Program-made: the position numbers and the translations under genes
IMG/VR virus record: IMGVR_UViG_3300042975_000100
Coordinates: 64,001-128,000 of that record
DNA from: a virus
Taxonomy: Duplodnaviria > Caudoviricetes
Strand: one strand, 5' to 3'
DNA length: 64,000 nt
The notes under the pieces: generated by a model
What the model was told of the DNA's origin: nothing
Seen by the model: the letters and a program-made list of their open reading frames with translations, nothing else
Databases searched by the model: none
Shown: one piece after another, positions 1 through 64,000 of the stretch
How positions within the stretch are numbered: the first letter of the stretch is position 1
Layout of the letters: each line of letters starts with the position of its first letter

Positions 1-723
1 GACTTCATGTACTTCCGTGATATGGGTACGGGTCTGGAATCAATCGATGAGATCAAATTCGCTAATATGGATAATCTCAAATCGAAGTTCTGCTCGACTT
101 ATCATAACTCTTGGGATATCATTGATCCGTATACTCGCAAAGAGATTACGGTTACTGCTACGTACTCCCTTATCGAGAAATTCGTAAAGCATTTCTTGAA
201 TGGTGTATCTCGTCCGTTCTGCGGCCAGCAGTATGGTGTAACCTGGACGAAAGATGATGTCATTGAAGGCACCGTAAACTTCAACCCGAAGAATACGCCA
301 GCAATGGATCAGAAGCAGTGGTTCGATGATAATCGTATCAACTATGTAAGCTATTACAATGGCTTGCTCTCCATGGAATCTCAGTACACTTCTCAGGAGC
401 GTTATACGCAGCTGAGCTGGTTGAGCAATGTACTTAACGTACAGAGCATCATCCGCGAAATTCGTGTACAGTGCCCGAAGAATCGGTATAAATATATCGA
501 TACAAAGGGTCTGGCTAACTACCAGAAGGATGTTCAGACGCTGCTCAATAAGCATTCGGCTGATTTCCAGGAGATCTCTCTGGTGTATGCTAAAGATTCG
601 AATTATGAGAATAACAAGATCTACTACGCATACATCTACGTTCGCTTCAAGAACTTCGTTCAGAGCGAAATCTTCAGAATTACGGCGCTCAAGACGAATG
701 ACAATACGTCGGCGTCGGTATAA
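1..723 (+). CDS. Tail sheath protein, C-terminal part (5' end lies outside the window)
   Basis: Sheath-like C-terminal pattern (RINYV...SQYTSQ...LSWLSNVLNVQSIIREIR...YIYVRFKNFVQSEIFRI) immediately upstream of a tube-sized gene. Confidence 0.75.
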   Translation, partial: DFMYFRDMGTGLESIDEIKFANMDNLKSKFCSTYHNSWDIIDPYTRKEITVTATYSLIEKFVKHFLNGVSRPFCGQQYGVTWTKDDVIEGTVNFNPKNTPAMDQKQWFDDNRINYVSYYNGLLSMESQYTSQERYTQLSWLSNVLNVQSIIREIRVQCPKNRYKYIDTKGLANYQKDVQTLLNKHSADFQEISLVYAKDSNYENNKIYYAYIYVRFKNFVQSEIFRITALKTNDNTSASV

Positions 724-741
724 AGAAAGGGGGAGATTTAA

Positions 742-1587
742 ATGGCTGATATTACAGTAGACAACATTTTTGCGAATCAGGTATCACTGCCTGACTTTAC
801 GAAATATACGCTCGGTCGTGGCGTAACGGATTATACGCAGCTCGCACAGTTCGATATGTACGAGAAAGGTTATCCGTTCATGATAGTTCTCAAGATTCCG
901 AAGTTTATTGAAAAGCTGGCTACGGCTAACACCGAGTATGCTAAGCTGATCAATGACTACGTTCATGTTCTTGAATATGACTTCCGTGGTCTTGAGGGCC
1001 TGGAGAACATGACTGCTGATACCACCGAGATTACCAATGGTAATACGAAGTTGGATATCATCACGAAGGTTAACTGGGAATCGGCATCTAAGTTCAGCAT
1101 GAAGTATCAGGAGCGCAAAGGCTCTCTGTTCGCTCGTATGCATGAGCTGTACCTCCGTGGTATTAAAGATCCGAAAACGCAGGTTAAACGCTACAACGGT
1201 CTTCTGAAGACTGATGGTTCGTCTATCCTGGATGCTGGTTATGAGAACGAGGTATTCGAATTCCTGTACTTCGTAACTGATAACACGGCTCGTTCTATCG
1301 AGAAAGCATTCCTGCTTACGTCTTGCCAGCTTACTGAGTGTAGCTTTGATCAGTACAATCAGGAGAAGGGTCAGATTGAGTGGCAGGATGTCAACCTCCA
1401 GTTCAATGGCTACTCTATCACGAATCCGTTGGTTACGCAGAAGGCTCAGACCTTCCTTAACTGGATGAATGAAGAGAATCGTGTCATCTTCGAAGAGACT
1501 AAGTTCGCTTATGATTCTCTTACGGATATGCCGAGTGTCGATGAGCTGCCTGGTCCTCAGGTTGCTATGAAGGCAATCACGTACTAA
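742..1587 (+). CDS. Tail tube protein
   Basis: 281 aa, follows sheath, beta-rich tube-like pattern (FSMKYQERKGS...FLYFVTD...VNLQFNGY), GGGGAG RBS, C-ending codon bias. Confidence 0.7.
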   Translation: MADITVDNIFANQVSLPDFTKYTLGRGVTDYTQLAQFDMYEKGYPFMIVLKIPKFIEKLATANTEYAKLINDYVHVLEYDFRGLEGLENMTADTTEITNGNTKLDIITKVNWESASKFSMKYQERKGSLFARMHELYLRGIKDPKTQVKRYNGLLKTDGSSILDAGYENEVFEFLYFVTDNTARSIEKAFLLTSCQLTECSFDQYNQEKGQIEWQDVNLQFNGYSITNPLVTQKAQTFLNWMNEENRVIFEETKFAYDSLTDMPSVDELPGPQVAMKAITY

Positions 1588-1601
1588 CGTGCAAAGAATA
1601 C

Positions 1602-1626
1602 CCCTGTACTCGTAATGAGTACAGGG
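1602..1626. terminator. Bidirectional intrinsic terminator between tube and portal
   Basis: CCCTGTACTC-GTAAT-GAGTACAGGG perfect 10-bp stem between convergent genes. Confidence 0.8.
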
Positions 1627-1638
1627 ATATTTTGTGTC

Positions 1639-3954
1639 TTATTGTTCTTGCTTTTCGTCTTCCTTCTCTTTGACAACCTCCATTTGCACCTCATCAATGA
1701 GTGCCTGCATGTCATCTGCCGGGAAGAACAAACTAGTGTATTTCTTTTTAAGCTCTGCAACAAGTTTAGGTTTGATAAGATCAGCATCCTTAGCATTATC
1801 ACTAACGTACATATTCGTTATTGCTTCTGATATATCATTAGCGCTTGTAAGAATCTGAGTAGTATTCATTGTCATAAGGTAAGTCGGTACATTAGGAACG
1901 TACTCGATTTCCTCATTACTGTCAAACTCTGCATTGTAAATACGAGTAAGAATAGTGCTGAACATCTTCTTTACTAATGCCTGCAGATTATAGATAGTCT
2001 GCAAGAATCTCGTATTCGTCATTGTAAGTCTAGTTGCATAATCGGTAGCCTGATGAGCCTGAATATAATCATATGGAACACCAGTAGATTGAACTGCCAT
2101 TTCCTCAAGAGCATTCATGAGATCTGTCTTGACCTCTACATTCTGCCCAGGAATGGTTTCTACATCTATTGGGGCGTCTCCAGATGGGGATTTAGGAATG
2201 AGTAGATCATTGAACCTACCAAGCATACCAAGAACGTTATTCATCGATTCAATCTGTCTAACGCCAAAGTTAGAACGCTGAATCTGATTGATAGCATTCA
2301 TCAATGTATCTGAGATATTTGTATCTACCATCTGCTTTACATAGTAAACACGCTTATCGTTTCCTCTTGTAAGGATAGAGATTACATTGGAGATGTACAA
2401 GCAGCTATAGAGCTTAGCTGGGAACAAAGCCTTACGAAGAGATGAAATACCACGATGCGTTTCATCATCCTGCTCAAAGAAGCAATGAACCATATCATCT
2501 GGAGGGATGAATGTAATACGCATCTTAGAGATACGTCCTTCTGCATTCATAGTAGAGTTATACTTCAAGATAGCATAGATCTCTTTAGTCAAATCCTGAT
2601 TGGCATTGACGAAAGTCTTATCGATCTTACGTGAAATAGCCATAGCAAGATTCTTAAGCAATCTGGTTTCCTGAGTATCCTGATAGAATGGATCTCTGTT
2701 CTTATCCTTGTATGCGCCACCTGGACGGATACCTCCGATGGTATTAGAGAAAGTAGTCTTCTCAAGATCGAACTTTCTATCGCATTCGATATAGAAATAC
2801 CCAATGCAGATATCATCGATATACAACGGTTTAACCATTGTATGATCAAGAATCTTTACAACACACCCAGGAACCTTGAGTTGCAGTTCTTTGTCATCTC
2901 CATAGCCAGGAGTTTTAAGACCATCCTGCGTTAAGCCATCAAGTTTATAGAAGTTTTCAGAACCCTTCTTGATACTATCATCGATAGAGATATTCTTGGT
3001 AACGTCAGCCTTCTTGCCTTCATTATCTTTCTCAGTCTTGAGAGCTGTTTCGTTGATAGCAAGATTTGCAGCTTCATTAAGAATGCTATTAGCTTTCTTA
3101 TATCCTACCAAAGCAGACTTGATGACACAGCTTTTATCCATCTCTACGATGAAGTTACTCTTACTTGGTTCTACGTTATCAGTGAAGAATCCTTCGTCAA
3201 CCGCATGTACCTCTGTATCTCCACTGGTAGGGTCCATTCCGATCGTAAACGCTTCATTGACTGGTCCTGGATCGCTTACTGAAGCCTCACCTAGGAATCC
3301 AGAAGTAGGACCTAACCCAAATCTTTCATTATCCGACAGTAATCTTTTGATTGCTTTACGGTATGGAACTACATATACAAAGCACTCTCCGAGTTTATCA
3401 GTTTGACGATATACTTTATCGAGAATCAGATCGAGTTTATACTTCTCTTTCATATCTTTGATATTGTTTGCCACACCGATATCTTTTCCAGCAGCAGACT
3501 TAGATCTGATATGAAGTGTCGTGCTTGTAAAGTTATCAGAGCATAATACATGCTCACGACGAGTTGTCAAAGCATCTTCCAGCTTTGGCATATATTTCAG
3601 AATCATTTCGATTTCACGGTCAATGTCTCTTAACCATGAATTCTGGGTATACGTTTGCATTATAGAACTCATGATAGATTCATTCTCTAATGACGCATTG
3701 ATACCTTGTACAACATCCTCATCATTCTGCATGCTGCCAAGTTTAGTTTTCGTCAAAAGAGCAGAAATGTTGGTAGTACCAACATTGCTAATATTATTAC
3801 CTATCAGATTATCTATGCTACGGTGTGCTCTTGTTCTCATGTAGGACAGAGTCTTGCTAACACCAGGATCTGTGTAGTATGTACTACTATACATATCACC
3901 CATGCCAGTGTCAATAGACTGCTTCAGTTTGTCCATATCTTTTTCACTTGCCAT
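1639..3954 (-). CDS. Portal protein (T4 gp20-like, jumbo-phage type)
   Basis: ILTRGNDKRVYYV (cf. gp20 RAPERRIFY) and TGVPYDYI motifs; likely start MASEK after GGGAGG. Confidence 0.75.
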   Translation of the reverse strand: MASEKDMDKLKQSIDTGMGDMYSSTYYTDPGVSKTLSYMRTRAHRSIDNLIGNNISNVGTTNISALLTKTKLGSMQNDEDVVQGINASLENESIMSSIMQTYTQNSWLRDIDREIEMILKYMPKLEDALTTRREHVLCSDNFTSTTLHIRSKSAAGKDIGVANNIKDMKEKYKLDLILDKVYRQTDKLGECFVYVVPYRKAIKRLLSDNERFGLGPTSGFLGEASVSDPGPVNEAFTIGMDPTSGDTEVHAVDEGFFTDNVEPSKSNFIVEMDKSCVIKSALVGYKKANSILNEAANLAINETALKTEKDNEGKKADVTKNISIDDSIKKGSENFYKLDGLTQDGLKTPGYGDDKELQLKVPGCVVKILDHTMVKPLYIDDICIGYFYIECDRKFDLEKTTFSNTIGGIRPGGAYKDKNRDPFYQDTQETRLLKNLAMAISRKIDKTFVNANQDLTKEIYAILKYNSTMNAEGRISKMRITFIPPDDMVHCFFEQDDETHRGISSLRKALFPAKLYSCLYISNVISILTRGNDKRVYYVKQMVDTNISDTLMNAINQIQRSNFGVRQIESMNNVLGMLGRFNDLLIPKSPSGDAPIDVETIPGQNVEVKTDLMNALEEMAVQSTGVPYDYIQAHQATDYATRLTMTNTRFLQTIYNLQALVKKMFSTILTRIYNAEFDSNEEIEYVPNVPTYLMTMNTTQILTSANDISEAITNMYVSDNAKDADLIKPKLVAELKKKYTSLFFPADDMQALIDEVQMEVVKEKEDEKQEQ

Positions 3955-4080
3955 TGCTAATCCTCCCTTGAATAAGTTTATTAAGATGTTCAAGTAGCAT
4001 AAATTGACAAAAAAGAAAGAGGGTTTAGCGGATATAATATCTCGTACCTCTATCTTACCTTGTAAGCAGATGATAAAAAT

Positions 4081-4230
4081 TTACTTGGCTAAGCCAGCGT
4101 AAACATTATCGTAATATGCATTAGCATATTTCTGCATCTCTAGCAAGCGGGTTAGCGGATCGCTAAAGATGGTACTAAAATATGCATCGTTCTTTTGAAC
4201 AAACATATTAAAGTAGTCAGTTCTACTCAC
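4081..4230 (-). CDS. Unannotated 49-aa protein (MSRTDYFNMFVQKNDAYFSTIFSDPLTRLLEMQKYANAYYDNVYAGLAK)
   Basis: GTG start after AGAGGTGA RBS, downstream of promoter motif and leader repeat. Confidence 0.6.
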   Translation of the reverse strand: MSRTDYFNMFVQKNDAYFSTIFSDPLTRLLEMQKYANAYYDNVYAGLAK

Positions 4231-4232
4231 AA

Positions 4233-4345
4233 TTGTCACCTCTCTTCTTCAGAGTTGTGGCAGCAGATATCCCTCTACCATGCTACGGTAGAGGGGTTTT
4301 CTGTGTCGCACATCCGTTATTCACAGTTATTATATATAACTGAAA
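4233..4345 (-). repeat. Structured 5' leader cassette, copy 1 (promoter + hairpin + RBS hairpin)
   Basis: Near-identical to 46111-46225. Confidence 0.8.
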
Positions 4346-4357
4346 TAGCAGACTATA

Positions 4358-5098
4358 TCATCTCTGAAGAATCTTTACGATTGTGGTGACCTTGACATTT
4401 TTCTTTGGTTTGGCTACAGTATAGGAAGCATATGTATCTCTACCATACTCGGTATCCGCATACTTAATTCCTATAGAGCATGAATCACCCTTATTCATAT
4501 TTACCAATCCAGACCATACTGGAACGATATTATGACCAATAGGGATAAATCTAAGCCCTTGCTCTGCCTTTGCATTAACCGCATTCATAAAGTCTTCTCT
4601 TGTAGATACATCTTCTGAATAAGCAACTGCTACCTTATTGGTATTGGTCAATATCATAGCAGCTACCCGGCCAAAGTTAGTATCATTAAGTGCAATAGGT
4701 ATATTAGCCTTAAGAGCATTAGAAGCACTTACTACACTTAATCCTGTAGAGAATGCACCATAATCGTTTTCAAAGTTAATGAGAGTGAATCTATCAGATT
4801 CCTCTGTAGCTTCTTTGACTACTGCATGTAGATCATTGATACTGATAGCGAACATCACTCCTTGCTCTGGAGTGTTTCTCAGTATCGAAGTTCCATCTGA
4901 AATATTTGATGCATACTTGATAACTGAAAGGTTAAGATTGGACATACCCATTCCGAGCATGTCAATCTCTCCTGTTACAGCATCAGGCCAAACAAATACC
5001 AGATCCTCCTTACCAGTTTTCACCAATTTAGATCTTTCATCTAAGTTTCGTATGAAAGCAGTGTCTACGTATCTGTATGAGTTAGGTCTTGCAATCAT
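4358..5098 (-). CDS. Hypothetical protein translationally coupled to DNA polymerase (possible processivity factor)
   Basis: 246 aa, start overlaps polymerase stop; function speculative. Confidence 0.6.
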   Translation of the reverse strand: MIARPNSYRYVDTAFIRNLDERSKLVKTGKEDLVFVWPDAVTGEIDMLGMGMSNLNLSVIKYASNISDGTSILRNTPEQGVMFAISINDLHAVVKEATEESDRFTLINFENDYGAFSTGLSVVSASNALKANIPIALNDTNFGRVAAMILTNTNKVAVAYSEDVSTREDFMNAVNAKAEQGLRFIPIGHNIVPVWSGLVNMNKGDSCSIGIKYADTEYGRDTYASYTVAKPKKNVKVTTIVKILQR

Positions 5099-7041
5099 TT
5101 GTTCATTACCTCTTTGATAATTCTTTTATATTCACTTTCTACGTCTTTAGGCATCTGCTGATAGATGCTGATTACTTCCTTCTTGAAGTTAGGATCTACA
5201 AGGCGCAGCGGAGTGAACTTCTCGTTATTGTGCCAGAAGCGTAATACTTCTTTCTTACCACGAGCCATTCCTTCTCGCAAACCATGAGCAGAGTTATGAG
5301 TTTCAAAGTATTCATGCACATCATTCATCATTTCTTCGAATGAAGCTAGATGGAACCAGCGATGTCCAAAGCTAATATAATCACATGCACAATAGTCTTC
5401 GAAGAATGCAGTGGTTCTAAAGAACTTCGGATTGTTGCTGAGATTTTCCTTATCATGAATCTTCTTATCGATAAACATACGTCCGATCTGCCCATTGGTG
5501 CATATATTGAACTCCTGCATAATAGATGGATACAGACGTTTGTAATCGAAGTCATTTGCATTCTTTACAAGCATAATCGGCTTGCCATTAACTTTAACCT
5601 TAGGTTTATCCGTTACCTGAGTCAAAGCTGCTACGAATGCACCCGGGAACTTCTCATTCGGCTTTTCTTTGAACTTGTTGCAGTTATTGCCCATAACAAG
5701 ATCATTCTCTGCAAGCATGAACTTAGAAGCTCTATTCGCAAGATACATTGTCTGACGATGAACTTTCGGATACATCGTATCATTTACAATGGCCTTATTG
5801 AAGACATAGTTGATATCTCCGGTTTTCTCTTCGATACACTTCTGAACCATGACATCCATCATATTGTATTTGATGAACGTTACGAAATCCAAATACGGAA
5901 AATCAACGATATCATTGGTAATATCATGATAGTCTAACTTTCTAGCTCCAGCTACTACTCCACCGATATAGTCCAATCCAAATGTAGCGAATGCTGACTG
6001 TCCTTTACGTCTAGATGCGAACTCGATCATCTGATCAAGATACACGCTATAAGAACTGATGTCTGCATAATCACCACGCTGAGCAAACTCTGCTTCATGA
6101 TCCTTATCAATCTTATAGTAACAATGCTTCTCTTCAAAATCTGGATGGCAAATAATATCAGCTGGATCGTATCCTAAGTTAATGAGTCTTTGAATCAGAT
6201 ATGGAATATCGAATGCCATGTTCCATGCTAAAACAAAGTCTGGCTGCAAATGATTGATGATATTGAACATACTTACCAGCATCGTAAGTTCATCATCAAA
6301 TACAACGACCTTCACTTTGATATCCTTAAGATGCATGCGGTATGCTTTCTTCCAACCACCTACATTATTAAACAGAAACTCTTTGAATTCCTGCTCCATA
6401 TTATGGCTAGCGATATACTCTTCAAACTTTGCCACCTGAGGATTATTTGAATCCCTGAATGTAAATGTATACAGAGTATTATCTACTTCATTAAACATCG
6501 AGATTGCATTTACAGGGCACTCTCCGGGCTGTGGAAAATCCCCTACCATATATCTACCATCAACCTCGATATCGAGATATGCTTTTGTAACGGGAACCGT
6601 TGGATTCTGATACTGCTCATCAAACAACTTACGATAGTAGTTGTTGATATTCATATCTGAACTCATAAGAGATGGATGCGTATGAAGAATCTGATTAGCC
6701 CTTCTATTACCACTTCTGATATTATCATAGAAGAACTCTTTCATATTCAACTCTTCTGCAATGCTCTTTTCCAAATCATGGAACGGAACTGTTATAGGAT
6801 CGCACTTCGAGCGTTCTATGAACACCTGTGGATAATCCTTCACGAATTCAGGCTTAATTTTGTAATAGGTATACTTTGGCTCTTTGATGACCTCTATACC
6901 TTTCTTTCCAGTTTCATTGTCCTTATACACTATCGTCATCGTATCTGGGTGAAGATTACCTTCCTCATCCTTACGTGGATAGTGATACATATTGTTCATA
7001 ATAGTGATATTACTGTCCTTATTATAACCTTTGATTAACAT
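5095..7041 (-). CDS. Family-B DNA polymerase, N-terminal subunit of a split enzyme (3'-5' exonuclease + motif A)
   Basis: ExoI LDIEV, ExoII AWNMAFDIPYL, ExoIII YNMMDV, motif A DFDYKRLYPS; motifs B and C absent. Confidence 0.9.
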   Translation of the reverse strand: MLIKGYNKDSNITIMNNMYHYPRKDEEGNLHPDTMTIVYKDNETGKKGIEVIKEPKYTYYKIKPEFVKDYPQVFIERSKCDPITVPFHDLEKSIAEELNMKEFFYDNIRSGNRRANQILHTHPSLMSSDMNINNYYRKLFDEQYQNPTVPVTKAYLDIEVDGRYMVGDFPQPGECPVNAISMFNEVDNTLYTFTFRDSNNPQVAKFEEYIASHNMEQEFKEFLFNNVGGWKKAYRMHLKDIKVKVVVFDDELTMLVSMFNIINHLQPDFVLAWNMAFDIPYLIQRLINLGYDPADIICHPDFEEKHCYYKIDKDHEAEFAQRGDYADISSYSVYLDQMIEFASRRKGQSAFATFGLDYIGGVVAGARKLDYHDITNDIVDFPYLDFVTFIKYNMMDVMVQKCIEEKTGDINYVFNKAIVNDTMYPKVHRQTMYLANRASKFMLAENDLVMGNNCNKFKEKPNEKFPGAFVAALTQVTDKPKVKVNGKPIMLVKNANDFDYKRLYPSIMQEFNICTNGQIGRMFIDKKIHDKENLSNNPKFFRTTAFFEDYCACDYISFGHRWFHLASFEEMMNDVHEYFETHNSAHGLREGMARGKKEVLRFWHNNEKFTPLRLVDPNFKKEVISIYQQMPKDVESEYKRIIKEVMNK

Positions 7042-7245
7042 AAGTATTCCCTCCTAATCGGCTTGTTTCGGCTTTATCTAGATGTATCAGCATCGATATT
7101 TTTCTAGTTGTCGCGAAAAAAGAAAGGGGATGAACCCTTTCTTTGTGAAGCCGTAGCGGTTTCTTAGTTTGTGTTTGAAAGATCTGAGCCGTCAATTCCA
7201 AACCTTCTTAGAATGACTTTATCATTACCCAGCCTTATTCCTCCA

Positions 7246-7596
7246 TTAGTCAATATTAGAAACCATGTGTAATGCTTTTTTGAGATCTTCCCAGAAGATC
7301 TTTTCAGTCTGAGAATTGCTTCCAATCACTAAACCTGGAAGTAAAATCGGATCGTGATAGAATGAGCTATAATTCGAATCATTTCTTCTAGATATCTTAT
7401 ATAGAATCTCAAATAAGTTAGGTGAAATATGGTAATTGAACATTTCTACATGCACTGTATTGATCTTCTTAGAATCAATGCATCTTTCTACCCATATATC
7501 ACCGGAATACGTAGACTTTGAAATACGGATAAGATCCGATCTGACCTTAATTTCTCCAATACGACCATCGCAATCAACAAAATCTTTCTCGTTCAT
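7246..7596 (-). CDS. Hypothetical protein
   Basis: 116-aa ORF, AAGGAG RBS, upstream TATATATTATA motif. Confidence 0.6.
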   Translation of the reverse strand: MNEKDFVDCDGRIGEIKVRSDLIRISKSTYSGDIWVERCIDSKKINTVHVEMFNYHISPNLFEILYKISRRNDSNYSSFYHDPILLPGLVIGSNSQTEKIFWEDLKKALHMVSNID

Positions 7597-7710
7597 AATA
7601 TCTTCTCCTTTATAATAATACTATACTACCACATCTATAATATATAATCGACTATGATATTTAAGCAACAAAATAGATCCCAGAAGGACTTAGCCTTCTG
7701 GGATATGAAT

Positions 7711-8058
7711 TTATATTTTGTTACGACCTTCTACATTACGTTTGGTTCTATCTGCTGTTCTAGCATCAAGAAATTTAATAGCGTTGTTAATAGAATTGAG
7801 AGCATCGCTATTATATGTACAAGCAAAGGGACTTTTCTGGAAATTCTCTAAGCGATATTTAACAATCTCTAAGAGATCCCTTTCAGATAACCCATTCTCT
7901 CCAACTTCTTTGATCGGACCCTGCTGAAAGTCTACATTGCCGATAGTCTGGTTCTCAGAACCCTTTACAACAAAGTGATGGTAGTTATTATATGCTTTAC
8001 TATCTTCATGCACAATGGTATGATTTCCGACGTTGTAATTCATTTTAATCTGTTCCAT
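7711..8058 (-). CDS. tad1: Tad1-family anti-Thoeris/anti-CBASS signal sponge
   Basis: YHHF...FQQGPIKEVGENG...DLLEIVKYRLENFQKSPFAC..N..AL...RTADR..RNVEGRN matches the Tad1 pattern FQxG...DLLEIVRDRLKSFQAGPF...RRVEDRIERNVLGTN. Confidence 0.85.
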   Translation of the reverse strand: MEQIKMNYNVGNHTIVHEDSKAYNNYHHFVVKGSENQTIGNVDFQQGPIKEVGENGLSERDLLEIVKYRLENFQKSPFACTYNSDALNSINNAIKFLDARTADRTKRNVEGRNKI

Positions 8059-8082
8059 TTTGTTATTTCTCCTTTAATAGAT

Positions 8083-8604
8083 TTAGGGTTTCATAGTCCC
8101 TTTAACCTGTCTTACTTCTCTATCTTTATTGCGCTTCTCTATTGATTTCAAAGCACCCTTGATATAGATCATCGCTTCATCCGTTTCTTTACAACGAAGA
8201 TTAGTCTTCTGGAATGCTTGCATCCTCAAAAGCACAGCAGACAACAGTTCTTCATTGGTTACCCCATTAACCTTATCAGATCCATGCTGAAAATTTATAG
8301 TCTGGATAACCTCTCCAGACTTTGCATCACAGATAACGAACTGACCGTCTTTGTCAGTCTTTATAACAGCCGTTACATCATCAGAATGAATAGATCTAAG
8401 CTCATCTATCATATCATTCTTCAGCTCTTTGATTTCAGCTTCGATGTCTGTATAGGATATAAGCTTCTTGCAATCATCGCAGATCGTAAGAAGAAAATCA
8501 TGATTCATATTGTCTTTATCGGTTACTGTGAACAAGATATCAAACGTATGCTTGTGTTTACATTTGTTGCTGTGTCTAAGCATAGCTATAATCTTATCTA
8601 TCAT
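8083..8604 (-). CDS. Second Tad1-family protein with N-terminal Cys/His (putative Zn-binding) extension
   Basis: C-terminal INFQHG..VNGVTNEELL...RMQAFQ...RNKDREVRQVKGT; N-terminal CKH...CDDC. Confidence 0.75.
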   Translation of the reverse strand: MIDKIIAMLRHSNKCKHKHTFDILFTVTDKDNMNHDFLLTICDDCKKLISYTDIEAEIKELKNDMIDELRSIHSDDVTAVIKTDKDGQFVICDAKSGEVIQTINFQHGSDKVNGVTNEELLSAVLLRMQAFQKTNLRCKETDEAMIYIKGALKSIEKRNKDREVRQVKGTMKP

Positions 8605-8701
8605 TTAGAGTCATCTCCTTTAAATTCTCTCATTCCTTATTTAAAGTGTTTTTTCTTCTGCCAAACACCTAAATAAATTACTATAGGGAGGTTAAGCAAT
8701 A

Positions 8702-9658
8702 ATGAAAAAGAAAGAAGTTATGCATCTCGTTCCTGAAAAAAATGAGAAGCGCGAAGATAGTGGATTTGGATTTAATGCATCTTCATTGGTTGGAGATGGA
8801 GACGCTCTTCCTGCATTAGAAACCAATGAGCCGGCTAAAAAGAAGAGAGGCCGTCCACGTAAAGAAGATAATGGTGATGGATTCACTGTAGCTAAAAAAG
8901 CTGATCCGAATCCTATCAATTCTGATATGCCTTACGATCAAACGTATAAACAGAATATGATGATGATGTCTGGTACAGTTGCTCAGATCGATGGTCTGAG
9001 TTCACAACTTATGCAGGATCTTGGAGCTGTACGTAACTTACGTAATAGCTTTAAGAAGTATGAGTATATGGGAACAATCGCAGGAGCAGTTACTAGTCTT
9101 ATCGGTAATAAGATCAGCGCTGTGCGAGAGATGAACAGCGTTATCACAAAGTGCCATGACCTTGAGCTTAAGCGTGCTAAGGAGCTTAAAGCCGGAGTGG
9201 ATGACGGTGATGATGATAAGAGACTCATGGATCTCTACTCTGCATTTATCAACAATCCGATGGGTAACCCTGGAGCGAGCATGCCATATGCTAATGTATC
9301 TCAGGCTGATCTTATGTCTGTTGGTGCTAGAGCAAATACCACGAATCTGTTCTCACAGAATGAAGACCCGGGATTTACTCGCTATGAACAGAATCTTACC
9401 CCTCAGCAGAATGCAATGCTGAATGAGGGCAATCCGAACATTGAGACTGTTCTTGTATATGATCAGAGCACACAGGATAAGTATTTTGAGGTAATCGATA
9501 AGAGTACCGGAATGCCTATTCCTAATATGCCTACACCTGGAGAGTTTATCCTTGAAGGATGCGTGCCAGATGTAGTACGTGGCATTGCACGTAACTCAGA
9601 CTTCAATCAGAACTTCCCATTGAAGCTCGTTGGACAACGGGCAGCAAACGAGTATTAA
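8702..9658 (+). CDS. Hypothetical protein with AT-hook
   Basis: KKKRGRPRK AT-hook; GGGAGG RBS; AACA-N6-TA promoter at 8664-8675. Confidence 0.7.
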   Translation: MKKKEVMHLVPEKNEKREDSGFGFNASSLVGDGDALPALETNEPAKKKRGRPRKEDNGDGFTVAKKADPNPINSDMPYDQTYKQNMMMMSGTVAQIDGLSSQLMQDLGAVRNLRNSFKKYEYMGTIAGAVTSLIGNKISAVREMNSVITKCHDLELKRAKELKAGVDDGDDDKRLMDLYSAFINNPMGNPGASMPYANVSQADLMSVGARANTTNLFSQNEDPGFTRYEQNLTPQQNAMLNEGNPNIETVLVYDQSTQDKYFEVIDKSTGMPIPNMPTPGEFILEGCVPDVVRGIARNSDFNQNFPLKLVGQRAANEY

Positions 9659-9675
9659 TTAAAACACACAGTAAA

Positions 9676-9700
9676 GGAGAGAGCCAATGCGGCTCTCTCC
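9676..9700. terminator. Intrinsic terminator
   Basis: GGAGAGAGCC-AATGC-GGCTCTCTCC 10-bp stem. Confidence 0.75.
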
Positions 9701-9722
9701 AATATTGTGTTACGACAGAAAT

Positions 9723-9741
9723 AAAAACCGTTTACAACGGC
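9723..9741 (-). terminator. Small terminator-like hairpin ending the candidate ncRNA
   Basis: Minus strand GCCGTT-GTA-AACGGT followed by a T run. Confidence 0.5.
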
Positions 9742-9747
9742 ATTCAT

Positions 9748-10203
9748 AAATATTTATGCTGGTATGACTGCTTAGGGAAGAAACCCATGCTTGACTCACT
9801 GGCAAAAACCTTAATCTAAGATTTTATAATTGGATTGTGATGATTAACTTTTAAGATCTTAAGTCTACTGGATTAACAAAAAGTTTAACGGCTTAATAGC
9901 TTAATGATAATTGATTAAATCTTAATGATTATCTCTTCATCTTAATTTTAATCAGAACTGGGACTCGAACCCAGAGAGTGACATAGAGTATCTATGCCAT
10001 GCGTTTACCAATTCCGCCATCCTGCTTAAAGTATGTAGATTTTTGGATCATCTACAATGCTATCTTTGTTTGATAGTTTTGCTTTTTGTTTTTGATTCAA
10101 CTGATCAAAAGTTAAGCGATAGCTTTTGTTTTGTACGGTAAAAGCTATCGAAAGACCGCTGAGCCTTTTCTTGGATTTTTACATCATATCAGCAATGATA
10201 CTT
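9748..10203 (-). ncRNA. Candidate ~455-nt structured ncRNA downstream of the 227-aa gene
   Basis: Long-range closing stem (10184-10203 with 9748-9767), four local hairpins, tRNA-like module, UUAA-periodic tract, no ORF of 60 aa or more. Confidence 0.65.
9950..10026 (-). ncRNA. tRNA-like element with non-canonical anticodon arm, no encoded CCA
   Basis: AGCAGGA TG GCGGAATTGGTAAACGC A TGGCATAGA-TAC-TCTATGTCA CTCT CTGGG-TTCGAGT-CCCAG TTCTGAT: canonical D and T arms, 9-bp/3-nt-loop hairpin in place of the anticodon arm. Confidence 0.8.
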
Positions 10204-10204
10204 A

Positions 10205-10888
10205 TCAATATTCGATTTCAATCTCCGTGATCTCAGTCATATGACCAAGAGCAGCGTCAATGTTCACCAGATAGGTATCGATTGCCTCTGCGGCATTTTT
10301 CATCTTCTTAGTGATCTCAGCCGGATCAAGAAGATCTACCTTGTACTGTGCATTCAGCTCAGCCTCACGATTAGCGCGCTGAGTCGACGATGCATTCGTA
10401 GTATTGCCGAATTCGTTGTTAACACGCTCGACAATGTAACGATCAGTTTCTTTGACACGCTTGGTATACATCTTGGATACTGAACTAACGCCATTGGTGA
10501 TAGTACGCATGATGCTCGTAAGTTCATTCTTGTAGTAGTTCTTACGAGCGATAGCAGCAGCGAATGAAAGCGATTCTTTCTCATCGCCATTGATATCGTC
10601 GAACGACTTGAACTTCGGTACTTCGATGTACGTCTTTGCATTTGCATTGAGGATAGCATTTGCAATGGCTTCACGGCGAATGATCTTATCGTTCAGGGAC
10701 TGCCAACGAGCTTTAGCGTCAGCTTCCCAGTCTTCAACAGAGAGACCATTGATGATCTTCTCGGTATTGTCTTTTGTTGTGGTAAATGCTTTCATAGAAG
10801 CAGAATCAATCTGCTTATCGAGCATCTTCTTCTGCGCGAGCGCAGCTCTGAGTGTCATGGTTTCTTTTACCATTTTACATTCCTCCAA
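10205..10888 (-). CDS. Helical coiled-coil protein, DIP1984/DUF6847-like
   Basis: MTLRAALAQKKMLDKQI...NANAKT...LSFAAAIARK...IDAAL...TEIEI resembles the DIP1984-like pattern; GGAGG RBS; highly expressed codon bias. Confidence 0.6.
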   Translation of the reverse strand: MEECKMVKETMTLRAALAQKKMLDKQIDSASMKAFTTTKDNTEKIINGLSVEDWEADAKARWQSLNDKIIRREAIANAILNANAKTYIEVPKFKSFDDINGDEKESLSFAAAIARKNYYKNELTSIMRTITNGVSSVSKMYTKRVKETDRYIVERVNNEFGNTTNASSTQRANREAELNAQYKVDLLDPAEITKKMKNAAEAIDTYLVNIDAALGHMTEITEIEIEY

Positions 10889-11027
10889 TTTAATGATTAA
10901 TAGCTTAACCTTTGCTACTATAGTGTATATGCTGTGATAAATTATTACATTTTTTCGTTATCATAATCAGACGATTAGACATTTTGTTAAAACCAAAATA
11001 TTATATGTTGAAAGGCTGTGTTTTTAA

Positions 11028-11678
11028 ATGAGTGCACCAAATTCGAATGGCGTATTACGCACTAAACTATCAGATATGAAAATCGGGGATTATATCAAGT
11101 GGCAGTATAATGGTGGGTCTGATACTGCTATTGGAACTTTAAAGGCTGACGATGGCACAGAAAACGAATTACCATCTACTCCTTTAGCTACTGGAATTAC
11201 AGGGTATTTCTACTTCATAAAGTGGAAGCAGGGATTACTAGTAGCAGATAGAGCCATTCATCTCAATATATCGGCCCAGATGATTAATAAAGCTGGCTAT
11301 TTTAAAGGCAGTCAGTATTTTTGTCCATCTTTAGACCAGTTCCAAGCATTCTGCGCCGATGATTTTAACGGCAATTTCAAATTTAGCGATGCTAATTTTC
11401 CAATAGCGACCGAATCCATTGGTGGTGGTGTGGGTCCGAACACACTTAAAGGAAGGCCCATTACTCAAGATCTAAAAATCGTTAGAGAGTCGGGATCTGG
11501 GTATATAACCAATATTATGGATAAGATAAGATATGATACTACTAATTACATAGGATTTACACAACGACAGAACAATCTTAGCAGTGTTGGATCAACATAC
11601 CCTATATTTCTTCCGACGTATTTCTTACCTTGCATGGCATATGTGGACAATTCAAAATCAACAAATATCTATTATTAA
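11028..11678 (+). CDS. Single-domain paralogue of the adjacent CLec-like repeat protein
   Basis: MKIGDYI...GYFYFIK...LLVADRAIHLNIS shared with repeats of 11688-13736; GACA-N6-TA promoter. Confidence 0.65.
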   Translation: MSAPNSNGVLRTKLSDMKIGDYIKWQYNGGSDTAIGTLKADDGTENELPSTPLATGITGYFYFIKWKQGLLVADRAIHLNISAQMINKAGYFKGSQYFCPSLDQFQAFCADDFNGNFKFSDANFPIATESIGGGVGPNTLKGRPITQDLKIVRESGSGYITNIMDKIRYDTTNYIGFTQRQNNLSSVGSTYPIFLPTYFLPCMAYVDNSKSTNIYY

Positions 11679-11687
11679 GGAAATTAG

Positions 11688-13736
11688 GTGATTAACTTGG
11701 CTGATATAACTTCACTAACTAAAGTGACAGACCCATACAATATCCAACCTGGCCAATACATTACCTGCGATTATACAACTACGGCTGCAAATACTCTAGG
11801 AACTTTTAGTAACCTTGGCAAAGCTACTAAAGATCTTTTAGCAACTCCTCTTACAGGAGCAGGTGAAGGTTCTTTTAACTTTATCTGTATCGGATGGGAC
11901 TATGCGGGTAGACCTTATCTTATCGCTGATAGAGTTATTCAGACTAGCTTTAGCTTATCAAGCAATTCAGCTTTGAACACTACCTCTGGTACTACGGCTA
12001 CGATCGACAGTTCGGTATCAGTTAACTTGCGTGTACTCAACAGAGACACATGGGATAAGGCAGTTGTAAAAGGCGGAGTGACTGGTATAGCTGCTGGTGA
12101 TGCATTATGGAATTTCTCTATCCCATCATGGACATTTGAACTTCCATCGGATAGCACCGATGGAACGGCGAATTATATCCTTGGTGGTGCAGCTGTCGAT
12201 ACGATTGCTACAAAAGCAATTAGCACCGCAGATGCAACAGTAGGATACCGTCCTGTAATGACCATCAATTCAAAGCCAGCATATCGCGGTAATCCTGGTC
12301 TTGCTGCAGGCATTACGCTTGTGACAGATCCAGTCAAATTAGTTCCTGGTACGGCTATCTCATGTGAGTATACCGTAACTACTAAGGGAGCTATCGGAAC
12401 ATATGCAAATCTTGGTAAGGCTACCAAAGATCCTTTACCAGATTACCCAGTAGATCTTCCAGATGGAACATTCTACTGGATCTGCGTTGGTTATACTCCA
12501 GCCGGATATCCGAAGTGCTTTGCCGATAGAAACATTCAGGCAAACATTTCATGGTCGACTTTGGCCACTGCAGCGCTTACCACTACCTCTGGTACTGAAA
12601 CTACAGTTAGCGGCCACAAATGCAATTTACGCATTCCTAATTCCATCCCAAATAGGCACATCAGCATCCCAGATTCTAAGTATGGAGAGTGGGATGCAAT
12701 CTTTACTACTTATAATGCTAATGGTATTAAAGCAAGTAATGAAGTATGGAATACTAAATTCTCACAATCTTTTACAACGGCTATTCTGTCTGATGTAGAT
12801 GATGCTGGTAATCTTGCAGATGGTACTTATATCATTGCTAGAGGTTATCAGGATGGAACTGATGGAGTATATCAGGATAAAGAGGATGTACAGACTAAGT
12901 ACACTCAGTCTCAGACACTCTCTAACGTAGGTTTCCGTCCTGTATTTATCTATACAGAGATCGATGCTAACTCAAGAGGTAAAGTAGGAACTACGCTTCC
13001 ATCTTTCGACTTTAAACCAGGAACGTATGTACAACCTGGTGAGGTTATTCCTTGTACCTATACGGTTACAACTAAAGGAGCTCTTGGCAAGTTTACTGAA
13101 TTTGGCGGAAAGTCCGACAAAGATTGGATCTTGGCTGAAGGTGAAGATCTTCCAGATGGGCGCTTTAACTTTATCTGTGTAGGATATACACCGGATGGTT
13201 GTGCTAAGTTAGTAGCCGATAGAAACATTCAGACGAATATTTCTTGGACTACGCTTAACAATGCTGGGCTTTGTCTCACTACCGGTAGTGATGTTCCTGT
13301 AGATGGAACTAACTGGAAGATGAGATTGTTCAACACTACCACTACCAGATTCGTATCTGAAACTGATTATGGTGAATGGGATGCTATCATTAGTCTTATG
13401 ACTAGAGCTGGTATTACTAAGCCATCAGATCCAGAGATATGGAACTGTGGTAATAACCGTAGTTGGACGCTTGCTACCATTGCTACTATCGATGATGCTG
13501 GTACTCTTGGAACACAGGATAACTGTATTGCTAGAGGCGTGCAGGATACTGCATTCAATATCAAGGATGCAAGCTTTACGAAGCAGCCTTTCCAAAGCGC
13601 TGCATATGCTTCTAAGACTATCGGCTTTAGACCAGTAATGTGGTTCAAACAGAAACCTGTATCAAGCACTAACCCTTATCGTGCATTCGTACGTATTGAG
13701 GATGATGCTTTGTTCGCAAATCAGAATTTCTTCTAA
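11688..13736 (+). CDS. Protein with three tandem C-type-lectin-fold-like repeats (putative virion/receptor-binding protein)
   Basis: Three ~210-230-aa repeats, each ICxGY/W...ADR(N/V)IQ...WD...WN...S(W/F)T...G(Y/F)RPV. Confidence 0.65.
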   Translation: MINLADITSLTKVTDPYNIQPGQYITCDYTTTAANTLGTFSNLGKATKDLLATPLTGAGEGSFNFICIGWDYAGRPYLIADRVIQTSFSLSSNSALNTTSGTTATIDSSVSVNLRVLNRDTWDKAVVKGGVTGIAAGDALWNFSIPSWTFELPSDSTDGTANYILGGAAVDTIATKAISTADATVGYRPVMTINSKPAYRGNPGLAAGITLVTDPVKLVPGTAISCEYTVTTKGAIGTYANLGKATKDPLPDYPVDLPDGTFYWICVGYTPAGYPKCFADRNIQANISWSTLATAALTTTSGTETTVSGHKCNLRIPNSIPNRHISIPDSKYGEWDAIFTTYNANGIKASNEVWNTKFSQSFTTAILSDVDDAGNLADGTYIIARGYQDGTDGVYQDKEDVQTKYTQSQTLSNVGFRPVFIYTEIDANSRGKVGTTLPSFDFKPGTYVQPGEVIPCTYTVTTKGALGKFTEFGGKSDKDWILAEGEDLPDGRFNFICVGYTPDGCAKLVADRNIQTNISWTTLNNAGLCLTTGSDVPVDGTNWKMRLFNTTTTRFVSETDYGEWDAIISLMTRAGITKPSDPEIWNCGNNRSWTLATIATIDDAGTLGTQDNCIARGVQDTAFNIKDASFTKQPFQSAAYASKTIGFRPVMWFKQKPVSSTNPYRAFVRIEDDALFANQNFF

Positions 13737-13746
13737 AGCAAAATAA

Positions 13747-13775
13747 ATCCCTCTACTCACTGCGAGTAGAGGGAT
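13747..13775. terminator. Bidirectional terminator
   Basis: ATCCCTCTACTC-ACTGC-GAGTAGAGGGAT 12-bp stem, A/T flanks, convergent genes. Confidence 0.85.
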
Positions 13776-13785
13776 ATTTTGTGCC

Positions 13786-14370
13786 TTATTTATAGCCATA
13801 CGCGAATTCATTCTTATCCTTCATGGCATCGTAATAAAGAATATTAAGATGATTACTAAGAGTGAACACCCCAGGAACTGGATAAGTGATTGGATTGCTT
13901 GGAGAACCATCTTGGAACCAAGCTTGGCCATGTGGATCTGAATAGAAATTTTGCATAATGCATCTAATATCTTTTCCATTCAAATATGATATGTCGCAAT
14001 CCTTACCAATAAGAGTGCCATTCCGATATGTAGATGCACGATTCGTTGTAAAATCAAATACAATAGTGCACCAACTAGTATCTTGCGTTCTTCCAAGGCT
14101 TATACCATCTATATCACTTTCTGGTCCATACGCACCAGATATATACGAATGGCAATAAGCCGCATTACGTGCGTATGCCGTATATCCCTCAGCATTATAC
14201 GTTCCAGGAAGGTTATTAGCATCCTCGAATAGTATATCCATACAATTATGGCCAGAGGCACATCTAACCCCTACCTGCCAAATTCCTGTTCCAGGAATGG
14301 TATTATCAGAAAGGATTATTCCTCCTCCCATACTTACATAACTAGCTCCATTGAATAATATTTGCTTCAT
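13786..14370 (-). CDS. SPRY/ConA-like beta-sandwich protein
   Basis: GIWQVGV...TIVFDFTTNRASTYRNG...YPVPG pattern; paralogue of upstream gene. Confidence 0.5.
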   Translation of the reverse strand: MKQILFNGASYVSMGGGIILSDNTIPGTGIWQVGVRCASGHNCMDILFEDANNLPGTYNAEGYTAYARNAAYCHSYISGAYGPESDIDGISLGRTQDTSWCTIVFDFTTNRASTYRNGTLIGKDCDISYLNGKDIRCIMQNFYSDPHGQAWFQDGSPSNPITYPVPGVFTLSNHLNILYYDAMKDKNEFAYGYK

Positions 14371-14382
14371 GTATATCTCTCC

Positions 14383-14940
14383 TTATTTGTATGACCATAA
14401 AATGTCCTTTCTGTCTTCTATAGACATAGTAGGCATTAGGTCACCGAGTACAGTATATCCATCTGGTATACTAGGAAAATCAGATCTAAATATAGTTTGG
14501 GTTTCTCCAACTAATGGATTGAAAATATACGTTTTCAAATCTGCCCAAGTACCCAAATTTATAGAATAAAATAATGTACCATTAAAAAAGAAATTCATTC
14601 TATTGGAATCATAATCAAATCCATACCCATATCTTCCGGCCTTTTGGTACGTAGGGCTTGTAGAAACATAGTTGAATGTGGTACCATTTGTCCAACAAAA
14701 GCCTATATCTCCTTTAGAGTCCCAACCAATCACATTGGTAACATGCTGAAATATCAGATACCCAGGTAATTTTCCATATGGAAGACCTTGGAAGTATTCA
14801 TTCTTTTGATATGGATATATCTCGGGTATATTGTATTCAATATACAATTTGCCCGACTTATCCACTACCTGAGGGATTCCCCCCCCCCCCAATACTAAAT
14901 CTTTGTAGCTTACCGATGGATCTATTCTCATGATAACCAC
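14383..14940 (-). CDS. SPRY-like protein containing a G12 tract
   Basis: SGKLYIEY...YGYGFDYDSNRMNFFFNG...IPDGY SPRY-like pattern; GACA-N6-TA promoter at 14964-14975. Confidence 0.55.
   Translation of the reverse strand: MVIMRIDPSVSYKDLVLGGGGIPQVVDKSGKLYIEYNIPEIYPYQKNEYFQGLPYGKLPGYLIFQHVTNVIGWDSKGDIGFCWTNGTTFNYVSTSPTYQKAGRYGYGFDYDSNRMNFFFNGTLFYSINLGTWADLKTYIFNPLVGETQTIFRSDFPSIPDGYTVLGDLMPTMSIEDRKDILWSYK
14879..14890 (-). repeat. G12 homopolymer within CDS (LGGGGI)
   Basis: 12 consecutive C on the + strand. Confidence 0.85.
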
Positions 14941-15015
14941 CTTAACCTTTCTCGAAATTCATTTACTAATTTGTCAAAAAAAAAAGAACTCGTAATGAGT
15001 TCTCCTTTTCTCTGT

Positions 15016-15928
15016 TTATTTACTATTGATCAAATAGTTTACCGTAGTCTCCATCAATGCTAGTAACAGCATCTTGGCCATATTATCTCCACCACCGATA
15101 GCTCCTTGTACGATTCTACCAGTTGTTCTGTTCGGCTGGTAGAGAACGAGGCATTTGGTATAGTCTGATTTACAATCATTTATACCATTAGGTACAAAGG
15201 CAACCTTGTACTTAAGAGATTCGCGGCACGTTCCTTTATGGAGCCAATATCCAAGATACTTACTATCTCCGATAAGATCACGAGCCTGATCATACATGCA
15301 GTCAAGCTGCTTGTCGCTGATGTACTTATTACCATCCCAAGTATCATCATAGAGTGATAATGCCCAAAGTGAAGCGACTACGATCGGAAATGATTCGCAT
15401 CTTTCACCAAGAAACTTAAGCACCTTACCGAGTTTAGCCCTATCTACCTTTGGCATCCTTACAGGAATCTCTAAGTAATCTTTATACTCCTTAGATGGAC
15501 TAAACTGCTTGAAGAAGAATAAAGACTGCTTATCTGATATCAGATTGAACAAGGCGCTAACAACCTTTGGATTTGCAGTATGTGGATTGATTCTGAAGAT
15601 ATCATTATCTCTTTTTGGATCTCCGTTTACGATAGCCTTACGAATGTCAAGTTCTAATCCATCTTTTGACGCTCGTTTCAATTCGTTAGGAGCAGAATCG
15701 GTTCTTCCTTTTGAATCGGATCAGGCACATAACTCAATGGAATATCAAAAGCACTATACCTACCGATGGCCCATGCTTCTGCTTTTCAGACACATGCATA
15801 TTGAATGAAAAGTCATCAAACCATCCGATGTTTTCGCTACGGCCTCTTCCATCTTCGCTTAAGCGACCTTTGATACCTGGAGTTACCATTACTCCTTTTG
15901 CATCTGCATTTAAAGTAAACAGTTTCAT
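15016..15928 (-). CDS. Hypothetical protein, probably one gene broken by frameshifts (ORFs 15734-15928 and 15016-15681)
   Basis: Promoter and RBS precede 15928; coding-like sequence bridges the ORFs in another frame. Confidence 0.45.
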
Positions 15929-16055
15929 TACAATTACTTCCTTTCAAAAATCTATTTACACATCTCACATTTATAATATATATATATATAATTATTATAA
16001 AAAACAAAATAGATCCCTGGGTATTTAAACCCAGGGAAATATTTATTGTTTCTTT

Positions 16056-18200
16056 TTAGATGGTCTTAAGCATCTTGCTAAATTCGTCTAAGAACTCTTC
16101 TCTTTCCATGATCTCTGCATCTTTGTCAGCATTTCCGATAGCTATAATGCGATACTCACCATTTGCATTCTTAAATGCCTTGGTAAAGAACTTATCTTTA
16201 TCTAGTGGGACATCGCATTTGAGCTGAACCTCATCATCTGTACTTTCATAGCCACAAGAATTAAGGCAGAACTTAATCCCCATAGCAGCCTGCTTCGCAC
16301 TATCCAAGGATACATTGTAGAAGCGCGTCTTATCTTTATTGGTGATAAAAGCAAACTTAACGGTATCCCCAAATTTATCGAAGCCAAATTCCTGATTCAG
16401 CCGTTCTCTTTGCAATCTAACTGAATTCATCTTGAACTTTCTAGAAGCAACAGAATCAGAAATACATTTCGTCATATAGCTTACAGCACAGATAAGATCA
16501 TTCTTTTCCATAAGCTCGTCTTCATCTGAGCATGCAGCCAAAAGTAAGATCTTATTATCATGGAATTCGTCCTCATAGGTTCTGACTAAGAATCCATTTG
16601 GATTGTTGAATTTATTAGTAGAGGCATTCGTCTCTACAATATTCTTGTATCCATATGATTCCAGTGTAAGATCAAGTATGAAGATAATGGACTTTGCATC
16701 TTCAATACTAACAGGATAGAATTCAAGTTTGTCATTTGGATAATCCATTAGAGCAAACTTAACCTTGTCCGTTCCCATCTTTTCAGGATCGAATTTTTCT
16801 TGGACTTTAGAAGGAGACTCTTTTGGATCTGCCTCCATATTGCTATCAGATTTGTTGATAGTTCTATCCCGTCTATAGGGAGGGCGAGTCTGAATCTTCC
16901 CTTTTTCATCATAGCTAATAGTGGAATTTACGTAGTTAGCATCGATAGCGTCAATAACTTCTGTTATTGTTAATACAGGATAAAACCTAATATCTTGTGA
17001 TGCTGTCTTCGTAAAAATGATCTTTAAGCTATGGTGCTCAGGATCGTCGAATCCAATAGTTGTACCATTTGCCTCGCCATACATCTTTTGTAGAGTTTCT
17101 TTGAATTTATCCATCTCATCATAAAGAATAATAAAACTGCTTGTATTGATACTAGTGCCATCTTTGTCGCACAAGCTATACAATCCAGAGATTACGGATT
17201 TCGTGTAACTCTCCTCTTTCTCCAGAGTTTCAAACATGCTAGCCTTGATGTCATTAACTATCTTGGTTATGGGTTCTTTCTTATCCCCCTTATCATTTAC
17301 AGAGTTTGCTTCTACTACATCTAATTTCCTTTTTATGGATTCAACAGACAATGCACCACCCCCAGCGATGATATCAATTTCTGTAACCAGACTATCACAC
17401 GTTCTAGCAACCAAGCAGATATCTTCTACCATCTCAGCTGGAGTCTTTCCAAACTCATTGATAGGATGCTCTTCTTTGATCACCTCAATATCCAATGAGA
17501 TTTTATTGTGCTTATACTCTATAACCGCTGAGCCTTTCCCGCTGAGAAACCAAGTCCCGAATTTTGTATTCAGTTCTTTTTTAGCATCGATGGTCTCGCA
17601 TCTAAGATAATACTCAGAACGAGTCAGTAATCTAGGTGCATGGTTAGTAATATTCAGTGAGAAACCAACGATAACCTTTGTATGGGTGTACGAATCATCT
17701 TTAGGAATGATGGTTTTGCTTGGATCTTCTTCCTTATAGTTATTCAGTTGACTTGCCTGAATATGCATGATTACTCCATACTTTGATTTGAATACGACAG
17801 TCTTGATTCCTGCATTCTTGATCATACGCTTACAGAGCAGGCATGGCGCTCCAGATGCCAACGTGCCATCTGCATTCTCTCCATAGATATAAATGGTAGA
17901 ACCAATCATACGCTGTTTAGTACAATTGATGATAGCATTCTGCTCTGCATGTACGGCTTTACAGAGTTCGTATCTTTCTCCTTTTGGTACATGGAGTTCT
18001 TCACGTTTGCACTCTCCATGATCAGAGCAATTCTCTTCTCCCACCGGAGAGCCATTGTATCCACTAGATACAATGGCATTTGACGTATCAACAATAACTG
18101 CACCGTATTTACGGCGCAGACAAGTGGATCTCATAGAAATTGCTTTTGCTACATTCAAGAAATATTCGTCCCATGATGGGCGTGCTGCTGTTGTTTTCAT
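16056..18200 (-). CDS. dCMP deaminase fused to a long repeat-containing C-terminal region
   Basis: RPSWDEYF, RSTCLRR, GYNG, HAEQNAI, PCLLC deaminase motifs in the first ~150 aa. Confidence 0.85.
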   Translation of the reverse strand: MKTTAARPSWDEYFLNVAKAISMRSTCLRRKYGAVIVDTSNAIVSSGYNGSPVGEENCSDHGECKREELHVPKGERYELCKAVHAEQNAIINCTKQRMIGSTIYIYGENADGTLASGAPCLLCKRMIKNAGIKTVVFKSKYGVIMHIQASQLNNYKEEDPSKTIIPKDDSYTHTKVIVGFSLNITNHAPRLLTRSEYYLRCETIDAKKELNTKFGTWFLSGKGSAVIEYKHNKISLDIEVIKEEHPINEFGKTPAEMVEDICLVARTCDSLVTEIDIIAGGGALSVESIKRKLDVVEANSVNDKGDKKEPITKIVNDIKASMFETLEKEESYTKSVISGLYSLCDKDGTSINTSSFIILYDEMDKFKETLQKMYGEANGTTIGFDDPEHHSLKIIFTKTASQDIRFYPVLTITEVIDAIDANYVNSTISYDEKGKIQTRPPYRRDRTINKSDSNMEADPKESPSKVQEKFDPEKMGTDKVKFALMDYPNDKLEFYPVSIEDAKSIIFILDLTLESYGYKNIVETNASTNKFNNPNGFLVRTYEDEFHDNKILLLAACSDEDELMEKNDLICAVSYMTKCISDSVASRKFKMNSVRLQRERLNQEFGFDKFGDTVKFAFITNKDKTRFYNVSLDSAKQAAMGIKFCLNSCGYESTDDEVQLKCDVPLDKDKFFTKAFKNANGEYRIIAIGNADKDAEIMEREEFLDEFSKMLKTI

Positions 18201-18202
18201 AA

Positions 18203-18412
18203 TTAATATATCCTCCCCTGAGATACTATAATCAAATTAGTAAGAAGCACGGTTAGCAATACCAATATCGCTATGATTAGCGTATCGATATTGCAAAACT
18301 CGTGTTTAATCCGAAGCATCATGTATCGAAGATCTTCCTTAGCTCTTACCCTCGGATTCAACCTGCTCTGTATCCTCTTCAAATGTTCCGGAAGTATCGT
18401 AATCTTTTTCAT
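18203..18412 (-). CDS. Small membrane protein
   Basis: C-terminal hydrophobic helix; GGGAGG RBS. Confidence 0.55.
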   Translation of the reverse strand: MKKITILPEHLKRIQSRLNPRVRAKEDLRYMMLRIKHEFCNIDTLIIAILVLLTVLLTNLIIVSQGRIY

Positions 18413-19691
18413 CTAATGCTGGCCTCCCGTCATTAAGCCAAACTAAGATAGGATGTTTTTGAATTGTATCTGTTGCATCGGTCGAATACAGATATGCTGC
18501 TGTGCATGTCAGTACAGAACGTCGAGTATCAATATTCAATACATCAATCTGCGCCAGATATCTAATGAAGTCTTCTGCTTTAGGACCTCCTACAAATTCT
18601 GCCGGTTTCGAATCGGTTGGGTATCTGAACAGATAATCAAATACCAACTTTTCGAGATAGTCCATATAGATAAATTGCCTACGCATGAAGATCATCTTCT
18701 TCATGGCTTCGACAAATTCTTTTGAGATCTCATTACTGCCATTGCAATAGTCTCTTACTGCTGTAATAAGAAGCTCCAAAAAATCATTGATGTTCGCTTC
18801 GTTAAACCATATTTCCATCAGCATTTTTTCTCTTTCAGAATACTTATGCTTCTTATATGGCTTAGCAGTATTTGCTTCAGGCTGCTTGTTATCGTCAATG
18901 AAACCATCTTTATAATCCATCAGCCCTAATGTACGCAAGAACTTAACAAAATTAACTGTTCTAGATCCACCATTATAGTCTATGGTCAAAGCGTCTTCAT
19001 GTAAGATAAAAGCATCGCGCGCCAGACTGATAAAGAGAGGCTTATCGATTTCATTTATCTTAAACGTAAGTATCCTCTTTATCGAATCGATGTATTCATC
19101 AGGAACGGAGCCTTCTTCATAAGCACAATAGTCTTTCACAATATCAATGATATCGCGTAAAATGCAGTTGATATTCATTGTCATGCCTGAAAGCTCAATA
19201 GATTCTCCGTCATGCTCAATGAAAAAAGATATAATGCGTAGCACTTTTTCTCTTCGTTTAATATCTACCGTCACATCTCCTTGTAATTTATTCTTAGTGA
19301 GGTCTTTCTTATGTGGCATTTCTTTCGGGACACTCCCAAATTTGAAGCTCATCAATCCTAGTTCAACTAAGAATGAAATGAACTGTCTTGCTTTGTCCCC
19401 TTGAACGCTTATTCCCGAAGAGTCTTCTTCCAGGATAATATCCTTACGTACCAATCCTGTAAGAAGGGGTATGTCTATATCTTTAGCTTTGTACTTGATC
19501 AGTTTCTTTATTGAACAGACATCTGCATCAGAGATGGCTCCATCTGCACCGGCACAATATTCTTTCATAGCACCGATGATATCGTATAATAAAATACCAT
19601 TGATGTCTATATAGTCACCTTGATCAGCTCCACCTTTACTCTCGAAAGATGCTATGACATCTAGCAATCTTTCTTTCCTAAGATTTTCCAT
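18339..19691 (-). CDS. Hypothetical protein with three internal ~130-140-aa repeats
   Basis: Repeated R(K/E)..L...(K/R)(E/D)YC...(I/M)K(K/R)...F(I/V).(F/Y)L...L. Confidence 0.65.
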   Translation of the reverse strand: MENLRKERLLDVIASFESKGGADQGDYIDINGILLYDIIGAMKEYCAGADGAISDADVCSIKKLIKYKAKDIDIPLLTGLVRKDIILEEDSSGISVQGDKARQFISFLVELGLMSFKFGSVPKEMPHKKDLTKNKLQGDVTVDIKRREKVLRIISFFIEHDGESIELSGMTMNINCILRDIIDIVKDYCAYEEGSVPDEYIDSIKRILTFKINEIDKPLFISLARDAFILHEDALTIDYNGGSRTVNFVKFLRTLGLMDYKDGFIDDNKQPEANTAKPYKKHKYSEREKMLMEIWFNEANINDFLELLITAVRDYCNGSNEISKEFVEAMKKMIFMRRQFIYMDYLEKLVFDYLFRYPTDSKPAEFVGGPKAEDFIRYLAQIDVLNIDTRRSVLTCTAAYLYSTDATDTIQKHPILVWLNDGRPALDEKDYDTSGTFEEDTEQVESEGKS

Positions 19692-19703
19692 CCCTACATC
19701 TCC

Positions 19704-20150
19704 TTATAATTTGCTCTTGATGATATCTTTCTTATGCAGCATTTCTTTCCACACACCGAGAGTATATCCCATTTTGATAAACAGCATCTTAGCCTCTACT
19801 GTCATTCCGACAAGACCGGCTGTATGCATTTCATCGATTACAGCCTGCTCGAAGTCATGCGTTGCTTTCTTAGCCAACTGCCAATTGATAACATCTTTTC
19901 CATAAAGATGAGTTACCGCAAGACCCTGATAAGTCTTTTGCGGAAACTTCGTCTTAATGAAACCATCACTGGTATCTTCAATATTCTGGATAACAGCTTT
20001 ACGCTCATTATCACTTGTAGTTTTCTTAAGATCCTCTACTAAGAGAATGATATCACCAAGTGCAACCACCATTTCAAAGTATTCAGATTCCAGTTCTTTA
20101 ACGTCTACTAGCATTTTACATTCCTCCATATTGATAGATGACATTGCCAT
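19704..20150 (-). CDS. Hypothetical protein
   Basis: ORF coupled to sbcC. Confidence 0.6.
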   Translation of the reverse strand: MAMSSINMEECKMLVDVKELESEYFEMVVALGDIILLVEDLKKTTSDNERKAVIQNIEDTSDGFIKTKFPQKTYQGLAVTHLYGKDVINWQLAKKATHDFEQAVIDEMHTAGLVGMTVEAKMLFIKMGYTLGVWKEMLHKKDIIKSKL

Positions 20151-22791
20151 CTAGTTTTAATGTCGGATCACTGTTTTTAAGAACAATTAGATCCGCATCA
20201 TACATACTGAGTTCGCTATTATGACTAATCATTATGCACTGCTCATATGAAAGCATCTTCATCAAAGTATTCAATACGGTGATGAACTGCAATCTGTTTT
20301 GTGGATCTAATCCGCCATCAATCTCATCTAACTTGATTATAGAATAATCATTAGATGTAGAACGAAGCAGCGCGAAGCTAACGATCATACTGATCATACA
20401 TACTTGAGCTGTACTCATAGAAGAGATATCATCATTCATAATACCTCTGCCTAAGCATGGCATCTTAAACTCTTTCTCATTGATGATGAATGGATGTAAT
20501 ACAAACTCCCCATTGAAGAATGACTTTAAAAGCTCATTAGACGTAGAGAGAATCCCATTCATAAACATCTCCATATACACAGTCTGTATTCCAGTAGTTG
20601 GAGATGCATAATATTTGATCTTCTCAGTCATGTCATATTCAGATGAATACTTCTTGTACTGATCGAGATAATCATTATAGAGTACGATCTTATACTTAGC
20701 CTTCTGCAAGTTATCCTGATTCTTTGGAATAAGATCAGTATTGATCATTTCCAATTCAGACATATCTGCATCCATAGTTTCTTTGATTGTTGTAGCCGCT
20801 GTAAAACTTGCTTCGAGCCTAGGTAACTTATCAGTTATCTCATCTATTCTCTTAGATAAGTTCTGATATTGAATCTTGGTCTGATATAGATTCGTATCAG
20901 TAGATAAGGATTTGTTAAGTTCACTGATCTCACCAGCATAAGAATCTATCTTCTTCTTAGCATCTTCTTCATCATGACGATAAGCTGCATATGCCGCCCT
21001 ATCTTTATTGATGGATTCCGTTAAGAATAAGATTTCTGCTTCATTCTTTGATAGCGATGACTTCTGATCTTTGAATCTCTGAATATCTGCCTTAGTAGTT
21101 TTAACAACAGTGATCAGATTAGAACGGTCAAGATAACCCTTCGTATCCATCATTACCTGCTGATTGCTAAGCATAAACTTAGCATAACTATCAATGTCTC
21201 TTACCCATTCCAGTCCATGGAACTTAGTAAGAATAGTCTGAGGAATAGATTCATAGAATCTGAATACCTCCATCTTACATTGCATGACTTTACCGCTAGC
21301 CTTCTGTAAAGCTATCATATCCTGCAATGCATGCTCTTGCTCCTCTAATGCCACATTCAATTTATTGAAGTCATCTTCAGAGAGTAAACAGCTCTTAGCA
21401 CTTACGACTTCTTCAATGAATGGACAATCACTCAGATGATTACAATCATCTGGAATCAGAGAGAATGTTTTACATTGATCTTTGAGAGTTCTTTGGCGAA
21501 CAATCAAAGCTTTAGACTCAGAGATAGACTCTCTGAGTTTCTCTATGGATTCATCGGTTGGTGCTACACTAGAACCAACCATCCCAAATGTTTCTTCTAG
21601 GATATTATCCTCATAAGTATCTCTGATATATTGAATATGAGATTTGAGTCTCTGCATGAATTGAACAGCTGTATCATACTCATCTCTAGTTACATCATCA
21701 TACTTATCAAAACCTATCTCAGAGAACTGTTCTTTGCAGAATTCGAGTTTATCTTTGCACTCCTGTATCCTTTCATCGATATCGCTCAAAATCGCGTAAT
21801 CGCCAAAAGCATCGAGTTTAATCGTATTAGTTTGGATACGATCAGAAAGCTCTTTTTCTAATGCTAAGATCTTTTTGTACTGTTCTTCGGCATTTTCTTT
21901 CATAGATTTAGCTCTAGCGATTTTACTAGCATAGATAGCTTCGTAGTTATCAGCTACTCTGCTGAATCTAATTTTGTACTTAGCGCAATCCTCGAAATTT
22001 GCATTGCATACAGTAAGTTCATTCTTCAGCTGATTATACTCGGTAAGTATATCTGTATTATCTTGGTCAGCTAACGCATTTAGCTTTTCCTTACTGGTTG
22101 CGATCTTTGCAATCAATAGATTACGTCTGTCTTCCATATCGCCCATTGAAGATTCCATCGACTTAATTGAACTATTAATCGATTCAGTATCTCCAATAGA
22201 ATCCATCTTAGAATTGATAGAGTTAAGAATAGATTTCAATTCAGAGCTCTTCTTAACCAATTTCTTATAGATAAGATTATAGAACTCCAATTGGCTAAGC
22301 TTGCTATTGATGAATCTCTTTCTCTCTGCAGGATTCTTATCTGCTAATCCTCTATCATCAGAAGACAATTGTGCAAGTAGTAAGAAGTCTTCATCTATGC
22401 CAAGAATCTCATGGATGATCTTCTTTCCTTCAGTTACATTACCATTAGGATTGAGTTCTTTTGTAGTTCCATCTGAATATGTAACACGGACATGACAGGA
22501 AGAGCTTCTTGTTCCGCTCTTGCTGCATGTACTTGTATGAGTTATATCCAATACCTTTCCTGGAAGGATATAGCTAATACTCTTAACTGCATCTTTCCCA
22601 GGAACAAAGTCTTTTGCTTGTTCATTATCAGGATTGATGGCTTTGAGTATTGTACTCTTTCCTGAGCCATTGTCTCCTTTGATAACAGTAATACTGTGTG
22701 TCGCTTTAGAGAAGTCTATAAGAATCTCCTCTAATCCTAAACCATTATAAATCCCTACGTAGTTCCGCAGGTATAGTCGTGCCAATCTCAT
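20116..22791 (-). CDS. sbcC: SbcC/Rad50-like SMC ATPase
   Basis: Walker A GDNGSGKST, coiled coils, central C..CPF hook, signature MSTAQ, Walker B LDEIDG, H-loop ISH. Confidence 0.9.
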   Translation of the reverse strand: MRLARLYLRNYVGIYNGLGLEEILIDFSKATHSITVIKGDNGSGKSTILKAINPDNEQAKDFVPGKDAVKSISYILPGKVLDITHTSTCSKSGTRSSSCHVRVTYSDGTTKELNPNGNVTEGKKIIHEILGIDEDFLLLAQLSSDDRGLADKNPAERKRFINSKLSQLEFYNLIYKKLVKKSSELKSILNSINSKMDSIGDTESINSSIKSMESSMGDMEDRRNLLIAKIATSKEKLNALADQDNTDILTEYNQLKNELTVCNANFEDCAKYKIRFSRVADNYEAIYASKIARAKSMKENAEEQYKKILALEKELSDRIQTNTIKLDAFGDYAILSDIDERIQECKDKLEFCKEQFSEIGFDKYDDVTRDEYDTAVQFMQRLKSHIQYIRDTYEDNILEETFGMVGSSVAPTDESIEKLRESISESKALIVRQRTLKDQCKTFSLIPDDCNHLSDCPFIEEVVSAKSCLLSEDDFNKLNVALEEQEHALQDMIALQKASGKVMQCKMEVFRFYESIPQTILTKFHGLEWVRDIDSYAKFMLSNQQVMMDTKGYLDRSNLITVVKTTKADIQRFKDQKSSLSKNEAEILFLTESINKDRAAYAAYRHDEEDAKKKIDSYAGEISELNKSLSTDTNLYQTKIQYQNLSKRIDEITDKLPRLEASFTAATTIKETMDADMSELEMINTDLIPKNQDNLQKAKYKIVLYNDYLDQYKKYSSEYDMTEKIKYYASPTTGIQTVYMEMFMNGILSTSNELLKSFFNGEFVLHPFIINEKEFKMPCLGRGIMNDDISSMSTAQVCMISMIVSFALLRSTSNDYSIIKLDEIDGGLDPQNRLQFITVLNTLMKMLSYEQCIMISHNSELSMYDADLIVLKNSDPTLKLDGNVIYQYGGM

Positions 22792-22874
22792 ATTGTCTCC
22801 CCCTATTAGTCAAAAGTTAAGTTTCTATTAAAAAATAATCCCTGAGCTATAATAGCTCAGGGAATATTAGAATC

Positions 22875-23033
22875 TTAACGAAATAGAGATTCATTAAGAG
22901 AAATACAATATAAAGCGAATCTATCATCGACCTTGTACTTAGCGCAAAGTTGATGAATGTTCTTTTTGTATACGTAGAAAGCTCTGGCTATCTTATAAGC
23001 CAGACGTTCTTGCTCTTTCCTCAGCCCGAACAT
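22875..23033 (-). CDS. Unannotated 52-aa protein (MFGLRKEQERLAYKIARAF...)
   Basis: GAGGTG RBS, ends before the terminator hairpin near 22838. Confidence 0.55.
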   Translation of the reverse strand: MFGLRKEQERLAYKIARAFYVYKKNIHQLCAKYKVDDRFALYCISLNESLFR

Positions 23034-23592
23034 ATTCACACCTCAATTCATCGATATGTTTCACGGTCTTCAGCATATCATCTGTATCGATCTTATCAGT
23101 ATTACACTTAAAGACCTCTACGTCATTTGTGCGCTTATAAAGACTGTATAAAGCATATTCCTTTATCCAATCGTTAGTCCTGATATTCGTCATATCTACG
23201 ATATCAACAGCTCCAACCGTCAGCCTATGTGTATGATAGCAGTAGTGATCAATGCTATCAATAATCTTATAGAAAAGCTTATACAGCTTATGATAAGATA
23301 CTTCCATGCCGTCGATAAAGTCTGGATAGATCAGAAAGATATTACGATTGTTCAAAGACGACTCACTGATATCATGAGCCATAGCGCACTTGCTCTTGCC
23401 AAATACGAAGTAGATACTACACTCGTCACACTTAGCATAAGTATATACTCCATCAATGTCTTCCTTAGAATTTCCGACTGCTTCATGGATACGAGTAATC
23501 TCCGCACCACCTTTGTTCATTCTAGCACGAACAATAGTAGCTTGCGAACAACTCCCGTAAAATAAACCAGCCAATTTAATCCTATTGAACAA
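22993..23592 (-). CDS. Hypothetical protein
   Basis: 199-aa ORF in operon. Confidence 0.55.
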   Translation of the reverse strand: MFNRIKLAGLFYGSCSQATIVRARMNKGGAEITRIHEAVGNSKEDIDGVYTYAKCDECSIYFVFGKSKCAMAHDISESSLNNRNIFLIYPDFIDGMEVSYHKLYKLFYKIIDSIDHYCYHTHRLTVGAVDIVDMTNIRTNDWIKEYALYSLYKRTNDVEVFKCNTDKIDTDDMLKTVKHIDELRCEYVRAEERARTSGL

Positions 23593-23593
23593 T

Positions 23594-23893
23594 TTATTTC
23601 TCCTCCTCTACATACCCAACTCCCACATTCTTATCCTGCAAGATAGGAGCCTGAGTAGGTTCACCTTTAAAGCCAACTGGCTCTAACCCTCTTACAGTTA
23701 AATGCATAGGAGTGCTGTGCCCACATATAGGGCATACCAATTTGTAGTGAATCTCGTTTTTCAACTCAGCTTGAATCCAAGCTGTATCAGATACTTTATA
23801 TGCTGCATATGCAGATTTCATCAAGATCTTTTCATGATGACATCTTGGGCATACAGCAAATCTGTTTAATGTAATAGCAGTATGCTTTTCCAT
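23594..23893 (-). CDS. Zinc-ribbon protein
   Basis: CPRC...CPIC. Confidence 0.65.
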   Translation of the reverse strand: MEKHTAITLNRFAVCPRCHHEKILMKSAYAAYKVSDTAWIQAELKNEIHYKLVCPICGHSTPMHLTVRGLEPVGFKGEPTQAPILQDKNVGVGYVEEEK

Positions 23894-23907
23894 TATTCTT
23901 TCTCCTT

Positions 23908-24210
23908 TCAGTGCTTCTTTTTATCAAGAAGTTCTGGTAATGGGTCTCCCTCTTTCCAATCATACAAAGGTAGAACGCGATCTTTTAATTCAGGAAGGTA
24001 CCTGTTCATCATCTTCCACCCTTCATATTTTTTATAGTTATCTTTAATATACTGTGCAATGGCACTATCAAAGTAACCAGCCGTAAGAGGAACAGATACG
24101 ATAGCTACACGCCGTCCATTATCTGTATCCTTAAACAGCATTACTTGTATAAGCTTATTAGAAAATACGATAAGGCGCGTAGCCTTATACAATGCTCGTT
24201 TTCTTATCAC
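23908..24210 (-). CDS. Hypothetical protein (paralogue of 24495-24743)
   Basis: Shared KA.RL....LI...Y...NYK...RVL pattern. Confidence 0.6.
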   Translation of the reverse strand: MIRKRALYKATRLIVFSNKLIQVMLFKDTDNGRRVAIVSVPLTAGYFDSAIAQYIKDNYKKYEGWKMMNRYLPELKDRVLPLYDWKEGDPLPELLDKKKH

Positions 24211-24290
24211 TTATTATCCCTCCTTAATAGCGACCCATCAAATACCTTGGATACTCTCTCCGGTATTCAATAAGCCGCTTTCCACATTGT

Positions 24291-24491
24291 TTACTTAAAT
24301 ATGATATCTATCATCTTTTCTGCTTTTACAAAAGCTTCAAATGTGACCACTTCAGACGTAGGTCTGAGTTGAAAGAGCCGCACATTCACTATTGCATCAT
24401 GCAATTTCTTCATGGTGGTTGCGTATTTGTGTAATGCTCGGCCATTTAACATTTTAGCTTTTAGCATATTCCTTCGTCTTATCTTGTCCAT
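24291..24491 (-). CDS. Hypothetical protein (may extend to ~24224 through a 1-nt indel)
   Basis: ORF in operon; coding-like continuation in another frame. Confidence 0.5.
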   Translation of the reverse strand: MDKIRRRNMLKAKMLNGRALHKYATTMKKLHDAIVNVRLFQLRPTSEVVTFEAFVKAEKMIDIIFK

Positions 24492-24494
24492 AAC

Positions 24495-24743
24495 TTACAA
24501 TGCCGGAACAAGCGTATAAGTAAGGACCCGATTACGATAGGATGGCTTAGAGAGCTTTCTGAGGAACATTATTCCTTTATAGTTCTCACTAAGATATTCC
24601 TCTATATGGCCTTCAGCAGATGAAGGAATATACAGATCGTCAGGTACACTGTCATCCGCTAAATGCGAAACGAGGATGTGGATAAGATTCTCAGAATCTG
24701 TAAGAAGTCTGATTGCTTTAATTTTGTTTAATTCGTGTCTCAT
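24495..24743 (-). CDS. Hypothetical protein
   Basis: AAGGAG RBS; paralogue of 23908-24210. Confidence 0.6.
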   Translation of the reverse strand: MRHELNKIKAIRLLTDSENLIHILVSHLADDSVPDDLYIPSSAEGHIEEYLSENYKGIMFLRKLSKPSYRNRVLTYTLVPAL

Positions 24744-24748
24744 AGTTA

Positions 24749-24883
24749 TTACTCCTTTTCATATCTACCATTAAAGAAAAGATCAAATGCTTTTCTCTTC
24801 ATTCTTAATCTTGAATTGCTACGCAAATGATAAAAATGGCTAATCAGTGCGTAGTTAATCTTAATTGTAACCTTCTTAACCAT
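24749..24883 (-). CDS. Unannotated 44-aa basic protein
   Basis: MVKKVTIKINY..., AAAGGA RBS, fills the operon gap. Confidence 0.5.
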   Translation of the reverse strand: MVKKVTIKINYALISHFYHLRSNSRLRMKRKAFDLFFNGRYEKE

Positions 24884-24942
24884 TACAAATCATCCTTTCA
24901 AAATAAATCCTGTATGGCTGAATTGCCATACAGGATATAGAA

Positions 24943-25179
24943 TCAGAAATTAGGGTCTGTATATTTGATAGCGCGCATATCACCAGTGATGAGAGTACGT
25001 GCGTCGGCGAACCGAGAAGTTCTTCCCGGAGGAAGGATCTCAGTAAAATCCTTAGCAACGCCATTCACTACTACACTACCAAATTTTAGATGCGTATTAC
25101 CGAGAGCTGCTTCATTCTTTTTGATTTGCTGCATCTGCTCCCGAGAATACACAAATGTACGTTCATACATATTACTCAT
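24943..25179 (-). CDS. Hypothetical protein coupled to RNAP gene
   Basis: Start overlaps RNAP subunit stop. Confidence 0.6.
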   Translation of the reverse strand: MSNMYERTFVYSREQMQQIKKNEAALGNTHLKFGSVVVNGVAKDFTEILPPGRTSRFADARTLITGDMRAIKYTDPNF

Positions 25180-26944
25180 ACGTTATCGTCCCGCTTCCTT
25201 CAACCGGTACTTGATCAGTAGTTACAGCTTCTGGATGGAGAATCTCCATCATAGACTTGATACACTCAAGTCCTTCTTCTGCCATATGCTCACTAACCTG
25301 TGGGATATCCATTTGTCCCAATACCGATTTCTTAAAATGAATTACATCTTTCAGCCCACGCTGCTTCTTATATCCATCATAGAGTTTCTCATACTCATCT
25401 CCCCAAGTAATTGGTTCTTGGAAATCTGAAATGAAACCATTCCCATACGTTTGAAGCAGTGGAACAACACTACCGCTGATACCAGGATCGGATGGTGAAG
25501 AAGCATCAGGGTCAAGTACACCCATATTGCTTACATCAAGATACCGATAAATCTTTGGAATGGATTTACCGCTAGTCTCTCCGATACCGCTTTCTCCCTT
25601 ATAAGTACATTTAAGGGCAACGATAGAATCCATGTCAGTGACGGTGTTTCTAAATGTGATCAACTGAGATCTAGATACTGCACTAACAAGGAACATCGGA
25701 TTCGTAATGAGAGATTTCCGGATAGACCGAATATCTGCTCTAGGATTATCCGACAGATTATAGATACCATATGCCAAACGATTACCATACATAGCGCCAA
25801 TATAATCAGCGATATTGATACGTTTGGTTCTGATATTCAGATTATCTTTCAGCTTCAAGTTGCTGAATTCGTTCAGTACCCATTGCAGGATTCTGAACAC
25901 ATCGCGTTTATACTCTTCAGGTAATCTGATATTGTCTCTTGTATCGATGCTATATACCCCTCTCAATGAGGTGAGTACATTGCATCCTTTCATATACTTA
26001 TCAGCTGTAAGCGAACTTGTATATGCATTACCCAGACGCATCTTCCAGAAGACATCTGAGAAGATATCCTGAATGGTAAGGTCTTTGATACAAGTTTGTG
26101 TGCAAAGCATATTGATTACATGCTGAACAACAGCATTGCCATCGAAGATCTGCTTCGGAACACAGAAAAACAGCTTGATGCTGTCTTTGATCTCTCCACG
26201 ATACTGTGGCTGGAATGAATAGAATATATTCTCATCCAGTGGAGTTTCAGATGGGATTACTACCTGACTGAGTCCAAAGAACTCAAGAGCATTGTAGAAT
26301 CCATACTGAGCAAATACATACAGCGATGCCGATGTGCATTTGCTAAATGCCATACAATCATATTGTGTAGCATCATGCTCTTCACCTTTATAGTCATAGA
26401 GCTTCACAATGTTTCTGAAGATACGAATAGGGTGGAACATGGTTTTCAAAGTCACACAATGCGAATCAGATTTACTGGTTGCATTGTTATAGGTACTTCC
26501 ATCAACGATTTGATACATAGAGCTGCAGTAATTTCCATTAATATAGAAATAGAACTTGTCCACTACCCGTGGGACAGCTATAATGACATCAATCTCTTCA
26601 TGCTGATCTTTGATCTCGATATAGTACGTGACTATAAGAAGTTTCAAAGCTGACTGTTTCAAATCGATAAAGTTATATCGATTATCTTCGTCAGACCGTG
26701 ACTTAGAAGACTTCTTCCGATTAAGCATCTCTTGATACTTACGGAGAGTCTCATTTACTTCGAAGAAGCTATCTACAACTCTAAAATTCTTAACCAGAAT
26801 CTTAAAGTTTGTTTCTCTCTGACAAGAGAGGATGATTTTCTTCAATACTTTGATGATCTCTTCATCGGAGCGGCTGAATAACTTTGCATTGAACCGATAG
26901 GTTGTCTTTTCTGCAAAGTCATGAATAAACTGTTTCTGATTCAA
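25172..26944 (-). CDS. Phage multisubunit RNA polymerase beta-like subunit, N-terminal half (probably non-virion RNAP)
   Basis: VPRVVDKFYFYINGNY..MYQIVD and YRYLDVSNMGVLDPDASSPSDPGISG correspond to beta regions (FIING..., H.GR.CP..T..G..G). Confidence 0.8.
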   Translation of the reverse strand: MNQKQFIHDFAEKTTYRFNAKLFSRSDEEIIKVLKKIILSCQRETNFKILVKNFRVVDSFFEVNETLRKYQEMLNRKKSSKSRSDEDNRYNFIDLKQSALKLLIVTYYIEIKDQHEEIDVIIAVPRVVDKFYFYINGNYCSSMYQIVDGSTYNNATSKSDSHCVTLKTMFHPIRIFRNIVKLYDYKGEEHDATQYDCMAFSKCTSASLYVFAQYGFYNALEFFGLSQVVIPSETPLDENIFYSFQPQYRGEIKDSIKLFFCVPKQIFDGNAVVQHVINMLCTQTCIKDLTIQDIFSDVFWKMRLGNAYTSSLTADKYMKGCNVLTSLRGVYSIDTRDNIRLPEEYKRDVFRILQWVLNEFSNLKLKDNLNIRTKRINIADYIGAMYGNRLAYGIYNLSDNPRADIRSIRKSLITNPMFLVSAVSRSQLITFRNTVTDMDSIVALKCTYKGESGIGETSGKSIPKIYRYLDVSNMGVLDPDASSPSDPGISGSVVPLLQTYGNGFISDFQEPITWGDEYEKLYDGYKKQRGLKDVIHFKKSVLGQMDIPQVSEHMAEEGLECIKSMMEILHPEAVTTDQVPVEGSGTITYE

Positions 26945-27609
26945 TCAGATTCCTCCCCATCTTCACCTGATGCGGCATTAGGTGCGGTGATCCTTGTCTT
27001 CAGCACTTTGTTCATTGGATTCACGCATCCAGGTTTATCTGTAATGGTGATATCAACGTCCAAATCATATGCTGTAGCAAGACTTGTGAGTTTCTTGAGT
27101 GTGATACCCTTATTCTTCTTAGACGTAATAAGACGCATGCAGTTACTAAAGTCACTGCCGAGTCTCTGTCTGTAAGATTCAGGATCGATAGCCTTTGCTC
27201 CTAATGCTTCTTTGATAAGCTTAAGAGCAGGCGAATCATTAGGATCTATGTACGGCTCAAGCACATTATCCTTCGTAGTAAGACGAGCTGTCTCGTCATT
27301 TGCCAACTGATCCTTTTTCTTGATCAGTTCAGCATAAGATTTTGAATCGCTGAAATTGATAACTCTATCTTCAGAGTAATCTTTCATACGCTCCTCTGGC
27401 GGTTTCGTATATACAGACATGCAACCTGCATCTACAACACCGGGAAGACCTTCGGTAAATCTAGGTCTAATAGGATAAACAATCCCGTCTTTAGCAACAC
27501 ATGTGTTTTCAAACATTGGCTCATTGAATTGCTTACGGCGGATATATTCATCTTCAGATATGACATCCATAGTTGTATTATTGATAAATACCTGTCTAAT
27601 ATCGTCCAA
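26941..27609 (-). CDS. Hypothetical protein with C-terminal HTH-like segment
   Basis: GITLKKLTSLATAYDLDVDI resembles an XRE-type HTH end. Confidence 0.55.
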   Translation of the reverse strand: MDDIRQVFINNTTMDVISEDEYIRRKQFNEPMFENTCVAKDGIVYPIRPRFTEGLPGVVDAGCMSVYTKPPEERMKDYSEDRVINFSDSKSYAELIKKKDQLANDETARLTTKDNVLEPYIDPNDSPALKLIKEALGAKAIDPESYRQRLGSDFSNCMRLITSKKNKGITLKKLTSLATAYDLDVDITITDKPGCVNPMNKVLKTRITAPNAASGEDGEESD

Positions 27610-27709
27610 TTAGATTCCTCCTAAAAAAATCAATCTGCAAGGTTTTTTATTAAAAAAATACAGGAGAGGAAGATTGCTCTTCCTCTCTTATATTTTTACA
27701 TAACCTTAC

Positions 27710-28327
27710 TTAAGCTGCTGCTTCAGCTTTCTCATTGACTTTATCATCCTTGACATGCTGCTTCAGAACTTCCATCGGCGTGATCGTGATATAGACCTTC
27801 TCGCCATCATGCTCTGCCGTAGCTTTGAAGAAGTCATCATATACCAATACCGGATCGATATCGACATTGTTGATCATATAAGTCTTGATTGCTTCTGCAC
27901 ATGCACACAGGATATCGCAGAGGAAATCCTTGCCATTTACAGTCTCAAGGCAAATGCCATAATTGTTCAGGCCAAAATCAGCCAGCATATAATGGAAAAC
28001 CTGGTCGCTCAAGCCAGCAATGTTTTCCTTCGGAATGTCTTTCATATCTTCTTCGTTGAACGTGAAAGTCAGGGAGAAGCTATCCCCATCTTCGCTTTCA
28101 TTGCTCTCAACGTACGCACCAAAGTAGAATGCGTCATTCTGGAAATCACGGATCTGACAACCCATCGTCTGACCCTTTTTCTTTACAACTCCGAGGTATT
28201 TCGCAACGCCCTCAAAGAGCATGCGAACGCAACGCCAGGAGAAACGAACGTCCCAGGTGCAGCTCTTTTCCTCGTCCATAATTTTCATAATCTGTGCATC
28301 AATGTTCGTGTCTTTGTACTGTTTCAT
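27710..28327 (-). CDS. Hypothetical acidic protein
   Basis: Likely start MKQYK after AAGGAG; strongly biased codons. Confidence 0.65.
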   Translation of the reverse strand: MKQYKDTNIDAQIMKIMDEEKSCTWDVRFSWRCVRMLFEGVAKYLGVVKKKGQTMGCQIRDFQNDAFYFGAYVESNESEDGDSFSLTFTFNEEDMKDIPKENIAGLSDQVFHYMLADFGLNNYGICLETVNGKDFLCDILCACAEAIKTYMINNVDIDPVLVYDDFFKATAEHDGEKVYITITPMEVLKQHVKDDKVNEKAEAAA

Positions 28328-28447
28328 GTCGTAAACACTCCTTAAATGAATTAGAATTTGATTCAAGACATCATAAGATATCTTGCCTTCACCTATATGA
28401 TATATAGTTATTCTTAAGTTTACCACCCGTTAATTTTTTACAAGCGG

Positions 28448-30772
28448 TTAGAACCCTGCCGGCCTCGGCATAGATTCCCACAGAACTTCTGGAGTAACTA
28501 TTCTACAGGTCTTTGTATTGATCTTGGAAAGCTTGCTGGATTGAAATCCTACGTATGGAACTACAAGGATATCTGTCTTCTTAGTGACACCTTTCTCTCC
28601 AGATGCATCGAACGTTCCAAGAGCGTTCAATGCCTCGACCAATTTAGAGTCTCTGCAGCCAGTAAATCGTACAATGACTTTGGCTGTATAATCTCCATAT
28701 GATCTTTGAATATTATCCATACATGCGATGGTTTTAAGATCATCCATGAACGCCTTGCGCTCATTTACAACGGTTAATGCTGCTGTTTCCCCAATACCTT
28801 TGATAGTCATCAAGGCGTTGTAAAGTTCATTCTCTTCTGCATCCATGATATACTCTAAGGATACATCCTTAAGAATAAGCTTCCATTTCTCTGCACTAAG
28901 ATTAGAGAAACCAAGCGCGCCTATTACCCGATTATCAGGATAAGGCTTTGTTTTCAGCTCTTCTACCCGTGCAAAGAATTTCTTCGTCATAACCTCACCG
29001 ATTACCGCACATGCCTTATCATAATCCAGATTGAAAAGATCACTAAACGATCTGAGATTCAATGATACTACATATGCCTCGCCAAAGTCCTTGAAGTTAA
29101 GTTTCTTAAGCATGTTAGTTACACGCTTAACCATACGTCCATCACAATCCATATTAGGACAATATGCTGTATCTCCAGTATCTGATACCATTAAGGATGT
29201 CCCACATACTGGACATACTTCAGGAAATGGAATCTTAGGTCCTTTTGGTATTGCATTCTCTGCTATATTAGGCTTGGTAAGATACACGATTACATCATGC
29301 CTATACTCAAGCTCTACAACGTCACCGATATGCAGATCCATCTGGTTAAATTTCTTAAACGAATGAATCGTAGTTTTCGGATGAATAGTACCAAAGAACT
29401 CTACTGGATTGAAATACGCCATTGGTGTGATGCTACCATCCTGTCCTACGGTGAATTCACAACCGGTAATAATGCTTCTCTTCTTCATAGCTGAGAACTT
29501 GATCGCAATAGCCCATTTGTTTACAGAGTTGATTCGTCCCAATGCCTGCTTAGCAATCGGATTAGTATACTCAATAACTACTCCATCATACATAAATGGA
29601 ATATAGGGCCTCATTGCTTCTGCTTCTTTAGCAAACTTACTTACCATATACAATCTATTCATATAATCCCCATGAATCATTGCATACCGCAAGTCTACAC
29701 CAGAGCTATAATACTTATTCAAGAAATTGATCTCTACCTCTCTATCAATTCCAAGACCTCCAGTACAGATTGGTACAAGCGTCATATAGTCTCTGAATCT
29801 TCTGGCATCATCTCTACCGGTTAACCCGATAATAGCTGTTCTACCATTTACATAAGTCATACCGGTATCCGCAGCAAGCTTATTGAGCATAGGGAATGTG
29901 ATGATGCATTCGAATTTAATACCGAATACCATCTTATCATTTATCTCTGGATAACCACAAGCTCTTTGGAATACATAGCCTCCAAAGATATGCGTCAAAT
30001 CCTGAGCCTCATCATTTCCCGTATCTCCTCTCGACCTTGCAGATACAATCTTGTTACCCTGGATCTGGGCTTCAACAGAAATACCATCATACTTCAAAGT
30101 CGCACACATATCAGGGAAGTCGAATCCCATCTGACGATGAGCCATCATAAAGTCTCTTTCAAAGATAGCTACTTTTTGTTGACTATCATTAGGATCTACT
30201 CCATGCATAACTGCATCATTGATAAGGGTAAACTTACATTTGTCAAGCGTACCAACTAACTCTGGATACTCGTGTGCAACCGCTCTGCCCTTTTTGTTAG
30301 GCTTATCATAGTGCTGTACATCTTGTACTTCGAAGTCGCTAGCACGAACGTTAAATGTATTCCCAGTGATATTCTTGAAGAAGAATCCATCCGTATCAGC
30401 TAAATGCATAGCTGTAACCTTTCCAGTTACATGCTGTTCATAGCTGTCAGGACCTGCAGCCTTTCTCTGCGGGAATACTACCGGTGTTGCTCCTACAGGA
30501 GACATACCACCCGTAACTTTGTTATACTTCGTTACGGCTAAATCATACACTCCATCTTCTAATGGAAGCATAGTTCGATCTGTATTATTGTACAGGATAT
30601 TTGAGATAACCAGTACATCATACATATCTTTTGTCATTTGTTCCGTTGGCTCTGAATTTATAAAATTCATAGTCAATTCATTAAGGTAAGAACTTAGCTG
30701 AGGAGTAATCATCCGTAAAGATGCTTTCTCTAAATCAGCTATAACCTCCTTAAGATTTATATTCACTTTCAT
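28448..30772 (-). CDS. ligA: NAD-dependent DNA ligase
   Basis: KYDG adenylation motif, SRGD, DGVVI, AIAIKF, OB domain, CPVC..C..C zinc finger, HhH, BRCT. Confidence 0.93.
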   Translation of the reverse strand: MKVNINLKEVIADLEKASLRMITPQLSSYLNELTMNFINSEPTEQMTKDMYDVLVISNILYNNTDRTMLPLEDGVYDLAVTKYNKVTGGMSPVGATPVVFPQRKAAGPDSYEQHVTGKVTAMHLADTDGFFFKNITGNTFNVRASDFEVQDVQHYDKPNKKGRAVAHEYPELVGTLDKCKFTLINDAVMHGVDPNDSQQKVAIFERDFMMAHRQMGFDFPDMCATLKYDGISVEAQIQGNKIVSARSRGDTGNDEAQDLTHIFGGYVFQRACGYPEINDKMVFGIKFECIITFPMLNKLAADTGMTYVNGRTAIIGLTGRDDARRFRDYMTLVPICTGGLGIDREVEINFLNKYYSSGVDLRYAMIHGDYMNRLYMVSKFAKEAEAMRPYIPFMYDGVVIEYTNPIAKQALGRINSVNKWAIAIKFSAMKKRSIITGCEFTVGQDGSITPMAYFNPVEFFGTIHPKTTIHSFKKFNQMDLHIGDVVELEYRHDVIVYLTKPNIAENAIPKGPKIPFPEVCPVCGTSLMVSDTGDTAYCPNMDCDGRMVKRVTNMLKKLNFKDFGEAYVVSLNLRSFSDLFNLDYDKACAVIGEVMTKKFFARVEELKTKPYPDNRVIGALGFSNLSAEKWKLILKDVSLEYIMDAEENELYNALMTIKGIGETAALTVVNERKAFMDDLKTIACMDNIQRSYGDYTAKVIVRFTGCRDSKLVEALNALGTFDASGEKGVTKKTDILVVPYVGFQSSKLSKINTKTCRIVTPEVLWESMPRPAGF

Positions 30773-30839
30773 CACCTCATGAATATAATATATACTTGCA
30801 AAAAATAATAGAGGGCTGATTATACAGCCCTCCATATTT

Positions 30840-33374
30840 TTATTCCTTATCCAGGTTCCCCTTCAATGGGAGATTAGGATTAACGAGCCTCATTACACGT
30901 TCTTTGATTACTCTCTGCTTACGAACTGGCACCTCGGAGTTGATAAGCTTAGTTACATCCTTAGTTGTAAGCTCTCCAATCATCTCCTTGATAGCTTCCT
31001 TCTCACGAAGGTCATCCATGATATGAGTAATTTCAGAAGCATTCTTCATAATCTCTTCGGAATGAAGAACCTCATGCCGAATATCTTCTGGGAATGAATT
31101 GATTACCATTGCAGTGCGTGGATCTACAAGAGTCATAGCTCTCATCTTATTACGAGAACCAGATTTCTTATGATCAATCCTCTTCTTTGCAAGCTCTTTG
31201 ATCTTATCTTTCAGTCGTGGATCTACAAGAGTCATTGCTACACACTTTCTCCGATTATCAATCAGAGTCATTACAACCTGCTTGACCTTGTTACGCACTT
31301 TAAGCTTTTTGATAAAGTCAAATCGTAATCCGATTTCCTTAAGATAAACATCAACCTTCTCTACTTGTCGAGAAGTAGCATCATGAGGAATACGTACATT
31401 GCGCTGGAATGGATCACCAACCAAAAGTGTTTCGAACATACGTCTACCCTGTGGAGATGCAGACAGAAGCATCAATGTTTCAATCAACGTTTCTGCGTTA
31501 GAATGCATCATATCAAGAAACTCCATTTCACCAAAGCGTACTGGAGTGGTCGCATGCGCTGCTTTATGAAACTTATTTGCTTTGCTCTTTGTATTCTCGC
31601 TTCTGATATTCGTAGATGCCAGAGATACAGAAGAGAACTTCTCTTCAGCAAACTGCTTCAAACGCTGCGTATATTTCTTACCTACGATGATTTTGCGTCT
31701 AGCTTTAATCTGCCGCAATCCTCCACGGGAATTCTGTACAGTAACATAGAGATCTGACTGCTCAATCCATGGGAATGCTTCATACATCTCTCTGATCATA
31801 TCGATAGACATGCCAGAAGACATCGGAGGCATACACATATAGATTGCTCCATCATTGACGATAGAATCAAGATACTGTGTTCTTACATCAATTCCATTGT
31901 AATTACAGAAATCTTGATACTCTCTTGCCTGTTCCTTATTGAAGATATTCATATAAGTGAACAGCATGTTCTCGCACTGTCCGATTATACCCTGATCATC
32001 ATAAGATCCATGAGAATAAGCTTCAGTAAGAATATTACCGATGCGTTCAATGATCTTAGAGCCACCATAGGTCATCTCTGTTTCCATAGACTGACCCGGA
32101 TTTTCTCGGTTTACGATAGTGCTACTATTATAGATAGCATCTACTGGCTCAAGAATGATCTCACCACCACGATTGACCGGATACTGCGGCATTCTATCAT
32201 CTGGATAGATAGCTGATACAACGCCTTTACCGCCGTATCTATCAGTAATCTTATCTCCTACATGAATAGGGATGGTGATCATCGTAGTGATATTCAGATA
32301 GATATTGCTAAATACCTTATCGGAGATTGTCTGCTTGCCCTGAATAGTCCAGAGACACTGATAATACAGCTTCTCAGCTTCATAAGTCATCGGAACTTTC
32401 TTATCAACAAACGGCTGCATAGATTTTACGATATTAGCACAATACTCGAGCTTCATATCATAATAGTGGCTGATCTGCTGATTGTAGAGACTCGACTTGA
32501 GCTTTTCAGGATTGTTGCAAAACACATCGATATCGATAACTTTTCCTTTGAGCATGTATTTGTCATCGGAAATCATCATCTCTTTCAAATGATCACAGCT
32601 CTGCGAATACAGTGCTTCATCTTCTTTTCTTTCTCTACGTACTGCACAAAGAAATCCATTCTGAATCTCTTCACCAATATCAGGGAATGTTTTATAATGC
32701 TCATTATCTCCATACAGATTCAATAGGATATCATTATCATTGATCTGGAAAGATGTCGAATCGAACAATGGAGCATTGAATCGTTTTGCTGCTGACTCAG
32801 ATAATACGATCGGATCTTCTGTTGTGATAGCAAGAGCCATATAGATCGTAGTCAAGTTTACGCCACAGCATTTGTTATTGGCTTCATCAAATGAATTAGC
32901 CTTAACAATAGGAGTGTCTTTTGGAATTACATCTCCTACATTCACTACGTCGAGTGTATCCGTATTCATGCTGTATCCATAACTCTCTGAGATATGACGA
33001 TAATCTACCCGATTAATGATATCAAGTTTGTTATTCTTTGAATCCAGGCAGATGAGTGTGAAGTTCGCCGACTTCACGTTATAGTTCGTATTGTACTTAG
33101 GAATCTTATCGATGACGATCAGGTCCGCCTCGGCTTGCGCGAACGTAGAACTCATTGTACCAAATTGTGTTTCATACCCAGTCATAATGATTGGGGTTTC
33201 TGCACTTTGCAACTGCATGGTCTGATCAGTCTGAATACCTTGCATAATCTTTCTTGAACCAGAGTTACAGTTGTTGAACGGCTGCAGTAAACCTTTGCCT
33301 AATGCATACTCTTGTGCCGGGAGTTCATTTTCAATCTCCTGACATGTGCTCATGATATTAAGTTTTCCTGCCAT
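30840..33374 (-). CDS. Phage RNA polymerase beta-like subunit, C-terminal half (probably non-virion RNAP), with motif-rich tail
   Basis: LLQPF..NSGSRKIM..Q, GVN..EDPIV, GDKITDRYGGKG, NRENPG, Y..RLKQ, RFGEME. Confidence 0.9.
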   Translation of the reverse strand: MAGKLNIMSTCQEIENELPAQEYALGKGLLQPFNNCNSGSRKIMQGIQTDQTMQLQSAETPIIMTGYETQFGTMSSTFAQAEADLIVIDKIPKYNTNYNVKSANFTLICLDSKNNKLDIINRVDYRHISESYGYSMNTDTLDVVNVGDVIPKDTPIVKANSFDEANNKCCGVNLTTIYMALAITTEDPIVLSESAAKRFNAPLFDSTSFQINDNDILLNLYGDNEHYKTFPDIGEEIQNGFLCAVRRERKEDEALYSQSCDHLKEMMISDDKYMLKGKVIDIDVFCNNPEKLKSSLYNQQISHYYDMKLEYCANIVKSMQPFVDKKVPMTYEAEKLYYQCLWTIQGKQTISDKVFSNIYLNITTMITIPIHVGDKITDRYGGKGVVSAIYPDDRMPQYPVNRGGEIILEPVDAIYNSSTIVNRENPGQSMETEMTYGGSKIIERIGNILTEAYSHGSYDDQGIIGQCENMLFTYMNIFNKEQAREYQDFCNYNGIDVRTQYLDSIVNDGAIYMCMPPMSSGMSIDMIREMYEAFPWIEQSDLYVTVQNSRGGLRQIKARRKIIVGKKYTQRLKQFAEEKFSSVSLASTNIRSENTKSKANKFHKAAHATTPVRFGEMEFLDMMHSNAETLIETLMLLSASPQGRRMFETLLVGDPFQRNVRIPHDATSRQVEKVDVYLKEIGLRFDFIKKLKVRNKVKQVVMTLIDNRRKCVAMTLVDPRLKDKIKELAKKRIDHKKSGSRNKMRAMTLVDPRTAMVINSFPEDIRHEVLHSEEIMKNASEITHIMDDLREKEAIKEMIGELTTKDVTKLINSEVPVRKQRVIKERVMRLVNPNLPLKGNLDKE

Positions 33375-33481
33375 TAAAGAAATCCTCCTTAAACTGTTTC
33401 GACTTTCATATTTATAATATATGATCAAATAGCCATTTAGAGAAAATATGCCAGATAGAACTAAGTCTATCTGGCAATTGA

Positions 33482-34750
33482 TTAAATCTCTTCTGCGTTA
33501 TTCTCTACAGATGGTACCTGATTCATGCAGAGGTCGTACAGATTACTCATAATCTTTTTCTCCTTGGCAAAGTCTGCATTAGAAGCCTTAGGAATCTTGA
33601 CGAGTTCTTCACTAACTGCTTTATCAAACCGCATTCTGAACTCCTCATTGCTAAGATACTTGTCTTTGAAATTACCCATGGAGAACTTCACATCAGTAAA
33701 GTCGTCCACATACATTCCGACACCGCTACCCTTGATACGGTTAGTCTTCTCCTTCATGAATACAAAGGTAGAGAGTAACGGATCAAATCCAGTCACATAG
33801 TCAAAGACCATAGTAACTGCCTGATGCGGTCTAGAACTACGAGTTTTCTCAAAGTATACATCTACCATAGCACCAGCGATCTTATACTTTTCATCCTCTT
33901 TGAGCTTCTTGTTATCAACAAAACGCATGATGGTATTGGATAACAAAACGAGCGTATCTCCACGAGGAAGTCTCTCATCTGGAGACAAGAACGGAAGCTG
34001 ACTACGCTTATGCATCATCGGATTAGCATTGATCTGCTGCATGATATGGTTTACAGCAAATACAATGATATTAGCAGATTTGATCATTGGAATGATCGTA
34101 CGAAGAATCTGCGTAACAACCTTTGCAGCAGCCGTCGTACTCATCTGCCCAGACAACTCTTCTTCCGATGCATACTTCTCAGGCATCAGCATAGCAATAG
34201 AGTCGATGATATAGATGGTAGGTTCAAACTCGATAATTGGATTTCCGAAGTTATCAAGCTTACCAGTATCATACTGATACTTTTCAGGATTCTCGAGCTT
34301 CATATCATGAATCTCTTTAATACGGCGATAGAAATTCTCTGCCGTAATACCACGATCTCGTGAGATTATACGTTCTTTAAGCGTCTCCTCTGGCACTCCT
34401 ACTACATTCGAGATACGAGGCCAATCGATTCCTGCCTCTGTATTATCTGCGAAGATAGAAGCATTCTCGAATGGTGCGATCATATTCCATGCGAACTGCC
34501 ACATACCGGTGGTTTTACCGCTCTGAGATCTACCAATAACGGAGTTGAAACTTCCGTTGGTGATACCTACAGAGAAGTAGTTGAAATCCATTCCTTTTTC
34601 TGTATTCTTTACATGAACGATCTGTCCATTAGTAAAGTCAAGAACCGGAAAACCGGTTGGATATCCGACATACGTCTGCGCTTCACGTTGCATATCGATA
34701 TCTTTATCTTTGAGCATCTTTTCTCTAAACTGTGTTGCAAGTAATGACAT
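33482..34750 (-). CDS. recA: RecA/UvsX-like recombinase
   Basis: GRSQSGKTT Walker A, IIDSIA Walker B, VNHI, KTR. Confidence 0.8.
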   Translation of the reverse strand: MSLLATQFREKMLKDKDIDMQREAQTYVGYPTGFPVLDFTNGQIVHVKNTEKGMDFNYFSVGITNGSFNSVIGRSQSGKTTGMWQFAWNMIAPFENASIFADNTEAGIDWPRISNVVGVPEETLKERIISRDRGITAENFYRRIKEIHDMKLENPEKYQYDTGKLDNFGNPIIEFEPTIYIIDSIAMLMPEKYASEEELSGQMSTTAAAKVVTQILRTIIPMIKSANIIVFAVNHIMQQINANPMMHKRSQLPFLSPDERLPRGDTLVLLSNTIMRFVDNKKLKEDEKYKIAGAMVDVYFEKTRSSRPHQAVTMVFDYVTGFDPLLSTFVFMKEKTNRIKGSGVGMYVDDFTDVKFSMGNFKDKYLSNEEFRMRFDKAVSEELVKIPKASNADFAKEKKIMSNLYDLCMNQVPSVENNAEEI

Positions 34751-34837
34751 ATTCTTATCCCTCCATACTGTGGTTAATTAGAAGTTAAAGGTCGAGTAAA
34801 AAAAAAATAAAGAGGAGGGAAATTCCCTCCTCGATAT

Positions 34838-35734
34838 TTATGGTAACACTACAGGTTCATCAAAGCCCTCAAGCTGCTCAACCAATACCGGAATCTTACG
34901 AAACAGATTGATCGGTAAGTTATGGAAACTGAACTTTGTATATCTACTGTCGAATCCGAATTCCATTCCAAATTGTTCCGAAATAGACATCAGATACTGA
35001 GTGATATTCTGAGCAGGGATGGATTCCAAGATGAACAATACAGCCCATCCAATATTCTCATCCACCTCAATCATATCCTTAGTTACCCAATACTCATCAG
35101 CATCGATCGCTTTCTTTATTTCAGTATCGAAAACTGTTGCCGATAAGAGATTAGATAAGACGTTATGATACAAAGCTCCATAGATATCCACGAATTTCTG
35201 TACAGTATAGAACTTAGGGGATGGAGCACTGAATGTAGTCAATGCGAAGTTCACTCTCCTAATGTTCAATGTCATATCCTGGCTAGACGTATTGCATAAG
35301 CCGGCATAAATAGCCGTACTAGGTTCTACACCTTTGCCAAGAAGCTGATTAACCGTATACCGATTCAACGTTTCTGCCAAGATATACATTAACTTTTTCT
35401 TATAATCTGTCAATGTAGCCGTACTCAGCATTTCGTACAGAATAGAATTGCATGTGATAAGCTCACTACAATCAAGCTGGACTTCATGACAGACCTGCTG
35501 CAATGCTGTCAGAAACTTAACGTGCTGGAATGCGAATTTGTATTCCTTAGTTTCAAACAGGTTGTGGACATTCTTCTCCACAAATTCATAAGCAGCTTTA
35601 TCCTCCATGGATTCGATATTGCGAAGACCACGCATGATATCGTTTTTCATCTCGTATTCATTCGGAAACTTCGGAAGGATTTCTTCTTTCTTAGCTTCTT
35701 CTGGCCTTACGATTTGATCAAGCTTATCCAACAT
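34838..35734 (-). CDS. Hypothetical protein downstream of the tubulin gene
   Basis: 298-aa ORF, GGAGG RBS. Confidence 0.65.
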   Translation of the reverse strand: MLDKLDQIVRPEEAKKEEILPKFPNEYEMKNDIMRGLRNIESMEDKAAYEFVEKNVHNLFETKEYKFAFQHVKFLTALQQVCHEVQLDCSELITCNSILYEMLSTATLTDYKKKLMYILAETLNRYTVNQLLGKGVEPSTAIYAGLCNTSSQDMTLNIRRVNFALTTFSAPSPKFYTVQKFVDIYGALYHNVLSNLLSATVFDTEIKKAIDADEYWVTKDMIEVDENIGWAVLFILESIPAQNITQYLMSISEQFGMEFGFDSRYTKFSFHNLPINLFRKIPVLVEQLEGFDEPVVLP

Positions 35735-35746
35735 ACAAATTCCTCC

Positions 35747-36934
35747 TTAGTAATTATCCTTTGCGGAAGGAGTCCTTACTGTAATATTCTGGGCCGTACC
35801 AGAAGCCGTCTTTACCGGCTCTACCTTCTGCACTTTCGCAAAGAACATGTTACGCTTCTTCGCAATGTCTTCCGGAGAGCTCTGCGGACGCTTCATATCG
35901 AAACTGCCAACATTCGTATCGAAGCTTTTACGGAAGAAGTCATCATTACCCTTATTGACTTTCTCAATACGAGCCATGAATTCATTGTAAACTTCTTCGA
36001 TCTCCTCTACTGGCATATCAAGTCCGGATACAACGACAAACAGCTCTTCGTCATCGAATACATCCTCTACATGCGTAAAGAATTCGATCGTCTCGCCAAA
36101 GCGCTGCTTCAGCACATCAAAGCTCCAATCGATTGCATCTTTGGTCTTATTCTTGATATTGAGAATAACACCAATACGCTGGCAGGATGCCGTAACATCC
36201 AGAGACTTAGAGTTATCAAGTCCCTCAGAGAGAACCTTATTGAAATCCTTCGGATTCTTGATCTTTCCGAGTTTGATATTCTCAATCGTCATGAAGCCGG
36301 CAGTAGTCGTCAGCTTCAGAAGATCTGTATCATCGATGTTCTGCTCTACAGACTCAACGATGTTCTTACCGATCAACGTACGAACTCTCATGGAGAACTC
36401 GTCATTTGCCATTTCCTGAGCTTTGAGTTTATTTCCAAAGCTATCATCCAGGAACTTCTTATTGGAGATTGCCTCTACCATGAACTCCGGAGAGAGTTCC
36501 TTGAACCAATCTACCGTGTTTTTCAATCCACGGGCATCATCTTCGAAGCCAGTGAATCCAAAGAGATGTACGTCAACTCCAAGAATCTCTTTGAAGTATT
36601 TTGCCATCACTACGGACATTCCAGAACCAGTACCGCCTTCAGTGCTTGTAGCAATGATGACGAACTTATCCTGCTCAGTCATGATCGTATCCAGTGAGAT
36701 TGCATTGTTGCGAAGGGAATCCATGATCATCTCATTTGCGATTCCACGCTCTTTACCACAACCCTGGAACTTACCCTGCACCTGGATTGCAATGTCCTTA
36801 TATTCCGTCGGCACATCTTTCAATGTGCTATTGAGGAGAATGATATCATCACGCGATACCACCTGATCCTCTACCAGTTTAATAGCAGCCTTATTACCTG
36901 CTGCTCCAACACCAATAACCTTTACACTTAACAT
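35747..36934 (-). CDS. FtsZ/tubulin-family GTPase (PhuZ/TubZ-like)
   Basis: VIGVGAAGNKAA, GCGKER, EGGTGSG signature, T7-like NIDDTD. Confidence 0.88.
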   Translation of the reverse strand: MLSVKVIGVGAAGNKAAIKLVEDQVVSRDDIILLNSTLKDVPTEYKDIAIQVQGKFQGCGKERGIANEMIMDSLRNNAISLDTIMTEQDKFVIIATSTEGGTGSGMSVVMAKYFKEILGVDVHLFGFTGFEDDARGLKNTVDWFKELSPEFMVEAISNKKFLDDSFGNKLKAQEMANDEFSMRVRTLIGKNIVESVEQNIDDTDLLKLTTTAGFMTIENIKLGKIKNPKDFNKVLSEGLDNSKSLDVTASCQRIGVILNIKNKTKDAIDWSFDVLKQRFGETIEFFTHVEDVFDDEELFVVVSGLDMPVEEIEEVYNEFMARIEKVNKGNDDFFRKSFDTNVGSFDMKRPQSSPEDIAKKRNMFFAKVQKVEPVKTASGTAQNITVRTPSAKDNY

Positions 36935-37058
36935 TGTTTGTTTCCTCCTTCATATTCATAAACCTACTAGTTTGGATATGATTACTAATAGGTTGTAGAC
37001 TAAGTACAAAATTAGTGGAGAAGGGAATTAACCCTTCTCCGCTATTTTAACTACAGCC

Positions 37059-37793
37059 TTACAGCATCTGGGTAGATGCACAAGCAATCTTTTCGATGTT
37101 TCCCTCCCAACTCGGGTCCGTGGCATAATTAGCAGCTTGCATCTGCTCTAGCGTTCTATAACCATGGTCATAGAAATTACGCTTAATCCAATGAGCACCT
37201 GCAATTATACCTTCATCTACTGAATCTCCCATTGAATATGCCCGGTTCGGGTTATTATCAACGGCATTGATCCCGTAGTAGTTATGACGATCTTGCGCCA
37301 TTTCTGAATTTCCCCATGAGCTTTCCAAGGCGGCATGAGCCATCAGATAAATAGGGTTAAGCCCTGTCTCCTTAGCAGCCTCGACGAACGTGGCACCTTT
37401 ACCCTTAAAACGAGTCCCGTTTTTCATATGGGTAGACCACTTGTCGATGATATCGTCCATATCTTTTGCGCTAAGTTCAATATTCGCCCCCAGATCAGTC
37501 TGGCGGTCGAATCCCTTTTGCACCAAATTGTTCACCGCAACCTGATGTCTTTTTTCTTTCTCGAGTCTCTGTTGCTCGAGTTTTTGCAGTTCTTCCTGCT
37601 GGGATTTGATTTCCTCAAGGTTATTGAGGATCTGTTTTTCCGCTTTGTCCCGTTCTTCCAGTTGCTGTTCGATGTTGTACATTCTATCATTGGTCTGCTG
37701 AATTTTAACAGACGTAAAGAAGGATGCTACTACCACCAGAACCAGCATCACTGCGATAATTCCCCACTCTTTCTTGTTGAAAACTTTACTCAT
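37059..37793 (-). CDS. Membrane-anchored GH73 glucosaminidase (peptidoglycan hydrolase)
   Basis: N-terminal TM + coiled coil; AHAALESSWG, NYYGINA, YATDPSW. Confidence 0.85.
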   Translation of the reverse strand: MSKVFNKKEWGIIAVMLVLVVVASFFTSVKIQQTNDRMYNIEQQLEERDKAEKQILNNLEEIKSQQEELQKLEQQRLEKEKRHQVAVNNLVQKGFDRQTDLGANIELSAKDMDDIIDKWSTHMKNGTRFKGKGATFVEAAKETGLNPIYLMAHAALESSWGNSEMAQDRHNYYGINAVDNNPNRAYSMGDSVDEGIIAGAHWIKRNFYDHGYRTLEQMQAANYATDPSWEGNIEKIACASTQML

Positions 37794-37902
37794 TGACTTT
37801 TCCTCCTCAATTTTGCAACGATGAATTTAGGAGGGATAACCAATACTTCTCAGAGGTCATCCCTCTTAGTTCATTTCGCTACTTTTGATTCGAGATAACG
37901 GC

Positions 37903-38049
37903 TTACTTTTTCTGGCCGTTTTCTTCTTTCTTGCGGCGCTCTTCGTCGCTTTTCAAAGTAGCCTGATCCTGCTTTCCAAGTACGTCAAATCCAAGGCCGA
38001 GATCACCGGTCTCATGGATAACTCCATACTGTCCATTCTGCTCAGGCAT
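37903..38049 (-). CDS. Small hypothetical protein (MPEQNGQY...)
   Basis: GGAGG RBS and AACT-N6-TA motif upstream. Confidence 0.55.
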   Translation of the reverse strand: MPEQNGQYGVIHETGDLGLGFDVLGKQDQATLKSDEERRKKEENGQKK

Positions 38050-38176
38050 AATATTTGCCTCCTTTCGATAGTTGATTATTGGGTAGTTGTTAAGGAAATC
38101 AATTCCTAATGCTACCCAACTCAATACTATAATATATTATTATTTTAGATAATAGAGCAAAATGGAGTTGATTCAC

Positions 38177-38440
38177 TTACGACTTGATGAATCGTAAGCT
38201 CAATAACGGAGTTATATCGGTTACAAGAGAATCGATATTCTTGTACAGAAACACATTGGAATCTTTGTCAAAGAGCTTTCTTTCCTCTTCAGACGTAGGG
38301 AATACAAATGCTTTACCACACATAGTACAAACATATCTTGTTGCACTATTAGGAACTACATGTCCTTTATGATCGCATGGTGCAACCCTCAGTATCTTAG
38401 AAAGACTCATATGAGCCATGTCCTTTTTTGAACAATTCAA
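38177..38440 (-). CDS. Small Cys/His protein
   Basis: CDH...CTMC. Confidence 0.55.
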   Translation of the reverse strand: MNCSKKDMAHMSLSKILRVAPCDHKGHVVPNSATRYVCTMCGKAFVFPTSEEERKLFDKDSNVFLYKNIDSLVTDITPLLSLRFIKS

Positions 38441-38505
38441 ACAATCATTCCTTTCTTAATTAAAAAGATATTCCCACTACCTGCAAGTGGTAGTGGGATA
38501 TTGTA

Positions 38506-39231
38506 TTACTGACGTTGCGTTTTACGCTCTTTGGATTTGAGTGTGCTTGGAAGATAATCTTCTTCATTAACCAGATTGCTATTAATCAATGCACCTAAGA
38601 GATACGAATTCAAAAGATTTCTTGAAAGCGAATCATCTACCGTTACATCTACATCACTCTGGCTAACCATTCCTACGGTATTGATCATACCATAGAATTC
38701 TGATTTAGCATTCATGGCATCTGCTCTATAAGTAGACAATTCTCTGATTGTCTCAGGGCAATCCATTACAGCTAAGCACTCCATCTCCCTGGAACTGGTA
38801 TTACCATTCTTATCTACATCAAGCAGCAATCCAGACTTCATATCTCGCTTACTGATATTTGTAGACATAGAATTCTTCTTAGCAATGAACTGCTTCACCT
38901 TCTTCATAGGTGAATAAATGACCAATGCTTCGTAGTTGGTACTAACCGGATCACCAGCCTTATTCTTATACAAGAATGGCATAGTAACCTTTTCCATTAA
39001 TGGAGCCTTAAGATTATCAAGAGCCTTGACGATCTGATCCATCTTTGGCTCTACCTCAAATAATCTTGTTTGGAACTTTATAGAGAAATCCTGTTTAAAG
39101 AATTCCATGAACTCTTTATCGTTCATCTTAGCAAATTTCTCTTTATAAAAATCACTGTTTTGCTCAGTTGGATCTAGAGTATCCAAGGTTTTGTAGATCA
39201 ATTCCTCGACCTGTTTCCTTGCCTTATTCAT
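38506..39231 (-). CDS. RNA polymerase beta-like C-terminal fragment (probably virion RNAP)
   Basis: KQFIAKKNSMS...RDMKSG...K...REMECL...IRELSTYRAD resembles the beta C-terminal region; GACA-N6-TA promoter. Confidence 0.7.
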   Translation of the reverse strand: MNKARKQVEELIYKTLDTLDPTEQNSDFYKEKFAKMNDKEFMEFFKQDFSIKFQTRLFEVEPKMDQIVKALDNLKAPLMEKVTMPFLYKNKAGDPVSTNYEALVIYSPMKKVKQFIAKKNSMSTNISKRDMKSGLLLDVDKNGNTSSREMECLAVMDCPETIRELSTYRADAMNAKSEFYGMINTVGMVSQSDVDVTVDDSLSRNLLNSYLLGALINSNLVNEEDYLPSTLKSKERKTQRQ

Positions 39232-39279
39232 AGCGATATCACTCCTCTTTACCCAAATGTCTCAAACAGTAATCTTTAC

Positions 39280-39654
39280 TTAACCAATGCTCGAATCACC
39301 TTCTGGTATGGTAGATCTCATAGTTTCAACTACCGGGATCTTGCCACTACCAATGCGTAAACCCATCTCCATCAACTTATTTAATGGAATCTCAATGACG
39401 TAGCAACGCGTCTTGATCTTTACATGCCCTTTCTCGAATTCTTCCAAAACATAGAATCCCTGCTTATCATGCTTCAATGTAGCACTATAAGGACGATGGC
39501 CATTGGCAGCGGCCGTCATCAATTCCATCTTTTCTTTACTGCAGAAGTAACTAACTTGATCTCTATCAAGATCAACCACTCCAACTTCTCTAGAGGAATT
39601 ACCTCCTTCAAACTTATAAGATGCCGTAATACCAATAAATAATGAGTCTAGCAT
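39280..39654 (-). CDS. Hypothetical protein (paralogue of 39671-40036)
   Basis: Shared FIGITA.YK...REV...D..G.YV. Confidence 0.6.
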   Translation of the reverse strand: MLDSLFIGITASYKFEGGNSSREVGVVDLDRDQVSYFCSKEKMELMTAAANGHRPYSATLKHDKQGFYVLEEFEKGHVKIKTRCYVIEIPLNKLMEMGLRIGSGKIPVVETMRSTIPEGDSSIG

Positions 39655-39670
39655 ATATCAACTCTCCCTT

Positions 39671-40036
39671 TTAGATTTTTGGAATAATTCCCTGCTTTAT
39701 ACTAAAATTGATCTTAGCAAGTTTAGCAGAACTAATCCGAATAACAGATCTACGATATTTTATTACTGAATCGAATTTCTCCACAACCACGTATATACCG
39801 AGTTCATCTTTTTCCACAGAAACTTTTGTATCGGTATCATTAAATCCATACATAGCCGCAATGTGTATTTGCTCTTCCCTAAAGATCTCAGCTAAACTGT
39901 TGAATGCCTCCTCTGAAATAAATAGTTTGGCGGCTTCTTCGCTGTCAATAGTAGAGCTTAATACTTCTCTATCAGTCTTTCCATCCATGGAAACTTTATA
40001 GATAGCCGTTATACCAATAAATACATCCGAATACAT
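39671..40036 (-). CDS. Hypothetical protein (paralogue of 39280-39654)
   Basis: As above. Confidence 0.6.
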   Translation of the reverse strand: MYSDVFIGITAIYKVSMDGKTDREVLSSTIDSEEAAKLFISEEAFNSLAEIFREEQIHIAAMYGFNDTDTKVSVEKDELGIYVVVEKFDSVIKYRRSVIRISSAKLAKINFSIKQGIIPKI

Positions 40037-40552
40037 TTACTTATTTTCCTCCTTAGATTTGCCAATTACATCCATAAGTATATGATTACATTGGGAGATT
40101 GTCTTTCCTCCAAGTATCATCATCTCATATGCACGAAGACGTACTACCTCTGCAGTGTTATCGCTTTGCCCATGCAGTTCTTTATCGAGATATTCCATTG
40201 CTGGATACTTATACACAGAGAAGTCTCTGTAATCCTGTTTAGGAAATCCCTCAAACTTAGGATACGGAATCTCTTTGCAAAGCAGACCAAGCATCTTGAT
40301 CTGTTTATTAAAGTATTCCATCTGCTCTTTATTCTGTATCACATGTACATGGGAAAGGTTCACTCTTTCTGCATGCAAAGCAAGTAATTCTTTGGAAATG
40401 CGTTTCCTATTCTCAAGAATCTTTGGGCTGCAGTCCAGAGCTTTCATAGCTATCTTATCCTCTGCTACCATTTCGATAGACTCTTTTCTAAAAGCTTCTA
40501 CCTTTTCTTTTGCCAAGTATTTAATTGCGTTTTTCATTTTAATCTCCTCCAA
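40037..40552 (-). CDS. Hypothetical protein
   Basis: ORF in operon. Confidence 0.6.
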   Translation of the reverse strand: MEEIKMKNAIKYLAKEKVEAFRKESIEMVAEDKIAMKALDCSPKILENRKRISKELLALHAERVNLSHVHVIQNKEQMEYFNKQIKMLGLLCKEIPYPKFEGFPKQDYRDFSVYKYPAMEYLDKELHGQSDNTAEVVRLRAYEMMILGGKTISQCNHILMDVIGKSKEENK

Positions 40553-41584
40553 TTATCTGTTTACACTCTTCTTATTTTTTACCTTGATTCCCATAGCTCC
40601 ATAGATATCTATGATTCTGGAATAGAAGTCCCTTCTTTCCCTATATAACTTATTAGCCAGCTCATGAACATTCATGTCCGAAGAGTCATAGTATTCTTTA
40701 AAAGTAATGATAGGAAACTTCTTAGGACCCTCTAGGTATATAATTCCATAGAAATTACTACTTATGCGGCTAGAAAGATATACCATTCTTTTTACCTGAT
40801 TGAGGATGTTTGAATTACCTCCCTCTTCTTCAACAAACAAAAATTTGCATGCATTGTAAGTCGGTAAATCTATCAAGCAATCTTTTTCTCTATTATACTT
40901 ATTTAAAGCCTGATAAAAGAGCTCATAAGACTTTCTACCATAGTCATGTAATAGGGTTGGATTTCCTTGTGGATCTTTTATAACGATAAAAGGCTCACAT
41001 TGGTCAACTATATCCAAAAATTCATTTTTATACCAACAACTGTATGCATAATACATATAACTCTCGAGATATATGCGTTGAATCTCATCTAGCGATTCAG
41101 AAAATGCTACGAATAAATTCTTGAACAGTAGCTCTGTACGCTCCTGAAGTTCTTCTTCCGGTATGCTAAGCTGATATTTCTTTATTAGCAAACGGCAGAA
41201 TTTATACTTAATCCAGAATTGAGTCTTTTCCTCGACCTCTGCTATCTTAGCTTTTCTGGCTTCCATAGCTTTTCTGATTTTCTCACGCTTTGAGCGAGCT
41301 TCCTGCTCCTTTTTATCCCTAATATACAAATCGTAGCCAACTTTGTTAATCGCTTCAACTTTGCTTAATGCCTTATAATATCTATCCTTTCTGGTTTCAT
41401 ATTTAGATGATACTATTGGGTCACCTTCTTCATAGATAATACCATTGTCTTTCAATACTTGAATCGTGTCAATATTCTTTGGATCAATAGCTTGGTCGAT
41501 TATCAGTTCAGACGGGAACTCATACTGGCCTTTCATAAATTCATACGGGTCGATATTTCTGTCAAAAATCTTACTATCAAGCAT
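40553..41584 (-). CDS. Hypothetical protein
   Basis: 343 aa, TATATATTATA motif upstream. Confidence 0.6.
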   Translation of the reverse strand: MLDSKIFDRNIDPYEFMKGQYEFPSELIIDQAIDPKNIDTIQVLKDNGIIYEEGDPIVSSKYETRKDRYYKALSKVEAINKVGYDLYIRDKKEQEARSKREKIRKAMEARKAKIAEVEEKTQFWIKYKFCRLLIKKYQLSIPEEELQERTELLFKNLFVAFSESLDEIQRIYLESYMYYAYSCWYKNEFLDIVDQCEPFIVIKDPQGNPTLLHDYGRKSYELFYQALNKYNREKDCLIDLPTYNACKFLFVEEEGGNSNILNQVKRMVYLSSRISSNFYGIIYLEGPKKFPIITFKEYYDSSDMNVHELANKLYRERRDFYSRIIDIYGAMGIKVKNKKSVNR

Positions 41585-41800
41585 TTACAATCTTCCTTTC
41601 ATCTTTATATTCAAAACACCTATCAAAGTTATAATATATAACTCTTATTATCTAGATTTACACTTTTCTATGATACTGAGTCTAAAGTGAGAAAAAATAA
41701 ACACGGTCATTATCTATGATACGAAGTTGATCGTTCATCTCGATCTCCGAACAATTCCTTCCTTTCGTTGTAATAATATATAATCAAGACTTACGAGTTT

Positions 41801-41812
41801 GACATTTTACTA
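41801..41812 (+). promoter_or_regulatory. Putative middle/late (non-virion RNAP) promoter DACW-N6-TA; representative of ~17 sites
   Basis: + strand: 8664, 10978, 41801, 59507; - strand: 3979, 7075, 10916, 14964, 22807, 34775, 36986, 38077, 39250, 45818, 50819, 62207, 63396; same spacing as the AR9 late promoter AACA-N6-TA. Confidence 0.7.
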
Positions 41813-41827
41813 AAGGAGTGATTCTAA

Positions 41828-42994
41828 ATGTTCGTTCAACCGATTGATGAAGCATACTTTGGAAAGACTAAAGAGATCTTAGACATAGAGTATGCAATTA
41901 GAGATATACGAAATAAGTTCAAATTCAAGAAAGATGGATATACCGAAGAGAATCTTAAGAAGGTTCTTGATAGTAAGCTGTATGAAAAGTTTACTACCGC
42001 TATCAAGAAAGCATTCGGATTCAAAGAGGTGTATGGCGGCTTTGATACCGATCAGTATATGAACTGCTATACCTATCCTATCAGAGAAGAAAAGTACGGT
42101 CTGATGCAGGATAGATTTGAAGTAAAAGGAAAGAGTATTAAATTCAAACCAGAGCTTAAAGCGGTAACTATGATAGTTGCTACAGCTCCTTTGTTCTTTA
42201 CTGATAAACTTACGAATGCAGAACTCACAGCTATCTTTCTGCATGAGATAGGTCATAGCTTTAAACAGGCCGTTATTCCGGTAGAGACTTGCCTTGACAT
42301 ACTCAGAGATTCTCTTGGCTCTGTAATCTTCAATTTCCTATCGGCTACCAAGCATACGATGAAGGAATTAGAGAAGAATCCATTCAATGCTATTACAAAT
42401 CTTGGAGCTATTATAAAAGCTTCTCCAGAAGCGAAGGAACGTACGCGTAAAAGATGGCCTAGCTTATTTGAAAAGGTTCTTAGAGGATTTAAGAATACAT
42501 CCAGTGGATCTATGTATATTGACGAGAAGTTTGCTGATCAGTTCGCAGCAATGTTCGGTTATGGAGTAGAGCTTAATTCTGCTCTGATCAAGATAGACTA
42601 TGATCGTAAGGATATCAAAGGAGCTCCGGTTCTTAACTTCCTCAATACATTTGCAGGACTGATTGATCTTTCATTAGATCTGATGCTTGATTGCCATCCA
42701 TTCATTGGAGCTAGGCTTAAGTCTACAGTAAACGTATTACAGCGTGAAATAGATAAGAATAGCACCCTTCCAGATTCTGAGAAGAAAAGACTCAAGAAGC
42801 AGATTGACTCCATCAATCTTCTTGCTTTGCAGTATCAGAATCTTGATAAGACCTCTAACTATTCTATGGCCAAAAAGATGTATTTTCAGTTCATCTACAA
42901 TAACCTTAAGGACGGAGATGTATTTTCCAAGTTCCTGGTTGGTGCCTATAACCTTGAATTAGTAGACCAAAAAATAAGAGATGCAACAAAATAG
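41828..42994 (+). CDS. Zinc metallopeptidase-like protein (HExxH), probably virion-associated
   Basis: LHEIGHSF, downstream EKFADQFA..GYG and HP..RL (M48-like); GACA-N6-TA promoter. Confidence 0.7.
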   Translation: MFVQPIDEAYFGKTKEILDIEYAIRDIRNKFKFKKDGYTEENLKKVLDSKLYEKFTTAIKKAFGFKEVYGGFDTDQYMNCYTYPIREEKYGLMQDRFEVKGKSIKFKPELKAVTMIVATAPLFFTDKLTNAELTAIFLHEIGHSFKQAVIPVETCLDILRDSLGSVIFNFLSATKHTMKELEKNPFNAITNLGAIIKASPEAKERTRKRWPSLFEKVLRGFKNTSSGSMYIDEKFADQFAAMFGYGVELNSALIKIDYDRKDIKGAPVLNFLNTFAGLIDLSLDLMLDCHPFIGARLKSTVNVLQREIDKNSTLPDSEKKRLKKQIDSINLLALQYQNLDKTSNYSMAKKMYFQFIYNNLKDGDVFSKFLVGAYNLELVDQKIRDATK

Positions 42995-43001
42995 AGTTAT
43001 G

Positions 43002-43026
43002 CCCCTTACCCACCACGGGTAAGGGG
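43002..43026. terminator. Bidirectional terminator
   Basis: CCCCTTACCC-ACCAC-GGGTAAGGGG between convergent genes. Confidence 0.75.
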
Positions 43027-43047
43027 TTTAAACTCGTCAAATTGAAA

Positions 43048-43926
43048 TTACTTGATCGTAGGATGAATAGTCCAATTCACATTGGAGTATGTGAACGTTA
43101 CATCAATCCCATATTTCTTTTTAATCTCATTTACTACTCTTTGCGGAGTAGCATCGCAAACTACAACAGAATAGTTCCCATAATGGATTTTAGGCATATG
43201 GTTAAATGATGTAGGTCCATAATACTTATAGCGACCAATGCGTGGGGTAAAATAAATTCTGTCACCTTTTTCATCTATAGTGAAGCATGTATCTCCATTA
43301 ATCACAGGAGTGCCACTATCACGATATATAGCAAATGAAGATTCTGGCCATTTGGCATTTACATGGCACCCTATATTCATACCATGTTTAATGAAAAAGA
43401 GATCATCACTATTCTTAATAACTAAATCTCCATTGTCTTTAAATTCGATCTCTACTTCTTTCTTCATCTCTTTTGGCACAGGACTGCTAACTCGGTAAGA
43501 TTTTCTATCCGCTTCCCTGATAGATTCTTTTACCGATTCTTTCTCATCTTCTTCTTTCATAATGCTATCAACGAACTTAGCAGACGTACTAACAACGGAA
43601 TCGGCGAGTACGTCTGAAACCACACCAGCTGTAGTTGGTACCAATTGTGATACAGCATTATGTAATTTTGCTTTGAAGCTAAGTTTGATATCAGAATCAT
43701 TAATTTTTGAAATCATCTTGCTTGCTAATGAAGCGGCTTCATACTCGTTATCCAATCCGGATAATAAATCACATAACTCTGGCAGGGCAACCAGACGCTC
43801 TATAAATTTCCCTATCACTTCTCCGTACACATTGGTTTCTTCTTTGAGTTTCTTTACATCACCGCTGATAAAATACATACCAATTTTCATTTCCAGTTCT
43901 TGTCTTTTGTTCAACTTCATTTTCAA
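43048..43926 (-). CDS. Hypothetical protein
   Basis: 292 aa, GGGAGG RBS, long structured leader. Confidence 0.65.
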   Translation of the reverse strand: MKMKLNKRQELEMKIGMYFISGDVKKLKEETNVYGEVIGKFIERLVALPELCDLLSGLDNEYEAASLASKMISKINDSDIKLSFKAKLHNAVSQLVPTTAGVVSDVLADSVVSTSAKFVDSIMKEEDEKESVKESIREADRKSYRVSSPVPKEMKKEVEIEFKDNGDLVIKNSDDLFFIKHGMNIGCHVNAKWPESSFAIYRDSGTPVINGDTCFTIDEKGDRIYFTPRIGRYKYYGPTSFNHMPKIHYGNYSVVVCDATPQRVVNEIKKKYGIDVTFTYSNVNWTIHPTIK

Positions 43927-44111
43927 ATCCTCCCAAAAAGTTTGTTTATCAAGCTACATAATCAACATTATAGTGAGTAGATTCCCGTAGCTGCTCAATG
44001 GCATTCTGTTGTTTCAACTATTCCCTATCTACGCACTCCCGCTAGCTACCCTGGGCTAGTGGGAGTTCGGTGTGACAGATATTTATTTATACAACTTATG
44101 TCATTCATCAT

Positions 44112-44122
44112 TATAATATATA
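44112..44122 (-). promoter_or_regulatory. Putative early (virion RNAP) promoter motif TATATATTATA; representative of ~18 sites, all on the minus strand
   Basis: Sites near 4327, 7636, 15972, 28396, 30784, 33413, 38128, 41630, 41772, 44112, 46206, 46557, 47045, 49557, 52237, 55814, 57750, 59527, almost all just upstream of a minus-strand gene; resembles phiKZ/AR9 early motifs. Confidence 0.75.
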
Positions 44123-44178
44123 ACTGAAAAGACACAGTTTAACCCACTACTCATTACGAGTAGTGGGATATATTTTGT

Positions 44179-44547
44179 TTACTGCTCAGTTAAAGGACTA
44201 CCAGTCTGATAGTCATACCTGATATGAATTTCATACTCATCAGGAATCCAATTATCTATAATAGCTTCTACGTTCCTAGCTATCTCTTTAGATTCTTCAT
44301 GATTGGATACATAGAATCTAAGAGAAGCATGTTTATCATGCTTAAACTTAAGACCTAAATCCATACAGAAGAACTTTACTTTTACTCCGTCAACTAAAGC
44401 CTTCCTTGGAATATTATACATACGCACTGTCATCAATGCATTCTTAAATGGAGATTCACTAGCTCCTCTGCATTGCTTGCAAAATACTCTAGGTATACGT
44501 GAAAATACATACTTCGAAACAGTGTGTTGAAAATCTCTAGCAGCCAA
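44179..44547 (-). CDS. Hypothetical protein with CxxC
   Basis: ORF with GGGGAAG RBS. Confidence 0.55.
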   Translation of the reverse strand: MAARDFQHTVSKYVFSRIPRVFCKQCRGASESPFKNALMTVRMYNIPRKALVDGVKVKFFCMDLGLKFKHDKHASLRFYVSNHEESKEIARNVEAIIDNWIPDEYEIHIRYDYQTGSPLTEQ

Positions 44548-44621
44548 TACTAGCTTCCCCCTTGTTTGTAGTTGCTCCCCATATACGTTCTTTACGTAAA
44601 AGTTTACATAGTTTTAACTTT

Positions 44622-45799
44622 TTACTTATTAGCGTTATGAGTTATAAGAGTAAAGTATAATAGAATAGCTCTATTATAACTATTCTTAGTAGGCTCTCTA
44701 TGCTTTCTCTTTCTATAGGAAACGGAGTTATCCTCCAACCATCCCTCTATGATTGCACGCATTCTAAGAATATGAGGATCTTTAGTATTAGGCTTTGGAG
44801 CGATAGTAAAGGTTATGAACCTAATATCGGTAACATCCTTTCTAGGATCTTTCTCGAAGTACGTATATACCAAGAGACGAATAAGCTCTTTGATTTCAAG
44901 ATTATACTCTTTCTTACCAATGATAGCTTCGATTATATTCTTGATCTCTTCAGTCTTTACATTAGAATCAGCGCACATCTTGCATGTCTTATAATCTACA
45001 GATGCTGTATTAACACGCTGCATAGCTTTCTCTATGAATCTTTCAGCCTTTAAAGAATCAGAATCCGCCAGATGATAATCTCCCTGATCAAATGAATCAG
45101 AATCATATGTCATATAATCCTTATTCTCATAAGCCTTATAGTACAGAGTTGCGATATTCTTCATGAATGTCTTTATACGGTCATGTAACTGCTGTATCAG
45201 ATATACTATATCTTCATCTTCAAATTCCTTGAAACGTCTCTCATATGAACTCATCCACGTTATACCAAACTTCTTGATAGTTCCAAATACAGATCCTTCT
45301 GTTTTCAGATAGAACTTCTCAGAAAGCATATTGTTTACAACGAATTCCATTACATGACGATACTCACTTGGTGGTACTTTAGGGAAAGACATGTAGTGAA
45401 TAGAAGGATAGAACTTGCCAGAGAATGCGAGATATATCATAGCTAATTCTGCATTCTTCTTATCTCTCTTCTTAATGAAGTAACGTACTACGCACATCAT
45501 AAGAATAGTAAGTTCATCCTTAGCAGCTCTAGGATTGAATGCTGGAATAGGATAGAAGTAAGTTTGCTGAATAGTCTTAGATACAGTTTCTCTATCTATT
45601 CCTACTGCAGAAAACATAGCTTCTGCATCATCTTCGCTATAGTAAATTCTATCACAAGGGCAAGTATCAAATATATATTGATTACGATCATTGATGAACT
45701 TTTCTACTAAGCGCTTAAATTTATTCGTGTTACGAGCAAGCAAAGCATCGACCTTAGGACAGAGCCCGATACGATGACTTTAGTGTTTGATTTACTCAT
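44622..45799 (-). CDS. Helical hypothetical protein; the apparent true start (MSKSNTK, 45799) is out of frame by 1 nt
   Basis: GGAGGT RBS + GACA-N6-TA upstream of ATG 45799; frame restored by adding one G at TCGGGCTC. Confidence 0.6.
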
Positions 45800-45927
45800 T
45801 GTAAGTGCACCTCCAATTACCCTAATGTCGAACCATCCAATTATAAATTTTTAGCATAGTTACATAAAAAATAAAGGGAGGAGTTGCTTCGGCTGTCTCC
45901 CTTTAGAAAACCTTCTGTGCAAAGGTT

Positions 45928-46107
45928 TTACATAGCTGCCATACGGCAGCGGGTAGCCAATCCGGTTTCGGATTGCTGCCACTTGTTTATACCCTCATCC
46001 ATGAGAGCGCAGAGTATTTCATCTGTGGTGCTTTCAGGATGATTGGCCTTGTATGAGTCGGTATGTGAACCTATATACTCGGCCAAAAAGCTTGGATAAT
46101 CAGGCAT
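45928..46107 (-). CDS. Unannotated 59-aa protein (MPDYPSFLAEYIGSHTDSYKANHPEST...)
   Basis: ATG after AGAGGTGA RBS of leader copy 2. Confidence 0.6.
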   Translation of the reverse strand: MPDYPSFLAEYIGSHTDSYKANHPESTTDEILCALMDEGINKWQQSETGLATRCRMAAM

Positions 46108-46110
46108 GAT

Positions 46111-46225
46111 TTGTCACCTCTCTTCCTAGAATCGTGACAGCAGATATCCCTCTACCACTGCTATGGTAGAGGGATTTTCTGTGCTACGTATTCTTTATTC
46201 ACCTATATTATATATATAACTGAAA
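46111..46225 (-). repeat. Structured 5' leader cassette, copy 2
   Basis: Near-identical to 4233-4345. Confidence 0.8.
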
Positions 46226-46359
46226 TATGAGATAATGACAATATTTAGGTCTCTAGCCATCCTAGCTAGAGACCTGTATATATGTGCACACTTCCTAGGA
46301 AGATTACCTTGATGTAGAAAAAAAGAAAGCAGCGTACTATACGCTGCTCCCTGTTTCAG

Positions 46360-46479
46360 TTAAGCTATTACGCTCCACTGAAACAGGACCTGATCTTTTG
46401 CAGAGAGAAGAGGATACACCTCTTCGTAGGTATAACCACCACGGGTTACCATCTCCACCGCCTGATCTACTGTAATCAT
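46360..46479 (-). CDS. 39-aa protein (MITVDQAVEMVTRGGY...)
   Basis: Perfect AAGGAGGTGA RBS, own TATATATTATA promoter and terminator. Confidence 0.6.
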   Translation of the reverse strand: MITVDQAVEMVTRGGYTYEEVYPLLSAKDQVLFQWSVIA

Positions 46480-46655
46480 TGTATCACCTCCTTTAATTGC
46501 TACACTTATTACTATGCAGAACCAGAATTGATTCTCGCTTTTATCTCTATCACTGATATAATATATAGTCAAAATACTTTAGTCTAACAGATCTTCTATG
46601 TTCCTTAATGACAAAAAAAAGAAAGTCCATAATGGACTTTCTTCTTAGAGATCTA

Positions 46656-46976
46656 TTAAGCAGCTTTAGGCATACTCTTATAGATCTCATCTATACAGCG
46701 GCGAGTCAGGTAGCCACCATAGCGACCATTATCCTCTACGGATATATGATCGCTATTAAAGTTACATCTGCTTGAATAGCTCTTATACTTAAGAGATCTA
46801 AGTATAAGAGAACTAATCAAACTAATTTCGAAGTTAACGAACGTAAGCAGAACATCCACATCCTGTTTCTTATCTATAACTCTTACCTGACCATTGACGA
46901 CTGTGTAGCCATCTTTGTTTATCGATGTATAGGTGCTCTTACTAATTTCTAATTTAACCATGATTAAATCCTCCAT
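46656..46976 (-). CDS. Hypothetical protein
   Basis: ORF with promoter motif upstream. Confidence 0.55.
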   Translation of the reverse strand: MEDLIMVKLEISKSTYTSINKDGYTVVNGQVRVIDKKQDVDVLLTFVNFEISLISSLILRSLKYKSYSSRCNFNSDHISVEDNGRYGGYLTRRCIDEIYKSMPKAA

Positions 46977-47121
46977 TTAAAGTTATATATTATTAGACTC
47001 ATTACTTGTTTAGGAATAAAGTGATCTCTACTTCATTCACTACAATTATATATAGTCAAAATTTCGGACTTTTACAAAAAATAAAAGAGAGCTCGCAATG
47101 AGCTCTCTTCTATATATTGCT

Positions 47122-49515
47122 TTATACCTTGATTACACTCTTCAGTTCACCAGCCAATGGCTTCTCACCAGCACTAATGCTAGAACCATCTCTAATCTCC
47201 CCAGCTTTCAACTCCAACGTAGCATAGTTAGAGTTCTCAAGCTGAATGATAGTCTCTGGTTTGCAGATAAGAATACGTTTGATTCTATCTGTCTTTCCGA
47301 GCTTGATTACAGCACTTCCAGACTTACCACGGCTAGACCGCATATTAGCATCCAATGGCAGTTTATTAATACGACCGTTCTTTGTAACAACGACCATATT
47401 CGTAGCTCCTGGATATATGCATTCCATACCATCAATATCATGACTTGTTCTCATACCAGAATAGCCCTTAGTGGTTCTTCTGATATAAGGAGCCTCTTCT
47501 CCAGAGAGTCTAATAGCCTTATTATGAGAATAGATCAGCAGATCAAATTCTGCAGGCATGAATACTATATCCTTTACATAGTCTCCTTCATCAAGCTTGC
47601 AATACACAAGGCCTTTGTTAGAAGGAACATCGATAAAGTCATCCATATCCATTCTCTTAAGATAGCTATCATTGCTGATCGTATACACATAGTATTTGAT
47701 CTTCGGATTTGATGCCATAGCCTGAAGACTAGACTTAGGAATAGCGCATGCGATATCCGCAGTCAATCCATTGATCATAACTTTGATATCCATTCCGGCT
47801 GTTCCTTTCGGAGAGAATGGAATCTTATGCACTGGGTATTCGAATACTTTACCAGTAGCCCCAAAGATAGTGATACTATCCCTATTATCAATAGGAATAA
47901 TGAACTTCTCTCTATCACCGCCAAGTGATCCGATACGCTCATTGATATCTACCTTCTTGATATGGTTATTCTCAGTAATTACTACCTTGAACATACCACC
48001 CGGAATCTGAGATGCTTCTTCTCTGGAGATAACACGACTACGTCTAGGACAGCCATAACGCTTATTAATCTCCTTGAGTTCTTCCTCGATCTCTTTATCG
48101 AGTTCTTCAGTATGGGTAACTTTGTAGAAATACAGATCAGCTTTCTGCTTCTCTTCTTTCACAAGTTCTTCATACTTCTTCATATACCCAAGACTCAATT
48201 TCTTGAATCCAAGATCCAGAAGGAACTTTGCCTGAAGTGGAGTTACTTTCAAGCTCTTCGTAAATGCTTCAATCATTTTTGCATCATCAGCTTTTTTCTG
48301 ATCATACACCTTATCCTGAATAGCACGAATCTTTCCAGACTTCATTGCGTAGAGATACAACTCATACTTATGGATATTCGTCTTAGATTCCTGAAGCTTA
48401 TTCGTATAAACACGGAATTTAGCTTCTCTACGTGCATTCAAGAAAAGATTAATGTAATGAGTATAACTCAAGAGAGCTGGACCCTTACCAAGAATAACTT
48501 CAAAATCGACCGGTACTGTAGATTCCATACTGGTCATATTGTATACCATTTCTCTTACATATGCAGGATCTGCCTCACGTTTCAGAACGATGTATACTTC
48601 GAAGTTCTCCTCTTTAGTCTTCTTGTCAAGTGTAGTATTATTGAGAATCTCATGAACCTGTGGCATCTTATTAGATTCAACAAGTTTCTCGATCTCCTCT
48701 TTAACCGTCTTAAAGAATACCCTATCCGGCATGGAGAGAACTTTCAGAGCTGGATATTTTCCGCCTCTACCATAATCCCACTCAGTGATCTCAAGCCGAC
48801 CACGAACCTTGAATTTACCTTTACCTGTATTACAGATATCTTTGAAGTTCGTAGCGATGATATCTGATCCCATGCAGTTATCAGGAATCAAGAATACCTG
48901 ATGGCGAGGATTATGAATAACTTTGATTGTCTCTGCAATTACCTCTGAGATATTATGCTTCGGAAGTTCCGTTACCATTCCCACTGCGATGCCACTCGTT
49001 CCATTAATCAAAAGATTAGGAACTGCTGCAGGGAAATATACCGGTTCTTTGCAACTATTGTCATAGTTGTTTCTCCAGTCTACGGATGACGAGGTTTCAT
49101 TCAATTCTGATACAATGCAATCTAATGCATAATCAGATAATGCTACCTCAGTATAACGTGCAGCTGACTGCTTATCGCCATACATACTACCATAACCACC
49201 CTGTGCCCTAATCAAAGGACAATAAATCTCAAACCAGTTTACCATAGGTTTGATCGCATCCTCTACAGATGCTGGGCCATGCGGATGATACTTACCGATT
49301 ACATGGCCTGATACTCGTGACGTTTTAATCGTCTTACAATTGTGCTTGTTCATATGAAAATCCTTGAATAATGAATACAGGATTCTACGATGAACATTCT
49401 TCAATCCATCAATAGGATTAGGCAATACACGATGCCTAACCAAATAGATGATGTACTCACTGTAATCCATATTATGCTGCTTAAGCATATTTACAGGAAT
49501 GATTTGTTCTGACAT
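47122..49515 (-). CDS. gyrA: Type IIA topoisomerase subunit A (GyrA/ParC-like)
   Basis: DGLKNVHRRIL, GKYHPHG, catalytic AARYTE, PNLLING..GIAVG, beta-pinwheel CTD. Confidence 0.93.
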   Translation of the reverse strand: MSEQIIPVNMLKQHNMDYSEYIIYLVRHRVLPNPIDGLKNVHRRILYSLFKDFHMNKHNCKTIKTSRVSGHVIGKYHPHGPASVEDAIKPMVNWFEIYCPLIRAQGGYGSMYGDKQSAARYTEVALSDYALDCIVSELNETSSSVDWRNNYDNSCKEPVYFPAAVPNLLINGTSGIAVGMVTELPKHNISEVIAETIKVIHNPRHQVFLIPDNCMGSDIIATNFKDICNTGKGKFKVRGRLEITEWDYGRGGKYPALKVLSMPDRVFFKTVKEEIEKLVESNKMPQVHEILNNTTLDKKTKEENFEVYIVLKREADPAYVREMVYNMTSMESTVPVDFEVILGKGPALLSYTHYINLFLNARREAKFRVYTNKLQESKTNIHKYELYLYAMKSGKIRAIQDKVYDQKKADDAKMIEAFTKSLKVTPLQAKFLLDLGFKKLSLGYMKKYEELVKEEKQKADLYFYKVTHTEELDKEIEEELKEINKRYGCPRRSRVISREEASQIPGGMFKVVITENNHIKKVDINERIGSLGGDREKFIIPIDNRDSITIFGATGKVFEYPVHKIPFSPKGTAGMDIKVMINGLTADIACAIPKSSLQAMASNPKIKYYVYTISNDSYLKRMDMDDFIDVPSNKGLVYCKLDEGDYVKDIVFMPAEFDLLIYSHNKAIRLSGEEAPYIRRTTKGYSGMRTSHDIDGMECIYPGATNMVVVTKNGRINKLPLDANMRSSRGKSGSAVIKLGKTDRIKRILICKPETIIQLENSNYATLELKAGEIRDGSSISAGEKPLAGELKSVIKV

Positions 49516-49580
49516 TAAACTCTAACTCCTTTTTGTATTTGGATTTCTTTCATATCTATAATATATAGCCAAGCTTCAGA

Positions 49581-49931
49581 TTATAAGCATAAAAGAAATG
49601 GAACCAGCGAAATGCCAATTAGAGCTATAGTCTTGCTGATTCTATCTCCTATAATCATAGCCCATAAAGCACCCTCTAACAATCCTATGACACTTGTGCT
49701 CAATCCATCTCCAAGTGATAAGGACTTATGTGCTACGCATATCATTATTGCAGATAACACACAACCACCCATAGACCAAAATAAACCACGATCTACATTC
49801 ATAAGCGTTCCAATTGCTATATATGTCCACCCAAATACCACGATAGGAAATAATGGATGCAACTGATATATTTGATCAAATAACATGTAATCACCTTTCG
49901 TATAGAAAAGTAAAAAAGAGTAGGAGATCAA
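49581..49931 (-). CDS. Small multi-pass membrane protein
   Basis: Three to four hydrophobic segments. Confidence 0.55.
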   Translation of the reverse strand: MISYSFLLFYTKGDYMLFDQIYQLHPLFPIVVFGWTYIAIGTLMNVDRGLFWSMGGCVLSAIMICVAHKSLSLGDGLSTSVIGLLEGALWAMIIGDRISKTIALIGISLVPFLLCL

Positions 49932-49953
49932 ACCCCTACTCTCTTATAATTTC

Positions 49954-50772
49954 TTAGTGACGCATTTTCTTCTTGAGGTTCTTCTTACCCTCATGCTTCT
50001 TGCCTTGCTGAGCTTCCGGAATCTCTGGCTCAAGAGCCTCTCCATGTGCTTCAGCCTCTTTGACTGGCGGCTCTACCTTATCTCGAACAGCCTCTTCCAG
50101 TTCTTCTTCAGCGTTGTTGCAAGAGGCATCAACTCCGGAGGTACACTGCTCGGTTGTGTCGATGATATCTTCTTCATGCTTGTCAAGCTCAGGCTCTTTC
50201 CCCTCTGCCGTGGAAGGATGACTTGCTTCTTTTTCAACTTCCTTCACCTCTACTTTATCTCCAGTAGATCCGAATCCACCATTGCGGGATTTACCCACTC
50301 CAGCTTCATCTCCTTCTACTACAAAATACTGCTGGATTACACCTTGACAGAAGCGACTTCCCTGCTCAATGATAACAGGTTTGCCGCTGTTATTCTTTAT
50401 GAACTCTACGATATGACCTTCATTAGAAGGGTTACCATAGTAATCAGAATCAATTACAGAAACCTGATTCATCAGTTCAAGACCGCGCTTCGTAGCATAT
50501 CCAGAACGGATATACATAGCGAGGAATTTATCTTTGTCGAGCTTTACTTTGATTCCCGTTGGGACCTTTGCCGAACCGTGCGCAGGTACGAGAACAGTAA
50601 TAGGAGCGACAAAATCGTAACCAGCAGAAGCTCCAGTGGAACGAACAGGTACTGGCATTTTCTCTTCAAAGTATTTGACAAGTAATGCAATCTGACTGTT
50701 ACTGGTAACCGCATTGCGATTCTCCTCCAAATATGCTTTATATGCTTCTGTACTAATTTTTTCAAACTTCAT
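49954..50772 (-). CDS. dut: Trimeric dUTPase with acidic/basic C-terminal tail
   Basis: All five motifs: SAGYDF, RSG, VIDSDYYG, RFCQG, RNGGFGSTG. Confidence 0.92.
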   Translation of the reverse strand: MKFEKISTEAYKAYLEENRNAVTSNSQIALLVKYFEEKMPVPVRSTGASAGYDFVAPITVLVPAHGSAKVPTGIKVKLDKDKFLAMYIRSGYATKRGLELMNQVSVIDSDYYGNPSNEGHIVEFIKNNSGKPVIIEQGSRFCQGVIQQYFVVEGDEAGVGKSRNGGFGSTGDKVEVKEVEKEASHPSTAEGKEPELDKHEEDIIDTTEQCTSGVDASCNNAEEELEEAVRDKVEPPVKEAEAHGEALEPEIPEAQQGKKHEGKKNLKKKMRH

Positions 50773-50889
50773 TTTTGCATCTCCTTAAGTGACGTATTTG
50801 GCCTCATCTAGAGAGCCCTATTATATTGTTTACGCTCTAATTAAAAAATAAAGGGAGACTATAGGGCCTCCCTCCATTTTCATACAAAC

Positions 50890-51189
50890 TCAGCGTTTAT
50901 GCTCTACTAATGTTACCTTACCAGTAAGCACACCGAATGTGCTATCTTCCTGATAGGTATAGGTTTCTGCATCTTCGTCTGGCCTCATCTCTCTGGTAAG
51001 ATACCAGAGAGAATCACTCTTATCCCAGTTGGTATTTACCAGTTTGGTATTGGCAGGAAGGTCAACTGTCATGTTACCACCGATATGCCTAGCTACCGGA
51101 TTAAAACCTAAGAAAAATGAAACTGCTGAGCAGAATACAATTATAAGAATCACTACAAGAATAAGTTGATTCATATTTTTAATGCTCAT
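50890..51189 (-). CDS. Small membrane-anchored phage protein
   Basis: N-terminal TM; GGNMTVDLP...LWYLTREM. Confidence 0.6.
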   Translation of the reverse strand: MSIKNMNQLILVVILIIVFCSAVSFFLGFNPVARHIGGNMTVDLPANTKLVNTNWDKSDSLWYLTREMRPDEDAETYTYQEDSTFGVLTGKVTLVEHKR

Positions 51190-52192
51190 TTTTCATTCTC
51201 CTTGCTACATCTTCATCTACCGGAATACACTCAAGATCTGCGAATGGGTTAAAGCAAGATCTCCAACCACATGCATGAGCGTGCCCGCCTCCACCATACT
51301 TAATGGCAATAGGTTCACCATCAAAATCTGGCTTATCGGAGAAGAGCGAGATCGTCCATTCTCCACTACGAAGTTTGCTATATATAGCAACTGCATCATA
51401 CTCTTTGATATGAGCACCAAAGCTATACGATGATCCCCTTCCCTCACGAATACAAATGCGATGCCCTTCAAAGGTGCATACCTTTGCAAATGCATAGTAC
51501 ATCAGCTCATTGACTTCAGCATTCAGTTCGTAGAACCTCTTCCCGATCCTAAGTGCTCTCTTAAAGCAGCTTTCATCATAAAGCAAATCGGAAAGCATTT
51601 TGCTATCAACATCATTCATCATAGCTTTATAAGTGAATGCATTAAGATACCATGCATCCAAATTGGATGGATCGGCATTGATATCATAGCACCATACCAG
51701 ATCAACCAGCTTTTTGACATGAGGGGAAGACATGTATTCAGGACAGGAGTTAACCCCTTCCTCTATTACCATTTCATAACAGAGTTTCGTACCAGAACTC
51801 TTCATGTCCACTATACCGTTAACCTTTGTAAAGTTATTGGCCAGTATCTTATCGAGCTCTGGAACTGCAGACTTGTGATGATCTCTCCAGAATACCATAT
51901 CGCAATTAGGTTCATTCTCGAACTTCTTTGCTTCTTCATACGGGAAATTATAGTCTGTGATGAACACAACTGTTCTTCCGAAGTTATGGATATTATCAAT
52001 GATACTATCCCAATCGGCCCTTGTATCTCTATAATCGCACTTGAGCATGATTATAGTTTCGAACTTTGGGTGCATCCAATCGTAGAGCATCCTAGCTCCT
52101 ACCAGTCCGTCATTGTCATCATGATGGATGATAATGATTCTTTTGATACCTTCCGATACCATTGTTTCAAGTAAATCTTTCTTTTCTGACAT
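51179..52192 (-). CDS. DHH/DHHA1 phosphoesterase
   Basis: HHDDNDG, DHHKS, GGGGHAHACG. Confidence 0.85.
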   Translation of the reverse strand: MSEKKDLLETMVSEGIKRIIIIHHDDNDGLVGARMLYDWMHPKFETIIMLKCDYRDTRADWDSIIDNIHNFGRTVVFITDYNFPYEEAKKFENEPNCDMVFWRDHHKSAVPELDKILANNFTKVNGIVDMKSSGTKLCYEMVIEEGVNSCPEYMSSPHVKKLVDLVWCYDINADPSNLDAWYLNAFTYKAMMNDVDSKMLSDLLYDESCFKRALRIGKRFYELNAEVNELMYYAFAKVCTFEGHRICIREGRGSSYSFGAHIKEYDAVAIYSKLRSGEWTISLFSDKPDFDGEPIAIKYGGGGHAHACGWRSCFNPFADLECIPVDEDVARRMKNEH

Positions 52193-52310
52193 TGTGTATA
52201 TCCTCCTTATAGATACTAAATATTGTCATTCACCATTATAATATATGCTTATTACAACGTCTAATTACAGATAAAAAATAATACCCCTACCCGAAGGTAG
52301 GGTATTATTT

Positions 52311-54708
52311 TTACAAATCGTATCCGCTAAAGTCAACCATATCAAGAATAGCCTTCTTGTTTGAATCATAGTTTCGAATAGCCTGAATCTCTTTGTCGAT
52401 ATCCGCTGCAGTTACCTGCATAAGAGTTCTATTATAATCTGGATGCAAGGTAGATTCCATAAGCTGCCATGCATCCATTTCGCCCAGTCCTTTATAGCGC
52501 TGGATATTGGATGGCTGATACTTATCGTAGATATTCATCAAGCCGAGTAATGTCGTAGATTGGCCATTGACTCTGAATCCATTATATGGGCAATTGTCAA
52601 TAAGATTGATCAGATTTACACAACGATTCTCCATGAATTCATTGTATACGATAGTCTGAATCTTCTCCCCAGTCAATCCATCGAAGCATAAAGATCCATT
52701 AGTTACCTTGACGCTCATATACGGATCGATCTTCTTCAGAAGCTTCTCAGTCTTCGTAGCATTATTCTTACGATTACGAAGAATGAATTCCAATAAGAAT
52801 GGATCTACAGAGAACGTCTGGCAGCAACTCGTAGCCAGCTCTTGCATATCATGGTTAACCACGATAAGATGCTTCAACTCACGAGGCGGAATCTTGTGTC
52901 CTTTATCATCGGTAACAGATACCTCATGGCTGAATCCTTTCATAGTATACTCTACATAATCTTCCATGGTAGTAAAGTATACAACTTTACCATTATGCAG
53001 CGTAACAGAATACAGTGGCGGTTGTGCGAAATAGAACCTGCCGGCTTCAAGAGCTGCACGATAATATACGATCATAGTCTTAAGGATCAACTGTCTGATA
53101 TGTTTACCATCGACATCTGCATCCGCCAGTACAATGATCTTATCAAATGGACATTTCTCAAGAATGAAGTTTTTTCCATCTCCGGAACCTAGTAAAGAGC
53201 GCAGTCCGACTGCCTCTTCATTCTCAAAGTATGCCGCTCTATTATACGACATCGCATTCTTAAATTTACCGCGAATTGGGAATATACCTTGACGTTTTGG
53301 ATCTCGTGCTTTTCTAGCAGGACCCATAGCTGAGTCTCCTTCTACTATAAGAAGCTCAAGATTCTTCTTACCGATTGGCTTTTCATATTTAGCCGGAAGT
53401 CCATCGATCGAAGATTTATTCTTCAATACGATCTTAGCCTTATCTTTCTCTCCCTTTGTACGGAGATCGGCTACTTCCTTCAAGTATTTACATAACTTTT
53501 GCAAATCATCAGAGTGAGTCTTAATCCATTCATTCAGCTGAACACGAATAGTGTTCTTCACAAACTCCGGAACGTCTTCATTACTGAAGATCTCCTTAGC
53601 CTGACCCGAGAATATCGGATCGATATGTGATACTGTAATGACAGCATTAAGCCCAGCATTGATAACGTCATCTGCGATGACCTTTGTCTTAGATTTGGTA
53701 TTCGCCAGAAACACTTTATTCATGTGATTTCTGAAGAAACTACCAACCTCATCAACAAACGCTTTCGTATGTACACTTGTATGTGCATCATCTGAAATAC
53801 CGCCTGTTGGACAAGCATTTGCAAAGCTACGTACTACCGCTTTTCCTCCGACATTCGTTGGGTCGAAGGTAAAAGCTATATCGGTTTTCATTGTAAGATC
53901 GTCTTTGATAGCACTGATAGTAATCGGTGCGATCAACGGCTTTCCAATTGTAGAAATGATATACGTCAGGATACCATCCTGATTGGTAATGTCCTGCTTG
54001 AACTGAGTTCCATCGAGACGAGTTCCTACGAACTGAACAGTAGTTCCGATGTTCATCAACGGAACCAGAGTTGCCACAAGGTTAAGGACATCTTCACACG
54101 TACATGTGATATCTCCCATGATAAGTTTGGAAGGTACGAAGGTTACCCTAGTACCCTGGAAATCATCCTTGTTAGGTTTTTCCACTTCTCCCTTATGAGA
54201 ACCCTTGAGGTTTACCACTTCTCCTTCTTTGAATTCGATGTGGTGACATGCAGGTTTACCATTGATCAAACTGCACATATAAGAGTCTACGATGAACGAA
54301 TGACTCAAGGCGTTTACAACCTTGGAACCTACACCATGCATTCCGGATGCGAATACTCCGGCACGCGGTTTGAAGTTTGAACCAGTATTGGTATTGGTGA
54401 AGATATTGTGCATATCTCCAAAAGGAATACCTCTACCATTATCCAGTACAGAAACTGTTTTGGTAACCTCATCATAAGATACCATACCAGTTGTACATGG
54501 TGAATCTTCCTTCTGAATCTCATCAAGCATATTCTGCACGATCTCTCGTACCATATTGATGAAACCCTTGTTACCCTTATATCCAATGAACTCACCCTGG
54601 ACGTTTTCTGATCGCTTCAAAGTCCGAAAGGCTGATAATAGTATCAGCATAGCCTTTGATTTTCTTGATCTTGTCTGCAGTGAGATTTCCTTTCTTCAAC
54701 TTAGGCAT
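52311..54708 (-). CDS. gyrB: Type IIA topoisomerase subunit B (GyrB/ParE-like); N-terminal 38 aa are in a different frame
   Basis: EIVQNMLDE, DNGRGIP, GMHGVG, VEGDSA, PIRGK, DADVDG, RYKGLGEM; upstream frame gives EAIRKRPG then TGA. Confidence 0.92.
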
Positions 54709-54821
54709 TCGTTTGCCTCCTACTTTGTAAAAATAAATTAATCATTAAAAGCATAAATTGAGGAGTAGAGAATAATCTCTACTCCCCTATTATTTGCTCT
54801 TAACAATTTACGGCTTCAGGA

Positions 54822-55739
54822 TCAACCTTTGAAACCGTTGTTGATGTCCGGGCTCTTAACAGTCGTTGCCTTCTGTTCAGTTTTACCCTGGGCAGCAGTT
54901 GTTGCCGGACCCTGTTCCGGAACTACATAACCTACGCCGTTACCAGCTACAGGTGCACCGTAGTTGATTGCCGGAGCCTGACCCATCATCATACCCATAC
55001 CCATTGCAGGATTCATTGCACCCTGCTGAGCCATCTGCTGCTGCGGCTGTGCCTGCATCATCGGGTTCATCATGCCCATACCCATCGGTGCCTGCTGAGC
55101 CATCTGCTGCTGCTGTGCCTGCATAGCCTGCTGCTGCTGAAGCACCATGCTCGGATTCATCATACCGCCCATTCCCATGTTTCCACCGAACGGACCATAG
55201 AGATTCTGCCAAGCCATCATAGCCTGATTGCCAGCGCCATAGCTCTGTACACCAGTGTTTACGCCACCAATGCGCTCGAAATACTTCTTTGCATATGCAT
55301 AGAAGCTCGGGATCTTCTTGATGAAGCCGCTGATGAGATACAGGTTGCGACCAACATCTTCCGGAATAGCACCATACATCAGTTTGATGCTCTGGAAGAT
55401 ATCATTGAAGTTCGAGCAGGTGTTCTCGATCTCTTCCATAGAGATACCGTCACCAGTCTCGATCAGATGGAAGTTCTCGCCGCAGATGCTGCAAGTAACC
55501 GAACCATCTTCCTGCTGCTCGAGGCAGATAGCGCCAGTGCGTGCATCCTTATGCGTGCACAGTGCTTTCAAGCCTTCTTCTTTGGTCAGACGACCAGAGA
55601 ATTCCGGATTCTTCTTGCGGAGCTGATCCTGCTCGTCAGCAGACAGAAGCTGACGCATCTGAATCTTTTCCGGGGCCTGCTGCATCTGATTTGCATAACC
55701 CATGAAACCGTTGTACCCGTTGTTGAAATTGTTGAACAT
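54822..55739 (-). CDS. Zn-finger protein with Q/M/G/N-rich low-complexity tail
   Basis: CTH...CSIC; tail MGMGGMMNPSMVLQQQQAMQAQQQQMAQQ...; start MFNNF after GGGGAGG. Confidence 0.75.
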   Translation of the reverse strand: MFNNFNNGYNGFMGYANQMQQAPEKIQMRQLLSADEQDQLRKKNPEFSGRLTKEEGLKALCTHKDARTGAICLEQQEDGSVTCSICGENFHLIETGDGISMEEIENTCSNFNDIFQSIKLMYGAIPEDVGRNLYLISGFIKKIPSFYAYAKKYFERIGGVNTGVQSYGAGNQAMMAWQNLYGPFGGNMGMGGMMNPSMVLQQQQAMQAQQQQMAQQAPMGMGMMNPMMQAQPQQQMAQQGAMNPAMGMGMMMGQAPAINYGAPVAGNGVGYVVPEQGPATTAAQGKTEQKATTVKSPDINNGFKG

Positions 55740-55871
55740 TTGTTGTTTCCTCCCCTTAGCTAAGGTTGTTAATTTATCCAGGATTACCAAATGGCAATCC
55801 TGAATATCACACTTATAATATATACTTACTTTTATGTTTAAGCAGTATATTTTTTGACATTTGAAAACCTA

Positions 55872-56435
55872 TCAATCTTTAGGTTTCGCTCCATCTGGCC
55901 ACTCATAGGCGCCAAACTTCTGATCCTGAATCTGAACCTTGTTATCTTTCTGATCGATAAGCCAGTTCTGATCAGTTCTATTAAACCAGTGTTTGATAAG
56001 CAGTGGTTTCTTATCAGCAGTGATAATATTTCTAGCTATCAAGCTATCCAAATACTGCTCAAACTGAGGACGCGTTGGATGGAAGCTCATCTGCTGAATC
56101 TGATCATAGTCTGCACAGCTAACCATAACAGGCGTAGCTACACTACTAATGCCAGACATAGGAATGGTGCTAACATTTCCTCGCGTCGGAGACTCAAACC
56201 AAATGACGCACTTATTGGCATCATCCCAGAAGAATTCACTGATGTTACCCTCGATGCCGTGTTCATTGTCAAGACGAATGTAAATCGACGGAGTTCTTAA
56301 CTCGAACAGCGGATTCCCTTTTGCGTCTAATTTTTGCTTTGAAGTGTTTTCGTCTATAATCGGAATCTTCACTGTAAGCTTCGCTATATCCGCTAAGTTT
56401 TTGTGAATGAGATCTAATTCCATTATCTTTTCCAC
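55872..56435 (-). CDS. Hypothetical protein
   Basis: 187-aa ORF. Confidence 0.6.
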   Translation of the reverse strand: MEKIMELDLIHKNLADIAKLTVKIPIIDENTSKQKLDAKGNPLFELRTPSIYIRLDNEHGIEGNISEFFWDDANKCVIWFESPTRGNVSTIPMSGISSVATPVMVSCADYDQIQQMSFHPTRPQFEQYLDSLIARNIITADKKPLLIKHWFNRTDQNWLIDQKDNKVQIQDQKFGAYEWPDGAKPKD

Positions 56436-56740
56436 CTTTCTCTTGGTAATCTTTTGGTATATTCAATACCGTAATTCCTACTCCACCTTCTGACACAATG
56501 AGAATAAAGTTTCCATACACTCTCAAATCATATCCAGGCTTACTAATACTACACAAGTATCTAAACAAAGATTCCTTCTTTTGTTCACGAACCTGATTTA
56601 GCGTTAGACCCTTGTTATAGAATTTCTGGATGAAGCGCTTATGAGCTCTCTTAGGAATACCTACACGCATGTGTATTCTTTTTGATAGGTGGGTAGTCTC
56701 GACTGCATCTTTGTCGTCAAAACTCTGGCTCTTTTTCCAT
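56269..56740 (-). CDS. Hypothetical basic protein; start region appears frameshifted
   Basis: ATG GAA AAA GAG near 56740 is 1 nt out of frame with ORF 56269-56670. Confidence 0.45.
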
Positions 56741-56812
56741 AGCCATCATCACTCTCCGATCAAAAAAAAAATAAAGCGGGATAGCATGCATCTACCCCAC
56801 TTTACCTAATTG

Positions 56813-57265
56813 TTAAACCGCGTATCTGAACGGCTTAATATTATTCATCATGATCGTAAGAACATTGATGTCCCCACTCATCATAATTGCATTTAAGCCC
56901 TCATCGATAATCGAGTAAGCCTGAAGACTTTCTCTATCTGCACGCTCGATATCTTTAAATAAGGGATCTGCCGCGTTGGACGGAAGATTCAACTTTATCA
57001 ACTCAAGCCCATTGCAATGAGTCATATAATAGAATCGCTTCTGCCATGAAGCATTCTTCAGGATCGTAATAAAGTTACCATCCAAGAAGTATCTGCCATG
57101 CTTTTCCACATTCAAATTGCCATGAGCAATATCTTTGAATAGGAAGTGGCTCTTTTTCATGATATCATTCGGACGAACTTTAGTCATAAAGTCCTCACCG
57201 AAATCTCTTATCATGTTGTCAAAAAACATGGAACCACGTTTCTTTTGCTGCATAGGTCTACCCAC
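56813..57265 (-). CDS. Hypothetical protein
   Basis: AAGGAG RBS. Confidence 0.6.
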   Translation of the reverse strand: MGRPMQQKKRGSMFFDNMIRDFGEDFMTKVRPNDIMKKSHFLFKDIAHGNLNVEKHGRYFLDGNFITILKNASWQKRFYYMTHCNGLELIKLNLPSNAADPLFKDIERADRESLQAYSIIDEGLNAIMMSGDINVLTIMMNNIKPFRYAV

Positions 57266-57277
57266 TGTTATCGCTCC

Positions 57278-57736
57278 TTATTTCAAATTAAGTTCTTTGT
57301 TGTACTTCTCATCGAGTTCTTCATCCGTGATATCGTAGTTGTCTTTGATAAACGATACGAAATCTTCGAATGTGAAGTCGAATTCGGATTCCATTTTTTC
57401 ATCAAGCACATCCTGTTCCTGACAGAACCGAATAAATGTAAACGGACTCCATGCCTGACGAATCAATGCGGATTCAGAGATTACATAGCAATCATCCAAT
57501 TCCAAGTCCTGTAAATTTGCAAAGAAGAAGTCGATGACATCCCGTTTACCGGTCATCAATCTCCATTCCGTAGCAGCCGTGTTATCAGCCCATGTAATCA
57601 ATACCAAATAATGCTTTTCAGGATTAGCATTAATCACCTCTTTAGTTACTGGGTCTACGATGTGCATTACATTTTTCTTTTCTTCGATTAACATTTCAAC
57701 ACTCTCCTTATAATAGTTATTAGATTGAGTACGCAT
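57278..57736 (-). CDS. Hypothetical acidic protein carrying a VMHIVDP motif
   Basis: ORF after TATATATTATA motif. Confidence 0.6.
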   Translation of the reverse strand: MRTQSNNYYKESVEMLIEEKKNVMHIVDPVTKEVINANPEKHYLVLITWADNTAATEWRLMTGKRDVIDFFFANLQDLELDDCYVISESALIRQAWSPFTFIRFCQEQDVLDEKMESEFDFTFEDFVSFIKDNYDITDEELDEKYNKELNLK

Positions 57737-57762
57737 ACTCTATCATAGCTATAATATATAAC

Positions 57763-58959
57763 TCAATAATATTTAGGTTTATGGATTATATACCAACAGC
57801 TTCTAGAGAAGCGAGTAATACCAGTATAGTTTAGATTCTTATTTATATCAGGATGCAGGAATTCCTCAAAATACATTCCCTTTACATACTGAGAACCCTG
57901 TGAGATATGAGTAGTAATAGCATAAGCATATTCGAACTTTTCGCCATTGCTATATGGAAGTTTCTTAATCATATCTTTCTCATGACGATTAGCCATGAGA
58001 TATCTATAGTCACAATCTAATCCCCTGAATACACCCTGAAACATATCCGGGGAGAAATCGATAGCATAAGTTTTACCAGTAAATTGGGTTATATCAGGGA
58101 AGTTGGCAACTGTACCTATTAATCCATTAGCTAGATTAATGCCATCGCAATCGATCTTCCAATTGTTCTTACGGCATATCATTCTCTCTCCATGCTGTGG
58201 TAATTGACTATGGAAGTTAAGCAGCTTTTCTCTAATATAGTGATTGAATTTCTCTCTAGTATCATTCTTACCACAGATGACAATGTTGGAATTCATTATC
58301 ATGCTATCCCATATTTCAGAATCATACATAACGCATACATTACCATACCATCCCGGTTTGAGCTTATGCCCTTTAAGAAGTTCATGTGCAAAGTATACTA
58401 TAGCATTATTCTCTGCTTGTCTCATGATCTGTCTAAGATAGTGAATCTCACCAGAATATAAGAAAGCAGGTTTATCAGCTACAGGAGGTAGCTGATTAAG
58501 ATCGCCTGATACTATTATCTTAAGCCCAAATGATAATAGATCTGGCAGCATATGGGATGGTACAAAACTTGCCTCATCTATGATAATGAGTTTCTTATTG
58601 TATCCAAGCGATTGTCTTCTAACAAATATGATTTTCTTTTTAGGACGATTAAGCTTTGGGTCCATATTAGAATAATCATTTACAAGCTTAGGCTCATACA
58701 TCCAAGAATGTATGGTTTTAGCATTAGTTAGTCCCTTAAGGCGCATAACAATAGCAGCCGCTCCAGTATATGCCATAGGGCAAGTTTGATCTACAGTGAG
58801 ACCTATACTCTCTACTATTGCATTGAGTACAACAGACTTACCGGTTCCAGCTGCTCCTGAAATCTGAAAGATTTGTTCTGGGCTATTAAAAAAGAAAGAC
58901 ACTGCCGCATTAACAGTGTCTCTCTGGTCATCATTAAGCTGTATAGCCATTTTAACCAT
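57763..58959 (-). CDS. Dda/RecD2-like SF1B helicase
   Basis: GAAGTGKS, TIHS, IIDEAS, GDLNQLPPV, YAITTHISQGS. Confidence 0.9.
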   Translation of the reverse strand: MVKMAIQLNDDQRDTVNAAVSFFFNSPEQIFQISGAAGTGKSVVLNAIVESIGLTVDQTCPMAYTGAAAIVMRLKGLTNAKTIHSWMYEPKLVNDYSNMDPKLNRPKKKIIFVRRQSLGYNKKLIIIDEASFVPSHMLPDLLSFGLKIIVSGDLNQLPPVADKPAFLYSGEIHYLRQIMRQAENNAIVYFAHELLKGHKLKPGWYGNVCVMYDSEIWDSMIMNSNIVICGKNDTREKFNHYIREKLLNFHSQLPQHGERMICRKNNWKIDCDGINLANGLIGTVANFPDITQFTGKTYAIDFSPDMFQGVFRGLDCDYRYLMANRHEKDMIKKLPYSNGEKFEYAYAITTHISQGSQYVKGMYFEEFLHPDINKNLNYTGITRFSRSCWYIIHKPKYY

Positions 58960-58971
58960 GTCCTTTGTGAG

Positions 58972-59481
58972 TTATTTCATATCTATAGCTTTAAGCTGCA
59001 TGAACTCAGGAGGTGCTGACCCATCAAGAATATAGATGATATCCATATATTTCAACGCATCTCTATAATACTCATTTCCAACATAACTAGTTCCATCCAT
59101 AAACTTGATTTCTGCAAATCCTAAAGTGTTAAGCTTCTTAGAACTAATAGACAGAGTCAAGATGTCCGTATCTTCATCCATATACATTTCAACGTACTGA
59201 TTTACCAAAGATATCATCAGCTTAACGTTATTATATGGATCGAACGCCATCTCTATTGCAGGGTCGATCTCCTTTCCTACCAACGTAGATACCAGTCTCT
59301 TACCGGCATACTTCATTGGAGACGACCAACCATCTTCATCGTCGATGATAACCATATACCCATCTTTATCAATACTAAGATTGAGTTTCTGAGTAAGCAT
59401 GGTAATGCATCTGTTTGTGTTCTTTGCGAGAAGCGCTTCTCTTGCTTCGGCTTCCGCAATCATCTTTTTTGTAATTCTCAT
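58972..59481 (-). CDS. Hypothetical protein
   Basis: AAGGAG RBS. Confidence 0.6.
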   Translation of the reverse strand: MRITKKMIAEAEAREALLAKNTNRCITMLTQKLNLSIDKDGYMVIIDDEDGWSSPMKYAGKRLVSTLVGKEIDPAIEMAFDPYNNVKLMISLVNQYVEMYMDEDTDILTLSISSKKLNTLGFAEIKFMDGTSYVGNEYYRDALKYMDIIYILDGSAPPEFMQLKAIDMK

Positions 59482-59558
59482 TATATCTGCTCCTTTTTAG
59501 TGATTCGACAATACTGTAATCAATATTATGATATATAATTGAAAGGAGTAATTACCTT

Positions 59559-59897
59559 ATGGGACAGTATAACACCTCTCAAATAGCGATTTTACAGTCT
59601 GTTGCGAATAAATACAACCCTGGAAAGCAGGTGTTTAAACTTCAGGCTATAACTGGTATGAAAGATAATACGAATAAAATCGAGACTAACTCTATCAGCA
59701 CAGCCAAGATTATGAATAAAGATACCAAGGATCTTCCAATATCAAATGTCAATAAAGCCACTTGTATCAAATTGGAAATTCCTAAGCATCTTACCGAAAA
59801 CTATCCGACTAAATATATCCCTCAAGGGACAAGATTCATAGTCGACTTTCAAAATGGAGATATCTCCAAACCTATTATAACAGGATGTGAATTCTAA
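59559..59897 (+). CDS. Putative baseplate hub/spike OB-fold protein
   Basis: IPQGTRFIVDFQNGDISKPIITG resembles the gp5/VgrG OB motif. Confidence 0.55.
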   Translation: MGQYNTSQIAILQSVANKYNPGKQVFKLQAITGMKDNTNKIETNSISTAKIMNKDTKDLPISNVNKATCIKLEIPKHLTENYPTKYIPQGTRFIVDFQNGDISKPIITGCEF

Positions 59898-60340
59898 TGG
59901 CTACATTTACTCAGATTACCGATCCACGACTCGCTACAAAGTTTAGCGAATTTGTCACTGCCGGTAAACAGGAAATAACTATAACCTTTCCTCAACTCTG
60001 TTTCTTAGAAAACAGAGATAATATCTCGTACTGTGTTAAGTCAGTTATAGATGACTACATGCATGAGATGATAGCCGCATCTATTAACTGTAAACTTAGC
60101 ACTGAACAAGTTCAAAAATACAGATACAATCCAAGACTTATTTGCTCAGATACCTATGGTACAGGAGATCTGTTCTACGTTATACTGCTCATAAACAATA
60201 TGTGTAGTATTAAAGAATTCGATCTCTCAAGCGGATACGTAAGGATGCTTAAGAAAGATGACATGAAAGATTTTCTTAATGCCATCTATAAGCAAGAGTA
60301 TCAGGATTTGAATGCTTACAATACTTTGCATAATTCATAA
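59897..60340 (+). CDS. Baseplate wedge protein, T4 gp53/LysM-like
   Basis: YRYNPRLICSDTYGTGDLFYVILLINN. Confidence 0.7.
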   Translation: MATFTQITDPRLATKFSEFVTAGKQEITITFPQLCFLENRDNISYCVKSVIDDYMHEMIAASINCKLSTEQVQKYRYNPRLICSDTYGTGDLFYVILLINNMCSIKEFDLSSGYVRMLKKDDMKDFLNAIYKQEYQDLNAYNTLHNS

Positions 60341-60344
60341 GATA

Positions 60345-60369
60345 AGGGCATAGCATTACGCTATGCTCT
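60345..60369. terminator. Bidirectional terminator
   Basis: AGGGCATAGC-ATTAC-GCTATGCTCT between convergent genes. Confidence 0.7.
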
Positions 60370-60381
60370 CTTTCTTTTGTC

Positions 60382-62178
60382 TTATACCAATTTCATTACA
60401 GGTTTTCTATAAGTTGCAGGATCAACAAGTGTCATTACAACCATCTTATTTTCTCTCTTAGGAGCTGTATTCTGCGCCTTGTGCTTTTCGAAGAAGCTCT
60501 CCTGCTTAATCTCTTTCTTCGGTTCACCACCACTATACACAGTACCTCCCTTGATGAGATTTTCGATATTATCCTCATCAGATTCTTCTGTAGGAATCGG
60601 AAGTTCTGTACTATACTTGATCGTTTTACCAAAGTTCTTCATGATAGTTTCATTAGAGTTATTAGCCAAACTAGAGAGTGTTACACGCTTTCCTCCTAAA
60701 TCCATCTTCAACTTAACTTCACTATTATGATCATATGGGATATAGAATGAAGTCGCATTAGTTGCAATAGGGTAACGATGCTTTGTCAATTTAACACCCA
60801 TGAACTTCTGATCTTCGCTAGGCCATTCAGGTGTTAAGAATATAGTGGCATCAAGATTCTCATCGATAAGTGATGACTCACCAATGTTTGCCCTTCCAAG
60901 TTTACGTACCAAATCATTCTTATTACTGCTACGGCTTTCATCGATGATGCGAGCGGCTTCACGATTCAGCTGAGATGCTGTAATTACCGGAATATCCTTA
61001 TAGCAAGCAAAGTTTCTGAACTCATTGATTACATTACCAAGGCGGAAACGCTCATCCATGTTATTACCATTGATAGGACGAATACGTTTGATATAATCCT
61101 GAATAAGACCAATAACTTCATACCCTTCATCTTCATAATCTTCTGTAAGTTTATAAAGATAATTTGTATCTACTGAATTAATCGGCTTATATTTAATAAT
61201 GATTTCGATTGGATTATCTGGAGTTACTCCAAGACCTCTGCTCATCATAATACGAAGAGCATCATCCTCACTATAATCTTGGATACAACCATCGGTGCAA
61301 ACGGTTGAGAATAGAGTAGAGATAACTTCAAGAGTCTTATTCTCCATTGTCAGAAGAATAATGCAAGGTTTCTTAGTTGGGTCTTTGCAGACATAGTTTC
61401 TATTTGCAAGTTTGATTTGCTTAAGAAGATTGATAAGAGTAGTTGTCTTTCCCTCTCCCGGAAGTGCAAAGAAACAATATACACGAGATCCTTCAAACCC
61501 TCCTGCGAGAATATCATTCAATGCTTGAATTCCAGTTGCCAATTTGAATGAAGGACGTTTACAACGCTCTATTACATCATGAACTCCTTCTCTCAAATTA
61601 CTAAGAACGAACGTGTCGTTCTCATCTTCCGTGTCTATCGCATTACGTCTAAATTCGGTATTCATGTCTCTAGACATCTGCTGAATTTTAGCCGAATATT
61701 CTTCTTTCTGTGCTGGATCGCAATTCATGTAATCCATACATGCTGACTGAAGTTTATAAACGTTATTGTTGATAAACATCATGTTTATGCAGTTGGAGAT
61801 GGATTGCTCAGTCCATTCAACCTCTGCATTAGAAAGTTCGTTAAAGTTGTTAGGATCTACAGTGTATCTATCCCCGATTACACCATATACATCCTGAAGA
61901 ATCATGTTTCTTTCGAATATTCTTTTTTCAAGTTTTGCCGTAAGAATTGCACTGCAGATATTGCGACGCTCTATAAGTGATTGGTCTCCATTGAATACGC
62001 TCTCATTCAATGAATCCATAATTGTTTTAAGTTGGGTTAATGCAGAACGGTGAACTGATTTATTTGATGACAAAGCATACGAACAAAAGTTATTCATCAT
62101 GTCTAAGCTAAAATTAAACCGGAGTCCTTCTGGTTCAGTTTTAGCGGCATATTTTTTCTTTCTTTCGGCTAAGTTCAT
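60382..62178 (-). CDS. dnaB: DnaB-like replicative helicase
   Basis: TGIQALNDILAGG, ALPGEGKTT, TMEN, QDYIKRI, PVITASQLNR, KHRY. Confidence 0.9.
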   Translation of the reverse strand: MNLAERKKKYAAKTEPEGLRFNFSLDMMNNFCSYALSSNKSVHRSALTQLKTIMDSLNESVFNGDQSLIERRNICSAILTAKLEKRIFERNMILQDVYGVIGDRYTVDPNNFNELSNAEVEWTEQSISNCINMMFINNNVYKLQSACMDYMNCDPAQKEEYSAKIQQMSRDMNTEFRRNAIDTEDENDTFVLSNLREGVHDVIERCKRPSFKLATGIQALNDILAGGFEGSRVYCFFALPGEGKTTTLINLLKQIKLANRNYVCKDPTKKPCIILLTMENKTLEVISTLFSTVCTDGCIQDYSEDDALRIMMSRGLGVTPDNPIEIIIKYKPINSVDTNYLYKLTEDYEDEGYEVIGLIQDYIKRIRPINGNNMDERFRLGNVINEFRNFACYKDIPVITASQLNREAARIIDESRSSNKNDLVRKLGRANIGESSLIDENLDATIFLTPEWPSEDQKFMGVKLTKHRYPIATNATSFYIPYDHNSEVKLKMDLGGKRVTLSSLANNSNETIMKNFGKTIKYSTELPIPTEESDEDNIENLIKGGTVYSGGEPKKEIKQESFFEKHKAQNTAPKRENKMVVMTLVDPATYRKPVMKLV

Positions 62179-62233
62179 AACTATTCCTCCACGATATTTT
62201 TGGTAGTATTAGAGTGTCATCCCTCTAATATTT

Positions 62234-63370
62234 TTATAGAGACCTTAAAAACTGCCGAAGTCCGTCAACAGTTATAAAGGTATATCCTTCGCGCTGATTT
62301 ATGTATTGCGCTAACTTAGATTCAGGATCTGACTTACCAAACAGATAGTCATACTCCTTATACTTAGTATCAAGATCATGGATTTCATCCATCACTTCTT
62401 GATTCTTGAAGTTTGCATCTATCTTTACCGATCCAGAAGTTCTATAGAACGTTCTCAGTACAGATAAAAGCTCTTCATTGTTCTGCGTAAACTGAACTCT
62501 CAGATGGTCAATACCATGCGACTGTATTTCATTGATATACTGAATAACAGTTTGTGGATCACTATCAAACATACTATCTAGATTGACCGTATCATATCGG
62601 AAACCATAGATAGGTTCAAAGTGAACCATATGCTCACGAGTCTTTATATTATGGAGAAGTATCATAAAGCCTTTTGCTTCTTCTTCTCCGAATTTCCAAC
62701 GATAAGGGCAGCCACAATAGTAGAAATATACATCGTGACAGCCCGGAACATGGTTATGCCCTGCGATGATCGGCCCTAAGCAATTAGCAAAGTGCTCGAT
62801 GCAGAATACAGGTTCTCTATCGGAATCTAAATCCGGTAGATCTTTTCCAAAGATTGTTCCAGCAAAAGTCCCATGTAAATAACAAGCATCATACTGACCA
62901 CTTTCAAAAAGAAAGTGGTCGTAGTATGACTTGCCTTTACCGTATAATTCTGGAATTATAAGTACACGTTTTCCTTTGATATACTCAAACTGTACCTGCT
63001 GAATGATTCTTATATCTCCATATCCCTGCAAGTAAGGATAGAAGATTTTAAGTTGATCAGCATCATGCTCAAACGTACCTGATATAATAAGAAGCGTTGC
63101 TCCCTTATCATGGCAAATAGATGCTAATGCATGGATAAACATATTTGCATACATAATAGCATCTGAATTAGCCATGAACTTATGATGAAAGATATCACCA
63201 TTTATAGAAACGATATCAAGAGTTTCCATACTCTTGATTCTATTGATAAACTGCTCCATCAGTATGCCATACTGCTTTGACGGATCAGTAGCTCCAAAAT
63301 GCAAATCGGCGATGTGTGCCTCTACAAACAATCCTATAGTATTAGCCAAGCTAATTACTTTCGTTTTCAT
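62234..63370 (-). CDS. sbcD: SbcD/Mre11-like nuclease
   Basis: ADLHFG, GDIFH, GTFEHD, HG, GHNH. Confidence 0.88.
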   Translation of the reverse strand: MKTKVISLANTIGLFVEAHIADLHFGATDPSKQYGILMEQFINRIKSMETLDIVSINGDIFHHKFMANSDAIMYANMFIHALASICHDKGATLLIISGTFEHDADQLKIFYPYLQGYGDIRIIQQVQFEYIKGKRVLIIPELYGKGKSYYDHFLFESGQYDACYLHGTFAGTIFGKDLPDLDSDREPVFCIEHFANCLGPIIAGHNHVPGCHDVYFYYCGCPYRWKFGEEEAKGFMILLHNIKTREHMVHFEPIYGFRYDTVNLDSMFDSDPQTVIQYINEIQSHGIDHLRVQFTQNNEELLSVLRTFYRTSGSVKIDANFKNQEVMDEIHDLDTKYKEYDYLFGKSDPESKLAQYINQREGYTFITVDGLRQFLRSL

Positions 63371-63422
63371 CTATATGCCCCCATATTAGTGCGATTAAGA
63401 TGATGTAAGGTGTCACGTAACT

Positions 63423-63998
63423 TTATAATTTGTCGACGGTCTTATACAGTACATTCTTGGTGTTTCTATAGATGACTCTACGCAAAGTCTTACCAAGAAC
63501 CTTTTGAATGTTTATATTGAATCTGTCTTTTGTTCCTTCCTTGTAATGAAACATAATCTCTTTTCCATGAGATTTAACAGTTATAGACAAATCTGTTTTG
63601 ACGTTAGAGTGATTTCCTTTCTTCTCCACGATGATCGCAACTACAGTTTCCGTATCAATAACAACCGCATACTTGATATAATCCACCATTCTAGTATCTT
63701 CATTCTTAACGATATATACTGGATAGAAGTTATGGTAGTTATTCAGTTTAGAGACATCCGTATCAATAAACTGACTAACGTTATTCAGCATTACTCCATA
63801 CTCATATAGCAGATCCGGAAAGTGAAGATAGTTCTTATACTCTGAATGAAATATGCATAGATTCAATTCCAGCCAAACTCTAAACTTCCATATGATAGAG
63901 ATAAATGGTGCGGCAAAATGACGCTCATAAAATGAGCCTTGTAACTTACGTCTTATGAATATATTTGAGTAATATTCTGCAAGAAGAGAATAGAACAT
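63423..63998 (-). CDS. Hypothetical protein (possibly 5'-truncated by the window edge)
   Basis: 191-aa ORF at the window end. Confidence 0.5.
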   Translation of the reverse strand: MFYSLLAEYYSNIFIRRKLQGSFYERHFAAPFISIIWKFRVWLELNLCIFHSEYKNYLHFPDLLYEYGVMLNNVSQFIDTDVSKLNNYHNFYPVYIVKNEDTRMVDYIKYAVVIDTETVVAIIVEKKGNHSNVKTDLSITVKSHGKEIMFHYKEGTKDRFNINIQKVLGKTLRRVIYRNTKNVLYKTVDKL

Positions 63999-64000
63999 AT

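Follow-up and report, generated by a model that had tools for sequence, protein, structure and literature searches.

The window analysed here is a 64,000-nt stretch (positions 64,001 to 128,000) of a 145-kb jumbo phage record, IMGVR_UViG_3300042975_000100. On its minus strand, a gene for a 222-aa protein is followed directly on its 3' side by a structured noncoding RNA of ~440 nt (10194-9757), which in turn is followed by terminator-like hairpins and a convergent gene. The features of the locus are as follows, with P1, P2, P3 and Pa denoting the helices of the RNA core.

10916..10927, minus strand: TACA-N6-TA, a candidate phage promoter read from the sequence, upstream of the gene
10205..10873, minus strand: partner gene, 222 aa, helical protein (phrog_1491; DUF6847/3KDQ-like fold; predicted homodimer)
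10184..10194, minus strand: 5' strand of P1, the closing helix; begins 10 nt past the stop codon
10173..10178, minus strand: 5' strand of P2, AAAUCC; pseudoknot with the 3' domain
10160..10165, minus strand: 5' strand of P3, GGCUCA; second pseudoknot helix
10034..10150, minus strand: variable central domain, with hairpins at 10150-10117 (11 bp), 10110-10090, 10076-10060 and 10056-10034 and CAAAA-rich linkers
9950..10026, minus strand: embedded tRNA-like domain; acceptor, D and T arms intact, no CCA
9821..9951, minus strand: heptad-spaced repeat tract; 11 UUAA, then AAUC-type units, leading into an invariant AAAAUC
9816..9820, minus strand: 5' strand of Pa, CUUAG
9801..9809, minus strand: conserved U-rich element GUUUUUGCC, in conserved columns 3' of the Pa 5' strand
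9793..9798, minus strand: 3' strand of P3, UGAGUC, within the Pa loop
9781..9786, minus strand: 3' strand of P2, GGGUUU, immediately upstream of the Pa 3' strand
9771..9775, minus strand: 3' strand of Pa, CUAAG; the invariant G and C of a GCWG motif come next
9757..9767, minus strand: 3' strand of P1
9716..9741, minus strand: terminator-like hairpin (9741-9727) with a U tract, the likely 3' end of the RNA
9676..9700, both strands: bidirectional terminator-like hairpin, common to the convergent gene 8702-9658

A preliminary description of this DNA had proposed that the intergenic region folds as a closed unit, and every element it named was found in the sequence at, or a few bases from, the position it gave. 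The region is indeed a single closed structured RNA, with more elaborate knotting than had been seen. Its closing stem, in which UGCUGAUAUGA (10194-10184) pairs with UCAUACCAGCA (9767-9757), is present in the single-sequence minimum free energy (MFE) structure and carries compensatory changes in relatives. The MFE was -119.2 kcal/mol (z -4.25), and 0 of 100 shuffles were equally stable.

Covariation among relatives was observed for all four helices of the core. P1 (12 columns) was 93.7% paired, with double changes in 11 of 12 pairs, and its mean duplex energy was -18.2 kcal/mol for cognate strands compared to -8.6 for non-cognate strands. P2 was 89.8% paired (double changes in 6 of 7 pairs) and Pa 98.5% (4 of 5), while P3 was 89.6% paired versus 53.5% when shuffled, with double changes in 6 of 6 pairs and a covariation of 0.924 versus 0.255. 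When the 24 pairs of P1, P2 and Pa were taken together over 41 distinct sequences, 93.6% of cells were paired, compared to 70.1% in shuffles and 33-48% when the strands were slid; double changes occurred in 21 of the 24 pairs, and the covariation of 0.653 (versus 0.218) was reached by 0 of 500 shuffles. RNAalifold recovered P1, P2 and P3 unaided, and Pa when run on the 3' domain. Within the helices, G-U cells outnumbered A-C cells 55 to 18, indicating that the RNA lies on the strand of the gene. Because the 5' segment pairs three times with the 3' domain (P1, P2, P3) and Pa crosses both P2 and P3, the two ends of the RNA are locked in a pseudoknotted core.

The RNA is thus a member of a widespread family, about 340-450 nt in size, with a fixed scaffold. 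The ends enclose a clade-variable domain, which in the window consists of hairpins and a tRNA-like module, and then an array of short units. We also considered pairing of the conserved U-rich element with the 5' segment, which had no cognate advantage (-6.35 versus -5.61 kcal/mol); that this element forms an ENE-like U-A-U triple helix is only an idea.

Four central hairpins had been described. Three of these (the 11-bp stem at 10150-10117, 10076-10060 and 10056-10034) are present in the MFE structure, while 10110-10090 falls outside those three; the 11-bp stem also shows an A-U to G-C compensation in the relative L002. The position of the central domain is the one that the Rfam motif RAGATH-19 occupies in the clade of Veillonella phages. 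The tRNA mimic noted downstream is real: the Rfam tRNA model (RF00005) scored 30.7 bits at 10026-9950 against a gathering score of 29, a match that needs the sensitive mode and is missed by the Rfam default filters. What looks like an 11-nt anticodon loop is actually an 8-bp stem with a 5-nt loop, leaving no usable anticodon loop, and ARAGORN, which we used to look for functional tRNAs (with a 7-nt anticodon loop and U33), called no gene either in the window or in the 145-kb record as a whole. Sister RNAs contain circularly permuted tRNA-like domains or have tRNA arrays alongside. Of 19 lineage representatives, 14 have a tRNA or tRNA-like element, either in the RNA itself or no more than ~100 nt from the module.

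The tract of about a dozen UUAA units that had been described contains 11 TTAA within 130 nt (9951-9844), at spacings of 6, 20, 7, 14, 8, 8, 12, 14, 8 and 7, and nowhere in the 145-kb record is UUAA denser (the mean per 130 nt is 0.65, with an sd of 0.87). This periodicity is conserved in a 7-nt register, and the units of different clades align in register. Across 19 lineages, the unit spacings peaked at 7 and 8 nt, with 43 and 27 cases, and again at 13-14, 20-21 and 28; the array consists of about 12-14 short units placed 7 nt or multiples of 7 apart. The sequence of the unit varies with the clade of the protein (UUAAG/UAAUC, AAUUUA, NAAAG, UUCAUCC, CAUGGUUU), while the scaffold is constant. 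Because parts of the tract pair in the single-sequence MFE structure, it may not be single-stranded, as had been supposed. The units could bind a host factor or tRNA instead of the neighbouring protein, a point to be set against the mechanism proposed below. In a separate scan of viral contigs with the pattern AATCATTATAAAATCY, we obtained at least 119 matches; Pa or the repeats were seen in 0 of the 80 loci checked, and we thus regard these as chance matches of an AT-rich word.

The RNA accompanies the upstream gene across very distant phages: every homologue examined, down to 24-30% identity, carries it. All of the first nine homologue loci had at least 420 nt of gene-free sequence downstream, in unrelated neighbourhoods. 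Of 80 downstream regions from homologue loci, only 7 did not yield the 3' domain: those of the divergent L030 group, which were read by eye, that of a short contig, and those of two loci that were corrected manually. The RNA also accompanies three remote homologues (E 1e-9 to 1e-21), the homologue in Bacillus phage BCP8-2 and T5 gene T5.085 (hhalign 94.8%, E 5e-8). In T5, P1 is 16 bp long and the RNA lies at about 43139-43494 of NC_005859, minus strand; in T5 and BCP8-2 alike, the gene is mislabelled 'tail fiber protein' and the RNA has no annotation. When 121 genomes from a single bacterial family were searched, the RNA model matched 3, and strong protein matches were in the same 3. This model, R1, misses the T5, L209 and L030 copies, which were recognised by eye and by duplex energies. 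A blastn search with the region found no DNA similarity among 50,697 phage records, and a scan of viral contigs with the single protein confirmed no relative, whereas alignment-based scans did.

The partner gene lies directly upstream of the RNA, as described, although its start is the ATG at 10873 (222 aa) rather than the TTG at 10888 (227 aa); the ATG is preceded by GGAGGA and gives an N-terminus common to homologues. The reported bias toward C-ending codons is also present, with the gene ranking 2nd of 34 long ORFs (0.25 versus a median of 0.17). The protein matches phrog_1491 (E 1e-25), whose 'tail fiber' label is probably wrong, and its relatives fall into 450 clusters. Searches of Pfam, NCBIfam, PADLOC and PDB sequences returned nothing usable for it, and Pfam, including DUF6847 (PF20935), gave no HMM match for the protein or its 12 relatives.

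The AlphaFold2 model of the protein (pLDDT 90.7) is mainly helical with a small sheet. Consistent with the earlier suggestion of a DIP1984-like protein, it has the fold of PDB 3KDQ, a C. diphtheriae protein (Foldseek probability 1.0, E 0.014; by VIA, Z 11.6 with 150 of 152 residues aligned, the next match having Z 7.6), and the nearest Pfam-bearing Atlas cluster is DUF6847 (TM 0.55/0.68). This 3KDQ/DUF6847 likeness is the sole clear structural match. It lacks a Pfam match at the sequence level, 3KDQ is ~150 aa long compared to 222 aa here, and since the function of 3KDQ is likewise unknown, the resemblance gives no functional explanation. An oligomeric ring or filament had been proposed; the assembly modelled was a homodimer, which is predicted with an ipSAE of 0.70 (best control, 0.03). 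Of 30 proteins whose solved structures are pairs of one chain, 20 attain that mark, compared to 1 of 23 whose structures are single chains. The runs had at least 92% of their contacts in common, with a partner pLDDT of at least 87. The pI is 5.4-6.2 in 11 of 13 members, near-neutral or acidic, which is unusual for an RNA binder. The TRAP and HutP folds are absent among the listed structural matches, an absence that does not exclude them. The protein is without a known RNA-binding fold, which likewise speaks against the mechanism proposed below.

The TACA-N6-TA motif noted upstream of the gene is present in the sequence at 10927-10916 as a candidate promoter, and the terminator-like hairpin noted after the closing stem is present at 9741-9727 with its U tract. 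A metatranscriptome contig ends at 9716, which is weak evidence for a 3' end there. RNA-library contigs from three studies overlie the RNA; these are also weak evidence, since such contigs may include DNA, and the finding that the flanking genes were uncovered in 2 of 4 runs (X17, X18) is not read as differential abundance. In some clades (L024, L032), the RNA begins 50-108 nt past the stop codon, behind a hairpin, and there it might have its own promoter.

We then compared the RNA with known families. The window matches no Rfam family except tRNA, so the statement that it is not a named family holds for this locus; it does not hold for a sister clade, whose central domain is RF03096, RAGATH-19, an orphan candidate sRNA. 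This model scored 115.3 bits in L019 and 116.4 in L022 (GA 85.6), both Veillonella-type phages, and it closes with UGGUAAUC, which is the first repeat unit of the sister RNAs. Because RAGATH-19 matches the sister central domain and ends in that first unit, we conclude that it is a fragment of the same RNA family. The model covers 141 positions and four hairpins from one clade, without P1, P2, P3, Pa or the repeat tract. It had no match in window positions 9500-11000 at E up to 10, nor in the whole window, and no match in other clades at thresholds of 0.1 to 1. In the literature searched, we found no function for RAGATH-19 and nothing on the present gene-RNA system. The family is thus catalogued only as fragments, orphan motifs such as RAGATH-19. 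There is a precedent in RAGATH-18, the IS607 TnpB reRNA, where an orphan RAGATH motif just 3' of a gene reportedly proved to be the RNA partner of that gene's protein (PMC11061315). However, TnpB is an RNA-guided RuvC nuclease, whereas the partner protein here has no nuclease domain and its RNA no guide-like variable end.

ROOL, GOLLD, YrlA and tmRNA (RF00023), which had been named as families to be excluded, were excluded for the window by Rfam and ARAGORN. ROOL and GOLLD resemble the RNA described here in being large and ornate, in having pseudoknots and in occurring in phages and prophages by tRNA islands, and GOLLD sometimes embeds a tRNA. They are, however, RNA-only cages with no known protein partner, whereas the present RNA is smaller, has a heptad array and always lies behind one gene; neither ROOL (RF03087) nor GOLLD (RF01998) matched the window region at E up to 10 or the 18 related loci at the thresholds used. 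That both function in the same niche without any known protein is a further consideration against a protein-based mechanism. YrlA and other Y RNAs, with Ro (Rsr), offer another likeness, a tRNA-like module without a free acceptor end beside the gene of a protein partner. Ro60 is a ring, whereas the partner protein here is modelled as a 222-aa helical dimer, and YrlA has a Ro-binding stem where the conserved core here is a pseudoknot plus a repeat array. The window gave no match to YrlA (RF02553); a weak one, of 30.9 bits and far under the gathering score of 69, came from L004 and L016, through their permuted tRNA-like domain. The neighbouring genes checked, where a Ro60/Rsr (TROVE) gene would be sought, had no Pfam match. 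ARAGORN found no tmRNA in the window or the 145-kb record, and the tmRNA fragment matches of 16-23 bits in L004, L014 and L016 are caused by the permuted T-arm and acceptor.

The closest likeness to the array itself is to TRAP and HutP, which bind short units at fixed short spacing. HutP reads UAG triplets with 4-nt spacers, a period of 7; here the units are of UAA type with a period of 7-8. TRAP and HutP are beta-rich rings acting on mRNA leaders, whereas here the model is of a mainly helical dimer and the RNA is closed and stands alone.

We consider that gene 10873-10205 and the ~440-nt RNA (10194-9757, extending to the terminator near 9716) form a conserved module whose product is a protein-RNA particle acting on tRNA biology, with a probability of about 0.5. 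The RNA would be co-transcribed with the gene, and dimers of the helical protein would then occupy the heptad array unit by unit, by analogy with the way TRAP and HutP read periodic triplets. The knotted core would present the array and shield the ends, giving a stable ribonucleoprotein particle. Given that the module lies in or beside phage tRNA islands and that tRNA-shaped modules have repeatedly been built into it, tRNA biology or translation is the most likely target, and the particle might act during infection by, for example, sequestering or decoying a host factor that binds tRNA.

It is possible, though we think it rather unlikely, that the RNA instead works alone or with a host partner in the style of ROOL and GOLLD, folding or self-assembling and using its heptad units to bind a host factor or tRNAs; the protein would then belong to the same pathway or be merely co-expressed, without binding the repeats. 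Such a role would fit the position of the module beside tRNAs, the existence of phage RNAs near tRNA islands that have no known protein partner and can embed tRNAs (GOLLD), and a neighbouring protein that is not basic and has no RNA-binding fold. It sits less well with the adjacency of gene and RNA in very distant phages with unrelated neighbourhoods, or with their agreement in presence and absence across the 121 genomes; moreover, the repeat unit changes with the clade of the protein, which a conserved host partner would not predict. An element acting in cis is improbable, be it a 3' UTR with a stabilising or regulatory effect on the mRNA or, ahead of a downstream tRNA array, a leader or attenuator under the control of the protein (antitermination of the TRAP/HutP type). 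Periodic triplets with 4-nt spacers do resemble HutP sites, and the RNA of Veillonella-type phages does precede a hairpin and a tRNA array. In the window, however, terminators and a convergent gene come after the RNA, leaving nothing downstream to control, and four covarying helices joining the ends of a 350-450-nt RNA go far beyond the need of an attenuator; separate RNA-library contigs on the RNA alone also argue, weakly, against it.

A repeat-bearing RNA in strict linkage with a small protein gene recalls a type III-like toxin-antitoxin or abortive pair, in which the repeat RNA neutralises the adjacent toxic protein as ToxI does ToxN. We judge this quite improbable for the present module. 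In ToxI-type antitoxins, the tandem repeats are 34-36 nt long and lie upstream of the gene for an endoribonuclease toxin, whereas here the units are of 7 nt and belong to a large knotted scaffold that follows the gene for a helical dimer, whose model has no nuclease-like fold; PADLOC gave no match, and the module occurs in lytic phages such as T5. Least probable is an element acting as DNA, a replication origin or protein-bound iterons, even though the AT-rich array adjoins replication genes in several phages. The pairing is kept by G-U rather than A-C cells (55 versus 18), a strand-specific bias meaningful only in RNA, the pseudoknots are long-range, a 7-bp spacing does not match helical phasing, and RNA-library contigs cover the region.

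Returning to the protein-RNA particle, we propose tentatively, at odds clearly below even, that the module represents a new class of phage ribonucleoprotein, in which DUF6847-like dimers sit on a 7-nt array carried by a pseudoknot-locked scaffold RNA that borrows tRNA-shaped modules, some of them circularly permuted. Particles of this class would act on tRNA biology or translation in hundreds of phage lineages including T5, perhaps as a sponge or decoy for host factors directed against tRNAs.

The RNA is of interest to structural biology for its four covarying long-range helices and pseudoknots, for a heptad-phased array whose unit changes with the clade of the protein, and for tRNA-like modules, some in the normal order and others circularly permuted. 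Among the orphan Rfam motifs, at least RAGATH-19 is a mere piece of a much larger RNA. Large structured phage RNAs by tRNA islands, such as ROOL and GOLLD, are abundant and of unexplained role; because the family described here occupies the same niche and comes with a strictly linked protein gene, it offers an experimental handle, and the gene-RNA pair is present in tractable phages, T5 of E. coli and the BCP8-2 type of Bacillus cereus.

The gene for the 222-aa protein is followed by a member of an RNA family that has a knotted core and a heptad repeat array and is linked to the gene. In the window, which spans bases 64001-128000 of an IMG/VR virus record of 144,787 bp, this gene and a 318-aa gene converge on 546 gene-free nucleotides that hold the RNA:

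10873-10205, minus strand: 222-aa protein gene (partner gene)
10194-9757, minus strand: RNA, ~440 nt
9741-9727 and 9700-9676: terminator-like hairpins behind the RNA
8702-9658, plus strand: neighboring 318-aa gene

On the minus strand, the predicted fold of the RNA has a minimum free energy of -119.2 kcal/mol, compared to -92.4 ± 6.3 for shuffled sequences (z -4.25). All the elements of the preliminary description are present in the sequence. The minimum free energy structure contains the closing stem proposed earlier, along with all but one of the four hairpins. Two terminator-like hairpins follow the RNA, and by C-ending codon use the partner gene comes second among 34 ORFs. In the minus-strand region at 10075-10153, GCGGU (10157-10153) and ACCGU (10137-10133) could form a helix whose loop contains the 5' arm of the 11-bp hairpin. 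This may be an extra pseudoknot or an alternative fold; at locus L002, a homologue locus, both the helix and the hairpin show compensatory change.

Close relatives of the 222-aa protein number 13, and at E ≤ 0.001 its relatives form 450 clusters. In each of the nine contigs examined first, the homologue is followed by a stretch of 420 nt or more in which no gene is called, with varying neighbor genes (reductases, methylases, DnaB, DNA polymerase III, dUTPase), and reading these stretches revealed one common anatomy. Scans of viral, genome, and metagenome sequences yielded 68 further loci, Veillonella and Gemella phages and prophages among them; the 3' domain was found in all except a divergent group, inspected by eye, and a single short contig. 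The RNA also lies behind a homologue of 28% identity in Bacillus phage BCP8-2, behind a homologue in a human-gut phage, and behind three remote homologues (protein E 1e-9 to 1e-21). Among 121 genomes of one bacterial family, the 3'-domain covariance model matches three, the same three in which the protein profile matches strongly. Inspection downstream of homologues, as had been proposed, finds the conserved RNA and repeats accompanying the gene to remote phages.

Other features were observed at sister loci. At L004 (3666-6580) and L016 (1779-3066), the RNA is followed by a stretch of over 2 kb that has no called genes but contains repeated ~100-nt segments starting with GGTCAGTGGTC/GTTCAGTGGTCG-like words. 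An RT-18 RNA (RF03021, 54.6 bits, above the gathering score) adjoins a reverse-transcriptase-like gene at L004 502-1668; the homologue lies about 1.3 kb further downstream. At L012 4128-6666, an HNH endonuclease gene interrupts the DNA polymerase III alpha gene, which is whole in sister locus L011; a group I intron model matches weakly there in L012, its 33.4 bits falling short of the gathering score.

In the core, P1 (12 bp) joins the two ends of the RNA, P2 (7 bp) pairs the segment directly after the 5' strand of P1 with that directly before the 3' strand of Pa, Pa (5 bp) is a local stem of the 3' domain, and P3 (6 bp) is a further helix. Because Pa crosses P2 and P3, the core is pseudoknotted. 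P1, P2, and Pa are well supported: in a full-length alignment of 41 sequences, 93.6% of their cells are paired (70.1% when shuffled, 33-48% when slid), both sides change at 21 of 24 pairs, and the covariation score is 0.653 versus 0.218. The closing stem was found to covary, as the preliminary description had suggested checking. P3 is paired in 89.6% of cells versus 53.5%, with compensation at all six pairs. Unaided, RNAalifold recovered P1, P2, and P3, and Pa on the 3' domain. Cognate strands average -18.2 kcal/mol for P1 (non-cognate, -8.6) and -9.6 for P2 (non-cognate, -6.3).

The UUAA tract described earlier was borne out: it holds 11 TTAA within 130 nt, the maximum of the whole record (mean 0.65, sd 0.87 per 130 nt across 145 kb). 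Base composition predicts about 1.1, and TTAA is therefore under-represented throughout the record except in this tract. Across 19 lineages the periodicity is kept, the spacing of the commonest 4-mer peaking at 7 nt (43 cases) and 8 nt (27 cases), with lesser peaks at 13-14, 20-21, and 28 nt. Repeat units stay in register from clade to clade, and the scaffold is constant while the unit varies:

UUAAG / UAAUC: window and most relatives
AAUUUA: L014
CAUGGUUU: L030
UUCAUCC: L209
NAAAG: Bacillus phages, T5, L018, L211, L212

The tract of L027, L067-L069, and L080 has a ~50-nt insertion with UAUGGCGGAAACGCAUAUGGG, which is similar to the D-arm part of the tRNA-like domain in the window.

That domain, the proposed tRNA mimic, scores 30.7 bits on Rfam tRNA at 10026-9950 (gathering score 29), with permissive filters only; the anticodon arm consists of an 8-bp stem capped by a 5-nt loop. 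ARAGORN called no tRNA gene in the window or the whole 145-kb record. The domain has normal order in the window and L002 and is circularly permuted in L004/L016, L005, and L014 (T arm, 3' acceptor strand, capping loop, 5' acceptor strand, D arm, anticodon arm), with CCA in the capping loop of two permuted domains. In other clades, tRNA arrays lie directly before or after the module, or P1 is followed at 5 nt by a tRNA. Overall, in 14 of 19 lineage representatives the RNA contains a tRNA or tRNA-like element, or one lies no more than ~100 nt from the module.

The proposal that the RNA is not a named Rfam family holds for the window, where tRNA is the only match, but not for the Veillonella-phage clade, whose central domain is RAGATH-19 (RF03096, 115 bits). 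The last positions of that model correspond to the first repeat unit, and it lacks the core and array; a literature search found no published text on RAGATH-19.

Two copies lie in named phages:

T5 (L214), NC_005859 43139-44143, minus strand: T5.085 and RNA
T5, about 43139-43494, minus strand: unannotated ~350-nt RNA behind T5.085
BCP8-2 (L017), 2501-3640: homologue gp026, and RNA with UCAAAG units in the 505-nt gap behind it

T5.085 is a remote homologue (hhalign 94.8%, E 5e-8), and the T5 RNA shares the architecture (P1 of 16 bp, NAAAG units), with no Rfam match. Eight other RNAs are annotated in the T5 record as 'stable RNAs with unknown functions', but this one is not. The BCP8-2 module directly follows an array of 15-16 annotated tRNA genes, at whose end gp026 is labeled 'tail fiber protein' and gp025 'tail spike protein'. 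These structural-protein labels look unfounded; 'tail fiber', as applied to phrog_1491, gp026, and T5.085, finds no support in the present data.

The AlphaFold model of the 222-aa protein is confident and mainly helical (pLDDT 90.7). The proposed DIP1984-like fold was recovered: the one structure clearly related to the model is 3KDQ, from a C. diphtheriae protein without a known function (VIA Z 11.6, 150/152 residues aligned, Foldseek probability 1.0), and an Atlas match leads to DUF6847. A homodimer model passes (0.70 versus 0.03 for the best control), a mark that 20 of 30 proteins with structures solved as one-chain pairs also reach, against 1 of 23 with single-chain structures; runs share at least 92% of contacts, with partner pLDDT at least 87. 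The protein is not basic. RNA-library contigs from three wastewater or sludge studies map onto the RNA (9716-10132 in one run, 9758-10376 in another), which supports its expression weakly because such libraries can contain DNA.

We put at about one in two the probability that the 222-aa protein binds the repeat array, forming a particle. The clade-wise change of unit would be expected from a co-evolving binding partner but falls short of proving one. The main rival is an RNA that works by itself or together with a host partner, in the manner of ROOL and GOLLD, with which it shares a tRNA-associated niche. In the core helices G-U outnumbers A-C by 55 to 18; the molecule that functions is therefore RNA from the partner gene's strand. 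Readings as a DNA-level element, a toxin-antitoxin pair or a cis-regulatory element fit poorly. If the protein and the array do form a particle, we infer that it would concern tRNA biology.

Follow-up and report, generated by a model that had tools for sequence, protein, structure and literature searches.

A cloverleaf lies on the minus strand of a 64,000-nucleotide stretch of phage DNA (the window), part of the Caudoviricetes record IMGVR_UViG_3300042975_000100, and raises the question of whether it is a tRNA, the remains of a tRNA, or a structure that borrows only the tRNA shape. To our knowledge, tRNA mimicry inside larger non-coding RNAs is found in few systems: YrlA, tmRNA, mascRNA, and viral TLS elements. 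The results described below point, with high confidence, to a selected tRNA mimic that does not decode and that is, as part of the same judgment, a domain of a ~440-nt RNA with a partner gene.

Anatomy and classification of the tRNA-shaped domain

The domain folded as a cloverleaf with an intact D/T elbow (Table 1), and the elbow, the T arm, the G-A mismatch in the acceptor stem, and the absence of a long variable arm and of CCA, all listed in the first-pass annotation, were found in the sequence of the minus strand. The parts that build the L-shape were retained: U8, A14, the GG of the D loop, the UUCGA of the T loop, a 12-bp stack of acceptor and T stems, and the rod of the anticodon stem; the variable loop was 4 nt long. 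What a decoder needs was lost: the 7-nt loop with U33, the free acceptor end, and CCA. The anticodon hairpin, originally described as 9 bp with a 3-nt loop and no U33, was correct as the minimum-free-energy (MFE) form, while 5 bp with an 11-nt loop was an alternative, and neither U33 nor a purine at position 37 (R37) was found in any register of this arm. The assignment of the D arm to a Leu/Tyr type was not retained, this arm not being diagnostic: a pattern scan with the D and T arms found the same 18-nt string in an ordinary phage tRNA-His(GUG), the sole match, in an unrelated phage. No other canonical T arm was found in the whole 145-kb phage record.

Table 1. Positions in the window of the upstream gene, the structured RNA, and the parts of its tRNA-shaped domain
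Feature	Position	Strand	Description
DIP1984/DUF6847-fold gene	10205..10888	-	longest ORF, 227 aa, TTG start
Whole structured RNA	9757..10195	-	P1 5' strand to P1 3' strand; pseudoknotted, ~440 nt
P1 closing helix, 5' strand	10184..10195	-	pairs with 9767..9757
PX pseudoknot helix, A-rich 5' strand	10172..10178	-	pairs with 9787..9781; crosses P2
5' domain	10034..10168	-	about five local hairpins (local fold and alignment)
tRNA-shaped domain	9950..10026	-	acceptor, D, sealed anticodon, and T arms, discriminator
Acceptor stem	10026..10020 with 9957..9951	-	7 bp including G2·A71 and one G·U
D arm	10017..10001	-	3 bp and G13·A22; GG within a 9-nt loop
Anticodon arm	9999..9979	-	9 bp and UAC triloop (MFE form), or 5 bp and 11-nt loop
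T arm	9974..9958	-	loop UUCGAGU
Discriminator U	9950	-	AAAA next
UUAA-core repeat tract	9821..9949	-	~13 short units (AUUAAG/UUAAUC/GUUAAAC), spacing ~7-14 nt
P2 helix, 5' strand (CUUAG)	9816..9820	-	pairs with 9775..9771
PX pseudoknot helix, U-rich 3' strand	9781..9787	-	partner of 10178..10172
P2 helix, 3' strand (CUAAG)	9771..9775	-	conserved CAG next, then P1
P1 closing helix, 3' strand	9757..9767	-	pairs with 10195..10184
Intrinsic-terminator-like hairpin and U run	9717..9741	-	~15 nt past P1

The domain scored 30.7 bits on the Rfam tRNA model (RF00005; gathering score, 29), with E = 2e-4 over the 601 nt searched, and this match emerged with lax filters only; the default scan of the whole window did not report the domain. 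With default settings, ARAGORN found no tRNA gene anywhere in the 144,787-bp record, the window included, and no tmRNA, whereas relaxed settings returned the domain either as the undetermined 'tRNA-???(agat)', as had been expected, or as tRNA-Ser with a 2-nt 'intron'. Compared with a canonical tRNA of RF00005, the four arms and the conserved core nucleotides were shared. On the other hand, the anticodon arm was sealed or oversized instead of having a 5-bp stem and a 7-nt loop with U33 and a purine at 37; the acceptor end was neither free nor tailed with CCA, since the discriminator U was followed by AAAA and the flanks were paired, lengthening the acceptor helix by four A-U pairs (UUUA/UAAA); and the whole was embedded in a larger fold.

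Known classes of tRNA-containing or large RNAs were also compared. The YrlA model (RF02553; gathering score 69) had no match in the window region at E <= 10, and its module order (T arm, loop-closed acceptor, D arm) was not that of the window, where the arms follow the normal tRNA order and the acceptor is open. The TROVE domain of Ro60/Rsr (PF05731) had no match across the 144,787-bp record (~58% complete), while the controls matched. The mascRNA model (RF01684; gathering score, 42.5) matched nothing but the T arm, with 14.6 bits. GOLLD (RF01998) and ROOL (RF03087) were not matched at E <= 10 in the window region or at E <= 1 in eight related loci, and the members of the RNA family that were searched had no match among the large-RNA families of Rfam 15.

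The ~440-nt RNA and its upstream gene

The first-pass annotation had presented the element as an embedded tRNA mimic. The mimicry held, but the element is not autonomous: the domain occupies the variable region of a larger structured RNA. This RNA starts ~10 nt past the stop codon of the DIP1984/DUF6847-fold gene on the same strand, contains no long ORF (ORF list), and has an MFE z-score of -4.16. It was aligned with 25 other representatives, each located behind a homologous gene (26 in total), and P1, together with PX crossing P2, was found in the window and in all 25 of them; the conserved AAAUC...CWG 3' domain of the family was also found in the window. P1 stayed paired in spite of a helix sequence that varied among the lineages. 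Since a column-wise covariation scan of the MAFFT alignment regained P1 only (small gaps displace the other helices), the helices were scored by an anchored helix search, in which the best helix was chosen within fixed windows. P1, PX, and P2 were thereby present in 26/26 representatives in many compensatory versions: ~13 distinct paired versions of PX (for example, AAAAACCU/AGGUUUUU, AAAAGCU/AGCUUUU, and UCAACUUUA/UAAAGUUGA) and eleven of P2. The repeat tract aligned unit by unit over the 26 RNAs, and the unit itself changed in distant lineages, such as UCAAAG in Bacillus phage BCP8-2. The last hairpin of the 5' domain (7 bp with a 9-nt loop) abuts the tRNA-like domain upstream and shares alignment columns with the T arm of the permuted relatives described below; in other family members, the alignment showed the variable slot to be filled by unrelated hairpins.

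The upstream protein had 13 homologues with 35-99% identity. Its real start is probably, to judge from the alignment, the ATG at 10873 (222 aa), because the relatives are 221-225 aa in length and align from M6. Sequence searches of Pfam, NCBIfam, and PDB returned nothing above the threshold, and Foldseek against PDB nothing at E <= 0.001. The AF2 model (pLDDT 89.6) was matched to 3kdq by VIA-align (Z 11.6; second-best match, 7.3), and to a cluster partly labelled DUF6847 in ESM Atlas (TM 0.54-0.69); VIA-align alone set 3kdq apart from the helical background. The PHROG label of 'tail fiber' for this gene was unsupported. The gene and a non-coding stretch of several hundred nt after it were found together at ~80 phage or prophage loci, in all of the homologues; the carriers were jumbo phages, Veillonella-type prophages of ~60 kb, and cultured Bacillus phages, and the location was usually a tRNA island. 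Neither the two flanking ORFs nor PolB retrieved a relative as single-protein queries against IMG/VR, and a blastn search with the region returned no match among 50,697 phage records.

No sigma-70-like promoter was detected on the minus strand between the gene and the RNA, and the hairpin with a U run past P1 is likely the 3' end of a gene-plus-RNA transcript. Metatranscriptome contigs from three wastewater studies covered the ~440-nt RNA, which is only a hint of its expression, and the population variants in them fell on R57 and the variable loop. We consider it very probable that the RNA is co-transcribed with the DIP1984/DUF6847-fold protein gene, is probably the partner of this protein, and carries a non-decoding tRNA-shaped domain in its variable region. 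Neither the RNA nor its partner gene is present in Rfam 15, and the fold of the latter is labelled only as a 'domain of unknown function'.

The tRNA body in related RNAs

The four closest lineages (L003, L005, L006, and L014) also carried a tRNA-like domain. The order of the arms was normal in the window and L003, and circularly permuted in L005, L006, and L014: T arm, acceptor closed by a loop, D arm, and anticodon arm, i.e., the topology of YrlA. The earlier comparison with YrlA was therefore apt, and L005 matched the YrlA model weakly (30.9 bits; gathering score, 69). Models of permuted tmRNA and tmRNA also gave weak matches, on L014 and L005, with all scores far under gathering. The order in these relatives resembles that of permuted tmRNA and permuted tRNA genes (T arm, 3' acceptor strand, (A)CCA, short linker, and 5' acceptor strand), but differs from two-piece tmRNA in having no tag reading frame and in the presence of the D and anticodon arms, and the window element is unpermuted. 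A pattern for the permuted arrangement found no further permuted members, its only match being a pair of neighboring ordinary tRNAs in an unrelated phage.

In a covariation table built on arms fitted to a cloverleaf, 100 of the 105 stem cells in the five lineages had canonical pairing, and 17 of the 21 pairs showed double changes; if the lineages swapped tRNAs by recombination, part of this 'compensation' was inherited rather than selected in place. Almost every stem position had changed among the five, with pairing kept. Between the window and L003 (69% protein identity), 12 pairs had changed on both sides in a compensatory manner, and every pair of L003 was intact. In the 97% variant L085, all four substitutions in the domain preserved the structure: one G·U had become A-U, one G-C had become G·U, and the other two fell on position 13 and on R57. 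The acceptor stem was exactly 7 bp in all five lineages. In the permuted relatives, it was closed by a 6-7-nt loop (with ACCA in two of the loops), and the acceptor stems covaried, while the T arm and the four bases preceding it were identical. Since the relatives hold homologous elements at the same place, with compensatory changes in the stems, the domain is beyond chance; selection rather than decay, and the compensatory changes by which it was to be recognized, had both been anticipated by the first-pass annotation.

These data bear directly on the possibility of a relic, namely, a phage tRNA gene or tandem pair that was captured in the variable region, lost its function, and is drifting. 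Capture would be easy because family members adjoin tRNA arrays; furthermore, the permuted form resembles a 3' half-tRNA, ACCA, and then the 5' half of the next tRNA, and tRNAs sometimes sit in the linker of GOLLD. Nevertheless, drift does not fit stems that pair across five lineages in spite of a near-total change in sequence, the identical T arm and preceding bases of the permuted trio beside covarying acceptors, or the four neutral substitutions of L085, all of them recent. Such a relic is quite improbable; capture probably explains the origin of the domain, not its maintenance.

The anticodon loops differed in every lineage and were non-canonical in three of the five, including the window; therefore, decoding is not the conserved trait. 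The loops of L003 (C33 and C37) and L006 lacked U33 or R37. The loop of the second hairpin of L014, UUGCUAA, matched a canonical Ser-GCU loop, and a loop of L005 was CUAAAAA. An unusual but working tRNA, released by RNase P/Z, CCA-tailed, and charged, with a 7-bp stem and the loop GAUACUC (anticodon UAC) or with a four-base reading, would account for the Rfam score slightly over the gathering score, the four-base anticodon or 2-nt intron offered by relaxed ARAGORN, and the default ARAGORN call of tRNA-Phe(AAA) for L003. However, it conflicts with the bases at 33 and 37 in the window and L003, anticodons that differ in each lineage, three relatives that are permuted with a closed acceptor, and an element embedded in a conserved larger RNA fold, and it is highly improbable.

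The changing loops of the anticodon-arm-like hairpins (those of L014 and L005 in particular), the phage origin, and the association of the family with phage tRNA islands would also suit a bait or decoy, in which the tRNA body is displayed to absorb or trigger host defence or toxin enzymes that recognize tRNAs. This role, proposed from the window sequence for nucleases that target tRNA, turned out to be a poor fit: the loop of the window is sealed to 3 nt, leaving nothing for anticodon nucleases to cut, and is unconserved in the relatives, where U33 or R37 is missing from L003 and L006; the acceptor end, neither free nor CCA-tailed, is no substrate for acceptor toxins unless it is processed first. 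We regard a decoy as improbable.

The tRNA body was not confined to the variable region. A true tRNA began 7-91 nt past P1 on the same strand in 12 of the 26 representatives (7 nt in L021/L053), and in L008/L022 the RNA was directly followed by an anticodon-armless tRNA mimic of 60 nt (41.4 bits). In the cultured Bacillus phage BCP8-2, the gene is located at the end of a 15-tRNA array. The tRNA body appears to be joined to the RNA in at least three topologies: embedded normal, embedded permuted, and 3'-appended. Seven of the 26 representatives had no tRNA or mimic inside the RNA or in the scanned downstream stretch of a few hundred nt, so the RNA family does not depend on a tRNA handle.

A putative handle for tRNA enzymes

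A processing signal had been one of the functions first suggested for the element. What the data show is the structure of the domain, its conservation, its genomic context, and its place in the RNA family. A handle for RNase P/Z was the best-supported mechanism, by analogy, although recognition by the enzyme, cleavage, and protein binding are all inferred, and the claim that the mimic recruits RNase P or other tRNA enzymes is a tentative one. It is favored because of the analogy with YrlA of M. smegmatis and because of the neighboring tRNAs and appended mimic in the family. Through its elbow and 7-bp acceptor, the RNA would be bound or processed by host enzymes that read the tRNA shape, with RNase P as the leading candidate and RNase Z, the CCA-adding enzyme, TruB, and TrmA as further possibilities. 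In the window and L003, the domain is tied to the rest of the RNA via its acceptor ends, and cuts at 10027/10026 and near 9950 would give 5' and 3' pieces that are held together by P1 and PX. Where the acceptor is closed by a loop, as in the permuted relatives, this enzyme would open that loop, as in YrlA of M. smegmatis, and members without an internal domain would be served by the true tRNA or the anticodon-armless mimic just downstream. YrlA of M. smegmatis has the same closed acceptor of 7 bp; RNase P cleaves this RNA both in vitro and in vivo, CCA is then added, and the two halves co-immunoprecipitate with Rsr (Chen et al. 2014, PMC4201824). On the other hand, the window domain is a poorer RNase P substrate than a pre-tRNA because of the G·A mismatch, the extension by four A-U pairs, and the absence of CCA. 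As with GOLLD and ROOL, common genomic 'islands' may be all that the link to tRNA arrays reflects.

The RNA-library contigs were taken as evidence neither for nor against processing, since coverage came from assembled contigs only, with no depth profile and no true ends. Some contigs crossed both predicted cut sites (9912-10132, 9863-10013, and 9758-9998), and no joints or circular junctions were seen in them. Contig ends at 9941 lie exactly k-1 (30 nt) past a variant at 9911 and are therefore the ends of assembly bubbles. No single contig spanned 9942-10029. Two other contigs, from two studies, began close to where RNase P is predicted to cut, at 10028 and 10030, and these ends may also be bubble ends.

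As in YrlA, a tRNA-like module with conserved T and D arms and an acceptor-like stem is placed inside a larger RNA with paired ends, which is coded beside a protein gene; both occur in phages, three relatives have the YrlA order, and YrlA with a 7-bp acceptor is a substrate of RNase P and the CCA enzyme. The differences were as follows: the neighbor in the window is a helical protein of the DIP1984 fold, with no Ro60/TROVE gene in 145 kb; the window RNA, three to four times longer, adds a pseudoknot and a repeat tract; its element is in the normal tRNA order and without a YrlA match; and the relatives use a local anticodon hairpin, whereas YrlA uses a stem toward the Ro-binding helix. A tRNA-like structure within a long non-coding RNA is also found at the 3' ends of MALAT1 and MEN-beta (mascRNA), where it is an RNase P/Z processing signal. 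The armless mimic appended in L008 and the tRNA 7 nt past the RNA in L021/L053 have a similar arrangement, whereas mascRNA is eukaryotic and 3'-terminal and the window mimic is internal. GOLLD and ROOL are likewise large, ornate, pseudoknotted RNAs of phages and prophages at tRNA islands, and some GOLLD RNAs have tRNAs in the linker; the window RNA differs from them in being tied to a specific upstream protein gene and in its short-repeat tract. We know of no protein partner of GOLLD or ROOL.

The domain may instead be a purely architectural module, a compact, nuclease-resistant, L-shaped brick that engages no host tRNA enzyme; it would space or orient the 5' hairpins and repeat tract, or its elbow would dock on the RNA, a second copy, or the protein. 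The two topologies have only the elbow and rod-like arms in common, the anticodon arm of the window is a rigid 9-bp rod, and unrelated hairpins take the same slot elsewhere in the family, all of which are consistent with such a brick; ROOL and GOLLD, near tRNA islands, build RNA-only assemblies (bioRxiv 10.1101/2024.12.08.627333). However, the exact 7-bp acceptor in five lineages, the ACCA in two closing loops, and the tRNAs or anticodon-armless mimic appended outside the RNA are left unexplained, and we consider a purely architectural role, in either form, somewhat unlikely.

Returning to the handle for tRNA enzymes, the domain might be where a widespread phage RNP, consisting of the DIP1984-fold protein on the repeat tract of the ~440-nt RNA, meets the host tRNA machinery, with the job of the particle concerning tRNAs. 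This extension is unlikely as it stands; if true, the particle might mature or protect the phage tRNA island, or counter host defence directed at tRNA. A single RNA family with the tRNA body in normal and permuted order, with covarying stems and with the anticodon free or sealed, represents a natural experiment in which selection acts on the L-shape and acceptor stem, not on decoding. The tRNA-like domain thus offers a concrete starting point, open to testing, for finding what this widespread orphan module of RNA and protein does.

The conserved RNA and its upstream gene

The window originates from a 144,787-bp IMG/VR virus record (bases 64001-128000), with a completeness estimate of 58% and a G+C content of approximately 39%, of which the family-B DNA polymerase shows 31% identity to those of the jumbo Bacillus phages AR9 and PBS1. 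No tRNA gene was found in the whole record using ARAGORN (default) in this AR9-like jumbo-phage fragment; in relatives, the RNA module usually sits in tRNA islands. Two adjacent ORFs on the minus strand (7711-8058 and 8083-8604; 115 and 173 aa), both of which match PHROG 2428 (unknown function), are probably tandem paralogues.

The tRNA-shaped element is located in a 480-nt stretch without long ORFs, extending from the stop codon of the DIP1984-like gene to a terminator-like hairpin, between which no promoter-like site was found. The RNA transcript (minus) and ORF 8702-9658 (plus) converge, and between them is a perfect G+C-rich palindrome of 10-11 bp (9676-9700), which is a terminator-like hairpin on either strand.

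Features of the gene-RNA module in the window
Feature	Position	Strand	Remark
DIP1984-like ORF	10888..10205	minus	ORF list; stop codon borders the 480-nt non-coding stretch
P1 (closing helix)	10195..10184 with 9767..9757	minus	
PX (pseudoknot helix)	10178..10172 with 9787..9781	minus	
tRNA-shaped element	10026..9950	minus	reads as a cloverleaf
Repeat tract	9949..9821	minus	
P2 (3'-domain helix)	9820..9816 with 9775..9771	minus	
Terminator-like hairpin	9741..9727	minus	end of the 480-nt non-coding stretch

Sequence searches of Pfam, NCBIfam, and PDB with the product of the upstream ORF gave no match, and the PHROG label of "tail fiber" was unsupported. Its AlphaFold model (pLDDT 89.6) matched the structure of the DIP1984 protein (3kdq) with a Z score of 11.6, well separated from the helical background (7.3), and also an ESM Atlas cluster partly annotated as DUF6847. 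Homologues (221-225 aa, 35-99% identity) were found in many otherwise unrelated phage contigs, with 420-770 nt of non-coding DNA 3' of the gene in every locus fetched, and profile-based scans added 12 IMG/VR, 52 metagenome, and 4 genome loci (three Veillonella and one Gemella). Homologues are also encoded by cultured phages of the Bacillus cereus group, for example, BCP8-2. In BCP8-2 (L086, NC_027355.1:30283-35906), the homologue is annotated as "tail fiber protein" and is separated by 42 nt from the end of a preceding 15-tRNA array, and an unannotated 500-nt gap 3' of the gene contains UCAAAG-type repeats and a P2-like helix (AAAAUC-CACUG...AGUGG); therefore, the repeat unit varies with the protein lineage. 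The "tail fiber" name probably arose as an annotation error and was passed on through PHROG 1491. A literature search yielded no description of the function of this protein family or of the associated RNA.

In the end-to-end alignment of 26 non-redundant representative RNAs (343-439 nt), all shared P1 (8-17 bp), PX, formed by an A-rich strand just 3' of P1 and a U-rich strand immediately preceding the P2 3' strand, P2 (5 bp, flanked by conserved AAAUC and CWG), a hairpin between the P2 strands, and a central tract of short units (approximately 13; core UAAUC/UUAAG). The sequences of the helices varied among lineages with complementarity kept: there were eleven versions of P2, including CUUAG/CUAAG, CUCAG/CUGAG, CUUGG/CCAAG, CCUAC/GUAGG, and CCAUG/CAUGG, and approximately 13 versions of PX across the family. 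The full RNA fold had a z value of -4.16. Even in a lax search, the RNA matched no Rfam 15 family except tRNA (GOLLD and ROOL were among those without a match). The non-coding stretch is one conserved RNA, and Rfam 15 has no entry for the RNA-protein module. In three wastewater studies, contigs assembled from metatranscriptome libraries covered the RNA (only 9716-10132 in one study); depth was low, and the contigs indicate only that the RNA is represented in these libraries. The contig ends were explained, or explicable, by k-mer bubbles, and no junctions were found in the contigs over the RNA.

The tRNA-shaped element and its counterparts

The first-pass annotation had described a tRNA mimic with a perfect T arm, a 9-bp/3-nt anticodon arm, an acceptor mismatch, flank pairing, and no CCA, and this description was accurate. 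The acceptor stem consists of 7 bp, including G2·A71 and one G·U, and is prolonged by four flanking A-U pairs; U8 and A26 are present; the D arm has 3 bp plus G13·A22 and a 9-nt loop with GG; the anticodon arm forms 9 bp around a UAC triloop or, alternatively, 5 bp with an 11-nt loop; the variable loop is 4 nt; the T arm is perfect (loop UUCGAGU) and the discriminator is U. The MFE fold of the isolated element kept both the extended acceptor and 9-bp hairpin. The D arm had been regarded as Leu/Tyr-type; however, it is specific to neither because the same 18-nt string is present in an ordinary phage tRNA-His. This is the sole canonical T-arm of the 145-kb record. Only when the search was lax and local did the Rfam tRNA model score the element (30.7 bits; gathering score 29, E = 2e-4); the default Rfam scan of the window did not report it. 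ARAGORN detected 0 tRNAs in the window by default; its relaxed modes returned an undetermined tRNA, with either a 4-base "anticodon" or a 2-nt "intron". It is very unlikely that the domain is a working, odd tRNA.

The element fills a variable slot between the 5' hairpin domain and repeat tract, which in most lineages of the alignment contains unrelated hairpins. The four lineages nearest to the window by protein identity also had a tRNA-like domain in this slot. That of locus L003 (69% protein identity) was in the normal order, scored 42.5 bits on the tRNA model, and was called "tRNA-Phe(AAA)" by ARAGORN, with C33 and C37 in the loop UCAAACG. Those of L005/L013, L006/L007, and L014/L015 (36-52%) were circularly permuted, in the order of T arm, 3' acceptor strand, 6-7-nt closing loop, 5' acceptor strand, D arm, and anticodon arm, and ACCA was found in the closing loop of two of these three lineages. 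The match of L005 to the YrlA model was weak (30.9 bits; gathering score 69) and extended over the T and D arms and the closed acceptor.

A second anticodon-arm-shaped hairpin was present just 3' of the permuted domain in L014 (5-bp UUGGA/UCCAA; loop UUGCUAA, canonical Ser-GCU-type) and L006 (UGAGG/CCUCA; loop CUAGUAC). L005 also encodes an RT-18 RNA (RF03021; 1592-1668, minus; 54.6 bits, above the gathering score of 41.3) adjoining a reverse-transcriptase-like ORF (502-1560; weak RVT_1), and this pair is located just upstream of the DIP1984-like gene on the opposite strand. In another locus, L012, the gene for DNA polymerase III alpha is interrupted by an HNH/NUMOD4 endonuclease ORF (5414-6160), and a group I intron-like match that does not reach the gathering score (33.4 versus 50 bits) comes after this ORF.

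Twelve of the 26 representatives have a true tRNA on the same strand, beginning 7-91 nt past P1. In L008 (4025-4084; the same in L022), a 60-nt tRNA-like element lies approximately 15 nt past the RNA 3' end and scores 41.4 bits on the Rfam tRNA model. Its acceptor, D, and T arms are present, with the anticodon arm reduced to 2 bp plus 3 nt, and the element looks like a mascRNA-style 3'-end processing signal. For seven of the 26, neither a tRNA nor a mimic was found within the RNA or in a scan of a few hundred nt downstream.

Selection on the fold

When the arms of the five lineages were arranged as a cloverleaf, pairing held in 100 of 105 stem cells, the exceptions being the habitual 13:22 position and G2·A71 of the window, and 17 of 21 pairs had changed on both sides; the arms in this comparison were assigned to fit the cloverleaf, and tRNA sequences may have been swapped in by recombination in some lineages. 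Twelve double compensatory changes were found between the window and L003. Among the three permuted forms, the T arm and preceding four bases were identical, and the acceptor stems were all different and all paired. The anticodon loops of the five lineages had nothing in common. L085, a 97%-identical variant of the window RNA, differed at four sites in the domain (G6·U67 to A-U, G28-C42 to G·U, position 13, and R57), all harmless to the fold, and variants in the wastewater RNA-library contigs fell at R57 and in the variable loop. The compensatory changes sought in relatives were thus found, and the earlier proposal of selection rather than decay was borne out by stems covarying in five lineages and by L085. 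A drifting relic of captured tRNAs probably explains the origin of the domain, but not its maintenance. New here are the finding that one clade carries a full, covarying tRNA cloverleaf in two arrangements, normal and circularly permuted, and the link between this domain and the appended tRNAs and mimics elsewhere in the RNA family.

A putative processing handle

Comparison of the aligned domains indicates that an L-shaped core, with the 7-bp acceptor stacked on the 5-bp T stem and a rod-like anticodon stem, is conserved, and that the anticodon loop and the end of the tRNA body joined to the rest of the RNA are free to vary. This pattern is expected of an RNA that is recognised by enzymes through its tRNA shape, in particular by RNase P. 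The element is a tRNA mimic within a larger non-coding RNA, and the closest known system is YrlA: in that of M. smegmatis, the 7-bp acceptor stem is closed by a loop, RNase P cuts the RNA in vitro and in vivo, CCA is then added, and both halves co-immunoprecipitate with Rsr, while YrlAs with shorter stems are uncut by RNase P (PMC4201824).

The first-pass annotation had offered either an RNase P/Z processing signal or a decoy for tRNA-targeting defence nucleases. The tRNA mimic stands, with an RNase P/Z handle as the best-supported reading of its mechanism, and the decoy is disfavoured because the anticodon loop of the window element is sealed and its acceptor end is not free. A rival reading is that the domain is a purely architectural elbow. 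Since the shape is conserved and M. smegmatis YrlA provides a precedent, we consider that the domain may be a processing or recruitment handle. That of the window would be a weaker substrate than a pre-tRNA, with its acceptor extended and mismatched and CCA absent. In the window phage, cuts at 10027/10026 and close to 9950 would divide the RNA at this handle into pieces kept together by P1 and PX.

Follow-up and report, generated by a model that had tools for sequence, protein, structure and literature searches.

Genome-specific peptide tags on the loose ends of replication, repair and late-transcription proteins in an uncultured giant phage related to AR9

Results and Discussion

Tag-bearing genes in the analysed stretch

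The DNA studied here (the window) is a stretch of 64,000 nucleotides occupying positions 64,001–128,000 of the 145-kb Caudoviricetes record IMGVR_UViG_3300042975_000100 (hereafter G000). Open reading frames were called greedily in this analysis and gene boundaries are our own calls. Judged by its genes, the source is an uncultured giant phage related to AR9, since the hallmarks of AR9/PBS1-like phages are present: split RNA polymerase (RNAP) beta and beta' subunits, a divergent DnaB and a split DNA polymerase B (PolB), both halves of which are encoded in G000. The beta'-C half of its RNAP matches AR9 gp154, DnaB is ~30% identical to that of AR9, and among cultured phages RNAP beta-C comes closest to AR9 gp089 (~32% identity), which bears the annotation of a non-virion RNAP subunit. 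Megablast of the region 28000–40000 gave no nucleotide match among deposited phage records, and a query of IMG/VR with RNAP beta-C using exact peptide words returned no relative. The features of the window that carry the peptide discussed below are as follows.

30840..33428, minus strand: C-terminal half of the non-virion RNAP beta subunit, 862 aa (Pfam RNA_pol_Rpb2_6 and PHROG 3295, residues 43–681)
31254..31274, minus strand: RNAP tail tag copy 1, VMTLIDN (translation and coordinate mapping)
31218..31238, minus strand: RNAP tail tag copy 2, AMTLVDP (translation and mapping; 20 identical nucleotides with copy 3)
31119..31139, minus strand: RNAP tail tag copy 3, AMTLVDP (translation and mapping; 20 identical nucleotides with copy 2)
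30876..30896, minus strand: RNAP tail tag copy 4, VMRLVNP (translation and coordinate mapping)
60382..62178, minus strand: replicative helicase, divergent and DnaB-like, 598 aa; its tail has ~90 residues (Pfam divDNAB, 168–509; PHROG 3213, 51–506)
60418..60438, minus strand: DnaB tail tag copy 1, VMTLVDP (translation and coordinate mapping)
60385..60399, minus strand: DnaB tag copy 2, VMKLV, the final five residues before the stop (translation and mapping)
5095..7041, minus strand: N-terminal half of PolB (PolB-N), exonuclease plus a portion of the palm (Pfam DNA_pol_B_exo1)
5191–5211, minus strand: weak tag PLRLVDP in the PolB-N tail (coordinate mapping and orthologous tails)
28448..30835, minus strand: NAD-dependent DNA ligase (Pfam ligase domains from residue 242)
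30392–30412, minus strand: weak tag AMHLADT in the ligase linker upstream of the adenylation domain (coordinate mapping)
8702..9658, plus strand: AT-hook-like protein, 318 aa (translation)
8717–8737, plus strand: its tag VMHLVPE, residues 6–12 (translation and mapping)
57278..57736, minus strand: 152-aa protein without assigned function (translation)
57650–57670, minus strand: its tag VMHIVDP (translation and mapping)
62234..63370, minus strand: putative SbcD/Mre11-like phosphoesterase (DLHFG motif; no family match)
63338–63358, minus strand: its degenerate tag VISLANT (coordinate mapping)

In total, the tag is a short peptide found on the loose ends of about a dozen unrelated replication, repair and late-transcription proteins. 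Outside the window the same record has further copies at the C-terminus of an SF2 helicase, at the N-terminus of a 563-aa protein, in the tail of a small protein and, twice, in a 437-aa protein (g042). Searches in Pfam, PHROGs, NCBIfam and PDB sequences, where not every library was applied to each protein, gave no match for the 152-aa, 563-aa, 437-aa and small tag carriers, nor for the genes at 25172–28426. A basic flank is followed in the tag by a hydrophobic, strand-like core of five to seven residues, and the sites are flexible N- or C-terminal extensions or loops, including the ligase linker and an insertion in the C-terminal half of PolB (PolB-C).

Such a peptide had been noticed in a sequence-only reading of this DNA, and all copies listed there were reproduced by translation and coordinate mapping, as was the exact identity of the 20-nt stretches 31117–31136 and 31216–31235. 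That the copies lie outside the recognisable catalytic folds was borne out by the extent of profile and homologue coverage, beyond which the tags fall: in RNAP (862 residues) the PHROG match does not extend past residue 681, and in DnaB the match stops at 506–509 of 598. The catalytic part of RNAP beta-C stops near residue 705 and is followed by a basic tail of ~157 residues bearing four tags, in which lysine and arginine make up 24% of residues versus 11% in the body. AR9 gp089 terminates ~20 residues past the conserved core, so that AR9 has no such tail and its published structures are not informative on the tag.

The core pattern [VA]-M-[THKR]-L-[VI] was counted against within-protein shuffles. 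In the 145-kb record it gave 11 matches, spread over 7 proteins, while 0.39 are expected and 3 was the maximum in 300 shuffles. The motif is enriched, and it sits on DNA- and RNA-handling proteins. With RNAP and DnaB left out, 5 matches in 5 proteins were retained versus 0.39, an expectation that still refers to the whole proteome. Copies in different genes are written with different codons, and selection therefore acts on the tag at the protein level.

Spelling of the tag in related phages

Relatives are numerous in metagenomes, where 1519 DnaB homologues were scored. Conservation in relatives, expected by the earlier reading, was found for the position of the tag, while its spelling differs from genome to genome. 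In the complete 246-kb relative G001 it is IIAERVP-like, and other relatives use NPFIH, YCPF, PIEF and LIEPMIF types; in many lineages, then, a proline stands in the middle of the core. At least eight pairs of G000 and G001 orthologues have the tag at aligned positions, of VMxLV type in the former and I[AV]ER[VI] type in the latter; among them the AT-hook-like protein has a G001-type tag at identical residues and the 152-aa protein at the aligned site. The ligases of G001, G003 and G004 bear a tag of their own spelling in the matching N-terminal region, clear N-terminal tags were registered in the SbcD-like orthologues of G001, G004 and G005, and the local tag is present in PolB-N tails of G001, G003, G004, G005 and, on reading by eye, of most of 11 more relatives. 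These same-position tags validate the weak PolB-N, ligase and SbcD-like copies of G000.

The own spelling of each genome is strongly enriched in that genome, mostly near protein ends. Relative to within-protein shuffles, 17 matches in 12 proteins were found in G001 (0.82 expected), 12 in 7 proteins in G003 (0.47), 19 in 14 proteins in G004 (0.17) and 19 in 14 proteins in G005 (0.86), which together with G000 corresponds to 14- to 110-fold enrichment in five genomes. The genomes used for counting had also supplied the patterns, and this was partially corrected by omitting the defining proteins DnaB and RNAP, whereupon 5, 11, 7, 14 and 14 matches were left in G000, G001, G003, G004 and G005, respectively. 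Within 45 residues from a terminus lie 58 of the 79 matches, versus 20.4 expected (p about 1e-18).

Carriers of the tag recur: DnaB, both PolB halves, ligase, the SF2 helicase, the SbcD-like protein and non-virion RNAP beta-C, and these client families were encountered in all lineages examined. The tag is also present in NUMOD4/HNH-like endonuclease homologues of G004 and G005. In most lineages read directly, the tails of RNAP beta-C and PolB-N contain 2–5 copies of the local tag; RNAP beta-C has 3–5 per chain and DnaB 2–3 per subunit of the hexamer. Spellings of different carriers change in step. A DnaB tail found its best match in a terminus of its own locus, which took rank 1 of 51 for 12 loci and stood at rank 3 or better for 19. 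When DnaB tails were compared with RNAP beta-C tails in 28 genomes, the mean best score was 21.0 within a genome and 16.3 between genomes, and rank 1 was attained in 8 of the 28, the permutation mean being 1.29 and the maximum 7 in 5000 permutations. The reality of the tag, its placement, the set of its clients and this covariation are direct observations.

A concerted change across many proteins points to one common reader, the existence of which we regard as quite likely, and the presence of another peptide at the same places in relatives suggests most of all an address tag read by one partner. The peptide is thus probably a genome-specific short linear docking motif, which would address its carriers to a single phage protein gathering them on DNA. 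As initially proposed, a docking motif common to these proteins and recognised by a single partner is the best reading of the enrichment, the siting on DNA- and RNA-handling proteins, positional orthology and in-step change; binding to a hub, beta-augmentation, multivalent recruitment and targeting to a compartment or shell are putative parts of that proposal. The clients comprise DnaB, the two PolB halves, NAD-ligase, the SF2 helicase, the SbcD-like nuclease, the AT-hook protein, several small proteins without assigned function and non-virion RNAP beta-C. If one phage-encoded partner reads all their tags, they would be gathered on phage DNA, and any drift of the reader pocket would have to be followed by every client, making the spelling private to each lineage.

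A clamp-fold protein encoded next to the polymerase

The best candidate for the reader, though we rate it below even chances, is the product of the gene located immediately after PolB-N.

4358..5098, minus strand: 246-aa protein with a predicted DNA sliding-clamp (PCNA-like) fold (AF2, Foldseek, VIA)

Its start overlaps the stop of PolB-N by 4 nt. It was the first candidate binder of the sequence-only reading, and modelling now predicts for it a sliding-clamp fold: the AF2 model has pLDDT 90.6 and pTM 0.87, the top-ranked Foldseek matches are PCNA, 9-1-1 or beta clamp, and the best 50 matches of VIA all belong to the same three groups (Z 9–10.6 over ~200 residues). TM-scores are 0.3–0.4, and the likeness is one of fold only. 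The protein itself gave no match in Pfam, PHROGs, NCBIfam and PDB sequences, not every library being used for each protein. The family was detected in 25 of 32 relatives searched. Its gene always follows the tag-bearing PolB-N tail directly. Between G000 and G001 it shows 22–25% identity versus a median of 44% for syntenic proteins, few of which have diverged as far. In favour of the candidate, no member was detected in AR9, G030 and G031, where RNAP beta-C is 665–684 aa long, too short for the tail; against it, none was detected in G015, G016 and G028, though G028 and G015 have tags. Both the co-occurrence and the fast evolution are confounded by phylogeny and detection limits.

Prediction of a complex between the clamp-fold protein and the DnaB tail (residues 553–598) gave a score of 0.22 (mark 0.32) in a run without controls, which speaks neither for nor against binding. 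Longer fused forms of the clamp family, sought as instances of intramolecular docking, were not found. The clamp-loader family PF13177 had no match in the five genomes, while 14 of 14 control genomes were matched, and a loaded ring is therefore doubtful; a search with PF00004 gave weak P-loop matches only, so a divergent loader is possible. The C-terminal strand of the clamp-fold protein, which resembles the tag in G001, was also considered as a tag mimic. This strand is family-wide and does not track the local tag in G002–G005, and the idea was dropped.

Alternative readings

Another phage reader might be addressed by the tags, be it an SSB-like protein, a scaffold protein or the surface presented by a replication and transcription compartment or condensate; the tags would then act chiefly as a code for localisation and not as a clamp toolbelt. 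We consider this unlikely, yet worth keeping in mind. The clients, replication proteins and non-virion RNAP, match the import cargo of nucleus-forming phages (PMC11087766), and several copies per chain (3–5 in RNAP, 2–3 per DnaB subunit) suit multivalent scaffolding. The replication module also contains, at 54822–55790, the second candidate binder of the sequence-only reading, a conserved Zn-motif protein with Q/M/G/N-rich low-complexity tails on both sides. However, no observation connects this protein with the tag; its fold model from a four-sequence alignment is unusable (pLDDT 37), and PDB sequences searched by profile yielded insignificant zinc-ribbon matches only. Besides, AR9-like phages are not known as nucleus builders (PMC13282480), and a sequence search with phiKZ gp54 (chimallin), a weak test, found nothing in G000 and G001.

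Degrons and chaperone sites are typically terminal hydrophobic peptides with basic flanks. The tag is likewise terminal, hydrophobic and basic-flanked, and a GroEL-like gene is conserved across the clade, so a signal of turnover or folding, recognised by a phage adaptor, protease or the phage chaperonin, might be assumed in place of an assembly tag. Its probability is small, because multi-copy arrays and internal-loop copies (ligase linker, PolB-C insertion) suit tethering better, the restriction to DNA-acting proteins is left unexplained, and host proteases and chaperones vary too little to yield lineage-private spellings. A separate reader would be needless if strand-like tags paired with each other, gluing tagged proteins in a homotypic beta zipper. 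High beta propensity, the tandem copies spaced by Pro-rich turns in the DnaB tail of G001 and the covariation itself, since a zipper needs identical spelling on all partners, agree with this model; nevertheless, the central core proline of many lineages speaks against strand–strand zippers, being a typical trait of peptides that folded domains bind, which leaves the model only a slight probability. As for a coincidence due to chance or composition, or a DNA repeat that is translated within several genes, the 20 identical nucleotides in two RNAP copies could give such an impression, but the enrichment in five genomes, orthologous positions, codons differing between genes, the megablast result given above and the covariation of DnaB and RNAP tails reduce its probability almost to nil.

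Comparison with known systems

The docking-motif reading has its nearest precedent in T4 and RB69, where clamp-binding C-terminal peptides of the gp43 polymerase, gp55 and gp33 bind gp45 (PMC2988020; PMC7892883). The T4 peptides can replace one another and share a single clamp as their partner, whereby late transcription is coupled to replication (PMC2988020; PMC7892883). Here, too, unrelated proteins of replication and late transcription have one short hydrophobic peptide at their flexible ends, and a clamp-fold gene adjoins the polymerase gene; if the clamp-fold protein is the reader, it would work like the gp45 toolbelt, including the tether between replication and late transcription. Unlike T4, where hydrophobic and acidic residues are combined, the spelling is unrelated, with a basic flank next to a hydrophobic core. 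Moreover, tags occupy N-termini, C-termini or loops, the clients number at least a dozen, the multisubunit RNAP of the phage itself has as many as five copies, each lineage has a spelling of its own, no clamp loader was found and clamp binding is putative.

Clamp toolbelts built on the PIP box (PCNA) and on QL[SD]LF-type motifs (bacterial beta clamp) likewise use peptides at the ends or in loops of polymerases, ligase, nucleases and helicases, and these dock in one pocket of the clamp (PMC9690074); such docking is a candidate mechanism here. In contrast to those motifs, conserved across domains of life, the tag turns over among phages with 35–56% DnaB identity. Its cores VMTLVDP, I[AV]ERV, NPFIH, YCPF and PIEF fit no known clamp-binding consensus (Qxx[LIM]xx[FY][FY], QL[SD]LF, or the T4 LDFLF type with a hydrophobic-acidic C-end).

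In chimalliviruses, Rhc combines RNase H with a clamp-derived domain as the third subunit of the split PolB; it supports replication and transcription and is PCNA-related, monomeric and probably non-ring (PMC13648687, PMC13648698). These papers describe a large domain–domain interface and make no mention of a shared peptide tag. The phage studied here has the same split PolB, a divergent DnaB and a PCNA-related protein associated with polymerase, in this case by gene adjacency, and by analogy its clamp-fold protein can be considered the counterpart of Rhc. Unlike Rhc, the clamp-fold protein of this clade is encoded by a separate gene for 200–300 aa after PolB-N, and RNase H is also a separate gene.

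In T7, acidic Phe-tipped C-terminal tails of the gp4 helicase and gp2.5 SSB dock on the gp5 polymerase, and helicase tails hold spare partners. A tail motif common to different replisome proteins is a shared feature, with one binding site in T7. The T7 tails differ in being acidic, strictly C-terminal, present on few clients and without a link to RNAP, whereas the tags have basic flanks and are also N-terminal or in loops; the T7-type signature, acidic residues closed by an aromatic one at the very C-terminus, does not fit them.

Implications

No published description of such a tag was found in the literature on jumbo phages together with short linear or clamp-binding motifs. A far-reaching extension, to which we give a rather low probability, is that tags form a lineage-private code by which proteins enter the assembly for replication and late transcription, be it a factory, a condensate or DNA coated with clamps, across a large clade of uncultured jumbo phages apparently devoid of chimallin. 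Rapid turnover of the code together with its reader would then insulate the machinery from co-infecting relatives and host proteins, and selfish elements, such as the tagged NUMOD4/HNH-like endonuclease homologues of G004 and G005, would copy the code to reach replicating DNA.

If the docking-motif reading is true, the tag would provide a sequence-readable roster of the replication and late-transcription machinery, including several proteins without assigned function, for a large, uncultured clade of jumbo phages from the gut and the environment. It would disclose a hidden clamp-like subunit in phages hitherto described as clamp-less and a phage's own multisubunit RNAP coupled to the replisome, to be compared with the host polymerase coupled to gp45 in T4. 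The lineages would then represent a natural series of matched peptide–reader pairs, in which co-evolution of one hub with a dozen clients may be studied and which may be used as orthogonal tethering parts.

Gene content of the record

The window 64001-128000 belongs to one viral record (G000) of 144,787 bases, which is about 58% complete according to CheckV and encodes a split family-B DNA polymerase, a divergent DnaB, an NAD-ligase, gyrase-like subunits, UvsX-like and SbcC-like proteins, a Dda-like helicase and the subunits of a split multisubunit RNA polymerase. Nearest cultured relatives of these subunits are found in the AR9/PBS1 group (~30% identity), while megablast with window 28000-40000 revealed no nucleotide-level relative among deposited phages. 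Two halves of the DNA polymerase are encoded ~24 kb apart, and in chimalliviruses this enzyme is likewise split into N and C parts.

5095-7041 (-), PolB-N, exonuclease half
record 43455-45116 (-), outside the window, PolB-C half

Several other genes were registered in passing. A 714-aa protein (16056-18200, -) with a dCMP deaminase in residues 1-140 and a long remainder of no assigned family, together with a dUTPase-like gene (49954-50772, -), bear on the uracil-DNA question in this AR9 relative. A GroEL-like chaperonin gene (PHROG 5725; record 29025-30938, +, outside the window) is conserved in the complete relatives G001, G003, G004 and G005. Within the replication module a 322-aa protein (54822-55790, -), conserved in G001, G003 and G005, has an invariant CxH...CxxC zinc motif between N/Q/G-rich and Q/M/G/P-rich low-complexity tails; its AF2 model is unusable (pLDDT 37), and it may serve as an SSB-like protein or as a scaffold.

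A peptide tag on replication and transcription proteins

A sequence-only reading had proposed that tails of replication and transcription proteins share a short peptide of VMxLV type. Translation and coordinate mapping placed each of its instances where it had been reported, and the tags are located past the regions that profiles or homologues cover; that reading had put them outside the recognisable catalytic folds. The peptide is also enriched: among the 155 proteins of our own ORF set, 43,907 residues in all, [VA]M[THKR]L[VI] as the core has 11 matches in 7 proteins, against 0.39 expected from within-protein shuffles (maximum 3 in 300 shuffles). Carriers outside the window are an SF2 helicase tagged at its end, a 563-aa protein tagged at its start, a small protein and a 437-aa protein (g042) with two copies. 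The tagged RNAP subunit corresponds to AR9 gp089, annotated by its depositors as non-virion RNAP beta C-terminal half, which ends ~20 residues past the last conserved block.

Since synonymous codons of the tag copies differ from gene to gene, it is the peptide and not the DNA that is conserved. Common DNA was found only in copies 2 and 3 of the RNAP tail, where the identity of two 20-nt stretches noted earlier is exact.

31117-31140 and 31216-31239, inside the RNAP tail, direct repeat of 24 nt (96% identity), copies 99 nt apart

As this repeat covers no more than the tag with its flank, the two copies look like the product of a recent internal duplication or conversion of a tag cassette.

Same positions, other spelling

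In G001, a complete 245.7-kb genome with DnaB 56% identical to that of G000, the VMxLV pattern is absent apart from one unrelated match, while I[AV]ER[VI]-type peptides have 17 matches in 12 proteins (0.82 expected). Pairwise alignments put both types at corresponding positions of orthologues: the position is kept and the spelling is not.

Tags at aligned positions of G000 and G001 proteins
DnaB tail: 2 copies in G000, 3 in G001
RNAP beta-C tail: 4 copies in G000, 3 in G001
SF2 helicase C-terminus: both
563-aa protein N-terminus: both
AT-hook protein N-terminus: both
152-aa protein N-terminus: both
PolB-N tail: both
PolB-C insertion: both
ligase linker: both

We also read three more complete genomes in full, with patterns taken from their own DnaB and RNAP tails; matches left without these two proteins are therefore given as well.

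Local tags in three complete relatives
G003: PIEF-type, 12 matches in 7 proteins, 0.47 expected; 7 without DnaB and RNAP
G004: NPFIH-type, 19 matches in 14 proteins, 0.17 expected; 14 without
G005: YCPF-type, 19 matches in 14 proteins, 0.86 expected; 14 without

Over the five genomes 58 of 79 matches lie no more than 45 residues from a protein end (20.4 expected), and the carriers recur by orthology.

Recurring carriers in five genomes
DnaB, RNAP beta-C, PolB-N: 5/5
PolB-C, ligase, SF2 helicase: 4/5
SbcD-like protein: 3/5, and in addition a degenerate copy in G000
others: 563-aa family, 243-aa family, family of 25172-26944, homologues of a weak NUMOD4-like protein

The last of these (homing-endonuclease-type by a weak Pfam match) bear the local tag at their N-termini, and selfish nucleases may be copying the address tag.

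G004 119989-120993 (+), tagged NUMOD4-like homologue
G005 12110-12691 (+), the same
G005 93265-93936 (-), the same

A capsid-packaging signal was considered and is disfavoured, because the terminase has no match to the local pattern in G000 and G001, nor do the virion structural protein 1639-3993 and the non-virion RNAP beta'-C half match it in G000.

Covariation across the clade

Among 120 listed DnaB homologues, of 1519 scoring E <= 1e-20 in public data, in most tails read a short hydrophobic peptide stands at the end in 1-3 copies, spelled differently from lineage to lineage. The tail of the AR9 DnaB-like helicase (AR9 locus L097, 3583-5268, +) ends with the residues GIPF, reminiscent of the IPF at the tip of SSB tails in bacteria.

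When the best 7-mer match between the DnaB tail and termini of neighbouring ORFs was scored in 51 non-redundant IMG/VR loci, the tail's own locus ranked first of 51 in 12 cases and within the top three in 19, far more often than by chance. DnaB and RNAP beta-C tails also have the local peptide in common: in 28 genomes the mean best score was 21.0 within and 16.3 between genomes, and self ranked first in 8 (permutation mean 1.29, maximum 7 in 5000). Direct reading found 2-5 local copies in RNAP beta-C and PolB-N tails of most lineages read.

A putative common reader

One reader would constrain the peptide on a dozen unrelated proteins and make its spelling change jointly. Since such simultaneous change is otherwise hard to explain, all tags quite probably have a single reader.

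4358-5098 (-), 246-aa PCNA-like-fold protein, the best candidate reader

This gene overlaps the PolB-N stop codon and has a positional orthologue in G001 (pairwise E 7e-8); its family counts 37 representatives in 1.8 billion proteins. The model is confident (pLDDT 90.6), and its fold matches mainly DNA sliding clamps: every one of the top Foldseek ranks is a PCNA, 9-1-1 or beta clamp (probability ~1, though TM-scores reach just 0.3-0.4), and VIA gave Z 9-10.6 across ~200 residues. The protein corresponds to the clamp-derived domain of Rhc; recent work showed that Rhc is the third subunit of the chimallivirus split polymerase and that it supports transcription too (PMC13648687, PMC13648698). 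In chimalliviruses RNase H and clamp are fused as Rhc, whereas G001 has a stand-alone 231-aa RNase H gene (G001 locus L014, 4103-4798, +) separate from the clamp-fold gene; RNase H was not found in the incomplete G000 record. Identity of the clamp proteins of G000 and G001 is unusually low, 22-25% against a median of 44% over 71 orthologue pairs.

The clamp family was detected in 25 of 32 relatives searched. In AR9, G030 and G031, where RNAP beta-C has no room for the tail because of its shortness, it was not found. As AR9 has neither RNAP tail nor clamp-family gene, it may use different docking logic.

This support for the clamp as reader is circumstantial. Against it count the profile search of five genomes, which detected no clamp-loader families, the tag's match to no known clamp-binding consensus, and three relatives, at least two of them tagged, without a clamp match; we therefore hold this assignment to be less likely than not. 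What probability remains is shared by recognition through a different phage-encoded reader or a scaffold for localisation, by a turnover or chaperone signal, and by homotypic pairing of the tags.

Relation to known docking systems

In T4 the C-terminal peptides of gp43, gp55 and gp33 are interchangeable and all bind one clamp, gp45 (PMC2988020). This toolbelt, PIP-box and beta-clamp motifs follow the same principle as the tags, for which clamp binding is a candidate only. The tag differs from them in spelling, in its place at either terminus or in a loop, in client number and in forming an array of several copies on a multisubunit RNAP that the phage itself encodes. The chief difference is a lineage-private spelling that turns over among fairly close relatives. 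Our literature search found no published description of such a system. The tag is a real, strongly selected and widespread feature, new in its details and built on a principle already known from clamp toolbelts.
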